Part shown: positions 1 through 64,000 of the stretch, piece by piece | Layout: every line of letters starts with the position of its first letter | How positions within the stretch are numbered: position 1 is the first letter of the stretch | Assembly (NCBI RefSeq): GCF_004010195.1 | Contig: NC_057711.1 | Coordinates: 36,861,406-36,925,405, forward strand | Direction: 5' to 3' | Length of the DNA stretch: 64,000 nt | Source of the DNA: Chiloscyllium plagiosum | Lineage: Eukaryota | The notes under the pieces: model-generated | Databases searched by the model: none | Told to the model about the DNA's origin: nothing | What the model saw: the letters and a program-made list of their open reading frames with translations, nothing else | Position numbers and translations under genes: made by a program

Positions 1-1345
1 AAAACAACCCCGCTCCTAAAGACAGAGGTAAAATCGAATAAGGTAACCACCTCCCCCCACCAACATTAACCAAATCCCCCAGCTTATATATGCATACACA
101 TACACACACATATACATACATCCCTCATATATACATAAAATAATAACAGAAAACAACTCCAAGGCGGCGGGGGGGGGGAGAAAATCAAATCCCTCTCCCC
201 ACCCCTCATAATAATATTAAGCAATAAGGTAAGAAAAAAAAAGGGAGGGGATATAAACCAAAGCGGGTGGGGGGGAAGGCAGACCAACATCCATTATGTC
301 CTACAGTTTATCTAAGGGAGTCCAAGAATTCCTTAGCCTTTTCTGGTGATCCAAAGTTATATACAGAACCTTCATGGTTAAAGCGTAACATCGCTGGGTA
401 GCGTAAGGGGTACGTTTAAGTCCCTTAAACGCTTCTTCGCCTCGTCAAATGTCTTCCTCTTTCGAACCAGAGCCGGGGAAGAGTCCTGAAATAGCATGAT
501 CTTGGATCCTTTGTAGATCATAGCTTGGGGGTCTTTTCCGAGGTTTCTAGAGGCTTCTAGGAGTATCTGCCTCTCCTTGTAGCTCTGCAGCCGGAACAGG
601 ACCGGGCGTGGGCGCTGGTTTGAGCCAGGCCTGCGTATTGCTACTCGGTAGGCCCATTCCACCCTTACCTGGCCTGATCCAGCTTGCAGATTTAAAAGTT
701 GTGGCAGCCACTGCTCCAGGAATGCTGTAAGCTGGCCTTCCTCTTCCCGTTCGGGAAGGCCCAGCAAACGAATATTTTTTCGACGACCTCGATTATCGAG
801 GTCGTCAATATGATTTTCCAAGGTCCGGACTCGCTGCTCGAGAGTCCGGACCTGATCCACGGCCGATTGAGCGGTTGTCTCCGAGGTCGCGGCCTTTAGC
901 TCCGCCCCTCCGACTCGGCGTTGAATTTCGTCAATTTCACGGTCGTGCTTCTGCAGCGCGGCCGACAGCGACTCCCAACGGTTTCTGGATTCGACGATAA
1001 AAGCATCGATCTTCGAGTCAAGCTTGGAAAGCATTTCTGCAAGGCTTGCTACTGTTGGTAAGTCCCCCAGGGCGTCTGTGGACGCCTCTGCTGCAGCTGG
1101 AGAGTGTGGGGGAGGGGTTCCTGCTTGCTGAGAGCTGCGGGCTCCCTTCCCTTTAGTCATTTTAACTTAGGATTAAGTTGCTTAAATGTAATATTACACA
1201 ACTAATTGAGTTACTAAACTATTATAAATAATTTATAAATGATTTGGTGAGCTTGGTAGGGGGTAGGTGACCCACTGTGCCCAAGTCTTGGGAGGAGCAC
1301 TATAGACTCAGTCTTACTGGGTCGCCGCCATCTTGAATCCCCTCC
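1..1345 (-). mobile_element. 5' part of an L1-clade LINE (5'UTR, ORF1, inter-ORF spacer), running off the window start
   Basis: ORF1 with coiled coil, NRGRRKNIRLLGLPE and RPRPVLFRL motifs; 5' end GGGGATTCAAGATGGCG (YY1-like). Confidence 0.88.
308..1160 (-). pseudogene. L1 ORF1p with a frameshift near 411
   Basis: The canonical C-terminus YPLRYPAMLRFNHEGSVYNFGSPEKAKEFLDSLR* continues in another frame to TAA at 308-310. Confidence 0.8.
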
Positions 1346-1861
1346 CTTCAGGTTTAAAGGATATAATTCACTGATTTGGTCACATTGGACTTGACCCCTG
1401 TTGCATAACTGCAGACTCGGAAGCAGTCAAAAATTGGAGATTCTAACTTCAACAGGCATTGTAGAGGTTTGGTTGTAAGATGGAAAATGTAGGGCAAAAG
1501 GCGCAACCTTGATGTAACTGATGATTTTTTTTTTTACAAGTTATTAATCTCTTTTTTCTTTGCCTTAAAGCACTTTCTTTCTATTTCTGAAGCTGCTTAA
1601 TCACATTAGGCTAACGCTTTACTGCTTCCTGGGTGCTGACAGCTCCCCAAAACATTGCTTAAGTGTCTGATTGCCAGGGAATTGAGTCAATGAGTATTAT
1701 AGGTTATTGGTCCTGTGGGAAATCTAATGATTCATCTATGCCATTATGCTATTACAGTATTATACAAAAGTAGTTATAAAAAATTAATAATTTTAAAACA
1801 TTTTTCTGTTTCATAACAAAGAATGAGAAATTACCTACTGAAGAAACTCCATTCCCAACAT

Positions 1862-3127
1862 ATGGCAAATAGAATTAAGGAGAATCCAAAGGGCTTTTAC
1901 AAATATATTAAGGACAAAAGGGTAACTAGGGAGAGAAAAGCGCCCCTCAAAGATCAGCAAGGCGGCCTTTTTGTGGAGTCACAGAAAATGGGGGAGATAC
2001 TAAATGAATATTTTGCATCATTATTTACTGTGGAAAAGGATATGGAAGATATAGGCTGTAGGGAAATAGATGGTGACATCTTGCAAAATGCCCAGATTAC
2101 AGAGGAGGAAGTGCTGGATGTCTTGAAACGGTTNNNNNNNNNNNNNNNNNNNNNNNNNNNNNNNNNNNNNNNNNNNNNNNNNNNNNNNNNNNNNNNNNNN
2201 NNNNNNNNNNNNNNNNNNNNNNNNNNNNNNNNNNNNNNNNNNNNNNNNNNNNNNNNNNNNNNNNNNNNNNNNNNNNNNNNNNNNNNNNNNNNNNNNNNNN
2301 NNNNNNNNNNNNNNNNNNNNNNNNNNNNNNNNNNNNNNNNNTTTTTTGAAGAAGTAACAAAGAAGATTGATGAGGGCAGAGCAGTAGATGTGATCTACAT
2401 GGACTTCAGTAAGGCATTTGACAAGGTTTCCCATGGGAGACTGATTAGCAAGGTTAGATCTCATGGAATACATGGAGAACTAGCCATTTGGATACAGAAC
2501 TGGCTCAAAGGTAGAAGACAGAGGGTGGTGGTGGAGGGTTGTTTTTCAGACTGGAGGCCTGTGACCAGTGGAGTGCCACAAGGATCGGTGCTGGGTCCTC
2601 TACTTTTTGTCATTTACATAAATGATTTGGATGTGAGCATAAGAGGTACAGTTACTAAGTTTGCAGGTGACACCAAAATTTAAGGTGTAGTGGACAGCGA
2701 AAAGGGTTACCTCAGATTACAACAGGATCTAGACCAGATAGGCCAATAGGTTGAGAAGTGGCAGATGGAGTTTAATTCAGATAAATGCGAGGTGCTGCAT
2801 TTTGGGAAAGCAAATCTTAGCAGGACTTATACACTTAATGGTAAGGTCCTAGGGAGTGTTGCTGAACAAAGAGACCTTGGAGTGCAGGTTCAGAGCTCCT
2901 TGAAAGTGGAGTTGCAGGTAGATAGGATAGTGAAGAAGGCGTTTGGTATGCTTTCCTTTATTGGTCAGAGTATTGAGTACAAGAGTTGGGAGGTCATGTT
3001 ACGGCTGTACAGGACATTGGTTAGGCCACTGTTGGAATATTGCATGCAATTCTCGTTGCCTTCTTATTGGAAAGATGTTGTGAAACTTGAAAGGGTTCAG
3101 AAAAGATTTACAAGGACGTTGCCAGGG
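1862..3127 (+). mobile_element. CR1 LINE ORF2 (RT) fragment
   Basis: [34 protein letters not shown]; internal stops; spans an N-gap. Confidence 0.92.
2134..2341. other. Assembly gap (N run)
   Basis: N bases. Confidence 1.
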
Positions 3128-4580
3128 CCCCTTGCTGAGATATTTGTAACATCAATAATCACAGGTGAGGTGCCGGAAGACTGGAGGTTGGCTAACATGG
3201 TGACACATTTGAAGAAAGGTGGTAAGGAAAAGTCAGGGAACTACAGACCAGTGAGAGCCTGACATCACTGGTGGGCAAGTTGGAGGAAATCCTGAGGGAC
3301 AGGATTTTCATGTATATGGAAAGGCAAGGACTGATTAGCAATAGTCAGCATACATTTGTGCGTGGGAAATCATATCTCACAAACTTGATCGAGTTTTCTG
3401 AAGAAGTAATAAAGAGGATTGATGAGGGCAGAGAGGTGGATGTGATCAAATGGACTTCAATAAGGCATTTAACAAGGTTCCGCATAGGAGACTGGTTCGC
3501 AAGATTAGATCTTATGGAATACAGGAAGAATGAATCATTTGAATATAGAATTAGCTCAAAGGTAAAAGGCAGAGGGTATTGGCGAAGGGCTGCCTTTCAG
3601 ACTGGAGGCCTGTGACCAGTGGTATGCCGCAAGGATTGGTGCTGAGTCCATTATTTTTTGGCATTTATATTTATGATTTGGATGTGAACATAGTAGGTAT
3701 AGTTAGTAAGTTTGCAGATGACACCAAAATTGGAGGTGTAGTAGACAGCGAAGAAGGTTACCTCAGAGTATTTGATCAGATGGGCCAATGGGCTGAAGAG
3801 TGGCAGATAGAGTTTAATTTAGATAAATGTGAGGTGCTGCAATTTGGATAGGCAAATCAGAGCAGGACTTATACACTTAATGGTAAGGTCCTGGAGAGTG
3901 CTGCTGAACAAAGAGACCTTGGAGTGCAGGTTCATATTTCCTTGAAATGGAGTCACAGGTAGACAGGATAATGAAGGTGGTATCTGATATGCTTTCCTTT
4001 ATTGGTCAGAGCATTGAGTATAGAAGTTACGAGGTCAACCCGCAGCTGTACAGGACTTTGGATAGGCCACTTTTGGAATATTGTGTGCAATTCTGATCTC
4101 CCTCCTATCGGAAAGATGTTATGAAACTTGAAAGGGTTCAGAAAAGATTTACAAGGATGTTGCCAGGGTTGGAGGATTTGAGCTATAGTGAGAGACTGGG
4201 AATATCTTCCCTGGAGCATCGGAAGCTGAGGAGTGATCTTATAGAGATTTATAAAATCAAGAGGGTATCAAGAGGGTAAATAGACAAGGTCTTTTCCCTG
4301 GGGTGGGGGAAGTCCAGAACTAGACAGCATAGGTTTAAGCTGAGAGGGGAAAAATGTAAAAGGGACCTAAGGGGCAACTTTTTCACGCAGAGGGTATTGT
4401 GTGTATGGAATGAGCTGCCAGAGGAAGTGGAAAAGGCATCTGGATGAGTATATGAAGAGAAACAGTTTAGAGGGATATGGGCCAAATGCTGGCAAATTGG
4501 TCTAGATTAGGTTAGGATATCTGGTCGCAAACAAACTGAAGGGTCTGTTTCCATGCTGTACATCTCTATTACTCTATAAT
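3128..4580 (+). mobile_element. Second CR1 RT fragment with 3' UTR and tail
   Basis: VPEDWRLANM, KFADDTKIGG; frameshifts; ends ...CATCTCTATTACTCTATA. Confidence 0.9.
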
Positions 4581-5739
4581 TTGTTGACTCAAGTTTATAA
4601 TACTATAATGGACTGAATTTTAACAGGGCCATGGAGAAATTTTAAATATTTTAATGAGTTCATGAGATTTATGGTCATGCAGGTTTAAATCGTCTTTAAA
4701 ACAATGAGGAATCTGTCAGTTTGTTTGAGGCAAGTACTTGGTGGAATTAGCAGGTAAGTGCCTTTTTGCCTATCTTCAGAATTCAGTTGCCTGCTTGGGA
4801 TTCATCTGTGATCAGGCACTTCCACAACAAACATGACTTCCCCCTCAGGATCAGTAATCCTTCCACAAGGCCTTGAAGATTCCTCCTCTGATTGATCAAT
4901 GGGAGCAAAATGTTCAAACACTCTGTCCAATTCTAATTGACCACAAACCTCAGTCTCTCTGATCAACTACTTTCTCAACCAACTATCCCCAACCTGGTTA
5001 CATGTTAAGTAGCTAGGTGCTCACACACAGTCATTAAATCTTGGATCCACCTCATCCATGCTGACCAAATTTCCCAAACTAAATTAGTCCCACTTCACTG
5101 CATTTGGTCTATATCCCTCTAAATCTTTCCGATTCATTTACCTTCCTCAATGTCATTTAAATGTTGTAACTGTACCTACATCTACCATTTCAAGATGTCA
5201 AGATCTCATAGCAACAGAATTCAGGACAGAGATGCTGTGGACAGTGTGGAGTTACAGAAGTAGGGAGAGATAAGATTGTGAAGCAATTTAAATAGGAGTA
5301 TGAAATGTCAAACTTGAAGCACTGTAGGAGTAGAAACTAATGCAATTCAATCAAGACATTGTGATGGATGAGTGTGGCTCAGTGCAGAAAAGGAAACAAG
5401 CAGAGGTTTTGATAACAAGAATTCATATCATTCTTGAGGGCATGTAATTTTGACAAAAGTAATAAAATAAGTAATTGGTAAGTCCATATTAGAATGGCTC
5501 ATCACTTCACACTCAAGGTAATAGGTAATTTGGACAAAGTAAATAGGAACACTGACAAAGATCATTTTGCACAGATGCAAGAAATTAAACAAGATCCAAG
5601 TTTTGAAATATTGGCAGGAATGGATTCTACAGGTGTTTATGTGGCTCTTAAGTTAAACTATGATTAAGAATGTATTTAGAGATTAAAAGGAAATTACCTT
5701 GTGGAATATTATCACATTGAAGCGCATGCAAGCACATAG

Positions 5740-6372
5740 GTGCAGCAGATAATCAGGAAGGCCAATGGAATGTTGGCCCTTATTTCAAGGGGGTTGGCAG
5801 ATAAGAGTAGAGATGTCTTACTGCAACTGTACAAAGTGGTGGTAAAACTATATCTGGAGTACAGTGAGCAGTTTCAGTCCACTTATTTAAGGAAAGATAT
5901 TTCATTGGAAGCAGTTCAGAGAAGGTTCACTAGGATGATCCTCAGTACAGATGGATCATCTTGTCTGCAAAGACTGAACAGTGATTCTCCACCCATTAGA
6001 ATTTAGAAGAATGAGAGGTGATCTCATTGAAACATACAGGATTCTTCAGGGCTTGACAAGAGTAAATGCTAAGAGGATGATTTCCCTTCATGGCAGAGAG
6101 AACAGTCTCAGCATTAAGGAGCACCAATTTAAGATTATGGGGAAGAAGAATTTCTTCATTCAGACGGCTGACAGCTTTGACAGTTCCTTGTCGCAGAAAG
6201 CTGCGGGATCCTTGTATACATTTATGGCTGAGATGGATTGATTCTTGATCAGAAGGAGAATCAAAGGTTACATGGAAGGGCAGGGAAGTGTACATGAGAA
6301 ATATCAAATCAGCTATGATTATATTGAATGATGAGCAGGCTCAAGGGGCTGAAAGGCCTCTCCCTATTTCAC
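5740..6372 (+). mobile_element. Degenerate CR1 3' fragment
   Basis: KANGMLALISRG, LEAVQRRFTRMI, RRMRGDLIETYRI. Confidence 0.82.
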
Positions 6373-7049
6373 ATGGTCATTCATTGATTTTAAATTGTCA
6401 ATCATGAGGAAGCGAGTGCTGAAGAAAAGTCATGTTGAACTCAAAACTTTAACTCAGTTTCTTTCTCCACAGATGCTGTCAGATCTGCTGAGTTTCTGCA
6501 GCATTCTCTGTCTTGTTTTGGAACTATGTGCCAATTGGAAAGGGACATCACTAATAGATTTCTTTTTAAATCAACCTGTTCAGACATATTATAACACATC
6601 TCCAGAGCAGGTAGGACTTGAACCTCGTTCTTCTGGCCCAGCATAGATACTATCAATGCACAAGAATCCCTCAAAAACCCAAAACATTAAGAAGATTTAA
6701 CAAATCAAATTAAAATAACATTCCTAGGGCAGTGGTGCAATTCAGTCTCCCTGGTGGCCTTCTTCACAGCTGCTACATATTTAAGTTAAGAAATTTCTTA
6801 TCTCCGTAATCCTGCATGCAAACTCTCAAAATCACAGTACACCAAAATCCAACTGCCACAACCTAAAAACAAATTAAAGTGGAAAATGCACCTGGACTTT
6901 GTAGAACAGATGATCCTGAATGCATGTTAATTAAAATGAATGGGGATAATATTAGTCAATATTTATATAACATACTTTGTATTGTATTAGTTATTTTCAC
7001 AATCATGAGGGGAATCCCCCAAAGCCTAAACTTGCATTAATTTAACACC

Positions 7050-7320
7050 TTATCACATCTCTCAGAAACTTTACAAATTATTTCACACAATTGAACCACA
7101 TTGAAGTGAGTGGCTCCTCTTGCTGCAGCTAAACATTGCAGATATCATATCCCAAGACAACAAACTACATTTTTTGCTGTTGATTGAAATAATGTTAACC
7201 AACTGAACTCTGTCCTTCTTTGAACAGAACATGGGAATATTGACCTTAGAATATTCATGGAGCACACAAGTAGTTTAATGTCTCATCCAGAGGACATCAC
7301 CTACAACAGTTCATCATTGC
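7050..7320 (-). mobile_element. Degenerate Deu-SINE-like fragment
   Basis: gtttaatgtctcatccagaggacatcacctacaacagt resembles the recalled Deu-domain core; boundaries approximate. Confidence 0.45.
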
Positions 7321-7619
7321 CTCAATTTCGAAACTCTCATCCTCATGTTAAAAATTCTCCCGGACTACACCTTTCCCTACCTGTTACTTCCTCTAGCTCC
7401 ACAATGAACTGCATTCCTCCAACTCTAGCCTGCTTTGCATTCCTCAAATCCTTCGGCCACCCAGGTCCTATGCTGAATTTCATCTCCACCACAAAGCTCT
7501 TACTCTCATTCCTTCTTTAAGACATCTCTCAAAACAAACTCTCTCTGATCAAGCTACTACGCACTTCTTCTAATATTCCTCTCTTAAGCTCAATCACTCT
7601 TTGTCTGATTTAGGCCCAG

Positions 7620-9320
7620 TGGAATATAAGAGCAGGAGTAGGCCATTCAACCCACTTAGCCTGCCTGCCATTCCAGATCATAGCTGAACATTTCTTCAAC
7701 GTCAATTTCCCACTGTATCTCTTAATGTCATTCGTTTCCAATAATCTACTGACTTGTCTTGAACCTTAGCTTCCACAGCCCTCTGTGGTGGATAATTACG
7801 AAGATTCACGCACTTTGAATAAAGTAATTACTCTTGATCTAAGGCTTAAATAGCTGTCCCCTCTCCTCAGATTATGTCCCTTGGTTTTCTAGAGTCACAG
7901 ACTGGGAGAAACATCCCATCTATATCTGCACTGTCATGGCCACCCAAGAAATTTAACAAGTTTCAAGGAACTAAATGACAAACAGTGTAGAAGAATAGTT
8001 GAGGGGAATGATATGTATATTTGTGGATGACACAAAGACTGTCAACTTCTGGCCAGTTGTCAATTAGCCAAAGGCAATTTTAGATTACAAGAGGATATAG
8101 ATGGATTGGTCAGATATAATTTAACCCTGATAGGAGTGAGGTGATGCATTTTGGAAGAAGTAACAAGACAAAGGGAGTGGTCAATGAATGGCAAGACACT
8201 GGGAAAGCACAGAGGAATACAGGGATCTTGGGTGCTAGTCTACAGATCCTGGAAGGGAGCAGGGCAGATTAATGGGTCAGTTAAGGCAGCATACTGGACA
8301 CTTGCCTTCATCTGTCATGTAATAGTTTATGAAGACAGAGCGGTTTTGATGGAGCCACACAAAACTTTGGTTCAGTAACAGCTGGAGTACAGCATGCATT
8401 TCTGGTTACTGTACTCGAGCAAGGGTGTGATCACACTGGAGAGGATGTGGAGGATATTAACCAGGATTTGCTTGGGATGGAACATAGCTTAGCTATGTAG
8501 AGAGGCTGTATGAACTCAGGTTTTCTTTAGAACAGAGAAGGCTGGCAGGGAGTCTAATTGAGGTGTATAGGATTATGAAGGGCATGGACATCTTGGAGAA
8601 AAAGCAGCCGTTTCCCTTAGTCAACGACAAGAGCACATAATTTTGAAAGCCAGGAAGTTTAATAGACAATTTGAGGAACATATTTTCACCCAGCTGATGG
8701 TGGGAATCTGGAATATACTGCCTAGGAGGATACTTGAGGCAGAAAACCATTTAACCTTTAAAAAGTGCTTGGATGAGCACTTGAAATGTCATAACATTCA
8801 AGGCTAAAGGCCAGATGCTGGAAAGTGGGACGAGTGTAGATTTAGAATAGTTTTTGTTGGTGCAGACTTAATGGGCCACGGAGCATCTTCTGTATTGTAT
8901 GAGTCCAGATCTCAGTCTTCAAAACTCTACAGAACAGACCCAAAATACTGTTTGCCTTTCTAATTGCTTGCTGCACCTGCATGATAATTTTGAGTCATTC
9001 TTGAACAAGGACACCCAGGCCTCTTTGTGTTTCCATGCTGTATAACTCTATGACACTAATGCCAGCACTTTTCAACTTCTCATCATTTAAGAAACGTTCT
9101 GTTTTTTTTCTCTACCAAAGTAAATAACTTCACATTTAGAAGTCTCCAACCTGACGATGTCCCACTTATTCCTACTCCTTTTTTCTGTCCATTAAACATT
9201 CTCAATTCATACTAGTATATTCCCTCAATCCTGTGCGATCTAATATTATTTATTAAGTTCCTCTGTTGGACTCTATCAAAATATTTCTGAAAAGTGAAAT
9301 ACACCACATCTGCTGGTTCT
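7620..9320. mobile_element. Nested degenerate CR1 fragments (minus-strand copy interrupted by a plus-strand copy at about 8040-8900)
   Basis: CR1 3' end gagcaggagtaggccattc on minus; RT C-terminal region and 3' UTR on plus. Confidence 0.7.
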
Positions 9321-10661
9321 CCTATATCTGGATCCTTTGATCAAACATCTTCTCTTACTAATGTCCAATGTCATCTTTCGTCAAGACCAGTACTCCATTT
9401 CATTAAAATAAAACCAATTGCAAATGGTGAAAATCTGAAACAAAAACAGAAATTGCTGGGGAAACTCAGCAGGTCTGGCAGCATCTGTGGAGAGAAAGCA
9501 AAGTCAGTGTTTTGGGTTCAGTGATCCTTCATCAGTTTCTGTTTTTGAATCTAATCTCATTTTTCATTTTAGTATCTATTACTCTATCCTTAGATATTTA
9601 ATTACCAATCTCTGTCACCCTGTAGCAATGCCTGTTAAAACATTCAAAAAATATTAATTTATCAAATTTCTGCATTCAAATCATGACTTTCTTTTGTGAA
9701 TGCTTCATACTTTCAGAGAGTGCCTTTAATACAGCCTTATTCTCCATTTTGATATTATTTGATACTTGCCATTGTTTTGCATGATTTCTATTTTTGCACA
9801 CTACACTTATCTCTTATACTAGTTTTGTTTCTCTTGAATCTGAGCGTCCTTTTGGTTTCCCATCACTCTGTCTTGGTTCACTAGAGTAAAGGTGCTATGT
9901 AGAAGTTGTGTTGTCATGATTTAATTAAGATTCATCTGAAGAAAGATTCTTTTATGAATCATTACCAAATTGAATCATGAGGCATACATGAATTTTCAAT
10001 GTATGCATGATCTTTCAGTGTATATTTTACTTATGCCAATAAAAATAAGGTTAGTCACATTGTTAACTTCATTAGGTTTTTTCAACTGGAGTAACTTATA
10101 CCTTTGGAATTATATAGCTGAAAACCATATATTCTCAATTAAATAAATTTAGCAAATATCATCTCCAAGTTTTTAAAATTTAATTTCCCTATCAATTCTT
10201 CAAATTTCTTGGTCTCTAAAATAGTCATTGATAAGTGTTTGGTTTAATGAGGGATATGCATCAATTAGGCAAGATCTAAGGTGGTGATCATTCATGAGGA
10301 CATTACTGCACACATCTCCTATTCTAAAAAAATGGACAAAGAGGCTACTATAAAATATTTATATCTCATTAGTAAGGTATAAAAATCAAAGACATGATAG
10401 GTAATGCAAAAGTGAGTAGGCACAGCCGCATAAGTAAATTTAATCTCAACAGACAAATCAGTAGAGAATGGAGAGTGATGTCACTAGATGGCCTTTACTT
10501 TTAATGAAAATAATCACAGCTAGCAAATCCAAGATGGGCCATGAACTGCTCATGCACTAGGCATCACCTGGGCAATTAAGAATTGGAATAATCTGAATTT
10601 ACAGACATTTCTGATCACGCTATCAGTTGTTTGGAAAGGGTTAATAAGACTTACTTTTCAG

Positions 10662-13217
10662 TGTTTCAGGAATACAGGCAGAGGAGCCTGCAGAGTGGAG
10701 AGATAAATGAGAGGGGGGTGGGGGTGGGGAGAAAGTAGAATAGAGTACAATAGGTGAATGGGGATGGGGATGGAGGTCATAGGTCAGAGAGGAGGGTGGA
10801 GTGGATAGGTGGAAAGGTAGATAGGCAGGTAGGACAGGGCATGAGGGCGGTGCTGAGCTAGAAGGCTGGAGCTGGGGTGAGGTGGGGGGGAAGGGGAAAT
10901 GAGGAAACTGTGAAATCCATATTGATGCCATGGGGTCGAAGTGTTCCATGGTGGAAGTTGAGGCGTTCTTTCTCCAGGCGTCGGATGGTGAGGGAACGGT
11001 GAGGGGCGGTGGAGGAGGCCCAGAAACTGCATGTCCTCGGCAGAGTGGGAGGGGGAGTTGAAATGTTGGGCCACACGGCGGTGGGGTTGATTGATGCGGG
11101 TGTCCCGGAGATGTTCCCTAAAGCGCTCTGCTAGGAGGCGTCCAGTCTCCCCAATGTAGAGGAGACCTCATCGGGAGAAACGGATACAATAAATGATATT
11201 GGTGGATGTGTAGGTGAAACTTTGATGGATGTGGAAGGCTCCTTTGGGGCCTTGGATGGAGGTGACGGAGGAGGTGTGGGCGCAGGTTTTGCAATTTCTG
11301 CGGTGGCTGGGGAGGGTGCCAGGAAAGGAGAGTGGGTTGTTGGGGGGGCGTGGACCTGACCAGGTAGTCACGGAGGGAAAGGTCTTTGCGGAAAGCGGAA
11401 ATGAGTGGGGAGGGAAATATATCCCTGGTGATGGGGTCCGTTTGGAGGTGGCGGAAATGTCATCGGATGATATGGTTTTTGCGAAGGTTGGTAGGGTGGA
11501 AGGTGAGCACCAGGGGGGTTCTGTCCTTGTTATGGTTGGAGGAGTGGGGTTTGAGGGTGGAGGGGCGGGATGTGGATGAGATGCGTCGGAGGGCATCTTT
11601 AACCACGTGGGAAGGAAAATTGCAGTCTCTAAAGAAGGAGGCCATCTGGCGTGTTCTGTGGTGGGACTGGTCCTCCTGGGAGCAGATACGGAGGCGGAGG
11701 AATTGGGAATACGGGATGGCATTTTTGCAGGAGGTAGGTACAATCCAGGTAGCTGTGGGAGTCGGTGGGTTTGTAAAAATGTCAGTGTCAAGTCAAGGTG
11801 TCAGAGGTGGTCCAGGTGAATTTAAGGTCGGAGTGGAATGTGTTGGTGAAGTTGATGAATTGCTCAACCTCCTCGCGGGAGCACGAGGTGGCGCCAATGC
11901 AGTCATCAATGTAGCGGAGGAAGAGGTGGGCAGTGGTGCCGGTGTAATTACGGAAGGTGGACTGTTCTATGTAGCCAACAAAGAGACAGGCATAGCTGGG
12001 GCCCATATGAGTGCCCATGGTTACCCCTTTGGTCTGGAGGAAGTGGGAGGATTCGAAGGTAAAATTGTTAAGGGTGAGGACAAGTTCAGCCAAACGAATG
12101 AGAGTGTTGGTGGAAGGGTACTGTTGGGGACTTCGGGAGAGGAAGAAACGGAGGGCTTGGAGGCGCTGGTCATGGTGGATGGAGGTGTAGAGGGATTGGA
12201 TATCTATGGTGAAGATGAGGCGTTGGGGGCCTGGGAAATGGACGTCTTGGAGGAGGTGAAGGCCGTGGGTGGTGCTTCGAACTTTTGTGGGGAGTTCCTG
12301 GACTAGGGGGGATAGGACAGTGTCAAGGTAGGTGGAGATGAGTTCAGTGGGGCAGGAGCAGGCTAAGACAATGGGTCAGCCAGGGTGGTCAGGCTTGTGG
12401 ATCTTGGGAAGGAGGTAGAATCGGGCAGTGCGTGGTTCCCGGACTATGAGGTTGGAAGCTCTGGGTGGGAGATCTTCTGAGGTGATGAGGTTCTGTATGG
12501 TCTGGGAGATGATGGTTTGGTGATGGGGGGGGGGTGGGGTCATGGTCGAGGGGGTGGTAGGAGGAGGTGTTTTCGAGTTGGTGTCTGGCTTCAGCGGTAT
12601 AGAGGTCAGTGCACCAAACTACCACTGCACCCCCTTTATCTGCTGGCTTGATGGTGAGGTTGGGATTGGAGCAGAGGGAGTGGAGGGCTGCACGTTGTGA
12701 GAGTGAGAGGTTGGAGTGGGGGAGGGGTGTAGACAGGTTGAGACGGTTAATGTCTCTGCGGCAGTTGGAAACGAAGAGAACGAGGGCAGGTAATAGGCTA
12801 GCGCGGGGTGTTCAGGTGGATGGAGTGTGTTGGAGGCGGGCAAAGGGGTCCTCGGAAGGTGGGTGGAAGTCTTGATTGTAAATATAAGCACAGAGGCGTA
12901 GGCAGCAGAAGTGTGCAACGTCACAATGTGTATTAAATTCATTGATGTGTGGACGGAGGGGGATAAAGGTGACGCCTTTGCTGAGGACTGATCGTTCGTC
13001 CTCAGTGAGGGAGGTCTGGGGGGATGGTGAAAACTCGACAGGGCTGGGAGCTGGGACCTGGGTAGGTGTGGAGCTGGGAGTAGGGGTGGAGCCTGTAACT
13101 GGAGTGGGTGTGGTGTTAGCGGGATTGGGGGTGGAGTCATGAGCAGGGTGGTGTTCCCCTCAGGGTTCTGGGGGCAGGGATGGTGACAGTGGGACCTGCG
13201 TGGGGGGGGGCGTGTAC
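10662..13217 (-). mobile_element. Penelope-like retroelement (RT plus GIY-YIG), frameshifted and internally deleted
   Basis: NNFTF..FLQTKGVTMGTHMGPSYACLFVG..FLRYIDD; IIYCIRFSR*GLLYIGETGRLLAERFREH; MAQHFNSPSH. Confidence 0.92.
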
Positions 13218-13959
13218 TAGCTGTCATTTCTGTTGAATTTATTTGGATGACTTAGTAAATTGGTGAACGTTGTCTAGACACACTTACGCCAGGTGTATTC
13301 TCATATTTAGTTGGACTTACATTTAAAGCTAAATGAATTCTAGAATCCTAAATTCTCCTTAGAGGAAGATATGCTACTCTGAAGAACTTTCTTTATAGAG
13401 ATAATTATTTTCTTGTATTTCACAAATGGAACATCTTGTCACATATAAATCATTTTGGTTTAATCTCTATTTAATGAGCTCTGATCATTTAAACAGCTTG
13501 GTGTTAAATAAATCAACTACTTATTCCAAAGTTGATTTCTTTATCAATACATATTTTATTAAGAAATACAAATAGCAATAATCTGGGGCATTAAAGAAAT
13601 GTGAGAATAATTAAACGACTTTTACAAAGTAACATAACTCCGCAACTGAAAATTCTAACTCTACCCCTTCCTGCCACAAAGCCACACCAAACAGCTGTGA
13701 TTCAGAAATGAATTACTCTGTTGTTAGGATGACCATATCTGTGGGAAGTAGCACTGGTATCACCAAATTGAGCACGGGATTTAGAGCTTCCCTGTTGGCT
13801 GGAGGCACTGGATCACATCTGTTAGGTTGAGAGTTACAAAGGTAGGATGTTTTCAAGACATGGTCACCCCATAGCTTAAGGAAGTGCAGTCTGGGAACAA
13901 ATGGGTGACCACCAGTCAAAAAGAAGGGAGGCAAGCAAGCTTAACTGCAGGAGGCACAG

Positions 13960-14690
13960 GTTGTTTTTGTGACTGGAAACCTGTGTCCAGTGATTTACCA
14001 TAGGATTCAGAGCTAGGTCCCTTGCTGTTTGTAGCATTCATTAATGATCTAGACATGAATGGCAGAGGTTTCATCAGTAATGTTGCAGATGACATGAAAA
14101 CTGGTGGTATGATAAATGAAACCTGTAGACAATATAGACAGGTCAGATGGGCAGAACATTGGCAAAGAAAACTTAATCCAGAAAACCGAGATGATGCATT
14201 CTGGGAGGACTAACAAAGCAAGAAAGTACACAAATGAACAGTAAAACTCTAGTAGTACAGAGGATCAGAAGGACTTGTTGTACTTGTCCACAGATTTAGG
14301 AAGGCCACAAGATAGGTGAATAAGGTGGCTAAGAAGGCATATAGGATATTTGACTTTATTAGTCAAAGCACTGAATTCGAGAACAGGAAGGTTATGATTG
14401 AGACATTACTTAGGCCTCAGCTGGAGTACTGTATGCAGTTCTGGTCTCCACACTATATGCTCTAGATGAGATTCATCACTATTATGACAATCTGACAAGG
14501 TGGTCGAGGCAGGAACAACCTCACCACTTCAGAAATATCTAAATGAACACTTGACACACCACAGCATATAAGGCTATGGTCCATGTGTTGAAAAAATGGG
14601 ACTGCAATAGTAAGGTGCTTGATGACTGATGAGGACATAGTGGGCCAAACAGCCTCTTTCTATGTTGTAAAACTCTTATGACTCTAGTGT
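13960..14690 (+). mobile_element. Degenerate CR1 RT/3' fragment
   Basis: LFVAFINDLD..VADDMK; CR1 tail. Confidence 0.8.
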
Positions 14691-15597
14691 GCCACTCCAC
14701 CTTATAAAGGTTACCAGAGAAATGCTGTGCTTGATCACGGACATTTTGCAAGGTGTCCCTTTGTTTTTCAGAAGGAATGCAGAAGATATAGCAGAACAGC
14801 ACCAGTTAGTAAAGAAGAAAGAGATGTAAAGTGGAGGTGAATTTTGTCCTCTCTGCAGGTACAGAATGTCCAACATCGTCAGGACCTCCTCCAGCAAGAC
14901 CTTCACCTGTATTCACAACATATTTGCCTTCTCCTTTGGTCCCCATTACCCTGCATTAGCCAGACCACTCCAGATATTTAATGGAAGTGGCTGCATGCAG
15001 TTCTACAAAGATTGCTTGTGTCCTAGCAGATGTCTGCTTTAGCGTCTCTACGCAAGTTCAAAGTATGCTAACAGCTAACTGGATCAAAACTGCAATTTAA
15101 TACCACTTTCAAATACGTGCAGCTGTCACCATTCTAGATTTTTCAGTGATGTTAAGATGCACATCTGGAGCAGGTAGGACTTGAACCTGGGCCTCCTGAC
15201 CTGTTACCATTCTAGAATTATGTTATCATAACATTTATTTAGTCCCTAATCTCAACTTTGCAGAAACATAATCTGAGACCGTATCTATGTGCTCCGTTTT
15301 ACCAGTTCTGCAACTGCCTATCTATTACTGCAAGTGAAATAAGGAAGATGTAAAAATATATGGAACCATTTATTTGAAATTATTTGTACTTGTAACAAAT
15401 ATCTTAAAAACAGAACAGAACAGACAACATACTCTGGTTTCTGTGTTCATACTCAAGAATTAACACAAAGTAAACTTTAACATTAACTTGCACGCTTTTT
15501 CTTAATTAATCCAGATGTAAATATTCTTAAAATATTTTCCATTAATAAAAACAATTTATGCAAAAATGAATTTTAAGCGTTGAGAAAAGCATCTTAC

Positions 15598-15701
15598 TAT
15601 TTCATTAATTCCACCCAGTTTTCCCGCCGAAAGCTTTGGTCTAGAAGTGGGACGAGGTGGTGGCACAATCATACTTGTATTAAGTGGGGTGGTAGGTCTT
15701 G
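15598..15701 (-). CDS. FCHO2: FCHO2 exon, 104 nt (116 nt with upstream acceptor), [35 protein letters not shown]
   Basis: cccccag / GTAAGA; close to recalled human [35 protein letters not shown], which favours FCHO2 over FCHO1/SGIP1. Confidence 0.93.
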
Positions 15702-16911
15702 CTGGGGGTGAGACTAAAAAGGGAGATTGAAAGAAGTAAAACACAATATTGAGAGAAATACCAGTTAACAGAATGATGAAACATCATATTTTCCAATTGT
15801 GAATGCAGCACTCATTTAAAAACATACTTGAGTTGAAATCAAGTTTGATTTTTAAATTTTTTTTAAATTAAAAAGTTCTTGTAATGAAAACTCTCATACC
15901 ACATGTTACTGAAATTCAAAGCTAGTCTACATAACTCATAGTTAGTTGCTATTGACTAGAGGCTGTATAATTCAAAAGGCTAACAGAGTGAAGTTTCAAA
16001 ATATCATAGTAACTTGTATCTTATTCTGCAACACACAACATATTTAAAAACAATTCCTCCAATCACCTACAGTAATATTATTTTGTTTCTGTCTGTCAGG
16101 ACTGCTTTGATTAGTCAGTTCAAGTGGCAGGTCTACTGATGGTTTATCAAGTGCCTGTCGCTCGCATACTCAGAGTCATATGGAAGACTGCAGCACATGG
16201 TACACCTGTGCCTGCTAATAATTCATAATTGTAGGTTTGAATTTGGTTGAGAACATGAAAAGCAGATATAAGGGAGGCCCAACAAAAATACAGATTGTAA
16301 GAGATTGTTTCCATGAGGAATGGGGAGTTGATTCAACAAAGGTATCAGTCTATATCCTCTAAAGTCTCTCTCAACAAGTGTATATCGAATGGGCATGCTA
16401 TTATACAAGGAAGGAGCAGTTAGAACTTTTCCGAAAAACTTGAATCCTAAACAAGGATTTTGTCATGAATATTAGCAATTGAGAAGCCACTTTCTTTGAT
16501 GCTAGATACTGAGATTATAATAGGTGAATTTTAAGGAAGTATTTATTTTTGAATAATATGGAGCCCACAGATGAACCTAACTTTTCAACTCAGGAATAAC
16601 CAGCCTCCAATTATACTTGCATATTCTATCACTATAAAAAAAGTCACAAGGCCAGATCTTGTAAAAATGTATATTTATATTCCTAGAATTATTTTTACGC
16701 ATGAATAGCTTTACTTGGCTGTTTCCAGAGTGAGAGGTTTTGATTCTGTTCAAGTCTTAGATGAAAAATAACCAGAAACACTGTATTTAAAGTAGTACTA
16801 ATTCAATAAAGATATTTATTTGACCACAAATGTTTTGTGGATATTTGCTTATATTTCAAAGAACCTAGCAAGAACACTTTGATTTAATTTAGTATCATAC
16901 AACTATGATAG

Positions 16912-17000
16912 CCCTGAAGAAGGGCTAATGCCTGAAACGTCGATTCTGCTGTTCCCTCGATGCTGCCTGACCTGCTGCGCTTCTCCAGCAACACATTTCC
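16912..17000 (+). mobile_element. Penelope terminal-repeat remnant with hammerhead motif
   Basis: CTGAAGA-A-GGGCTAATGCCT-GAAAC-GTC followed by the repeat gatgctgcctgacctgctg. Confidence 0.75.
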
Positions 17001-18320
17001 ATATCATACAACTACATTTACTAATGTATATCTGCAACAATAGTTGCAAATTATTTTCATGCTGCTTATATAGAAAACAATTCCAAACCATATATGGGAA
17101 AGAACTTCCAGTAGACTCTCCATCATTACTCAATGTTAAAAGGATCTTAATTTAGCTTGCTTTGTTGGTATTTCTTAATCAAAGAATCAAAATCTAGCAT
17201 CACATAATGGAAGTCAATGTCAGTTTTAAACAAAGTAAAGGTTTGTTCATTTGTCCAGAAAAAATGGAAACAAACTCAAGCAAGACTGTGTGTTAACTTA
17301 ATAAATAGATTTTTTATAAACATTAAAATGGATACTGCCTCTGGCTTAGGGCCCATGCACTCCAAAGTAGTTAAAAGACTAGGTGAGCCCAAATCCAGAG
17401 TTCTAAACCTTAGCCTAACCACTGTGGAAAGATGAAAAGAAGCGAATACTGTACTGTTCCTGCGCAATGTGTAGCAAAATTACTAGTTTCAAAGCAGTAA
17501 GGGCCGAGGAATAAAAAAGTCAAAAACTGACGTTTAAAAAAATTAAATAATATTCACCAGAAAATTAAATGATCAAACTCTATAATATTAGCAATTGCTT
17601 CTCCTAATTGCACTGTATTGATGAACCAGCCATTAAATAGTATAAAGAGTGTAATATTGACAACCCTCCTTTCGACAAGTAGGTGCTTGGTATTAACTTG
17701 GTAATCAGAACTCTAATATTTCTGAAGAAGAGAAATGCTGTTGAAGCTTTTTGTCTTGCACTCATCAAGGCAGAGTCACATGTAAGTAACTTTCAAAGAC
17801 AGAGAAAATTTATACTCTACAAGATGAGGATACGGATTAGGAGGTAGTGGATTCTGATTGGTACAGAAGTTGTTACAGAATCATTGAGACATACAGCCTG
17901 GAAATGGACCTGACAGTCCAACTCGTATATGCCAACCAGACATCCTAATCTGATCTAGTCCCATTTACCTACATTTGGCCCATAATACTCAAAACCCTTC
18001 TTTATCACATACCCATCCAGATGTCATTTACATGTTGTAATTGTAACCACCTCCACCCGCTTCCTTTGGCAGCTCAGTCTATAAAAGCACCACCCTCTGT
18101 AAGGAAAAGTTGCCCCCTCAGATCCTTTTTAAATCTTTGTCTTCTCAACTTAACATATGACCTCTAGTTTTGGACTTCCCCATGCTAGGAATAAGACCTT
18201 GGCTATTCACCCGCAGCATGCCTCTCATGATTTTATAACCTCTATAAGGTCACTCCTCAAAGATATCATGGACAATGGACTAAGAGATGCCCCTGACGGT
18301 CACAGGGTATACCATCAAAG

Positions 18321-18544
18321 GAGCTGAAAATGTGTTGCTGGAAAAGCGCAGCAGGTCAGGCAGCATCCAAGGAACAGGAGAATCGATGTTTCGGGCATAA
18401 GCCCTTCTTCAGGAAAAAGAAGGGCTTATGCCTGAAACATCGATTCTCCTGTTCCTTGGATGCTGCCTGACCTGCTGCGCTTTTCCAGCAACACATTTTC
18501 AGCTCGGATCTCCAGCATCTGCAGTCCTCACTTTCTCCTAGAAG
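18321..18544. repeat. Penelope-derived fold-back element with 89-bp inverted arms
   Basis: Arms 18321-18409 and 18417-18505, one mismatch, 7-nt loop; flanking direct repeat ATACCATCA at 18309 and 18545. Confidence 0.9.
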
Positions 18545-19284
18545 ATACCATCATAGGAGGCATACACTATTCCTAATTGATTGGCAAATCAAAGGGATTT
18601 GACAATAAGACATTATCAAGAAGAAGGCAATACTGAAGACAACAGCTCTGTAATTTCCCAGAAATTCAAAAAACACCCAAGTTTTGAACATACTCCTTTT
18701 GTTTGCAGAGAACGGGTCCACCATATGTTGCTTCTAGCAAGCAAAAAATGAGCCTGACGGAATATTTAAAATTGTTTTTTAGTGTACGTTCAGCAAATGC
18801 TGCCTAACCACGGAATCACATCTAACAGTTTTTAAATCTGTCACTTTGAGTTTTGCAAGTAATGACTTGCTGAGAGCAGTCTGTACTCTCCAATTACTGG
18901 TATAACTGCAGGAACATGCTGCTTGAATTGATTAGCTAGTCGCTGGGGCATATGGTCTATGTACCGCCATTATATTGTCAACGAACCTCACTAGCCTTCA
19001 ATGCACTACAGAACAGTTAAACGTAAAGCTTTTACATAAATTTAAACCCGTTTCGTCAAAGCCATGTTTGAAACTTGGTCTGAAGTGCACAAAATTCTTT
19101 CATTTTTCAATTTGATTCATTAGTCTCACTATATTGTCTTCAAAGATGACAACAGTATAAATAATACTTCTTGAAAGACACTTGCACTGTAAACTCACTT
19201 AAGCAGAAGTAGCTGAGCAAAGCAATTCTGAAACTTCTAAACACAGTAAAGTCTCTGATCACACAATCTCTGAAAGTGTTCTTT

Positions 19285-22200
19285 TTCCAATTCACTTGTA
19301 GTATGTGGGCATCACTAGCTGGACAACGTTTATTGTCCCTCCCTAGTTGTCCTCGATAATATGAGGACGAGCTACCTTCTTGAACCACTGCAGTCCATGT
19401 GCTGAAGATAGACCAACAATGCGCTTAACAGTGTAGGAATGGTAATATTTTTCCAATTCAGGATGGTGAGTGGTTTGGGAACTTGGTGTTCCCATGTATG
19501 TGCTGTCCTTGTCCTTCTGGATGGAAATGTTGTGGGTTTGGAAGGTGCTGTCTTTAGGATTGTTGATGAATCTCTGCCATGCGTCTTGTAGATAGTACAC
19601 ACTGCTACTACCAAATGTCAGTGGTAGAAGGAATGGATACTTGTAAACGTGGTGCCAATCAATCGGGCTGCTTTGTCCTGGATGGAACACAGTGGATTAG
19701 AATAAAATAGAAATTTATTGTCACGTGCCATTTTACATGAAAAATTCAGTGTAAAGTTTTAAAAGTTGCACCTATATTAATGACAGAAGTCTTACATAAT
19801 TTTTAAAAAGTAAAATTAAGACAAAGTTCATCACAGTTCAATTAACAGCTCCTGGGCTCAGAAAAAGCCTTTTAAGGAATGATGGAATACCCTGAAGTCA
19901 CAGCTGGGATGAGACCGCCATTCTGGGACAAGAATGTCATGCCAGGCTGCTGGAAACCACCACATCACTGGGACAGGAGGAGCCCCCTATTCCCCATCTG
20001 ATGCTCCTCCTGCTGCTGATCCGCCCCTTTGAAATGTTTCTGCTCCTTCAGACGTTCAGGCCTAGCTGCGGTCCTGGAGGCTTAGACCAGCCTGAGTCCA
20101 GGCCAGGCGAATCAGCCCAGGACCTACTCCTTGATCGTTTGGAGGCTTCCTCCTTTACCCAGCAGTCTCCATGCTTTAAAGAAAACGAGGAAAAAAGAAA
20201 ACAAAGAAGAAAAAGAATGGAGGTAAAGAGAAGAAACAAGAGAGAAAGAAAGCAAATGGGTGTGAATGAGCCCCAGGCTCAGCTCCCCTACTCTGCCGTC
20301 ATCTTGGGTCATGCTTGATGGTGTCTGGCTTCTTGATTGTTGATGGAGCTGCATACATCCACAGTGTATTCCATCACACTCTTAACCTGTGCCTTGTGGA
20401 CAGGTTTTGGAGAGTCAGGAGGTGAGTTACTTGCCACAGTATTCCTCGTTTCTAACTGCTCTTGTAGCCACTTGTGTTGATAATGGGAGATTTAGTGATG
20501 GTAGCACTTTTCCATGTCAAGGTGTGGTGTTTAGATTGTCTCTTACTGGAGGTGGTCATTGCCTGACATTTGTGTGGCATGAATGTCACTTGCCACTTGT
20601 TAGCCCAAGCCTGGATATTGTCCAAATCTTGTTGCATTTGAACATGGACTGCTTCAGTATCGGAGTCGTCATGAATGGTACTGAACACTGTACAACAATC
20701 AGCGAACATTTCTACTTCTGATGTTACAATGGAGGGAAGGCCATTGATGAATGAGCTGAATGTGATTGGGTCAAGGACACTAGTCTGAGGAACTCCTGCA
20801 GAGATGTACTGGAGCTGAGATGACTGACTTTCAACAACTTCAACCACCTTCCTAGTGTCAGATATGACTCCAACCAGTGGAGAATTTATCCCTTGATTTC
20901 CATTCATTCCAGATTTGCTTGGGCTTCTTGTTGTCCCATTTGGTTAAATGCAGCCTTGATGTCAAGGGCTGTCACTCTCACCTCACCTCTGGAATTCAGC
21001 ACTTTTGTCCATGTTTGAACCAAGGCTGCAATGAGGTCAGCAGCTAAGTGATCCTGGAAGAACCCAAAATAGGTGTCACTGAGAAGGTTACTGCTGAGCA
21101 GGTGTTGCTTGATAACATTGTTGATGATATCTTCCATTGCTTGGCTGATGAGGTGGTAATTGGCTGGGTTGGATTTTTCCTGCTTTTTGTGTATATACCT
21201 GGGCAATCTGCCAACTTATCAAGTAGATGCCTGTGCTGTAACTGTACTGGAACTGATCGGCTAGGGGAACGGCAAGTTCTGGAGCACAAGTCTTCAGCAC
21301 TACTGTTGGAATGTTGTCAGGGGCAATAGCCTTTGCAGTATCCAGTGCCTCTAACTGTTTCTTGATATCACATGGAGTGAATTGAATTGGCTGATGATTG
21401 GTACCTGTGAATGTGGGGACCACTGGAGGACACCGAGATGAATCATCCATTCAACATTTATGGTTGAAGACTGCTGTGAAAGCTTCAGCTTTATCTTTTG
21501 TACTGATGTGTTGGGATCTTCCATCATTGAGGAGGAGGATATTTGTTGAGGCTACTCCTCCAGTAAGTCATTTAAATGTCCACCACCATTCACAACTGGA
21601 TATGGCAAGACTGCAGATCTTAGATCTGATCCATTGATTGTGGGACTGCTTAGCTTTGTCTTCACTTGTTGCTTATGCTGTTTAGCATGCAAGTAGTCCT
21701 GTTTGATGGCTTCACCAGGTTGACACCTCATTTTTCAATATGCCCTGTCTTGCTCCTGGCATGTCCTCCTGCATTCTCCACTCAACCAGAGTAGATCCCC
21801 TAGCTTGATGGTAATGGTTGAATGGGGATAGGCCAGGACATGACATTGCTGATTGTGCGGGAATATAATTCTGCTGCTGTTGACAGCACACAGGACCTCA
21901 TGGATGGTCTAGTCTGGAAGTTGTTAGATCTGTTCAAAATCTGTCCCATGTAGTGCAGTGATAGCATCGCACAACACGATGAAGAGTATTCTCAATGTCG
22001 GAAATGGGACTTCATCTCCACAAGATACAGTGGTCACTCTTACCAAAACTGTCATGGTCAGATGCATCTGCCAGCAGATTAGTACGGATGAGGTCAAGTA
22101 TGGTTTTCCCTCTTCTTGGTTCTCTCACCACTGCTGCAGACCCAGTTTAGCAGCTATGTTCTTTAGGGCCCAACCAGCTTCATCACTAGTGTTGCTGTCG

Positions 22201-22670
22201 ACAAATTCTTTGTGGTGGACATAGAAATCCCCCACCCAGAGTATATCTGTGCTCTTGCCACCCCAGTGTTTCCTCCAAGTATTGTTCAACATGGAGAAGT
22301 ACTGATTCATCAGCGGTGGGATGATGAATCAGTACTTGGTAACAGCAGGTGGTTTCCTTGCTCATGTTTAACCTGAAGCTAGACACTTGATGGCGCCTGA
22401 AGTCCCAATCTGTATACTAGTGTCCCACCCACCTACGCTGGCTGTGTCCTGTTGGTGGGACAGGACATATCCAGGAATGGGATGGTGCTAAGTCATATTT
22501 ACAGAATCATACCTTCCAAATAATGTTAGGCTGTTGATTGACTAGTCTGTGAAATACTCTCCCAATTTTGGTGCTAGCCCTCAGACATCAGGAAGGATAG
22601 TCAAGTCAACAGGGCTGATCTTGCAGTTGTCTTTTTCCATGCCTAGGTCGACGCCAGGTAATCCTTCTGG
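19285..22670 (-). mobile_element. Degenerate LINE (CR1/L2 group) with endonuclease and RT remnants
   Basis: ILWVGDFYVHH, LDTAKAIAPDNIPTVVLKTCAPELA, ALDIKAAF, AGVPQTSVL, FADC; many frameshifts. Confidence 0.85.
19690..20312 (-). mobile_element. Non-coding insert (probable non-autonomous retroposon) inside the LINE
   Basis: Interrupts the host at gatgg; minus strand begins CAAGATGACG and ends AATAAA plus TTCTA-type tail. Confidence 0.55.
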
Positions 22671-24084
22671 TTTCGTGAAGAGCTTGTTCTCGCACAGGCT
22701 TCAATTCTGATATGCTTTGTCCCACATCAAACATAAAGGGATATTTACTGAGTGTGAACACATGTCTATCAATTACACTTTTTCAATTAAATAAAAGCTA
22801 AAGACAACCATGACAATGCTTTCATCAATCAGAGTGGGCTTGTTTGGTTAAACAAAAGCCTAGCAGTTTATTGTTCATGGTGTGTTCTTCATGGCAATGC
22901 CCCTGGCAATCAGCTCCTTCTTCTCATGAACTACAAGTTATTGTTTCCTTTGAAATTGAGTATTCTTGCAATGCTGTCTTGATGAGCACAAGACAAAAAG
23001 CTTCTACAGAATGTTTTCTTTCTGCAAAACTAAAATGAATGTATAGTTGAAGCTATACTTAGATCTGAATATATTGAAACTTCTCAAAGTGATTTGGTGC
23101 AGGGACTGCAGCAAGATGTGACAACTATTCCTAGCTTCTAATCAGCACTTAATTAGATGGTATTTTCTTCATTTGAAACATGCAGAACAAATGCCTACTC
23201 TAAGTATCTCTCTGCTGTAGCATTTATGCCTTTGTAAAATTCACAAAGGAAACACAGCTACTAATCAAGCCTTTTATGTCAGGCACAAAATACTTAGACA
23301 ATCTTAATTCTCCATAACTTGAAATTTTAAATCTTGAAAAAGTATGTTCTGCATTACTAGCTTCAAAGACCTACTTTCAACAGTCAGCCTGGCCTGAATT
23401 AAATTCTTAAAGGTTATGTCAGTTGGATATCAGAATATTTCTTCAAAAAGATTAATCAATCAGACCAATGTGCATTTTGCTGACGATCCTTACATTGAAT
23501 TTTGAATAATCTGGATCCCATCTCCTTCTCAGAAAATTAACATTTAAATCGCAAAAGTGACATGCTAGTTTAACATATCGCCTGTACTTCTTACGTTTAA
23601 ACCTCTTCCACTTAATTTAATTGTACTCAAACATAATATGATTGTTCAAATTCCAAGTTTAAACTTTTCGTCTTTTTAATGCACCTATTACTAACATAAA
23701 TTCGATGTCAGTACAAGACACATATATGCCCATAATCTGACTTATATCTGATATCAAATAACATTAACAAGGATTGAAGATGGTAGACATTTTGAAAATC
23801 ACATCAACTTTGTTATCACTAATAAAACAATGCCTTTAGTAGCTCAATTTCAAAAGTTAGGAAATTTACAGATTTAACTAACGTAGGTTAGCAAAGTCAG
23901 TGTAATCACATGTTTACGCGGCTAGTCCACATTTGTACAATTTGGCCATCTAGAGAAATGTCTTGCTACTTAAAGAGAAATTGATTTGACCTATTACGCT
24001 TAAAAGTACAGGACATGCTGTTAATGAAAGATATGTGCACAGTCAGAATATTAAGCAGTATTGTACAAATCGTTCTTGCCATAC

Positions 24085-24564
24085 CATCATTTAAGTGAGT
24101 AACCATAGCTGTTAAACTAACATCCACTGGCTGAGCTGCAGGAAAACAGAATCCTTCAGATCCAGTTTTATTCTCTTCCACGCATATTTTCTTGTCGCCT
24201 GTAAAATCACCCTGAAGGTCACTTTGGTCATCAAAAATGCTGCTGGAAGACGACAACTGAAAAGAGGCCACAGGAGGATTGGAGTTTGGTGAAGTTCTAG
24301 TTTGTGCTGTTTGTTTCAACTCTGAGTTTAAAGGTTTTCTTGGATTTAGTTCATCAGTAAATGAAATCCACTTGGTTCGTGAAGTAGGAATATCAGAAGG
24401 ACCATTTAAGGTTTCTAAACTTGCTGCTACACTAAAACCTGAGCCAGGACTAGTACTCTTAGACTCACAGCTTGGCTGATGCTTCACTGAGGCCTCATAT
24501 TCTACACCCCATGGTGAAATAGGACTTGAGAAAGTTGAGCTCCCTTCATGCCATGTTAATTCAG
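24085..24564 (-). CDS. FCHO2: Probable large FCHO2 cassette exon, 480 nt (160 codons), Ser/Pro-rich, (A)ELTWHEG...KWISFTDE...HLND
   Basis: ttttccttttccttcag acceptor, ATG|GTATGG donor, exact multiple of 3, stop-free in the phase-1 frame (within ORF 23966..24679), no recognisable TE sequence. Confidence 0.75.
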
Positions 24565-26149
24565 CTGAAGGAAAAGGAAAAATTGAAAGCTTGGGAAATA
24601 AATGCATTAAAAAGGTGTGCAATATTAACTTAACTCTATACATGTTTTTCATAAAGTGCTTCCACAATCTTTGTGACAAAGCAATCTAAAGCTAGGTTAC
24701 AGGGAGTATCAAGCAAAGTGCAGGACTAAATAATTTATGGGAGTCTTGAGCAGTACCTTTAAAAACTTACACAACTACTTAAATTGAATAAAATCAAAGT
24801 TAGTCATAGCACATTATTAAGTTGGCCACATGCTTAGAGATCAACTTATTAATGTCAATTGCCCAAATTAAATAAATATTATGGTATGAATCTATTATTT
24901 CACACCTTTGCCAGTTAAGTAGCAGAATAATCTCACAGAAAAAATACATTCCTGTAAAGATTGAAAATACTAATCATAGCAAATCATGAAATAAATGGTG
25001 TAACCTACAGCATTAATAGAATGAAAGTCATCACATTAAATAAATATGAAAACCAGGGCTGTCCTCAGCAAGTCTCTATAAAACTAATATTCCAATATTA
25101 CACCAATACATCAATTTGAACTTGGTTTGTTCAAATCAATTAAAGTGTCAGATTAGTTAATTAGTGTCAAATGAAGAACCTGACTATTGCTGAAGATGAA
25201 GTACTACCATACGGTTTTTGGCTTTCCAACTATTCACATGAATGTTTGATCAAGTATGTTCTAACTGGTATGAAAATAGACATTTTAGTGAATATGGAAA
25301 TTAAATAAAAAGAGCATTCAAAAGTATTGTCTGATTGATTACTCTTCCAAACTGCTTCAGTAATAATTTCCTAATTGCATCAATGAGTTTTTAGTTTTAC
25401 TTTCTTTCCAAAATGTTGCACAGTGGATTTAATTTAAATGAGGAGTGCCTCACTTCAATGATGACAGTTCATCAAATTTCAGAATCAACCCCTCCTAAAA
25501 CTGTAAATGGGTATGTGAAGAAATTCAAAGTTGTTTTATCCCTGAGGTTAAAGGTTTGTTTCTAAATTAAGACCAACAGAGTTTAAACTATAGCTCCTTT
25601 GTCTATACTAATGGATATAATCATTTGAAATAATTTGTATCATAAACAAAGATTTAGCTTTAAAATATACAATACACATATATATATTCAAACTATCTGT
25701 GCAGTAAGAATAAACTTATGGTTACATCAAAAATACTACTGTCCACAGTTCACTATGCAGTGATTTGACCAGTTTATCAGATTGCAAATGGAGAATGAGC
25801 ACAACAGGAATTAGCTAGGAGCTGTAGAAGACCAAGATGTGAATTAATGAAAGCATGAAGGCAAAGATTTAACAATGAAATTTTTTTAAAAATGAAATTA
25901 CTACATAAACCAGACATATATCATCTTGCTGTGTGTCTTCAGATGTATAAATAAAAGAGGCATTTCTACAACTCTCTAGTTGACTTGCTGAACAAGTTTC
26001 AAAATAGCACAAATCTATTCACATGGGTGATTTCAATGCAAATGCTACAGCAGGCAGTGATTCATGGTCAACCTGTCTAGGCCATGACAGGGTTGGCAAG
26101 ATAATCAGCATCCAATGCTTTCTTCAGCTTTGAAACGTGAATGAATACT

Positions 26150-28250
26150 AACACTTTATTTCAGGAGCTGCATCATTACAAGGATTCATAGTATCATCTA
26201 AGGTCAAGACATTAGCCCCAACCAGATCTAGTCATCTTGAGAAGGTACGATTTACTTAGTATTCTCTACACCTGCACCTACCACAGCATAGTCTGTGACA
26301 CCAACCACTCTTTTATCAGCAGTAGAGAGTGTACCCTGAACATTTCAGGGTTCTAAACATTGTGGCATCCCTTGCACAAGTAATGATATTAAATACTAAC
26401 ACTTCACACTTCCAGTAGAATGATTACTATCCAATGAAGACTTATCAGGAAGCACCAATGCCAGAATCAATGAACTTCATGACTTTTGAGGTTTAATCAT
26501 CTGCGAAGCAGCAGAAGCATCATTTGATAAGTGTGGAATCGACAACAAGAATTGGTTTGAGACCTATTTTAGCTGAGATCATAGTATGTGTTAATGCAAA
26601 AGATAAAGACTACATAATGCACAGCATATACCCAGAAGCAAAAACACTGTATGACCTGAAAGCAGTCAAGACAGCTGTGCAAAAGGTAGGGAAACACTGC
26701 AAAATTAAATACTAGGTCAACTTACACTAAGAAATCCAATCTGCCTGTAAGAATGGAAATCTATGAACTGTATTTGCAGAGTTCAAGAGAGTATTTTGTT
26801 CCATTATAATCAAAGTTATGCATGTGAAGTTGGCAGATGATGAATTACTCCATCAGAAATAAACAGAAGTGCCATTGGGCTGAACAGCACGATGAAGTGT
26901 AGTTCTTTTAGACAGAAACCTCCAAATTTGCACTTGACACTCTCATGCAATTTCCTGCCATGGTTGAGTTACATGCAGCATCCTCATCACTTGAGTATGA
27001 GAACACCAAAGAGTGCTTAACAAACAGAAAGGCAGCAGGAATGGAATATCATTCAGCTGGTCAAGCTGGTCCTATCTACAACTATATGTTTGTGACTGTC
27101 TCCTTCTCTGCTGGAGATGCACAATGCCAAAATCATCACACTTTACAAAAGTAAATATTACAGAATACAACTACAGGGCATCTCACTCCTTAGTATCACA
27201 CCGAAATCCTTCGTTTGGGTTGTAAAAAGCACCATCTACTTGCAGACTGACTATCTGGAAGCACAGTGTGGTTTCCATACTGGCAGATCTATTGTGGTCA
27301 TGATCTTCTCCAAATGACACGATAGAAAAAGTGCAAAGAACAGTGTATACCTCTTTACTTCAGTACATCTCATCAAGGCATTCAACACCATTTGCTGAGC
27401 AGGGTTTTACAACATTTTGAGAAGACTGGCTGTTCATTAAAGCTCTTCAGTCTCATGCGTTCCTTGCTTTCCCTAACAATAAGCAACAAGAAAACATTGC
27501 TCATGGGACCAAGTGTTGTATCTCCAGTCCAATCACAATATAAAACACGCTGCTGAAAGTGGTTGAAAATTCTGTTAGCTTGAGACTGTGGTTATATACA
27601 ATCTTGATACAGTCAAACATGCAAGTATAGAGAAATTAGTGACCATCTTCGGATGACTCACAAAACATACTCTGAACAACATCAAGTTGACCCTGTGAAC
27701 CCTGCTAATGGTTTATAAGGCCAGTGTTCTTAGCAAAGAGTGTGGTGCTGGAAAAATACAGTAGGTCAGGCAGCATCCCAGGAGTAGGAGAATCGACGTT
27801 TCGGACATAAGCCCTTCATCAGGAAGCCTAACCTGCTGTGCTTTTCCAGCATCACACTCTTGACTCTGATCTTCAGCATCTGCAGTCTTCACTTACTCCC
27901 AGTCTTCTTAGCACTTTGCTGTATGGTTGTGAAACTTATAATGACTTACAGCTATCAAGAAAAGAATTCCAATAATATTTTTCTACACTGTATATTGCAC
28001 ATTACATGTATATTCTGGCAGATTGAAGTCTCAATTTCCACAGTCTTCTCAAAAGCAGAGTTCTCTAGCTTATTAGCACTCATCAAACTGGCTTCACTGG
28101 CAAGTGGACATACATAAGATGAAAGACCAAAAGGTTTTCTGTATGGCGAGGTAGTCAGGATCCAGACGATCATAGGACTTGAAAAGAGTGATGATTGTTC
28201 TCAATGGCCACTAGCTGACAACAAAGAAAAATATGAACCCTTCTCAGCTG
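26150..28250 (+). mobile_element. Highly degenerate RTE-clade LINE
   Basis: GISLLSITPKSF..EAQCGFHTGRSIVVMIFS resembles RTE RT motifs; boundaries approximate. Confidence 0.7.
27735..27900. repeat. Penelope fold-back element with minus-strand hammerhead motif
   Basis: Partial inverted arms; minus strand CTGATGA-A-GGGCTTATGTCC-GAAAC-GTC. Confidence 0.8.
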
Positions 28251-29765
28251 AGAGACATCAACATGGAGAAGTCAACAACACTTGGTAGCCTTGTGTAAAA
28301 CTTGTGGTGGGACCTGCCTCTCAAGGGGTGGCCTCTTCAGCCATGAGCAAAAGTACATCATGTGGAGACACTCCCTGAAACAGTTTCTTCCATCATTTTT
28401 CATAGATGAAAGAATGATGGGGGCACATAATTAGCGACGGCATAGCAAATAGTAGTATGAAGGTTATACTAGAACTCTCTAAAACATTAGTTAGGGACCA
28501 CAGCTAAAATACTACTGACATTCTGGTTATTGTGTTATAGGTCAAATAATATTCCACTAGAGTACAAAAGAGATTTTTGCGGATACAGCTAGGACTGGGA
28601 AACTTTAAGTCTTAAGCAATGATCAGATAAGCTGAAGTTAGTTTTGTGAAATGGAAGAGAAAGAGAGGTTTAACTGTGGTGTATAAAAATTGTGAGGCCT
28701 CATGAAAGTGGGCAGGAATTGCTATTTCTTTTAGCTAAAATGACAATAACCAAGGAGAATAGATTTAATCAAGGGGAACAGTTTAAACAATTTGGCAGAA
28801 GGATCAGAAAAGAATTTGGAGAAATCTTTCACAACAGGTGGGTGAGGGATGGTGTGACAAAGACACGTACGGCATTTGAAAAGTATAAGGGTAAGCACCT
28901 GATTTTTTTATACTCCAGGGCCACAGATCAATAAATGCAATGTATAATGAGCCTGCCAGTTTTATTTTATTGCTGGCACTGACACAAGGGGCTGAATAGG
29001 TCACTTCTACCTTGCAATGTTTCTAAATTTTAATATGGTGCAAAGTTCTGTGGCAATTAATTGATTTATAACTAGGGTCTACTGTAATTCTGTTTCGTTC
29101 AAAGCATCTGACAATCTAATAATAGCGAATGAATTATATTAACATGAATGTCATAAATCTGACACGTCATTAACTGGAAACAACTGTGTGTTCTTCAATT
29201 ATCCATCTAGCTGCAAGAATGCAGAGATGTGAAGTGTCAAATATTTTGTCAAGGATGTCTGACAAAATATCATGCCTATTTCAATTAACTATAATGCACA
29301 GCCCTGGAATTCATGAAATATCACATTTACAAACTGTGTATATGGGAATCTAGACAGACTTTATTTAAATGTCTAAAAAATAGAAATAGGCCAACTTTTT
29401 TAAACAAATAGTACAATTAGCACACAGTATGCACATTATGCATGCCAATCAGCAAGGTGGAATCACAGATATTTACATTATCTTTAAGAGCAGGTGCAGT
29501 AGCTTTTAAGTAATCTCAATTCATGGTTTATTTGGAAAACTTTATTTGGGATTACTCAGGTGCTTTTTATTGAAGACACCTTAATAAGCTATTCAAAAAT
29601 ATTTGAAGGTATAAAGCTAGCGAGGCTTATTGTAGTTTTGATGCCTTATTTAAATAGAAACACCTGGTTTCCAATTTCCTTTCATAAAACCACTTTGCTG
29701 GATAATGCAACAGAAAAACACATGTTCAACCATTCGATTTTCCAATACACTATTGTTTTATTTAC

Positions 29766-29804
29766 CTGAAGCAAGCAGTGTGTGTACCTCAGAAGTGTTA
29801 CTGA
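29766..29804 (-). CDS. FCHO2: Probable FCHO2 cassette exon, 39 nt, (V)SNTSEVHTLLAS
   Basis: strong tract tttccttttcttccag, CAG|GTAAAT donor, symmetric phase 1-1, open frame; no recalled homologue. Confidence 0.6.
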
Positions 29805-30449
29805 CTGGAAGAAAAGGAAAAGCTAGAACAAAGGTTAAGAAAAACAAGAAGGAAGATGAAAGCAAAAGTAATTGATGAAATATACCACCAGCATGGTTAA
29901 TTTTAAAATCTAGTATGAAAGCAAGTTTTAAGCTTTTACCATCCAAGTCAAGTTGCATTGTTTACATTTAGAACTGCCTTGTTCTTAACACATAGGTGAA
30001 ACAAAATATTGACTGAGGTGTGCCACATTCAAACATTTGCCCTTCATATATAGAACCAAAACATTTACAGCATAAGAGGCAGAAGTTCACTCCACTATGT
30101 TCATTAGTTGGGGTAATCCAAAACCACCCTTGTTTTTTCCTGTTTTTCAAACATTTATTTAATTACTCATTAAGAGATGTAAAGTTTCAGTCTTAATCAT
30201 GCCCTGTAATGTGACTTTTTGTGTTTGTAAACTGAAATATAATGTTTTCTACATTCTCTTCATAAAAGATGTTTATTTGAAATGGATAAACTCCAGTCCT
30301 GCCTTCCCAAAGGTAAATGTTTCTTCTACTTACAGTTATCAAAATTCTTCCTAACTAAAAGTCAAAATTAAAATCTTTTTTGCAGCCTCTGATATCAACA
30401 ACTTAAGCTTCTACTTGTAACTATTGTTTATTCATCCATGGTAATCCTG

Positions 30450-31050
30450 GCGTGGACCAGAACCTCAACTGGACTCATTATATCAATATAGTGGCAACGA
30501 GAGCAGATCAGAGGCTAGGAATACTTGAAGAGTACTCATCTCCTGACTCCCAAAGCCTGGCCACCATCTTCTGGGCACAAATCAGGAGTGCAGCACCAGC
30601 AGCACTCAAGAAGCTTGAACCATACAGGACAAAGCAGCCCATTTAGTTAGCACCACATCCATTACCTCCAACACTGACACTCAGTAGCAGTAATGTGTAC
30701 TACCTGCGAGATGCACTATTGAAAGTTGCCAAAAATTCTTAGAGAGCACCTTCTAAATCCAAGTTCATTTCTATCCAGCAGGACAAGGCACGATCACCTG
30801 CAAGATCCCTTCCTAGTCACTCACAATCCAGACTTGGAAGTATATCACCGTTCCTTCACTGTCGAGGGTGGATATCTTGGAATTCCTCCCCCCACCAAGG
30901 GGATTGTGGGCTTACCTATAGCACCTGAGCTGCAACTATTCAGCAAAGTAGCTTACCAGTCCGTTCCTGAACGCCACTGGCGACAAGCAATAAATGCTGT
31001 GCATCCAGCCACACCCATGTTCCCATGAGAGAATATACAAAAAAAATTGG
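30450..31050 (+). mobile_element. 3' fragment of the LINE family seen at 19285-22670
   Basis: DQNLNWTHYINIVATRADQRLGIL and similar 3' UTR. Confidence 0.7.
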
Positions 31051-31059
31051 CATATTCTT

Positions 31060-32460
31060 TCCTACTCACTAAGCCTGTGCGAATCCCCCCAAGCCACTTT
31101 ACATCTTCCTTACAATACACAACACACACATTCCACCTAATTTTGTAGCATGTGCAAATTCAGAAATATTAAGTTTAGCCCCTGCCTCCAAATCATTGAT
31201 ACATATTGTGAACATCTAGAGGTCAAGTATCAATCGTGCAGTATCCCACTAGTCACTTGGGATTGAACTGGTTATTTCTACTCTCTTGCTTTTTGGCCAT
31301 TAGCCAATTTTAATCATGTCACTACATTACCTCCTACTCCAGGTGCTTTAATTTTATTAGCTAACCTCCTGTGTGGGACATTATCAAATGCCAAATATAT
31401 TATGCCCATTGACACTTCTCGATCAATTTCATTAGTAACATCCTTGAAAGACTCCAATACATTTGTCAAGCACAATTTCCCAATTGCAAATCCATTTTGA
31501 CAATGCTCAAGCAAATCCTTTACCACAGCTTTCGTAATAGATTCTAGTATTTTCCATTCTATTGAGCAAGGCCAACAGGCTATGAACGTGCTTAGAGTAT
31601 TAACAAGCTGGAAGCAGAGTGGGCATAAACCTCACTGCACTTGTAGGCAGTGGATAATGGAGTAATACAAAGAGATATTGACAATTTTCATCACTGGCTT
31701 GGATGAAAAGACAGAAAGTAATGAATCTCAAGTTTGCTGATGATACAATGCTATGTGGAAAGATAAACTATAGGAAGGACACAGAGTCTACAAAGAGGTG
31801 TAGACAGGTTAAGAGAGTAGGTAACAATAATATAGGGATGTGCAAAGTTATTCACTTTGGTCATAAGAATAAAAAACAGAATTGTTTTAAAAGATTCTAA
31901 ACTTGTAACCATTTACTTTCAAAGAGACATGGGTGTTTAAGGAATGTAGCAAGTCATCATGGAGGTACAACAGCAACTAGGAAGGTAAGTGAATAAAGTC
32001 TAAATTATACAGGATTTTAGTGAGACCACATCTGGAGTATTGTGCACAGTTTTGGTCTCTGAAGATTGAGTCAGTCAGGTCTATTTCTCTGTTGCTTACA
32101 AGAATGAGATGCACTCCTATTAAGAAATACAACATTTTTGAGGGGGCTGTTAAGATAGATGATGAGAAATTGTTTTCACTGGTCAACAAATCTAAAATGT
32201 GGAGACACAGCCTCAGGCTAAAGGGCCAAAATTTTAGGACTAAGATGAGGAGAAATTATTTCACTTAAATAGTGAATCTATTGGGATTATAAATCTGTGG
32301 AAGTCTCTACCCAAGGTGCCTGGGGATGGTTCATTTCTGGAAATATACAAGGCTGGAATAGACACAGCTTTTGTCTCAGAGAATTAACAGACATGTGGAA
32401 CAGGAAGGAAGGTGGAGTTGAAGCTCAATATCAACTGTGAATGTATTAAATCGTGGAGCA
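31060..32460. mobile_element. Degenerate CR1 fragments in opposite orientations
   Basis: Minus: CLTNVLESF..AFDNVPHRRL; plus: KFADDT, RPHLEYCAQFWS. Confidence 0.75.
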
Positions 32461-33865
32461 GTAATATAAAAAAAAACCTTATGCTCACGCGGTAATGAGA
32501 ATAATTTAAATTTAAACATATGTTAACAATCTCTCAGGCATTCTACCCAACACATTGTAAAGACACACAAATATGTTCAGTTAAAGATGCAAATTAATAA
32601 CCAAAAAATATTTTGGTCTCCAAAATGGGTGACAGCACTGGAAAAAAATAACAGAAAAATCATAGTCAAAATACTTAGTAACATTCATGCCCCTCGAACA
32701 CAAAACAATGACAATTTCCAATTCGAGACATTCAAACTACTTTCCCTTGACATTCAATGGTATTACCATGATTGAATCTGCTACTAGCAACATCCTGAAG
32801 GGTTACCAAAAACTAAACTGGACTCGCCATACAAATACAGTAGCTGCAAGAAAGGTTAGGGATTGGAAAACTTCAATGATAACTCCCTTCCTAACTCATT
32901 GCAGTAGAGCATTTAATGAGTGGTTTCACTAAATGAGAATTCTACGTTGATCCGCAAATGCACCATTCCACCAATGATCAGATACAAATCTTGAATTATT
33001 CCTCTGTCTCCAATCCTTCTTTGCTAACAGCATAAAAACCATCATTTTCCAGACCTCTTCAGATCCAAAGAAGTCATATTGGACTCAAAACATTAATTCT
33101 GTTTTTCCCTCCACAGATGCTGCCAGATTTCTGAGCTTCTCCAGCTCTTCTGATTTTATTTTGGATCCAGCTTCTGTAGCAGTTTACTTTTATTGATATG
33201 ATTCTACAATGGTTACTTTTCCCATTGTTTTAACAATGGCTTAATTGTTAATGGTTTAACTCAGTTTTAACAAATGAGCTCAAGTTTGAAAAGGCTGGTT
33301 CTTAATAGCACTAACATTCATCTTTTAGATAACTAATATTTTGGATGAGAAAATGCAATCTTTATAGAATGATTTTTTAACAATATATTTTGAGCATCTT
33401 AAATAGAGAAGACTTTAAAATTGAGTATTTAAATGAAGTGACTGCTTGCTGTACAAAATCAAATTTGCTACTGGCATTTAGTAAATGTGAGAAGAATTAA
33501 CAATGACATTGTCTCTTCCACATTTCATTAAAAAAAATAGCAAATTCTCTCACCATTACAGTCAAAATCAAACAAAAAGTAATAATAATGAAGAAAAAAA
33601 CTTTTAGGAAAACATAACTTAGTATCGAAACAATATTATCCCTTTTTCTTAATGGCATCCTACCCATGCAAAGAAACGAAACATTAGCATGGTTAATGCA
33701 TTCATAGTATCAATTTGTTAATATTACATACTGATAGCAATAATAGTGAGGAAATTATAATGTATACACAAAAATCATACCTAACTTGAAAGTGGCATAA
33801 ACAGTACTATTGTATTTAAAATATTTACACTATTAAGCAATATCAGAAACTAAATTAATATTCAC

Positions 33866-33960
33866 CTGATGAAGTTGTTGATGTGGATGAAGACGAGGAA
33901 TCAAGTGGAGGTCCAAACAACGGATCCAGTGAAAACAGGTCATTATTGACCCTTCTGGAG
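33866..33960 (-). CDS. FCHO2: FCHO2 exon, 95 nt, (D)SRRVNNDLFSLDPLFGPPLDSSSSSTSTTSS
   Basis: tttag / GTGAAT, phase 2-1; conserved DPLFGP block; a second in-frame CAG lies 6 nt inside. Confidence 0.92.
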
Positions 33961-36379
33961 CTAAATGAGTTAAACAAAAGCAAAAGCTTTAAGTTAATGC
34001 ACAATTGCAATAATTAGCAATTACTTTCTCCAGTTAATTAATCTTGATATTTCTGTTTTAATGCCTATATAAAAACTTCGGTTCCTAACTTAATCATGCA
34101 CACTTGTATAATTGATAGCATTTCTTGAAAATGTTTGCAGAATGCAGCATGGATCTATAATTTTGCTCCCCTGTTGGCAGGTTCATAGAGTGTGTATGTA
34201 AAATCTAGTAGGTGGATCTTTGAAAACCTCCAACTACCTAACCATGATCTGTCTGACATTTTATGGGATGGGCATGTTAGGTAATCTACTCCTCCTTGGG
34301 TTTACTGAAAAACCCTTAAGGCTTCAAGCTGTTGCTATTTCTGATATTTTACCTGTGGCTGAGGGAGATTCATGTCTTGCAGGAAGCTTAACAGTTTTAG
34401 CCATGCATACTGCTATCTATCTGCAATGAAGCTGAACCACTTTTAAACATAAATGTAAATGCATTATCAAACATCTCCTGCTATTCAGCTTTAATCTGCC
34501 TACAAGGTCTGCCTGATAAAAATTAGTCTTTGAGAGTTCTCCTCTACCCCAAGCACTATTATTACTAGGTACAATTAACTTATGTTGTGTCAATTGTCTG
34601 AATCCTTTTGGCCTTTGGCCATGGGACAGCCACTCATGACGTTGTGATTGTTCTCCTCTTACCTGCGTTGACCTGAGTGTTAGTTTACCATTCTTTCTAA
34701 GAAAAAATACTTATTTTAGAAAACACATTAACAATAGGGTGCAATTGACACCAGATAAATTGCCGAAGCCAGTTCAATGGCTATTGCGACCTGTTTTTCC
34801 AGTAGCTCTTCCCTTTGTTTTCATATGCCTAGAACTTTGGATAGTTAAGAATTTCTGTAATAGCAATAAGATGAAATCTTAGGCTAGATCATAACTACTA
34901 GAAAAATTCAGTATAAGGGGTCCCCAGTGTCTTCTAACCTCTTAGATTCTCTGTAACATTCAAGGCTCACATTAGGCGTATGATTAGATATTGACTACTT
35001 GCTGCATCCAACCAGACTTAACGTTTAATACCATCCCAGACAGAGTATTCCACTTTATTCATGGGCCTGGCTGAAGAAGAACTACAAGTAGTCATTAGCA
35101 AGTCAGTTCCTAAAGGCTGTTCTGTCATTTAACATGATCATAGTAGATCTCATCTCGGCCTCAACCCCATTTTCATACCTGCTTTCCAATGCACTTTAGC
35201 CCATTATTAATTAAACAGACTCCTAATTTGCTGGGTCTGCCGAGCAGACATTAACCTAGAATCCATGATTCTTCTTCCACATGTACTGCAAATCATCCCA
35301 GCAATTGCTACTACTCAATCCTAGTGCTGCTGGGATTGCAGAATTGCCAGTTAATCTGATTGGCCAGCAATTCTCTCGTACTCAGCATAATATTCTTAAA
35401 GGGTGGAAGCTCCACTGTGACCTAATTATGGCAGTCACCAGCATAGACGTTTTGGTTAAGGGGAGGGTGTCGTCTTGTAAAATTCACAATGCGATTCTCT
35501 CTCCACAGATGCTGTCAGAAGTGCTGAATATCTACAGCATTTTCAGTTTTTCTTCTTATTTCTCACCATGTCTTGTTTTTATATCTGTATTTTATTCAAT
35601 GCCACCTTTCTTTCCCAGGAATGCCCATCTCTGCTCTTTTCTCCCAGGGGCAGCTTATTTATCAGAAGACACCACGTAAAAAAATCCTTCAATACACTAA
35701 ATATTTTAATAAATTGTGACATAAAAACATTTCTTTCCTGTCCGGCATAATTTTAAGAAAAACAAAATACTGCAGATGCTGGAAATCTTAACTAAACACT
35801 CAGTAGGTCTGGCAGCACATATGGAGAGAGAAAAACACTGTTTCAAATTCACATTTTTAAGCTGGAAAGGATAATAAGGGTGACACCAATGTTTGGCTGA
35901 CGCAAGTGATAAATATCAGAATTACTGAAATTAATAATTAATTAAATTATAACATTCAAAATCACTAACACAGCTGAAGGAACAACTGTTTAGTAAAAAT
36001 AACTTAAATATTTGAAGTTACTATTGGTTTTATCATTGAGCCAAACAAAGTGAGGAATAAATTATATATTGTCAAATCTCAAGCATATAGCAGGTTGCAA
36101 ATCATGATCGTAACAGGACTTCATCACTGGTCACAATTATCAATCAGGGAACAGGACTGATACCTATTCCTAACATAAGACTGCTTTTTAGCCAACCCTC
36201 CTTATGTTCCTCTCCAAATGCACAAAAAGCTGATACACTTGTGGTGCACTGATAATGCCCCTACCTCTGTGTCAGAAGGCTTAAGTTCAACTCCCAGCTC
36301 CTCCAGAACATGTCTGAAAAGGTTGATTAAAAATTTCTATGAAAAGGTAACAAATATGTTTAATATCGTACTGACTTAC

Positions 36380-36422
36380 TCTGGTGATGGAACACATGAT
36401 CTTGGCCGAACCAGCTCTTCAC
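36380..36422 (-). CDS. FCHO2: FCHO2 exon, 43 nt, (S)EELVRPRSCVPSP(D)
   Basis: ctttgtctcctttctacaag / GTAAGT, phase 1-2. Confidence 0.85.
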
Positions 36423-37119
36423 CTTGTAGAAAGGAGACAAAGTGAGGAAAATGTTTGAAGTTATTCCAGTCATTGAACATACCAGGTTTTTATATGTTTT
36501 CAAAGATACTTTCTGAAGCATTTTGAGTTGAGTGCTATTCCTTTTCTAAAGCTTATAAGTATTCCTTTTTGAGTATATGATAGCAGAAAAATTTACTCAG
36601 GAGTACAAACATTTTTTCAAATTACTACATTCTCTATCACAGTACTTGCAGTGAAGAAGGCAGCTATTCAGTTCAGCATGGCTATGACAGCTCTTTGACC
36701 TAAAAATTAATCCTACTTCACTGCTCTTTCTCCAAAATTGCTCTTTTCAAGGATAATCCAATTTCATTTTGAAATTTACTGTTATAACAATTTCTTTGAT
36801 AGCAGTGCATTCCAGACCACCATAACCCTTGTCATGAAATAAAATCTAATTTCCCCTGTAGATTATTTATAATTTTAACTAAAATATTATTATGTTCCCT
36901 TTAGTAGCAGAATGAACAGCTGTAACAGAGGCCTTCCAAGTAATCTATCTTCATTTAAGTAACATTCTGTTTTACGTTCTTCCGAACATAATCCAAGTGT
37001 AACTTACTATAAACTTCTCTTTAAACCTCTCTGACGTTTTCTATTCCTCCACATATTAAGTTCAGTGTTATATTTACTTTTTTTGGCCTTATTAATCTAA
37101 TTGCTTCTCACCAAAGAAT

Positions 37120-37865
37120 AAAACAATAACATGTATTTATATAATGCCTTCAGCATACCAAGACATTCCCTCAGCACATTATCAAACATAATTTGACATC
37201 AAGACACCTCAGGAAACAATGAAGAAGACAAATAATAGTGTGTTTATGAGGCTTTAAGAAATGATCAAGTTTAGGATTCTAACAATTGAAGGCAAAACCT
37301 CCAATGGTTGTACAATTAAAACTGGGATGCTCAATAGGCCAGATTTGGAGCAGTACAGAGACAGGGCAGGAGGATTTTCCTGAAACAGAGAGGATTGGAT
37401 TGGAAAGAAAGGATAAGAATTTTAAAATTAAGGAGCTACTTATTTGGAAGCCAATGTAAGTCAGTGAAGGGTGACGAGCAAATGTGACTCGGTACAAGTT
37501 AGGATATAGGCAACAGAGTTCAGAACGACCTCAAACTTATGAATGGTAGAAATTTTAAAATGTCAACCTGGCATCATTTGGAATAGGAGAAAGTGAGGAC
37601 TGCAGATGCTGGACAGAGTCAAGAGTATGATGTTAGAAAAGATAGCAGGTCAGGCACCATTTGAGGAGCAGGAAAATCGACAATTCGGGCATAAACCCGA
37701 AAGGACTTTGTGATAAAGGGTTTATACCCGAAATATCGATTCTCCTGCTCGTTGGATGCTGCCTGACCTGCTGTCCATATCAATTGGAATAGGCATGAAT
37801 GCGAGTAACAAAAGCATGAATGGGTGTTTCAATAGCAGATTAACTGAGGAAGGGGCACTGTGAGG
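37120..37865 (-). mobile_element. L2-like 3' fragment interrupted by a Penelope fold-back (about 37585-37775)
   Basis: Tail gcattatataaatacatgttattg; inverted gcaggtcaggca / tgcctgacctgc arms. Confidence 0.55.
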
Positions 37866-38607
37866 AAATATGCAGAAATATAGTTAATTTGACTCAACAG
37901 CATATAGTACAAATATACAGACAAGCTTTAATCAGTTAATTTAATACATCTTTACCGGCACACGTCTAATAATAGATGATTTTAGCAAAGCACAATATTA
38001 AATACACTTACTGGAGTGTAAAAGTAAGTAGTAGTTTCCAAAAGAGAGCAAGATGCTCCATATCATTATGGGTTAAATGTTGACTAGCATTTATTTATTT
38101 CTTTAGCTTCCCAACATAACAATTAGGAAGCACAGAATTGTTAACGTGCAAAATTTCATCATTGGCTCAACATGCCTACACAGTACTCCAAATGAGCATC
38201 ACATTAATTGTCATTCTTCTGTCTTAGCTCCATAACCTTGCACATTGCTCCTTTTCAAATAGCAGTGTAATTCTCTTTTGAATGCCTCAATTGAACATAG
38301 CTCCACTGCACTCTTGGTCAGTGTAATCTAGAGTCAGCCACTCATGAAAAGGTTTTTCCTAATATCATATTTTCTTCTTTTACCAATCACCTTAAATCTG
38401 TGCCTTCTCAGTCTTGATCATTTCACAAGTGAGAATACTTTATCCCTAACTCTATAAATATAGCTTATCAAATCTTCTCTCAGCATTCACTTCTCAAAGG
38501 GAAAAACATACCAACTTTTCCAACCTATAGTCTGTGAATACAAACAAATTATACTCCCAGTTGGAGAGAGCAAAACATAAAGCAGAAACCCATCAACTAG
38601 TACTTAC

Positions 38608-38632
38608 TAGATGAATTTCTTTTCATTGCATT
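38608..38632 (-). CDS. FCHO2: FCHO2 microexon, 25 nt, NAMKRNSS(S)
   Basis: ttccag / GTAAGT; supplies the required phase 0-1 change; resembles VQMNRNLSN. Confidence 0.85.
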
Positions 38633-38752
38633 CTGGAATGGCAAATAAAAATTAATTAAATACATTAATACTGCAATTCAAATTCTATTCATACCAAATG
38701 TATAATACAATTATTAAAACAATACAAACAAAAATAGTAGTTCAATAGTTAT

Positions 38753-39208
38753 TGCAAATGTTTCGTCCCCTGTCTAGGTGATATCCTCAGTGCTTGGGAG
38801 CCTCCTGTGAAGCGCTTCTGTGGTGTTTCCTCCAGCATTTATAGTGGCCTGTCTCTGCCGCTTCCGGTTGTCAGTTTCAGCTGTCCGCTGTAGTGGCCGG
38901 TATATTGGGTCCAGGTCGATGTGTTTGTTGATGGAGTTTGTGGATGAGTGCCATGCTTCTAGGAATTCCCTGGCTGTTCTTTGTTTCGCTTGCCCTATAA
39001 TGGTAGTGTTGTCCCAGTCAAATTCATGTTGCTTGTCATCTACGTGTATGGCTACTTGGAATAGCTGGTCGTGTCGTTTCGTGGCTAGTTGATGTTCGTG
39101 GATGCGGATCGTTAGCTGTCTTCCTTTTGTCCTATATAGTGTTTTGTGCAGTCCTTGCATGGGATTTTGTACACTACATTAGTTTTGCTCATGCTGGGTA
39201 TCGGGTCC
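38753..39208 (-). mobile_element. Penelope-like element of a second family, GIY-YIG end plus terminal repeat
   Basis: GRQLTIRIHEHQLA..HEFDWDNTTII..REFLEAWHS. Confidence 0.88.
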
Positions 39209-39932
39209 TAATTTTTACATTTTTATTGAGGCTAGTTCTTGAACTGAAATTTTGTCCACAGCCAACATTTCCAGGTCAGAGACAATTTGGTTTTACTGCA
39301 AGACTAAACACATGTTGTAAAGTCACCAAATTGTGTTTCAACCCAAACCTTAGAAAAACGTTTCGTTCTGCATGAATGCCTCCTTATTTCCCTCATCATT
39401 TAGCTTTATGGCTTCTCTGAATGTGATTTGCCCCCAATTGTGTCACTTTTTCACAGTGGGTGTGTAGGAACTTAAACAACTCAACTTTATTTTCAATTAG
39501 GAAATTTGCTGGCGATAGTTATCTGGATTAGATATTGATCTGAACTCTACTTGCAAAACAATTCTTTGAAAATCTACTGATTCCCACCGAGTTAAAACAT
39601 GTATGTCCTAATTGCTCCTCACTCTCCGAGCATAATCACTTCTGAGACATTTCACGTAGAAATATAATGCTGACTAAATAACTCTGACTAAATTACGAGG
39701 AATGTGATATCAAATAATCCCACATCTGAGGGGTCTTGATTTGGTGGATTTGGAGAAGATATTACCTTCCATGGAAGAATCTAGAACGAGGAGTCATTGT
39801 TTAAAAATAGGGTCACCTATTTAAGACAGAGATGAGACTAAATTATTTCTCTCAAAGGGTCATGAGTCTTTGGAACTTTCTTCCTCATAGGAGGTGGAAG
39901 AAGAATTTTTGACCTTGAGGTAGAGCTAGATA

Positions 39933-40250
39933 GTTTCACATTCAACAACCAGATATACGAACAAATCAACGGAACACCCATGGGCTCACCGATCTCGGGA
40001 CTCATAGCAGAAGCAGTAATGCAAAGGTTAGAACAAACAGTCTTACCACAAATTCAACCCAAACTCTGGGTCAGAGACAGGCCTCTATAAATGCCGGAGG
40101 AAACACCACAGAAGCGCTTCACTGGAGGCTCCCAAGCACTGAGGATGTCACCTAGACAGGGGACGAAACGTTTGCAACAAAAACTTCCAGCTCGGGGAAC
40201 AGAACCACAGCAACGAGCACCCGAGCTACAAATCTTCTCACAAACTTTGA
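39933..40250 (+). mobile_element. Internally deleted copy of the second Penelope family
   Basis: FTFNNQIYEQINGTPMGSPISGLIAEAVMQ fused directly to the terminal repeat. Confidence 0.85.
40136..40175 (+). ncRNA. Minimal type-I hammerhead ribozyme motif
   Basis: GCA-CTGAGGA-T-GTCACCT(AGAC)AGGGGAC-GAAAC-GTT-TGC: core boxes, helices I and II, palindromic ACGT helix III. Confidence 0.72.
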
Positions 40251-40416
40251 GTTATTGCAAGTTGTAATAACAAAATTCAAAAATATAACTCCCATTAGTG
40301 CATACACCAAAGCACAAATAAATAACATAAAAAACATAAATTAAGCATGCACATACATATATGCAATTAAGCAAATACTCACTAAAGGGCCCTTCAAAGA
40401 TGAAATACATACTTAC

Positions 40417-40428
40417 CGGGCTATGCCT
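40417..40428 (-). CDS. FCHO2: FCHO2 12-nt microexon, RHSP
   Basis: cttttacatgctgacttcag AGGCATAGCCCG gtaagt; phase 0-0; same as recalled human RHSP. Confidence 0.85.
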
Positions 40429-40527
40429 CTGAAGTCAGCATGTAAAAGATGAAAACCAAAAGAATAGTTTAATTATTCAGCTATGGAATTACACTGTAAC
40501 ATAATTATATCAAAAGGCAGATTTCTG

Positions 40528-40870
40528 ACCTTAGAGATTTATAGAATAATGAGGGGTATAGATAGGGTGAACAGCCAAGGTCACTTTTCTAAAATGGGGG
40601 AGTCCAAAACTAGAGGACATATGTTTAAGGTGATAGGGGAAAGATTTGAAAAGGACCTGAGGACAGTGCATGTATGGAATGAGCTGTCAGAGGAATTGGT
40701 GGAGGCGGAGGCGAATGCCTTTAAATGTGACAATTTTAAAAGGTACCTGGATGGGGATATGAATAGGAAGTGTTGAGGGGGATATGGGCTGGCAAATGGG
40801 ACTGGGTCAGATTGGAATGTCTGGGTGAGCATGGATGATAGATCTGATTCTGTGCTGCATGACTCCATGA
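40528..40870 (+). mobile_element. CR1 3' fragment
   Basis: EIYRIMRGIDRV..KTRGHMFKV..VWNEL; tail. Confidence 0.8.
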
Positions 40871-41599
40871 TTTTATAAAAAATATTTTTACAGTTATAAG
40901 TTCTCAGCTATACTTCAAGCCTTCAGTTAAGAATACTAAAGCCAGTTGGCAAGGTAAACTGAAGTTGGTGAATAAGCCAAAGGCCAAGTAAGGAGTCCAA
41001 TAAAGTGAAAGGTGTTCTTCATGGAAAACCTATCTTCAGGATCTTGTGAATTTTTGCACTGGCCTTCAAGCTGTACGTGTTGATTACACACTGCTCAATA
41101 TTAAGTTTGATAGATTAAAGTTACTATCAATAATAAAAAGTCATAGCTTCCATCATTAACATCAAAATTCATTATTTTTAGCTTCCTTTTTCACTCTTCA
41201 GCCCCAATTCTCAATAAAACAAATGCCCTTGAGCTAATTACCCAAAACTGCACAACCCCGTAATGTCAATTCTATTCAGAATTAGAAAGATGTGCTTTGT
41301 CTCTGCAGAAACTGAGGATCTTCTTAGTCTTAATTTAATTGCATGATTTTTGTATTCAAATTAGGACTGTTTGGAAGTGCAGAGTTTGGTGGTTTATATA
41401 AAGCTGGCATGAAGCTCATGAAAGATATACAAAAATCCAATTGACGTTTTGAGGATTTCTTGATTTGCTGTGCCAGAATCAGTAATGGGTTGAAAGATGC
41501 ATGATAACCATGAAACATCTCTTAACATGGCTTTCAGAGAACCTAATTCAATTCAAACTTGAACAAATATTGAAAAACAAATTAGACATTCACCAGATT

Positions 41600-41822
41600 G
41601 GTGAAAGTGAGGATTGCCGTTGCTGGAGATTCGAGTCGAATGTGGTGCTGGAAAAGCACAGCAGGTCAGGCAGCATCCGAGGAGCAGGAAAATTGATGAA
41701 TTGAAGGTGAAAGCACTTCATCAGGCCGAATGGCTGATGAAGGGCTTTTGCCCGAAACATCGATTTTCCTGTTCCTCAGATGCTGCCTGACCTGCTGTGC
41801 TTTTCCAGCACCACACTCTCAA
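41600..41822. repeat. Penelope fold-back element
   Basis: gtggtgctggaaaagcacagcaggtcagg and its reverse complement; CTGATGA-A-GGGCTTTTGCCC-GAAAC. Confidence 0.8.
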
Positions 41823-42816
41823 CCTCATTTGCCAGATTGAACTACTTATTCCCTAAAGAGTCAATATAATTCGGCACAAGATATCCAATTTCATCTTTAA
41901 CTTCAATTAATGATGAATCAACGGTATGATACTTCACAGCAAGAAACAATGGAGTGTCATAGCATTTATCAGATTCATTTAAAACATGTATTTATCTGGA
42001 ATACATAATATACTTATTATGTATCTTACAAACATATGATTTAGAGCAGAAATAAGCCACTCAAGCCATTCAATATGATTATGGCTGATCTGATTACTCC
42101 ACATTCCCACCTACCCAATAACCTTTAATCACCTGTTTTGTTATGGATCTATCCACCTTTATCTTGAAAGAATTTAAAGATCCTACTTCCACCAACCTCT
42201 GAGGAAGCCAGTTTCAAATACTCTCAAACGTTAAGGGGAAAAAAATCTCTTCCTCTGTCTTATGTAGGCAAAATCATGTTTTTAAACAGTGAGCCCTAGA
42301 TCTACACCTTCAATAAGAGCAAAGCTCCTCTTCACATGCACTTCGTCAATACCTTTTATGATCCTGTATGCTTCAATCAAGTCATCTCTCATGCTTCTAA
42401 ACTCCAGCAGATAAAAGCCCAGCTTGTCCAGCCATTGCTCATCAGTCAACCCACATTCTAGCTATTAGACTAGTAAATTTCCCTGAACTGCTTCAAATGC
42501 AGGTTTAACCTTCTTTTAAATAAGGAGACTAATTCTGACTAAGTCAGCCGATTATTGCATTTTGACCACCATCACCCACAGTGAAACTCTGCCTTCTGAT
42601 GAACAAAACCGGTGACAACAATTATGCTATAGTGTAACACCAAAACAAAAATAACTAGAAGCAATCATTATTGAAAAGAAACAATCATGAAAGCATAGTA
42701 AAATATTATTTAACATTATAAATTGAACATTTTTATGCACATTTTCAATGACCTCTAAGAACTAATTAGTATTTTAATATACTTCCAAAATTCCCAAACA
42801 GGCTTCACATCATCAT

Positions 42817-42962
42817 TGGGCATAAGCCCTTCTTCAGGAAGCCCTTCTTATGCCCGAAACGTCGATTCTCCTGTTCCCTGGATGCTGCCTGACCTGCTGC
42901 GCTTTTCCAGCAACACATTTCCAGCTCTGATCTCCAGCATCTGCAGACCTCACTTTCTCCTT
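42817..42962 (+). repeat. Penelope terminal-repeat remnant about 40 nt from an FCHO2 donor
   Basis: Same repeat family as 18417-18540. Confidence 0.8.
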
Positions 42963-43001
42963 CACATCATCATTGCCAAATAAAATGAAAATATTACTTA
43001 C

Positions 43002-43171
43002 AGATGGGGAGGGAGAAAGTGTAATATTCCCAATGGATGCTTTCAGTTCTTCCAATGTGTGGTTAGTACCATTATTTGGTTGAACAGGTTTTATTTGCAC
43101 ATGGAACTTCCTGGGTTCCTCATCCTCTGAGCCTGAATCACTTGATGAGTAGAAATTGTTTTCTTTGGCAT
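43002..43171 (-). CDS. FCHO2: FCHO2 exon, 170 nt, (N)AKENNFYSSSDSGSEDEEPRKFHVQIKPVQPNNGTNHTLEELKASIGNITLSPSPS
   Basis: AC acceptor, GTAAGT donor; FYSSSDS..EDEEP.K....IKP and LEELKASIGNI are typical FCHO/SGIP1 linker motifs. Confidence 0.95.
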
Positions 43172-43675
43172 GTTTTCATTAGTCAAGGGAGAGAAACACA
43201 ATTTTATGATTGCAATAGGATATTATGTTAGCCTAGGTTTAACATTTCAATGAACAAAAACATGTTCAATTTCTTCTTGCAATTGTGTGCAGGCATGAAA
43301 TGAATATTAACTTTGAATTCCAAACAACTAAATGTTTAGAAGACTTCTTTTCCACACCTGGTAGCACTTCACTATAATCCAATGTAATAATTTAGGATGT
43401 TAGCATACTTTTACTTTCCAATAGTTTATGTTCCAAACATTTAACATTTCAAGATTAATTACTAAATTGAAGTGCCAGTGAGAAATTAAGTTCTCATTTT
43501 ATTTAACATTCCTGTGATACCTAGCTAGTCGAAAGAGCAGTTTGTCTGAAATACAACAATTACAGCTATTTTCTGTAATGATCTGTCTTATTTCCATTTT
43601 GTACCTTACTGATTACCCCAAAGTATTAATGAAATGAAGGTAACTTGAAACATCTAATGTCAAACATAAGGATAT
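43172..43675 (-). other. U12-type (minor spliceosome) AT-AC intron, 504 nt
   Basis: Minus strand: 5' ATATCCTT, branch site TCCCTTGAC (43190-43182), 3' end AAAAC; removal joins A+AT=Asn in frame. Confidence 0.9.
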
Positions 43676-43733
43676 TGATTTGGTTCACTTCTGGCTTGAT
43701 ACAGTAACCCTCTTCATCCACCTCTGGAATATT
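43676..43733 (-). CDS. FCHO2: FCHO2 exon, 58 nt, NIPEVDEEGYCIKPEVNQI
   Basis: AG acceptor; ends at U12 donor ATATCCTT; contains the VDEEGY.IKP block of the muniscin AP2-activating linker. Confidence 0.93.
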
Positions 43734-44245
43734 CTATTAGAGAAACAGATATAATTGTTAACCAACGATGAGAACCAATTTTGTATAAGCTTAAAACTCT
43801 GCCAATTATTATTATAATTAAACCATATATATCAAGAAAGGCACTTCCAGCTGTATGCATACTATTAAACAAAATATATACATTGTACCATTTAAACTGT
43901 TAAAGGTGCTGTGCTGTGCAATAAAACTACTGTACACAATTTTTTTCCTTATGCAATTAAAAATAAGATGCTTTAAAATAATTTGTGAAACAGGTGAGCA
44001 ACAAATTTCCATGATATCCTGGTCAGCTGTACTGGGAACATGGGAAATAGAGCAGGAGTAGGTTATTCAGCCGATCAAGTCTGCTATGCCATTCAACTAG
44101 ATTATGGCTAATCTTGAACTCCAACACATTTTGCCGCACTATCAATTAATTATATTGGCCGACATGACATCAATTGTTAGTTACATTCTCAAGTGAACTT
44201 TAAAAAGGTTCTGCCATTTACATATGAAAGAATTGAAACCAACAT

Positions 44246-44455
44246 GTTCGCTCTAAAAGATGAGAGACTTAACAAACAATCTAGGTCTTTTTCAATATAT
44301 AATTTCAGTTACATCACACTGTAAACTTTTGCTATAAATTCTGTGTCTTATGATCTTATATTCCATAACCACCTGATAAAGGAGCAGCGCTCCGAAAGCT
44401 AGTGCTTCCAAATAAACCTGTTGGACTATAACCTGGTGTTATGTGATTTTTAACA
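44246..44455 (+). mobile_element. Short hammerhead-bearing repeat (third family; second copy about 56947-57073)
   Basis: Two similar copies: cac-CTGATAA/CTGGTGA-aggagcag.gctcc-GAAA..ctagtg..aataaacctgttggactat. Confidence 0.6.
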
Positions 44456-45649
44456 TTGTATAAATTACTTTCTTTAATATCCAGAAATCTATTGATTTCT
44501 GTCTTGAATATGCTCAATGGCTGTACCTCTGCAACCCTCTTTGATTGAAAACTCTAATGATTCGTCAACGCTGTTGAAGAAATTCACCCTCATTTTTCAT
44601 TAAGGGCCTATGTCTTATTTCCTGACTGAGACACTTGGACACGCCAGCAGGCAAGAGAAAACGTTCTTTCCTCAGCTACCCTGTTTAGCCCTGTAAGAGT
44701 TTCGTATGCTGATTGGGATCACTTCTCATTTTCTAAACTCTTGAGAAAACAGGCACAGTCTCCTCAGTCTCTCCTCATATGGCAATACATCCAACCCTGG
44801 AATCAGTCTGGTGAACTTTCTTTGCACCCTTTCTCAGGCAAGCATACGTATCCTCAGGTGAGGAAATCAAAACTGTACGTAATACTCCAGATATGGTCTC
44901 ACCAATGCTTCCTTACCCCTAAACTCAAATTCTTCCATAATAAAAGTCAACCCAGATTTCTTTTCTTCCCAATTCCTTACCATATATGTCACACTCCATT
45001 TCTGCTTGTACTATTAAAATGGATAATTTTCCTGTCATTAAGCACAACCTTCTGGCACAGAACAAACTCACAGGTGACCAGAAGAGAATAAATGTGGAAA
45101 TGTCAAAGATAATGAATTTACTTTCAATTCTCAAAACTGAATGAGTTTGGGTCATACTAAAACCTGCATATTTCTAGATTAGAATTAAGGAGAACAAGTA
45201 GCAAACAATTAACTGGACTGTGGGATATAGGTTGGTTATTCAAGTATTGCAACTTGCAATTATGCTGCTTGCCTTCATTTTAACAAATATTCAATTTTTA
45301 AGCACAGATGGTCAAATTTCCCATGCCTTGGGGAGCCCAGTAGTTTGGACAGATGAAAGAAAAGAGCCGAGGCTAGGTGAAAGTATAGCATTGCTTATGG
45401 TCAAGGACTGTGAGTGTTTCCTCAAGGCCAACACCACCTACCTCCTCCCAACTCCAGTATCATCAGAAACAATTGCTAATACCATCGCACCTCCAACTGG
45501 GACCTTACCACGCAATGTAGCAGGTGGTGTCATGGCAATCTCACTGGATCAGCACTCCAGACGTCCAGGGAAATGCTCTAGGTTACAAGGTCTCAAATCC
45601 CACCATAGCAGAGAGTGAATTAATGAAGCTGGAATTTCTTTTACTCAAC

Positions 45650-47290
45650 AGGCTTGTGAGGAAAATTATAAAGGTCTGACATAAAAACTACATGGATGCA
45701 AAATATTAAGAATTGGCTGAATAATTGGAATCAGAGAATAATGGTAAATGGATAGTTTGGAACTGGAGGAAGGTTTATAATGGAGTTCCCCGAGGTCAAT
45801 ATTGGGACCCTTGCTTTTCCCGTTATATATTCATGGTCTGGACTGTGGTATGAAGTGGACAATTTCAAAGTTTGCAGATAGCACTAACTTGAAAGAGTTG
45901 TAAACTGTAAAGCAGAGTGTGGAACACCAAAAGGACATCCACAAGTTGGAGGACTGGGCAGATAGGTGGTAGATGAGGTTCAATGCAAAGAAGGGTGAGG
46001 AGTGAGAGGTGATGCATTTTGGTTGTATGAACTTGAAAGACCATATAAAATAGGGAGTGCAATTCTCAAGGGGGTGCAGGCCAGGTGATGGTATAGTCGT
46101 GTTACCACTGGATTGTTAATCCAGAGGCCCAGGTAATGTGCTGGAGACCCAGGTTCAAATCCTACCATGGCAGATAATGGAATTTGCATTCAATAAAAAA
46201 ATCTGAGTAAGAGAGTAATGATGACCATGAATCCATTACCAATTGTTATGGGCAGCATGGTGGCTCAGTGGTTAGCACTGCTGTCTCACGGCATCAGGGT
46301 CCCAGGTTTGATTCCAGCCTCGGGCAACTGTCTGTGTGGAGTTTGCACATTCTCCCCGTGTCTGGGTGGGTTTCCTCTGGGTGTTCCAGTTTCCTCCCAC
46401 AGTCCAAAGATGTGCAGGTCAGGTGAATTGGTCATGCTAAATTGCCCGTAGTGTTAGGTGTATTAGTCAGAGGGAAATGGGACTGGGTGGGTTACTCTTC
46501 GGAGGATTGGTGTGGACTTGTTGGGCCGAAGGGCCTGTTTCTACACTGTAGAGAATCTAATCTAATCTCATGAGCACGATCATTGAAGAGATGGGTGGTG
46601 AAAGCAGCAATTAAATTACATAGTGTTCTCGGTTTTATTAATAGAAGCACAGAGCACAAGAACAGGGAGGTGATGTTGAACTTGTACAAGACACTTAGCT
46701 GTGGTATAGCTGTGGTATAGTTTACAGTTGTGGGTACTACGTTATAAGAAAGTAGTGAATGCATTAGAAATAGTATAGAAGCAACTTATAAGAGTGGTTC
46801 CAGGTATGAGAAATTCAGCTATGATAAGTTTAAGAAGTTGTTCTCCCTGAAGAGAAAACCGAAAGGAATTCTGATTGAGACTTTCAAAGTCATGAGCAGG
46901 CCGGATAGAATAGATTGGTAGAAGCCGTTCCTGCTCATAAAAGTGAAAAAAAGAGCAAGAGGGCATAGATTTAAAGTGATGTGCAAGCAAAACAAGGGCA
47001 ACGGGAAGAGGAAAGATCCTCTTCACATGCACTTCAAGACCCTTTATGATCCTGGCAATAGAAGAAAACACTTTTTCAAGATTTTTTCAGTGAGTAATTA
47101 GAATATGGACTGCCCTGTCAAAAAAGGTTGTGGAGGCAGGTTCAACTGAGGCATTCAAACAGGCATTTCATGATTACTTGGGGAACAAATGGTGTGCAGG
47201 AACATGGGGAAAAGGCAGGAAATTTACACTAGGTAATAGAAGTGTGCAGGCACAATGGGCCAAATGCCGTCTTTCTGTGCTGTAACAATT
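45650..47290 (+). mobile_element. Degenerate CR1 RT/3' fragment hosting SINE insertions
   Basis: Remnants of the GVPQGS.LGPLLF and KFADD regions; CR1 3' end near 47290. Confidence 0.7.
46250..46568 (+). mobile_element. HE1-type tRNA-derived SINE, full length
   Basis: A box TGGCTCAGTGG, B box GTTTGATTCC, core tgtgtggagtttgcacattctcccc, CR1-like 3' end, (AATCT)n tail. Confidence 0.88.
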
Positions 47291-47489
47291 CTGAAATCCT
47301 GTGACTTCTCTCATCCCCTGTCCCTCACCAATGAGGAAGATCCAAACCTACTCCCACATCAGGACTGAATACAATTTCTCTTCTCCCAAGCACTCCCAGC
47401 TTCACCTTCTCCCTATTTTTGCAACACATCTATCCCCAAATGAAATCTAGTCTATCAGGCTGTCTGTTACATGACAGGTGATGTCAAGA

Positions 47490-49260
47490 AACAGTCAAGT
47501 TCAACAGATTCAGAAAACACTACAGGACTTGACAATATCGTGGCCATAATGCTAAAGAACCTATGCTCCAAAACTAGGCAGGCCTCTAGCTAAGCTATTC
47601 CAGATACAGCATTGGTATCTATGTAAAAGTTTGGAAAACTGCCCAGTAACGTCATGTGCACAAAAGACCAAACAAATCCAATCAAGGCCAATCAGTCTAT
47701 TCTCAGTCATCAAAAATATGATGAAAGTTTGTCCTTGACAGTTCTATCAAGCTGTATTACTCACCAATAGCTCAATCATCGATACCTATTTTGGGTTCTC
47801 CCTCAACTACTTAACTCCATGCTGAATTCCAGAAATGAGGTGAGAGTGGCTGTCCCTGGCATCAAAGCAACATTTGACCACGGAATCATTATATTTGGCC
47901 TATTGTGCCTGCACCAACTCTGTGAACGAGTGACATGACCTAGTGCGATTCTCTTGTCCTATCCTTATAAGGCTGCACATCATTTCTATTTAAATAATTA
48001 TCTAATGCCCCATTGAATGCCTTGACAGAACCTGCCTTCTCTACATTTCGGAGCCCCACGTTATGTTTCAGGGATTTCTTAAGGGACTTTCTTAGGTCCA
48101 ATCATTTTAATTGATTCATCAACAACCTTTCTTCTATCATTTGGTCAGAGGTGGAGTGTTTGCTGGTGGCTGCAGTGTGCTCAATCCATAGAAACATAGA
48201 GTTTACTCTTTCATTCAACATGATCACTGCGGATTCTCTATCTGAACACCAAACTCCAATGCTCTCCCCATACCACTGACACCTTTAACTTCTAGAAAAA
48301 TATTTCTTTCTTAAATATATTTAATGATTTTGCCTCTGCAATCTTCAGTGGTAGAGAATTTCATGGGTTCTTGGGACCATGAACCCTTGTTCTGAATCTG
48401 CATCCACTCTATCAGACCTGTCAGAATGTTTCTAACATTTCATTGAGCATGGCCCACAGTCTTCTAAACTCTAGCGAATATAGTCCCAGGCAACCCAAAC
48501 TCTCCTTATCTAACAAACCTACTACAGCATACCAAGGAATCAGTCTGGTGAATCTATGTAGCACTCCCTGTATGACAAGTATATCTTGGGGAAGGAATCC
48601 AGAATTCCACGTAATATTTCAGGTGTAGACTCACCAAGGCCCAGCTTTCGTAAAACTTTTCCTCTCCTGTACTCAAATCCTCTTGCAATGAAGGCCAACA
48701 TACCATTTGCCTTCCCAAATGTTTGCTACATCTGCATGCTTGCTTTCAATGATCAGTGTACAAGAATATTTGAGTCGCTTGGTGCGTCAATCTTGCCTAA
48801 TCTATCCCAACTTTTCCCAATTCCTCAGAATATGCAGTAGTATGCGTCAACAGGTACTATTTTGATTTGATCAGAAGTTGGGAATTTGCAGTAAGTTTCT
48901 AGCCACCTGACTTCTCAAAGCTTTCACACCACCTATAAGTCACAAGTCAGGAATTCTCTGGAACACTTCCAACTTGCCTTAACAACTGTAGCACCAAAAA
49001 TGTTCATGTTCAACATCATCCAGAACAAAGCAGCTGTTCACCTAAAAGGCACCTCATTCACAGTCTTAAACATTTATACCGTGCTTCAGGTTAATTTCAA
49101 TGCAGTGTGTACCAATACTGCAGCAACTACCAAAGCTCCTTTGGCAGCATGTTTCAAATCTGTAACTCAAAGAATAATCCATCAGGCCCACAGAAACACC
49201 ATTCCAGGCAAGTTCAATTCCAAGTCACACAGCATCAGGACTCTGAAATAATGCTGAAAG
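47490..49260. mobile_element. Plus-strand LINE remnants (19285 family) interleaved with minus-strand CR1 pieces
   Basis: Similarity to the reverse complement of 20450-21350; boundaries approximate. Confidence 0.6.
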
Positions 49261-50044
49261 ATCAAATTCCAGAATTATAGAATGATTGTAGTTTCAATGG
49301 AGGCTATTTGGTCTCTCATCTTTGCCAGTTCTCTGTAAGAAAAATTCTGCTAATCTAAAATTTCTTCTTTAACCCTGAGCCCTGCAAATAGAAAATAGAT
49401 GGAATGGGCCACTCAGCCCTTCAAGCCTGTTCCAGAATTCAACATAGTCATGGCTGAACATCCAACTCAGTACTTTGTTCCTGTTTCCTCTCCATAACAT
49501 GAAGGTAAGAGACAGAGGGCGGTGGTGGAGGGTTGTTCTTCAGACTGGAGGCTTGTGACCAGTGGTGTTCCACAGGGATCTGTACTGGGTCCACTTTTCT
49601 TTGTCATTTATATAAACAAATTGGATGGTTAGTAAGTTTGCGGATGACACCAAAATTAGTGGTATAGTGGACAGTGAAGAAGGTTATCTAAGATTACAAA
49701 GAGATCTTGACCAATCGGGTCATGGGCTGAAGAATGACAGATGAAGTTAAATGTGGATAAATATGCAGCAGAGAGCGGCGGGAGCTGGACGGAAGTGAAG
49801 TCGGAGCACATAGCCGGTTGGGAAGGTAAGTGATTGTTATTTGAGTGGGTGTATTCTAGACTCCCTACAAAGTAGGCCCTCTCTCCCACCCACTTCCTCT
49901 AACCTAACTTTAAAGTCCACAGACTTGCCCCAAAAAGAGAGTCCAGGGAAGTTCCTGTTGAGAGAAGAGAGAGTCTTTAGCTCAGGAGTCTTCGACAAGG
50001 AGGTTGAGTGAAGTGATTATACCACAGTTGAAGAGGGTGAAGAC

Positions 50045-50980
50045 ATGACTGCCCAGCTGGTTCAGTGTGCTACGTGCATTATGTGGGAGGTCAACGATTC
50101 TGGTGTATCTGGCTTGTATATCTGTGGAAAGTGTGTGCACGTTCAGCTACTGACAGAGCATATCGCAGCACTGAAGAAAGTGAAGAAAGAACTCGAGGAC
50201 CTTAGGCTCATCCGAGAGAACAAGATCTTTCTGGACAGGACCTTCGGCGAGATTATTACACCGACCATACCAGAAGAGAGCAGAAGAGAGAAGACGATGA
50301 GGAAGGCAGAGAGGAGACAGGTGCAAGAAACCGCGGGGGAAGTACCTGTCAGGAACAAGTTGAACCTTTTGGAAACAGTAGAGACAGATGACACTGCCAG
50401 TCCACGAGGCGGTCAGGTCTGTCAATCAAAAGTTGGCGTGGAGGCAGAGCCGAGGAGTCAGACATCGCACAGAGCCGTGGTGATAGGGGACTCCATAGTG
50501 AGAGGAACTGAACGGGGTTTCTGTGGCAACAGGTGGGATTTACGGATGGTGTGTTGCCTTCCTCGTGCCAGGATTAAGGACATCGCAGACAGAATACAGG
50601 AAATCCTCAAGGGAGAAGGTGAAGAGCCAGAGGTGGTAGTACTTGTCGGCACAAATGATGTCGGGAAGACGAGGAGGAACATTTTACAGCGGGACTTCGG
50701 AGAACTAGGAAGAAGGCTGAAAAGCAGGACGTCCAGAGTGGTTATCTCCGGTTTGCTTCCAGTTCCTCAGGCTGGAGGGGCCAGGAACAGGGAGATAATG
50801 GACTTGAATGTGTGGCAGGGGAACTGGTGCAGGAAGCAAGGATTTAAATTCTTGGATCACTGGGGTATGTTTTGTGGTAAACATAAATTATACAAAAGAG
50901 ATGGTTTGCACCTTAATAGGTTGAGGACCAGCATTCTGGCAGGCAGGTTTGCGACTGCAACAGAGCTGCGTTTAAACTAA
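50045..50980 (+). CDS. CR1 ORF1p, 311 aa: zinc finger, coiled coil, SGNH esterase domain
   Basis: ATG..TAA; CATC..CGKC; VIGDSIV, VGTND, DGLHLN. Confidence 0.9.
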   Translation: MTAQLVQCATCIMWEVNDSGVSGLYICGKCVHVQLLTEHIAALKKVKKELEDLRLIRENKIFLDRTFGEIITPTIPEESRREKTMRKAERRQVQETAGEVPVRNKLNLLETVETDDTASPRGGQVCQSKVGVEAEPRSQTSHRAVVIGDSIVRGTERGFCGNRWDLRMVCCLPRARIKDIADRIQEILKGEGEEPEVVVLVGTNDVGKTRRNILQRDFGELGRRLKSRTSRVVISGLLPVPQAGGARNREIMDLNVWQGNWCRKQGFKFLDHWGMFCGKHKLYKRDGLHLNRLRTSILAGRFATATELRLN

Positions 50981-52104
50981 ATAGCGGGGGGGGAGGGGAC
51001 AAACTGGAAGTTTAAGAAGAAAATTGAAGGGAAAGTTAGAACAAGGGAAGTCAAGAAAGACAACGGTATCAATGAAGCAGAAAACTCAAAAAGAGATCGT
51101 GCCGTAAGATTGAGTGAAATAGGAGTTGATAGGAAGGGTGAGGGCAGTAACAAATTAAAAATACTATGTATGAATGCACGAAGTATTAGAAATAAGATGG
51201 ATGAGCTTGAGGCTCTTTTGGAAATTGGCAGCTACGATATTGTGGGGATAACTGAGAAGTGGCTTCAAGTAGACAGAGCCTGGGAAATGAATATTCAAGG
51301 CTATACGTGCTATTGTAAGGACAGACTGACGGGTGGCCCTGTAATATTCAGTCCCTTGCGCGGGGGGACCGAGAGTCAGGGGATGTCGAGTCAGTGTGGA
51401 TACTAAGGATAATACTAAGGGTAAATATTAATCGAAATACTAAGGGTAAAAAGACCCTCTTGGGAGACATCTACAGGCCCCCAAACAGTAGTCCCAAAGT
51501 AAATGCAAGCTATTGTCATTATAGTTGATAAGTCCTTTATCAAGGACTATTAAAGGACTATAAAGGAGGCATGGGTGGCCGTGGCTGACGAGGGAAGTTA
51601 AGAAACATATAAAGTCAAAAGAGAAAAAGTATAACATAGCAAAGATGAGTGGGAAAACGGAGGACTGGGAAGCTTTTAAAGAACAACAGAGGATTAGTAA
51701 GAAGGAAATAAGCAGAGAAAAAAATGAGGTACGGAGGTAAACTGGCCAAAAATATAAAGGAGGATAGTAAAAGCTTTTTTAGGTATGTGAAAGGGAAAAA
51801 AATGGTTAAGACTAAAATTGGGCCCTTGAAGACAGAAACAGGGGAATATATTACGGGGAACAAAGAAATGGTAGAAGAGTTGAATTGGTACTTCAGATCT
51901 GTGTTCACTGGGGAAGACACAAGCAATCTCCCAGAGGTAACAGTGGCTGAAGGGAATTTATATTTGCCAGGAATTGGTGTTGGAGAGACGGTTAGGTCTG
52001 AAGGCTGATACGTCCCTGGGGCCTGATGGTCTACATCCCAGGGTACTGAAGGAGGTGGCTCTAGAAATTGTGGATGCGTTGGTGATTATTTTCCAGAGTT
52101 CGAT

Positions 52105-52400
52105 AGATTAGATTAGATTAGATTACAGTGTGGAAACAGGCCCTTCGGCCCAACAAGTCCACACTGACCCACCGAAACGAAACCCACCCATTCCCCTACA
52201 TTTACCCCTTACCTAACACTACGGGCAATTTAGCATGGCCAATTCACCTGACCCTGCACATCTTTGGACTGTGGGAGGAAACCCACGCAGACACAGGGAG
52301 AATGTGCAAACTCCACACAGTCAGTCGCCTGAGGTGGGAATTGAACCCGGGTCTCTGGCGCTGTGAGGCAGCAGTGCTAACCACTGTGCCACCGTGTGCC
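52105..52400 (-). mobile_element. HE1-type SINE inserted in CR1 ORF2
   Basis: Reverse-complement match to 46250-46568; (AGATT)n tail; ATAGATT on both sides. Confidence 0.88.
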
Positions 52401-52697
52401 CAAATAGATTCAGGATCAGTTCCTGCTGATTGGAGGGTGGCTAATGTTATACCACTTTTTAAGAAAGGTGGGAGAGAGAAAGCAGGAAATTATAAACCAG
52501 TTAGTCTGACCGCAGTGGTGGGAAAGATGCTGGAGTCAATTATAAAGGATGAAATTACGGCACATCTGGATAGTAGTAACAGGATAGGTCAGAGTCAGCA
52601 AGGATTTATGAAGGGGAAATCATGCCTGACTAATCTTCTGGAATTTTTTGAGGATGTAACTCTGAAGATGGACAAGGGAGATCCAGTGGATGTAGTG

Positions 52698-53390
52698 NNN
52701 NNNNNNNNNNNNNNNNNNNNNNNNNNNNNNNNNNNNNNNNNNNNNNNNNNNNNNNNNNNNNNNNNNNNNNNNNNNNNNNNNNNNNNNNNNNNNNNNNNNN
52801 NNNNNNNNNNNNNNNNNNNNNNNNNNNNNNNNNNNNNNNNNNNNNNNNNNNNNNNNNNNNNNNNNNNNNNNNNNNNNNNNNNNNNNNNNNNNNNNNNNNN
52901 NNNNNNNNNNNNNNNNNNNNNNNNNNNNNNNNNNNNNNNNNNNNNNNNNNNNNNNNNNNNNNNNNNNNNNNNNNNNNNNNNNNNNNNNNNNNNNNNNNNN
53001 NNNNNNNNNNNNNNNNNNNNNNNNNNNNNNNNNNNNNNNNNNNNNNNNNNNNNNNNNNNNNNNNNNNNNNNNNNNNNNNNNNNNNNNNNNNNNNNNNNNN
53101 NNNNNNNNNNNNNNNNNNNNNNNNNNNNNNNNNNNNNNNNNNNNNNNNNNNNNNNNNNNNNNNNNNNNNNNNNNNNNNNNNNNNNNNNNNNNNNNNNNNN
53201 NNNNNNNNNNNNNNNNNNNNNNNNNNNNNNNNNNNNNNNNNNNNNNNNNNNNNNNNNNNNNNNNNNNNNNNNNNNNNNNNNNNNNNNNNNNNNNNNNNNN
53301 NNNNNNNNNNNNNNNNNNNNNNNNNNNNNNNNNNNNNNNNNNNNNNNNNNNNNNNNNNNNNNNNNNNNNNNNNNNNNNNNNNNNNNNNNN
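52698..53390. other. Assembly gap (N run)
   Basis: N bases. Confidence 1.
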
Positions 53391-56300
53391 ACTTGGCTTG
53401 TATACCCTTGAGTTTAGAAGACTGAGGGGATCTGATTGAGACGTATAAGATTATTAAAGGATTGGACACTCTGGAGGCAGGAAACATGTTTCCGCTGATG
53501 GGTGAGTACCGAACCTGAGGACACAGCTTAAAAATACGGGGTAGACCGTTTAGGACAGAGATGAGGAGAAACTTGTTCACCCAGAGAGTGGTGGCTGTGT
53601 GGAATGCTCTTCCCCAGAGGGCAGTGGAGGCCCAGTCTCTGGAAAAGAGTTGGATAGAGCTCTCAAGGATAGTGGAATCAAGGGTTATGGAGATAAGGCA
53701 GGAACAGGATACTGATTGAGGATGATCAGCCATGATCATAATGAATGGTGGTGCAGGCTCGAAGGGCAGAATGGCCTACTCCTGCACCTGTTGTCTATTG
53801 TCTAAATATGAGGTATTGCATTTTGGTAGAATAAAGGCAGGACTTATAGAAATAATGGTAGGGTCCTGGGTAGTGTTGCAGTATAGAGAGATCATGGGGT
53901 TCAAGCACATTATTCTTTGAAATTTGCACCACAGGTCGACAGGGTGGTTAAGGCGGCGTTTAGTTCAGATCATTGAGTATAGCAATTGGGTCGTCATGTT
54001 GAGGTTGTACAGGATGTTGGTGAGGCCTCTTCTGGAGTACTATGTGCAGTTCTGGTTGCTCTGCAATAGGAAGGATGTTATTAAATTGGAGAGGGTTCAG
54101 AAAAAATTTACCAGGATGTTGCTGGGAATGGAGGGTTTGAGTTATAAAAATAGACTGGATAGGCTGGGATGTTTCCACTGGAGTGTAGGAGTTTGAGAGG
54201 TGACCTTACAGAGTTTTATTAAATTATGAGGTACATAGATAAGGTGAATAGCAAGGGTATTTTCCCTAGGATGGGGGAGTTCAAAACTAGGAGGCACATA
54301 TTTAAGGTGAGATAGAAAGTTTTAAAAAGGACATGAGGGGCAACATTTTTACACAAGTGATTTATGTGTGAAATAACTGCAAAAGGAAGTGGTGGATGCA
54401 GGTTCAGCTACATTTAAAATGAAACTAACAGCATGGAAATGGCTGTCTCTGGGTACTGTGATCCCGAATCATGTTTCACAGTATATTCCCTACATGTTTG
54501 TAGGCTAAATTGAAAGTGTCAGTTCTTGGTCTTCCCGTGTACTCACTCCTTATGAACTTACTTTTAATTTGCTAGCTATTTAAACTATGGGGCAATAGGT
54601 GGGAGACTAGTTAGAATAATTCTCAAATGAATTTGGATAACAATTAAAATTTAACTAGTAAATTGTCAGAATTGAAAATTCAGCAAACACCTTAATTTAC
54701 ATGAGGCTGTGTAAGCACATGAGTTTTTCATAATTAATACTCCTGAAAAGATACTGGGCATAGGAGGGATTAGGCGTTTTCCTTCAGACTTTTGCAGGTA
54801 TTCATACACAAGACTCAAGACACAGTCGAAAAGACATTTGGATAAGTACATGAATAGGAAAGGTTTGAAGGAATAATGGCCAAACGCAGGCAAGTGGGAC
54901 TAGTTTAGTTTGGGAACATGGTCAGCATGGACTATTGGACTGAAGGGTCTGCTTCCATGCTATGTGACTCTATAACTCTTTCTTGAAAGCAGTCAATGTG
55001 TTGGCGTCAACTATTTTCTTTCGCAGAGAATCTGGGTTTCTCCTCATCTCAATCCTCAATGGCCTATCCTATATCCTTAGATTGTGACCCCTGGTTGTGG
55101 ACTCCCTCAGAAATCAGTACCATCCTTCCTGCATTTGTGCAGATGTGTGAACTATGAGTAGGAATAGATGATTATTTTAATCACATATTGCATTAGAATG
55201 TTTTTCAAAGAATCACAGAACGGTTATAGGAGGAGGCCATTTAGACCGTCATGACTGTGCTGATCCTGGGAAAAGCAGTTTAACTGGCACCACTCCCAGC
55301 TTTTTCCTTGTGGCCCTGCATGTTTTTCCTCTTCAATAATCCAATTGCCTTTTGAAAGTCTCAACTTACCCTGCCTCATCATAATATGAGGCAGTGTATT
55401 TCAGAATTTCAGTATTTGCTGAGAGAAAATGTTTTCCCTCATGTCACCATTCCTTCATTTGCCAACTACTTTAAGTCAGTCCCCTATGGTCTCAATACTT
55501 ACTCTAAAGGGAAGTTCCTCTCCATCTACTCTGTTCATTTCCTTTATTTTTGAATAACTATTAAATCTCCTCTCAACCCTCTCTTCTCCAAGGAGAATAG
55601 ACTCAACAACTTCAGTCTTTCTAAGTCAGTCAAGTTCCTCAATCCCAAAACCATTTACATGAAACTTCTCAGCACATTCCTCCTGAAGTGTGATATCCAG
55701 CACCAGACACAAGGCTTCAACTGAGGCTGTATACTTCTGTTGAGATCAAATCCGCATTTTATAGATACCTGGTTGAATGTAACTTCCTTGATTCTTATAT
55801 TCTATGCCCTGACTGAGGCAGGTTAATATATTGTATACATTATTAGCTGCGCTCTCAAGCTGCCCTGCCACTTTCAATGAGGTATGCATATCCACACCCA
55901 GGATCCTTTGTCTCTATGGCTCCTTTAAAACTGTATCTTTTGTTTTACATTGCCTCTATGGTTTTCATATCAAAATAAATCACTTCACTCTTCTCTGTAT
56001 TAAATTTTACATGCCACTTCTCTGCCCATTCCTCCAACTATCCCTTTGAAGTGCCTTACTATCCATTTTTATTATTCACAATTTCCCAAGTTTTGTATTG
56101 TCTAGAAATTTGTGTCCTTTTCATCCTTTTTACATTCAACTTAAATTGGTTCTCGATCTTCAGCCAAAGGGAACAGCTTATTCCAAACAGATCATCTTGA
56201 ATCCTTCCTAATCTCACATTCCAGCACTCTGTCCACAGATCTGCAAGTTACTGCACACCCATATACCTAGGTCTCTTTTAAATGAATCGTGGGTTTCTAA

Positions 56301-57073
56301 CCCCATTACTCTTTCAGGCAGAGGGTTTCAGGCCTCTGCTGCTCTTTTGGAGAAAACATTTTTCGTTGTTTCCCACTAATCTTTCGAACAATTAAATATA
56401 TGCCCCGTTGTCATCGATCTCTCTGCTAAGGAAGATAGAATACAAAAGCAAGGAACCTTTATAAAGCACTGGGTTCAACCTTACTGTAGTGTTGTGTTCT
56501 AATTCTGGACATCACACTTTAAAACAGGATTCCAGTGATTCAAAGAAGGCTGCTTACAATAACTTTTCACGGGCAATTTGGGATGGAGAATAAATTCTGG
56601 CCTTGTCTGTGACGCCTACATTTCATAATAAATTTTAGAAATACTTAAAGAATCACTGCAGTAAAGTTCTGAAGGACGTACAGGAAACCAGCAGCAACAG
56701 TTCCTTGAATCCCACAAACATGCTGAATCTCTAAGTTGAAATCTGGATTTACATGTTCGGTAGCGATCACTATGAGGCTCTAGCAGAAGATGCAAAGTGC
56801 ATGGATGATTTTTTAAAATGACAAAAATAAAGCAAGAACACTTTTGTAGAGTAGCAATAAAGAGTATTCTTCTTAAAAACATATTTTGTTTATCATGATT
56901 ATGCAATTGCTTAAAAACAACTATATACATAGTCCCATTACTTTTTAGTTACATCACATTGTAAACTTTTGCTATAAGTTGTGTCTTACAATCTTATTCT
57001 CCACGACCACCTGGTGAAGGAGCAGTACTCCGAAAACTAGTGCTTCCAAATAAACCTGTTGGACTATGACCTG

Positions 57074-57985
57074 TCATAGAGATGTACAGCACAGAAACAG
57101 GCCCTTCGGTTCAACTCGTCCATGCCGACCAGATATCCCAACCCAATCTAGTCCCACCTGCCTGCACCCGGCTCATATCCCTCCAAACCCTTCCTATACA
57201 TATACCCATCCAAATGCCTTTTAAATGTTGCAATTGTACAGCATCCATCACTTCCTCTGGCAGCTCATTCCATACACGTACCAGCCTCTGCATGAAAAGG
57301 TTGCCCCTTGGGTATCTTTTACAGAGCAAACTCGATTATCCGAATACCAATTATCCCAAAATCGGATTATCCAAAGGAGATCTCGAGGTCCCAATGGAAA
57401 CATTACATCAAAGATGTGTTTCCAACAGTGATCGAGTCTTTTGTTTACAGTGATTAAACAGGCACCATCTCCAAATGACTGTCTACCTGCCCTCTCTCTC
57501 TCTCCCACACTTTCCCTGGAGTTCTACAGAGGGGTGTACCCTAACCCCACCCCCTTCCCCAGATAATCTCGCCAATATTGTCCTGTACAGGGCAGAGGTG
57601 GAACCTGTCAAAACGTTGCAGTAAAAGGTTGTGTGTGTGGCTGTGTCTGTGTGTGCGCTATTTGGAGACTTACCCCATAAAGGCTACTGCAACAGCTGCA
57701 ACAGCAGCAGCAGCCTTGTTGTTGGTGTATAGTCCAGCTTCCCCGGAGAGGGGGCGATTGTGTACTGGTGCTAGTCTCCTGAACAGGGAGCAGACTTTAA
57801 AAGCTCCGAGCCCCAGAGAAAAGGCATCTGATCAATTAACCAAATAACCGATTATCCGAATGAAATAGTGCCCGCCCATCACGTTCGGATAATCGAGGTT
57901 CCCCTGTATATCTTTCCCCTCTCACCCTAAACCTACGCCCTCAAGTTCTGAACTCCCCCACCCCAGGGAAAAGACTTTGTCTATG
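57074..57985 (-). mobile_element. CR1 3' fragment split by a MITE
   Basis: Reverse-complement match to 4290-4570. Confidence 0.85.
57322..57906. mobile_element. Tc1/mariner (pogo/Tigger-like) MITE, 585 bp
   Basis: TIRs CAGAGCAAACTCGATTATCCGAA / CAGGGGAACCTCGATTATCCGAA; TA at 57320-21 and 57907-08; subterminal GATTATCC repeats. Confidence 0.88.
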
Positions 57986-59715
57986 CCAATTCCTTTTCAA
58001 TTTTATCACTTGCAAAAATGTGTAGAGGAATAAATATTATGGTTATTAATTATGTATAAAGCAGTCGAATTGTCTATCCTCCCCTAAATAAGATACAACT
58101 CATTAGCTCACAGAAGCCTGTTATTTATATGTGTCATAGCAGTAAAGGCAATATATTGTAAGGAAGAATGTCTATGAGCTGAAGCATAAAAGAAAGTATT
58201 GGACTGGTCAAAATTTATAGCTGTTGCTATACTAATACCAAATAAATTATAATGCCTGGAATATTTATCCAACTCTTCTTCAAAGTGTGCCATTCATGTA
58301 AATTTCAACATCACTGATTTTAAAGTTTGGATTCTTAAATTTGAAATTACGGCACATGGGTTTTCTAGGTACCTGATTGGGTTTACTATTAACTTGTTAG
58401 CATTTCTTCAGCCACAGTGACTTCTTTTAAAATGCATGAGTGTATGTGAGCAATGGGTTTTGTTTACTTTGGGAGACTTTTATGTGTGAACAAAAGAAGC
58501 AGTTGTGCATTAGACTTTCAGTTTAGAAAATCAGGTATAATTTTTGTTTCTTTTGATTAAGGAAATACCCGTAAATTGAAAAAAATACCCTTCAAAAGCA
58601 TCACTTGGTTCTCATTACTTCCATGAAGGTTGTTTTAAAGGTCAAAAAGTCATTCTGGAATACTCACCTAAGTGAATCAGTTCTAAGACAATATATAACT
58701 ACAGTAAAGTGGTGGTGGATCACTATAGTATAATACAGAAGATAATGATGCATTTGAGTTGATGACAGGTAGAATAAACAGAATTAAGCAATTAGTTTTG
58801 TCGTGACTTCATTTCAGAAATAAATATGAGTTTAGTTCAAAAAGGAAAGGGTTTTCTCTTAGTTGGATTCTTTTCAATTCAGTTAAATTCAGGTGAACAA
58901 GTCACCTTCACTACTTCTGTTTTCTAATATGGGGAGCATTCAAGGAAATTATTAGAGATAGAAATCTTCATGTTGTTAAAACTGATAAAGTTTAGGCCAT
59001 TAATACTATGTAATTGTAAAATTGTCTTCACAGCTCAAAAAGAAACTCGAAAGTGTTAATCAAGTAGAAAATTAATGAATTGAAATAACAGTGATATTTC
59101 TCTGGGATTGAGTCACTGTTAAGGGATAGTGGTGAGAAACAGGTTGAAGCTTTATTTCCATGTTTGTATTTGATGTTCTCTCTAAGCTGCGCGGCCGCTC
59201 AGAGGGTCCATGCAAAATGCATGCAGATGCACTGATTTCTGCTTCCAGAAGCCATTGCCACCAAAGACTTCAGAGCTCCATGCAGGGGCAGGAAAAATTG
59301 GAGGGAATGTAATTTGTATTAAGGTATTTCTAACTGGAAATATATTTTGCCAATATAGCTTTTATTTCTTTTGTGTTCTGTACTACTATTGAATAGGACA
59401 ATAACATTTTAGAAATGCATCTACACAAAATGTAGCTGCTTGAAAACTGTTTAGCATTTAAAATCTCTAGTCTATGGTCATCAATGTGTAAATCAAGGCT
59501 CTGTTTGCTCAGCTACTCAATGAGCTATTTACTGGGTACGTTATTGAAGTTCTTATTTATGAGTTTTTCTCATGATGTGAACTCAAATGGTTATTTCTGT
59601 TCCTGTAGCGTAGATGCAACATTTTATCAAAGTGGTATAGTTCCCTAAAGAATGAGCTGATTTTACTGCCAAACACTGTCCATAATTATATTTGTGCCTT
59701 GCACAATTTACTTAC

Positions 59716-59740
59716 AACTGAATCAGCATCTGGAGATTCC
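59716..59740 (-). CDS. FCHO2: FCHO2 microexon, 25 nt, (M)ESPDADSV
   Basis: pyrimidine tract ttttgttccttccatag and GTAAGT donor; phase 2-0 links both neighbours; resembles VECPDADSL. Confidence 0.9.
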
Positions 59741-60928
59741 CTATGGAAGGAACAAAAAAAACAAATGTAACCGCTCAAAATATTTCAATCAGAAACAAAA
59801 GTAGTATTTAAAATGAACTGGCCGACATTTGCAATTTTGTGTTAAGAAGGATTACTCATACTTTATCTGTACTATTATATAAAATACATTTCATACATCA
59901 AAGAATTATATTCTAAAATATTTCAAGACAGGCATAAAAGGAACTGGACTTAAATCTGTAGATGTTACAATAATTGGAAGACTGCACTGAGAAAGACAAG
60001 AAAACAAACAAACAAATTTAAATTGATTATGCAGGACTTTCATCGACATGGTGCAAAAGCTATTGTTTAACAAGAAATATTCCATTTAGCAGCTGTGAGT
60101 GCCTAAAACTATCAGTGAAAATTCATCAAACCCAAGACCCAATTATTGCTTCAGATTCACTTCCAGATATCATCCTATTTTATTGTTCTTATTACTTTAT
60201 TTATATGGCATTGTATGCCATGTACATTATGGTATGGCTATTAAGTATATGCAACATTAGAAAAGGCCCACAATATCCATCATTTTAGCAGATGACTGAA
60301 TAAATCTTAAGGAAAAAGATTATGTAATGTCAAGCTTGGGTAAAAATGTTAAGAGTATCAAAGGGAAGAAAGACTGAGCAAGTAAGAAGTTCCAGAGCTT
60401 AGCAGACATTTTCCTATCATCTCTCTTCTACAACAGACCTGGATCTGTTTAGAGTCCTTACAAGACAAAGTTTGAATGCCAGCTGTATTAGAATCTGTTC
60501 TCAATCATTCAAGTCATATCTACAGTGACTTTCACTTTCTATCACAAAACCAATGGCAACAAAACAAATTTTTATAGATTTACTAAGGTGAATAGGTCAA
60601 GGAGACCCAAGTTTAAAACTGGCTCTTTCCAAGTTAGCTTAGCAAATTTACCTTTGCCAGGCCAAACTCTCATGCCAGAAGATGTGGAAATTTCAGGGAA
60701 CAATGGCAACAGAAAAGGGACTCTAATTAACATCACAAGAGACAAAATTCCAGAAAATCCTTCCTTTGTAGAAGCTTAAAGTGGTGAAAAACAATAATAC
60801 CACAGAATGCATGATCTTTAGCTAAAAAGAAACTTTTAAAGTATGATAGCAATACAACATTCTTATGAACACTGCATAACCTCAAGAACCTTCTGAACAT
60901 TTGACTGTACCATTAAAATAAAACTCAC

Positions 60929-61001
60929 ATTGAATCTGCATCTTTTTCTTTTTTTATCCGTCCTGGTATCCCAAAAGGTTTTCTTTTTGACTTTTTCACC
61001 C
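60929..61001 (-). CDS. FCHO2: FCHO2 exon, 73 nt, GVKKSKRKPFGIPGRIKKEKDADS
   Basis: ttgcag / GTGAGT, phase 1-2; resembles recalled [24 protein letters not shown]. Confidence 0.92.
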
Positions 61002-62176
61002 CTGCAATACAAAAGTACTGGTTAACAAATCAATAATTTCAATTAAAATGACATCCAATATTGCAAAAAGAAATATACTTCTTTAAATATCTGAAAATAT
61101 AGTTAAGCCTCCAAAACCAAATTTTCTCAACAGTTAACATTTTGGTTGAGTGACCCTTCCTTAGTTCTGATTTCTCTCCACAGATGCTGCCAGACCTGCT
61201 AAACCTTTCCAGCAATTTCTATTTTTGTCTCTGATTTACAGTGTCTGCAGTTCTTTCGGTTTTCATTTTGCTCAATAATTATTAAACAATTATTTAATGG
61301 TTTCCCTGAATTACATAAGCATTTTAAAACTGTTCACTATCCCCATTAGAGAATAATTTCTCATGTCTCAAATGCAAAGAGTTTTTTCTTATGTTGCTGT
61401 AGTCACGTCTGTGGTAGTTCTCTTCTTGGTGGATTGTCTGAGAATGAAGCCGAAAAGTGAATGGAGCCGAAAAGAGAATGAAGAAGGCGAGAGCTAGCAC
61501 ATGAGTACATGTGTGAAATGAAGGGGAAGGGGAACAAGAGAAGGAAGAATTGCAACTTTTTTCTTGCGGGTGTGGCGGGCAAGGTAGTATGGGGAGAAAA
61601 CAGAAAAAGAATAAACATGGGCAGGGAAGGGGGAAAAGGAAGTCAACCTTCAGTGGTAAGAAAAGGAAAAAATGGTGAATGAAGAGGAAGTACATGATGC
61701 AGGCTGTTAGACAGATCTGCAAAGAGTTAAAAAGAAAAAGGAGAATGAACAAGACTTTTTACGTAAAACCACCCTTCATTCTGTGTTCATTGGCAGGAAT
61801 TGTCTCTTTCTTCCCTACCATTTTATTTCCCTTCTTTCTACTTGGTTTTCCACTTTGATATTAGGATTGAAAGACTTTGTGGAGGACATGTACAGAGTGT
61901 GAAACTCTCGTGAGCAGAAATTAAAGAGACAGGCAATTAAATATGCTGTATGCAGCATGCTATGTGGAAATCAATTAAGAAAAAGGATTGTAGAAATAAG
62001 AGCAAATAAAACTTATTCTTGGCTGTAGAGGTTTAGGAAGAAATCAGTACTCTGATGAGTGAGATGAACTGTCGCTGTTAGGATCTTGAAAGACAATGTG
62101 GGAAACATCAAATGCTATAATATCTCATAAACAAAACTACCGAATCATATATATTTATTAGCAGCTGAAAATTTAC

Positions 62177-62221
62177 CTTCTAGAGCATTGGTTACATTAC
62201 ATTCTTCAAATTCAACAGGAC
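62177..62221 (-). CDS. FCHO2: FCHO2 exon, 45 nt, (G)PVEFEECNVTNALE(G)
   Basis: ctttag acceptor and GTAAAT donor, phase 1-1; resembles recalled human FCHO2 GLIEFEECDTASAVEG at the end of the F-BAR extension. Confidence 0.9.
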
Positions 62222-64000
62222 CTAAAGCAAGAAAACAAATCATGAAGCTTCAAATTGAGTTTCCTTCACAATTCATCATAGTTTTGAAAACATAAAGTTT
62301 CAATTTAGCAGTCAAAATATTGCTTAATTTTTTGTGTGGCAAGATAAATATGTGTATGTGTAAAATGCACTATCAAAGAAATCGGATAATCTTTTATGAA
62401 ATTATACAGCTGAACGTCTTGTGCTTTGCTTCCAGAATATATTCCATCAGCACAAAGCAACAAATAAAGCAAGACTAATGACACCTGGTTTCCATTCCTT
62501 TGTGTTGCCCTCTGATTTCTCTCAAAAGAAATATTCAAACTCATTCTTTTCAGGTAGGAATTATGCAAGGCAACATCTGTCTTGTTTTTCTGCTCCCATC
62601 ATCAGGCAGCAATACACCTGAGCACCCAGAGTAGACACTACATTTTTCAACTAGCTTCCTTCAAAACAGCAAATGACTTAGGACAATCTTAAAGGCAGCA
62701 GATATACCGACTGATGCTTCTGTACAGAAGTCAGAACATCCTAATGATTAATCACTTAAAATAAGTTTCTCAAGTGTGTAACAACAGGTAGATTTCTGCT
62801 AGTTAACAAACTCAAAGTCAGAGGCCTGCATGCCTACTAGGTATAACTTAATTTCCTGAACGCACAAATAGGAACACTAATTACACCAAGGCCAGGAAAA
62901 AGTGTAGACATCAGCCAAACTTTGTAGCATGAAGCTTAATTCAATCTGATACAAAACAATTACACATATAATTTGACTTTACTGCTACTTTAATGTCAGA
63001 TTCTTTAAAATTAATTCAACAATATGCTAATCTTGCCAAGAATAATTAAAGCGCCTTGTTTTGTAATTGCAATCCATGAGTTGACAAGTAATCAGTTCAG
63101 AGGTAAATAAAATGAAAAATAAAAGCTCCCTCATCTACCTAGGAGATGAAAAGTCCATTTCACATTAAATTTTACTTCCCAGTGGACTGTCGGATTTTTG
63201 GAAAGGGGTTGCATCAGATAAATTTGAAAAACACTTGCAAAAGGACCTGGGGCAGAATTTAACAGTCATCTGCCAGTATGTATGTGTGCACTGGGGTGGA
63301 GACAAAAGTTCCCCAATGCCTTCCAAATGCTCTTCCTCAATCTGCACTTTCACACCATGTGGCCTGTGAAGGTATACCTTGCTTCAGTTCCATATAACCC
63401 TTAAGTAACCAATTACTGATTACTTGACGGCAACTTCCAACCAGTTTAATTCTGATGCCAATCAGAAGAGTTAGTGCTTTGGAGGAAGGAATGGAATGAA
63501 GTCCAGCGGTTTATCCTTCTCGAGTCCCTGTTTGGGAATGATGGGATCCCTTTCTGTACCAGAGGTTTGTATCCCTTGTGTGCTCCCTCCCACCTGACTG
63601 CTTCATGACAACACTCCTCTCCCCATTGTAAGGCTTCATCTTCCCATCCTAGCATAACACCCCATCACACTTAGTTGGCCCTGGATCTTGTGACAGAAGC
63701 TCGGGTTGCCTTGCTATCCCAGTTTTAGCCAATGCTGCCCATGAGGATGCTTGGACTGAGGCAGGTCAGGTACAGGAGTCCCGTTTGCAGGCAAATTAGC
63801 ACTACCCAGAAGCCCCTCCAGCTAAAAGATCCCGACTTTGGATAGCCAAGACTTTTAGTATGATATTTCTGAAACAACAGGGTACAAAATGCACTTATGC
63901 TCCAAGTGTAGAAAATAATCAAACATACCCAGAGAAAGAATAAAATAAATTTTGAAGAGTAATTTAAAAAAATTTATTCATGGGGTGTAGGTGTCACTGG

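Follow-up and report, generated by a model that had tools for sequence, protein, structure and literature searches.

Results

An optional exon between the DPLFGP and ARPTTP exons of FCHO2

The window, the whole 64,000-nucleotide stretch of Chiloscyllium plagiosum DNA that was analysed, contains the muniscin gene FCHO2: the FCH and mu-homology (muHD) domains score above the Pfam cut-offs, and the exons of the protein model map to the window. The features that matter here are given below with the evidence for each in brackets; a slash marks an exon border, and papers are cited by PMC identifier.

33866..33960, minus strand: upstream exon with the C block DPLFGPPL, a ligand of the alpha-appendage platform (sequence; function from PMC9054013)
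29766..29822, minus strand: optional phase 1-1 mini-exon of 57 nt, with a second acceptor at 29804 that gives 39 nt (shark models, contigs)
24564-24085, minus strand: optional FCHO2 exon of 160 codons (open frame, splice sites, RefSeq models, contig)
15598..15713, minus strand: downstream exon ([10 protein letters not shown]...GINEI), acceptor at 15713 (joint 33866-15713 in 4/4 runs)

A stop-free, symmetric 480-nt segment with splice sites, lying downstream of the DPLFGP exon (donor 33866) and ahead of the ARPTTP exon, had been proposed in an earlier sequence-only reading of this DNA, and exon mapping and inspection of the borders bore out both the description and the location. The minus-strand segment 24564-24085 is 480 nt long and is in phase 1 at its 5′ and 3′ ends. 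By eye, which is how splice-site strength was assessed, its acceptor is pyrimidine-rich (tttccttttccttcag/CT) and its donor is a GT (GATG/gtatgg). The reading frame 24562-24086 runs through 159 codons with zero stops, and when the bases of the exon were shuffled the frame stayed open in 2 of 100,000 trials. The segment thus combines AG/GT borders, a length divisible by 3 and an open frame, as a cassette exon does, and a search of the genome found a single copy.

The neighboring splice sites differed in part from those first named. The downstream acceptor lies at 15713, not 15701, in both the RNA joint and the shark models. The upstream donor at 29766 belongs to the 57-nt mini-exon 29822-29766 with its second acceptor. 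Both lengths of this mini-exon (57 and 39 nt) occur in shark models, contigs from two sequencing runs (X2 and X5, below) cover it, and in the models the 57-nt form is often joined before the 480-nt exon. A search for a second mini-exon of the bony-fish type between 33866 and 24564 gave 6 candidates, none of which beat the known one.

No Pfam family was found in the exon peptide, and its single PDB match (E 0.63) is attributable to chance. AlphaFold returned a pLDDT of 33.9 for the exon region, with values below 50 at all 180 residues, from a shallow alignment of 8 sequences; the 160 inserted residues are likely a disordered part of the linker.

Skipping and inclusion in sequencing runs and gene models

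Four sequencing runs (X1, X2, X5 and X19, of 24 listed) were aligned to 15500-34100. The run labels carry no tissue information, X1, X2 and X5 were taken as RNA by guess only, and X2 comes from a related organism. A run search turned up no run recorded as RNA that contains the sequence, which speaks neither for nor against expression. The skip joint 33866-15713 was the best-supported joint and was found in 4/4 runs, with depths of 50.9, 58 (X2) and 117, and 1 raw read. Inclusion was seen most directly in X2, where a contig of 551 nt (depth 11) aligns exactly to 24085-24564 with zero differences, and 29 and 42 letters overhang the ends, as expected of a spliced-in exon. The 42-letter overhang is consistent with the upstream mini-exon, and another X2 contig, also at depth 11, covers 29778. 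In X5 a contig terminates 2 nt beyond the acceptor of the 480-nt exon. Coverage of the exon in X1 came from an unspliced contig at the depth of the intron, and X19, of which about 2 in 100 parts were examined, had no depth at the exon. Among the joints listed, the skip joint was the only one for X1, X5 and X19 and inclusion joints did not appear; 822 others lay outside those listed, so unlisted inclusion joints are not thereby absent. With a skip depth of 58 against 11 for the inclusion contig in X2, inclusion of the 480-nt exon looks like a minor form in these runs.

Both forms are also annotated: skipping and inclusion are seen in the runs (skip joint in 4/4, exact-border contig in 1/4) and in RefSeq models. 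RefSeq isoforms of C. plagiosum match the exon peptide at 100% identity, and XP_043563595.1 contains it exactly. The identity of the peptide to full-exon models of other sharks and rays is 73-98% (18/19 matches, the remaining one being a part-exon form), and the full exon is present in models of 13 elasmobranch genera, cluster members included. The skip form of shark FCHO2, 811 aa, is likewise annotated and agrees in length with the human FCHO2 form of 810 aa (PMC4215538). The long FCHO2 isoform is therefore already in RefSeq as automatic models, yet it is unstudied.

Splicing noise, or an intronic artefact of annotation, is an extremely improbable explanation of the segment. Its low share in the runs, the unspliced X1 contig at intron-level depth and the fact that gene models are predictions all lean that way, but they have to be set against an exact-border contig and against an open frame and motif preserved from sharks to marsupials (below), by which this explanation is already largely refuted. 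The two outcomes that had been named as fatal to the exon, a lack of junction evidence and stops or frameshifts in related sharks, did not occur: the contig has the exact borders, and the frame is open in all 13 elasmobranch genera.

Internal splice sites divide the exon

Two further sites split the exon into three parts:

24469..24564, minus strand: 5′ part, 96 nt, to an internal in-frame donor, GCT/gtgagt (donor used in skate model P0020)
24199..24468, minus strand: middle 270 nt with the motif, removable in frame via the internal donor or acceptor, judging from batoid models P0020 and P0025-P0031
24085..24198, minus strand: 3′ part, 114 nt, after an internal in-frame acceptor, ttttacag/GCG (acceptor used in ray and skate models P0025-P0031)

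The internal donor (after 24469) and the internal acceptor (24198) are both in phase 1 and both present in the C. plagiosum window; their use is seen in the batoid models, in which nested splicing removes the motif-bearing 270-nt middle.

The first 24 residues of the exon (window 24505-24562), with two tryptophans and the sequence SPWG, are nearly invariant across 13 shark and ray genera and partly preserved in gar, sturgeon and bichir. They are the portion kept by the internal donor, and a second motif here is possible.

A conserved WxxF-acidic motif

24373-24350, minus strand: KWISFTDE, matching the WXX[FW]X[DE] consensus (sequence position, alignment)

The placement of KWISFTDE at 24350-24373 proved exact, and WISFTDE fits the W-x-x-[FW]-x-[DE] consensus (PMC5694535). 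Since the pattern also arose in 2,355 of 100,000 residue shuffles of the exon, the motif in one sequence is weak evidence and conservation is needed. An alignment was made of one long form per genus from 36 genera (25 non-frog, 11 frog), omitting a paddlefish copy (P0072), a partial Atractosteus sequence (P0122), a 200-aa Sminthopsis ORF (P0186) and all short isoforms. W-I-S-F-[TNS]-D-E was found in 25/25 non-frog genera, with W, I, S, F, D and E invariant there. The motif is also present in the Atractosteus and Sminthopsis sequences, whereas the omitted paddlefish sequence, one of two copies, reads WISFTNE (D-to-N). Monotreme models end soon after the motif but retain it.

Conservation is concentrated on these residues. 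Over the 61 ungapped columns of the 25 non-frog genera, 6 of the 8 invariant exon columns fall inside the 7-residue motif, an outcome reached in 21 of 200,000 random placements (6 of 11 columns and 11 of 200,000 placements with monotremes excluded); relatedness among the genera, and an alignment anchored in part by the motif, mean that these permutation figures overstate independence and are descriptive. The motif itself is 6-7/7 identical in bony vertebrates, in which identity to shark outside it is 20-31% (14/70 to 46/148): coelacanth 46/148, gar 45/147, sturgeon 36/144, bichir 39/137, opossum 34/151 and platypus 14/70, with skate at 112/150. The two other tryptophans of the exon are preserved in just 13/25 and 17/25 non-frog genera.

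Frogs depart from this pattern, with no motif in 9/11 genera and a degenerate match in 2/11. That most frogs have a long open insert without the motif, that rays splice in motif-free parts, and that no fold is predicted (from the shallow 8-sequence alignment) would suit an exon whose main role is that of a disordered spacer or phosphorylation platform extending the reach of the mu-homology domain, in which the motif is secondary or an RNA splicing element. We regard this as distinctly unlikely, because conservation focused on W, I, S, F, D and E, with a free T/N/S position between them, is the pattern of a peptide motif.

Two other local patterns were observed. In bony vertebrates another tryptophan, five residues ahead of the motif (WSQSQW; P0066, P0065, P0062, P0085, P0141), is conserved as well; elasmobranchs lack it. 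In 11 frog sequences (P0105, P0109, P0117, P0124, P0125, P0128, P0131, P0132, P0134, P0209, P0210) a different block is conserved downstream, LQRFHSAFE...DNMRYFLSER, perhaps a new helical motif.

The exon is supported as ancestral in jawed vertebrates

Searching with the insert plus its flanks gave 123 matches, 120 of them listed; the search was word-indexed, so absence from the matches is no proof of loss. Among the matches listed, long isoforms occur in coelacanth, gar, sturgeon, paddlefish, bichir, frogs, monotremes and marsupials, and long models with an aligned exon include XP_014345575.1, XP_015194732.1 and XP_056680718.1. Both flanks were present in 234/249 proteins, comprising 96 long proteins with the motif pattern, 18 long ones without it (17 from frogs, and the WISFTNE paddlefish copy) and 120 short or intermediate forms. 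The 120 listed matches (of 123) included no teleost, bird or turtle. The full exon was also absent from the models examined of Narcine, Pristis, Mobula, Stegostoma, Hemiscyllium and the chimaera Callorhinchus, which may reflect annotation depth, and from those of Erpetoichthys, one caecilian, three squamate and three placental genera (Callithrix, Cavia, Sorex).

The flanks were required to find the bony-vertebrate orthologs. The bare peptide, run with HMMER against all 1.84 billion representatives, missed them and returned 4 matches, 1 of them real (a ray-type exon ORF); the other 3 were repeat-like chance matches. A profile built from 8 elasmobranch inserts gave 26 matches, all elasmobranch, and the ESM Atlas, with the opossum insert as query, gave no usable match. 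Judged by its occurrence in gar, coelacanth, marsupials and others, the exon is not shark-specific, and the suggestion that it is ancestral is supported to the level of jawed vertebrates. In Sminthopsis the exon (P0186) has erroneously been annotated as a 200-aa "uncharacterized protein" in its own right.

A similar exon in the paralog SGIP1

A muHD search of the C. plagiosum genome identified two paralogous loci besides FCHO2, on contigs C31 and C11. F-BAR exons mark the C31 locus, which is taken as FCHO1; the C11 locus, with no F-BAR exons in 150 kb, is taken as SGIP1. In FCHO1 the linker exon is free of WxxF-acidic motifs, and no profile reported it. The SGIP1 locus contains the following exon:

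C11 56258537-56258040: SGIP1 exon of 498 nt, phase 1-1, immediately upstream of the ARPATP exon (borders taken from the genomic sequence)

This exon encodes KWIDFSD, with W at codon 68 as compared with 65 in the FCHO2 exon, and 5/8 residues of the region are identical to the FCHO2 motif. The corresponding motif in the human SGIP1 insert is KWVHFSD. The idea that the FCHO2 exon is SGIP1-like thus holds for position, phase, length and motif; outside the motif it fails the profile test. With the FCHO2-exon profile, the SGIP1 exon ranked 444 of 2,780 scored ORFs (E 160; 5,108 ORFs searched); with the motif masked it ranked 1,628 of 2,594; and a 36-genus FCHO2 profile search did not report it.

Based on architecture, and with no sequence similarity beyond the motif, descent of the FCHO2 and SGIP1 exons from one ancestral exon is fairly probable. 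The lack of similarity could also mean that the two exons arose separately and converged on the motif. Phase 1-1 is common to most exons of the linker, and short motifs evolve convergently. We nevertheless consider a separate origin doubtful, given the shared slot before the ARP exon, the lengths of 480 and 498 nt, W at nearly the same codon, the 5/8 identity and the rarity of the pattern in shuffles of the SGIP1 exon (139 of 100,000). Loss of signal between paralogs is moreover expected when FCHO2 orthologs are at 20-31% identity outside the motif.

The SGIP1 segment is also optional, like the FCHO2 exon with which it shares slot, phase and near length, and is skipped in some transcripts. Rat SGIP1beta, cloned from neurons, is without 165 residues (N273-E438) of the proline-rich region (PMC11213518), and by length and position the missing segment would be this very exon. 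The shark SGIP1 copy resembles that of its paralog FCHO2 in motif and in the offset of the motif; it differs from the FCHO2 exon in being proline-rich and in having an extra IFGP, and similarity is confined to the motif. The IFGP is C-block-like and lies about 18 residues upstream of WIDFSD; a single SGIP1 exon may thus hold motifs of both the platform and the sandwich type.

Candidate binding partners of the motif

The motif belongs by sequence to a well-known class. WXX[FW]X[DE] motifs bind a sandwich site of the AP2 alpha-appendage at about 10 uM, separate from the platform, and permit avidity (PMC5694535). NECAP and AAK1 compete via WxxF (PMC6706699, PMC3794858), and stonins bear a WxxF-acidic motif (PMC3393740). 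The FCHO2 motif matches exactly the consensus of the WXX[FW]X[DE]n ligands (NECAP1, stonin 2, AAK1/NAK kinases and SJ170) and, as in those proteins, is placed in a stretch of an accessory factor for endocytosis that is probably disordered. It is internal, whereas that of NECAP is C-terminal; it has an uncharged T/N/S right after F; and it is a candidate ligand by sequence. In SJ170, the long splice form of synaptojanin 1, the motif is likewise supplied by a long splice form, as Jha is said to have reported in 2004. WISF[TNS]DE is thus likely, on the strength of this match, to bind the sandwich subdomain of the AP2 alpha-appendage.

A different partner, such as the AP-1 gamma-ear, a GGA GAE domain, the cargo pocket of mu2 (W-x-x-hydrophobic) or an ATG8-family protein, is an unlikely alternative. 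WXXF-based motifs are reportedly divided between AP-1 and AP-2, according to work by Ritter in 2004, and the binding preferences of GAE domains and ATG8 proteins also count in its favor. WxxL in the C block of mammalian FCHO2 binds mu2 at the Yxx-phi site (PMC9054013), and sharks are without the C-block W, so that WISF could supply one. The invariant acidic pair after F, however, is an exact fit to the alpha-appendage consensus, and FCHO2 works with AP2 at the plasma membrane (PMC9054013). Monotremes and marsupials, moreover, retain both WxxL and the WISF motif, which is therefore not simply a stand-in.

The C-block tryptophan itself is replaced by L in sharks, rays, the chimaera, ray-finned fishes and the coelacanth. 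Among FCHO2 proteins, 158 have LDPLF and 76 have W. With L in cartilaginous and ray-finned fishes and in the coelacanth, the mu2 WxxL site looks like a tetrapod gain.

A possible splice-controlled AP2 site

The C block (LFGPxL) has a weak affinity for the alpha-appendage platform (100-200 uM for FCHO2), from which DPF/FxDxF proteins displace it (PMC9054013). Inclusion of the exon would insert 160 residues directly after the C block and add the WISF[TNS]DE motif, which lies 104 residues past DPLFGP, or 85 without the mini-exon. The long form would then hold two ligands for two faces of the appendage, platform and sandwich, 85-104 residues apart. Binding at two sites could bring a gain in avidity, with the long form staying longer on AP2 during pit initiation and contending at the sandwich site with NECAP, AAK1 and stonin 2; the splice choice (skip, 5′ part, 3′ part or full exon) would switch that site on or off. 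We consider this scenario as a whole moderately probable: engagement of both faces, a longer dwell, competition at the sandwich site and control by splicing. Matches to the AP2 ear domain in the genome are single exons, each with half the domain.

A broader reading can be offered tentatively: that the exon is a switchable fifth AP2-binding block predating the duplication of FCHO2 and SGIP1, that FCHO2 and neuronal SGIP1 clamp both appendage faces and gate NECAP, AAK1 and stonin, and that placental FCHO2 ceded the site to SGIP1 while most frogs rewired the exon. Such a block would have been missed because work on FCHO2 used the short human form.

The known blocks of FCHO2, N1, N2, N3 and C, share the linker with the exon, which comes right after block C, and the predicted target is the same AP2 appendage (PMC9054013; PMC4215538). 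The exon differs from them in being optional and absent from the 810-aa human form, and its predicted site is the sandwich, not the platform or the core. RefSeq predicted long isoforms contain the exon, with no remark on motif, conservation or function. No description of an FCHO2 long isoform, or of a WxxF-acidic motif in any muniscin, was found in the open full-text literature searched (including PMC4215538, PMC8044098, PMC4824007, PMC3715437, PMC3315808 and PMC8740024). The annotated long isoform has one sharply conserved motif, by sequence of a known AP2-binding class.

In the current model of pit initiation the FCHO linker has four AP2-binding blocks, and FCHO is released through competition at weak sites. 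If the proposal is true, many vertebrates would tune the dwell of FCHO2 on AP2 by splicing, through an optional fifth site that is conserved and of a tighter motif class. It also points to a candidate motif in SGIP1, which has isoform-dependent effects on endocytosis and on CB1 receptor surface levels (PMC11213518, PMC8740024). The significance is tempered by an exon already annotated and a motif class well known.

Other features of the window

The window has N gaps at 2134-2341 and 52698-53390. Introns at 381-3850, 10640-13250, 19350-21450 and 50010-54200 contain SINE-like repeats and many decayed retroelement fragments, which we take to be of LINE type, with family names judged from RT-like translations. 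At 6892-6915 (minus strand), a segment encoding DHLFYKVQ matches another small optional FCHO2 exon in a protein model.
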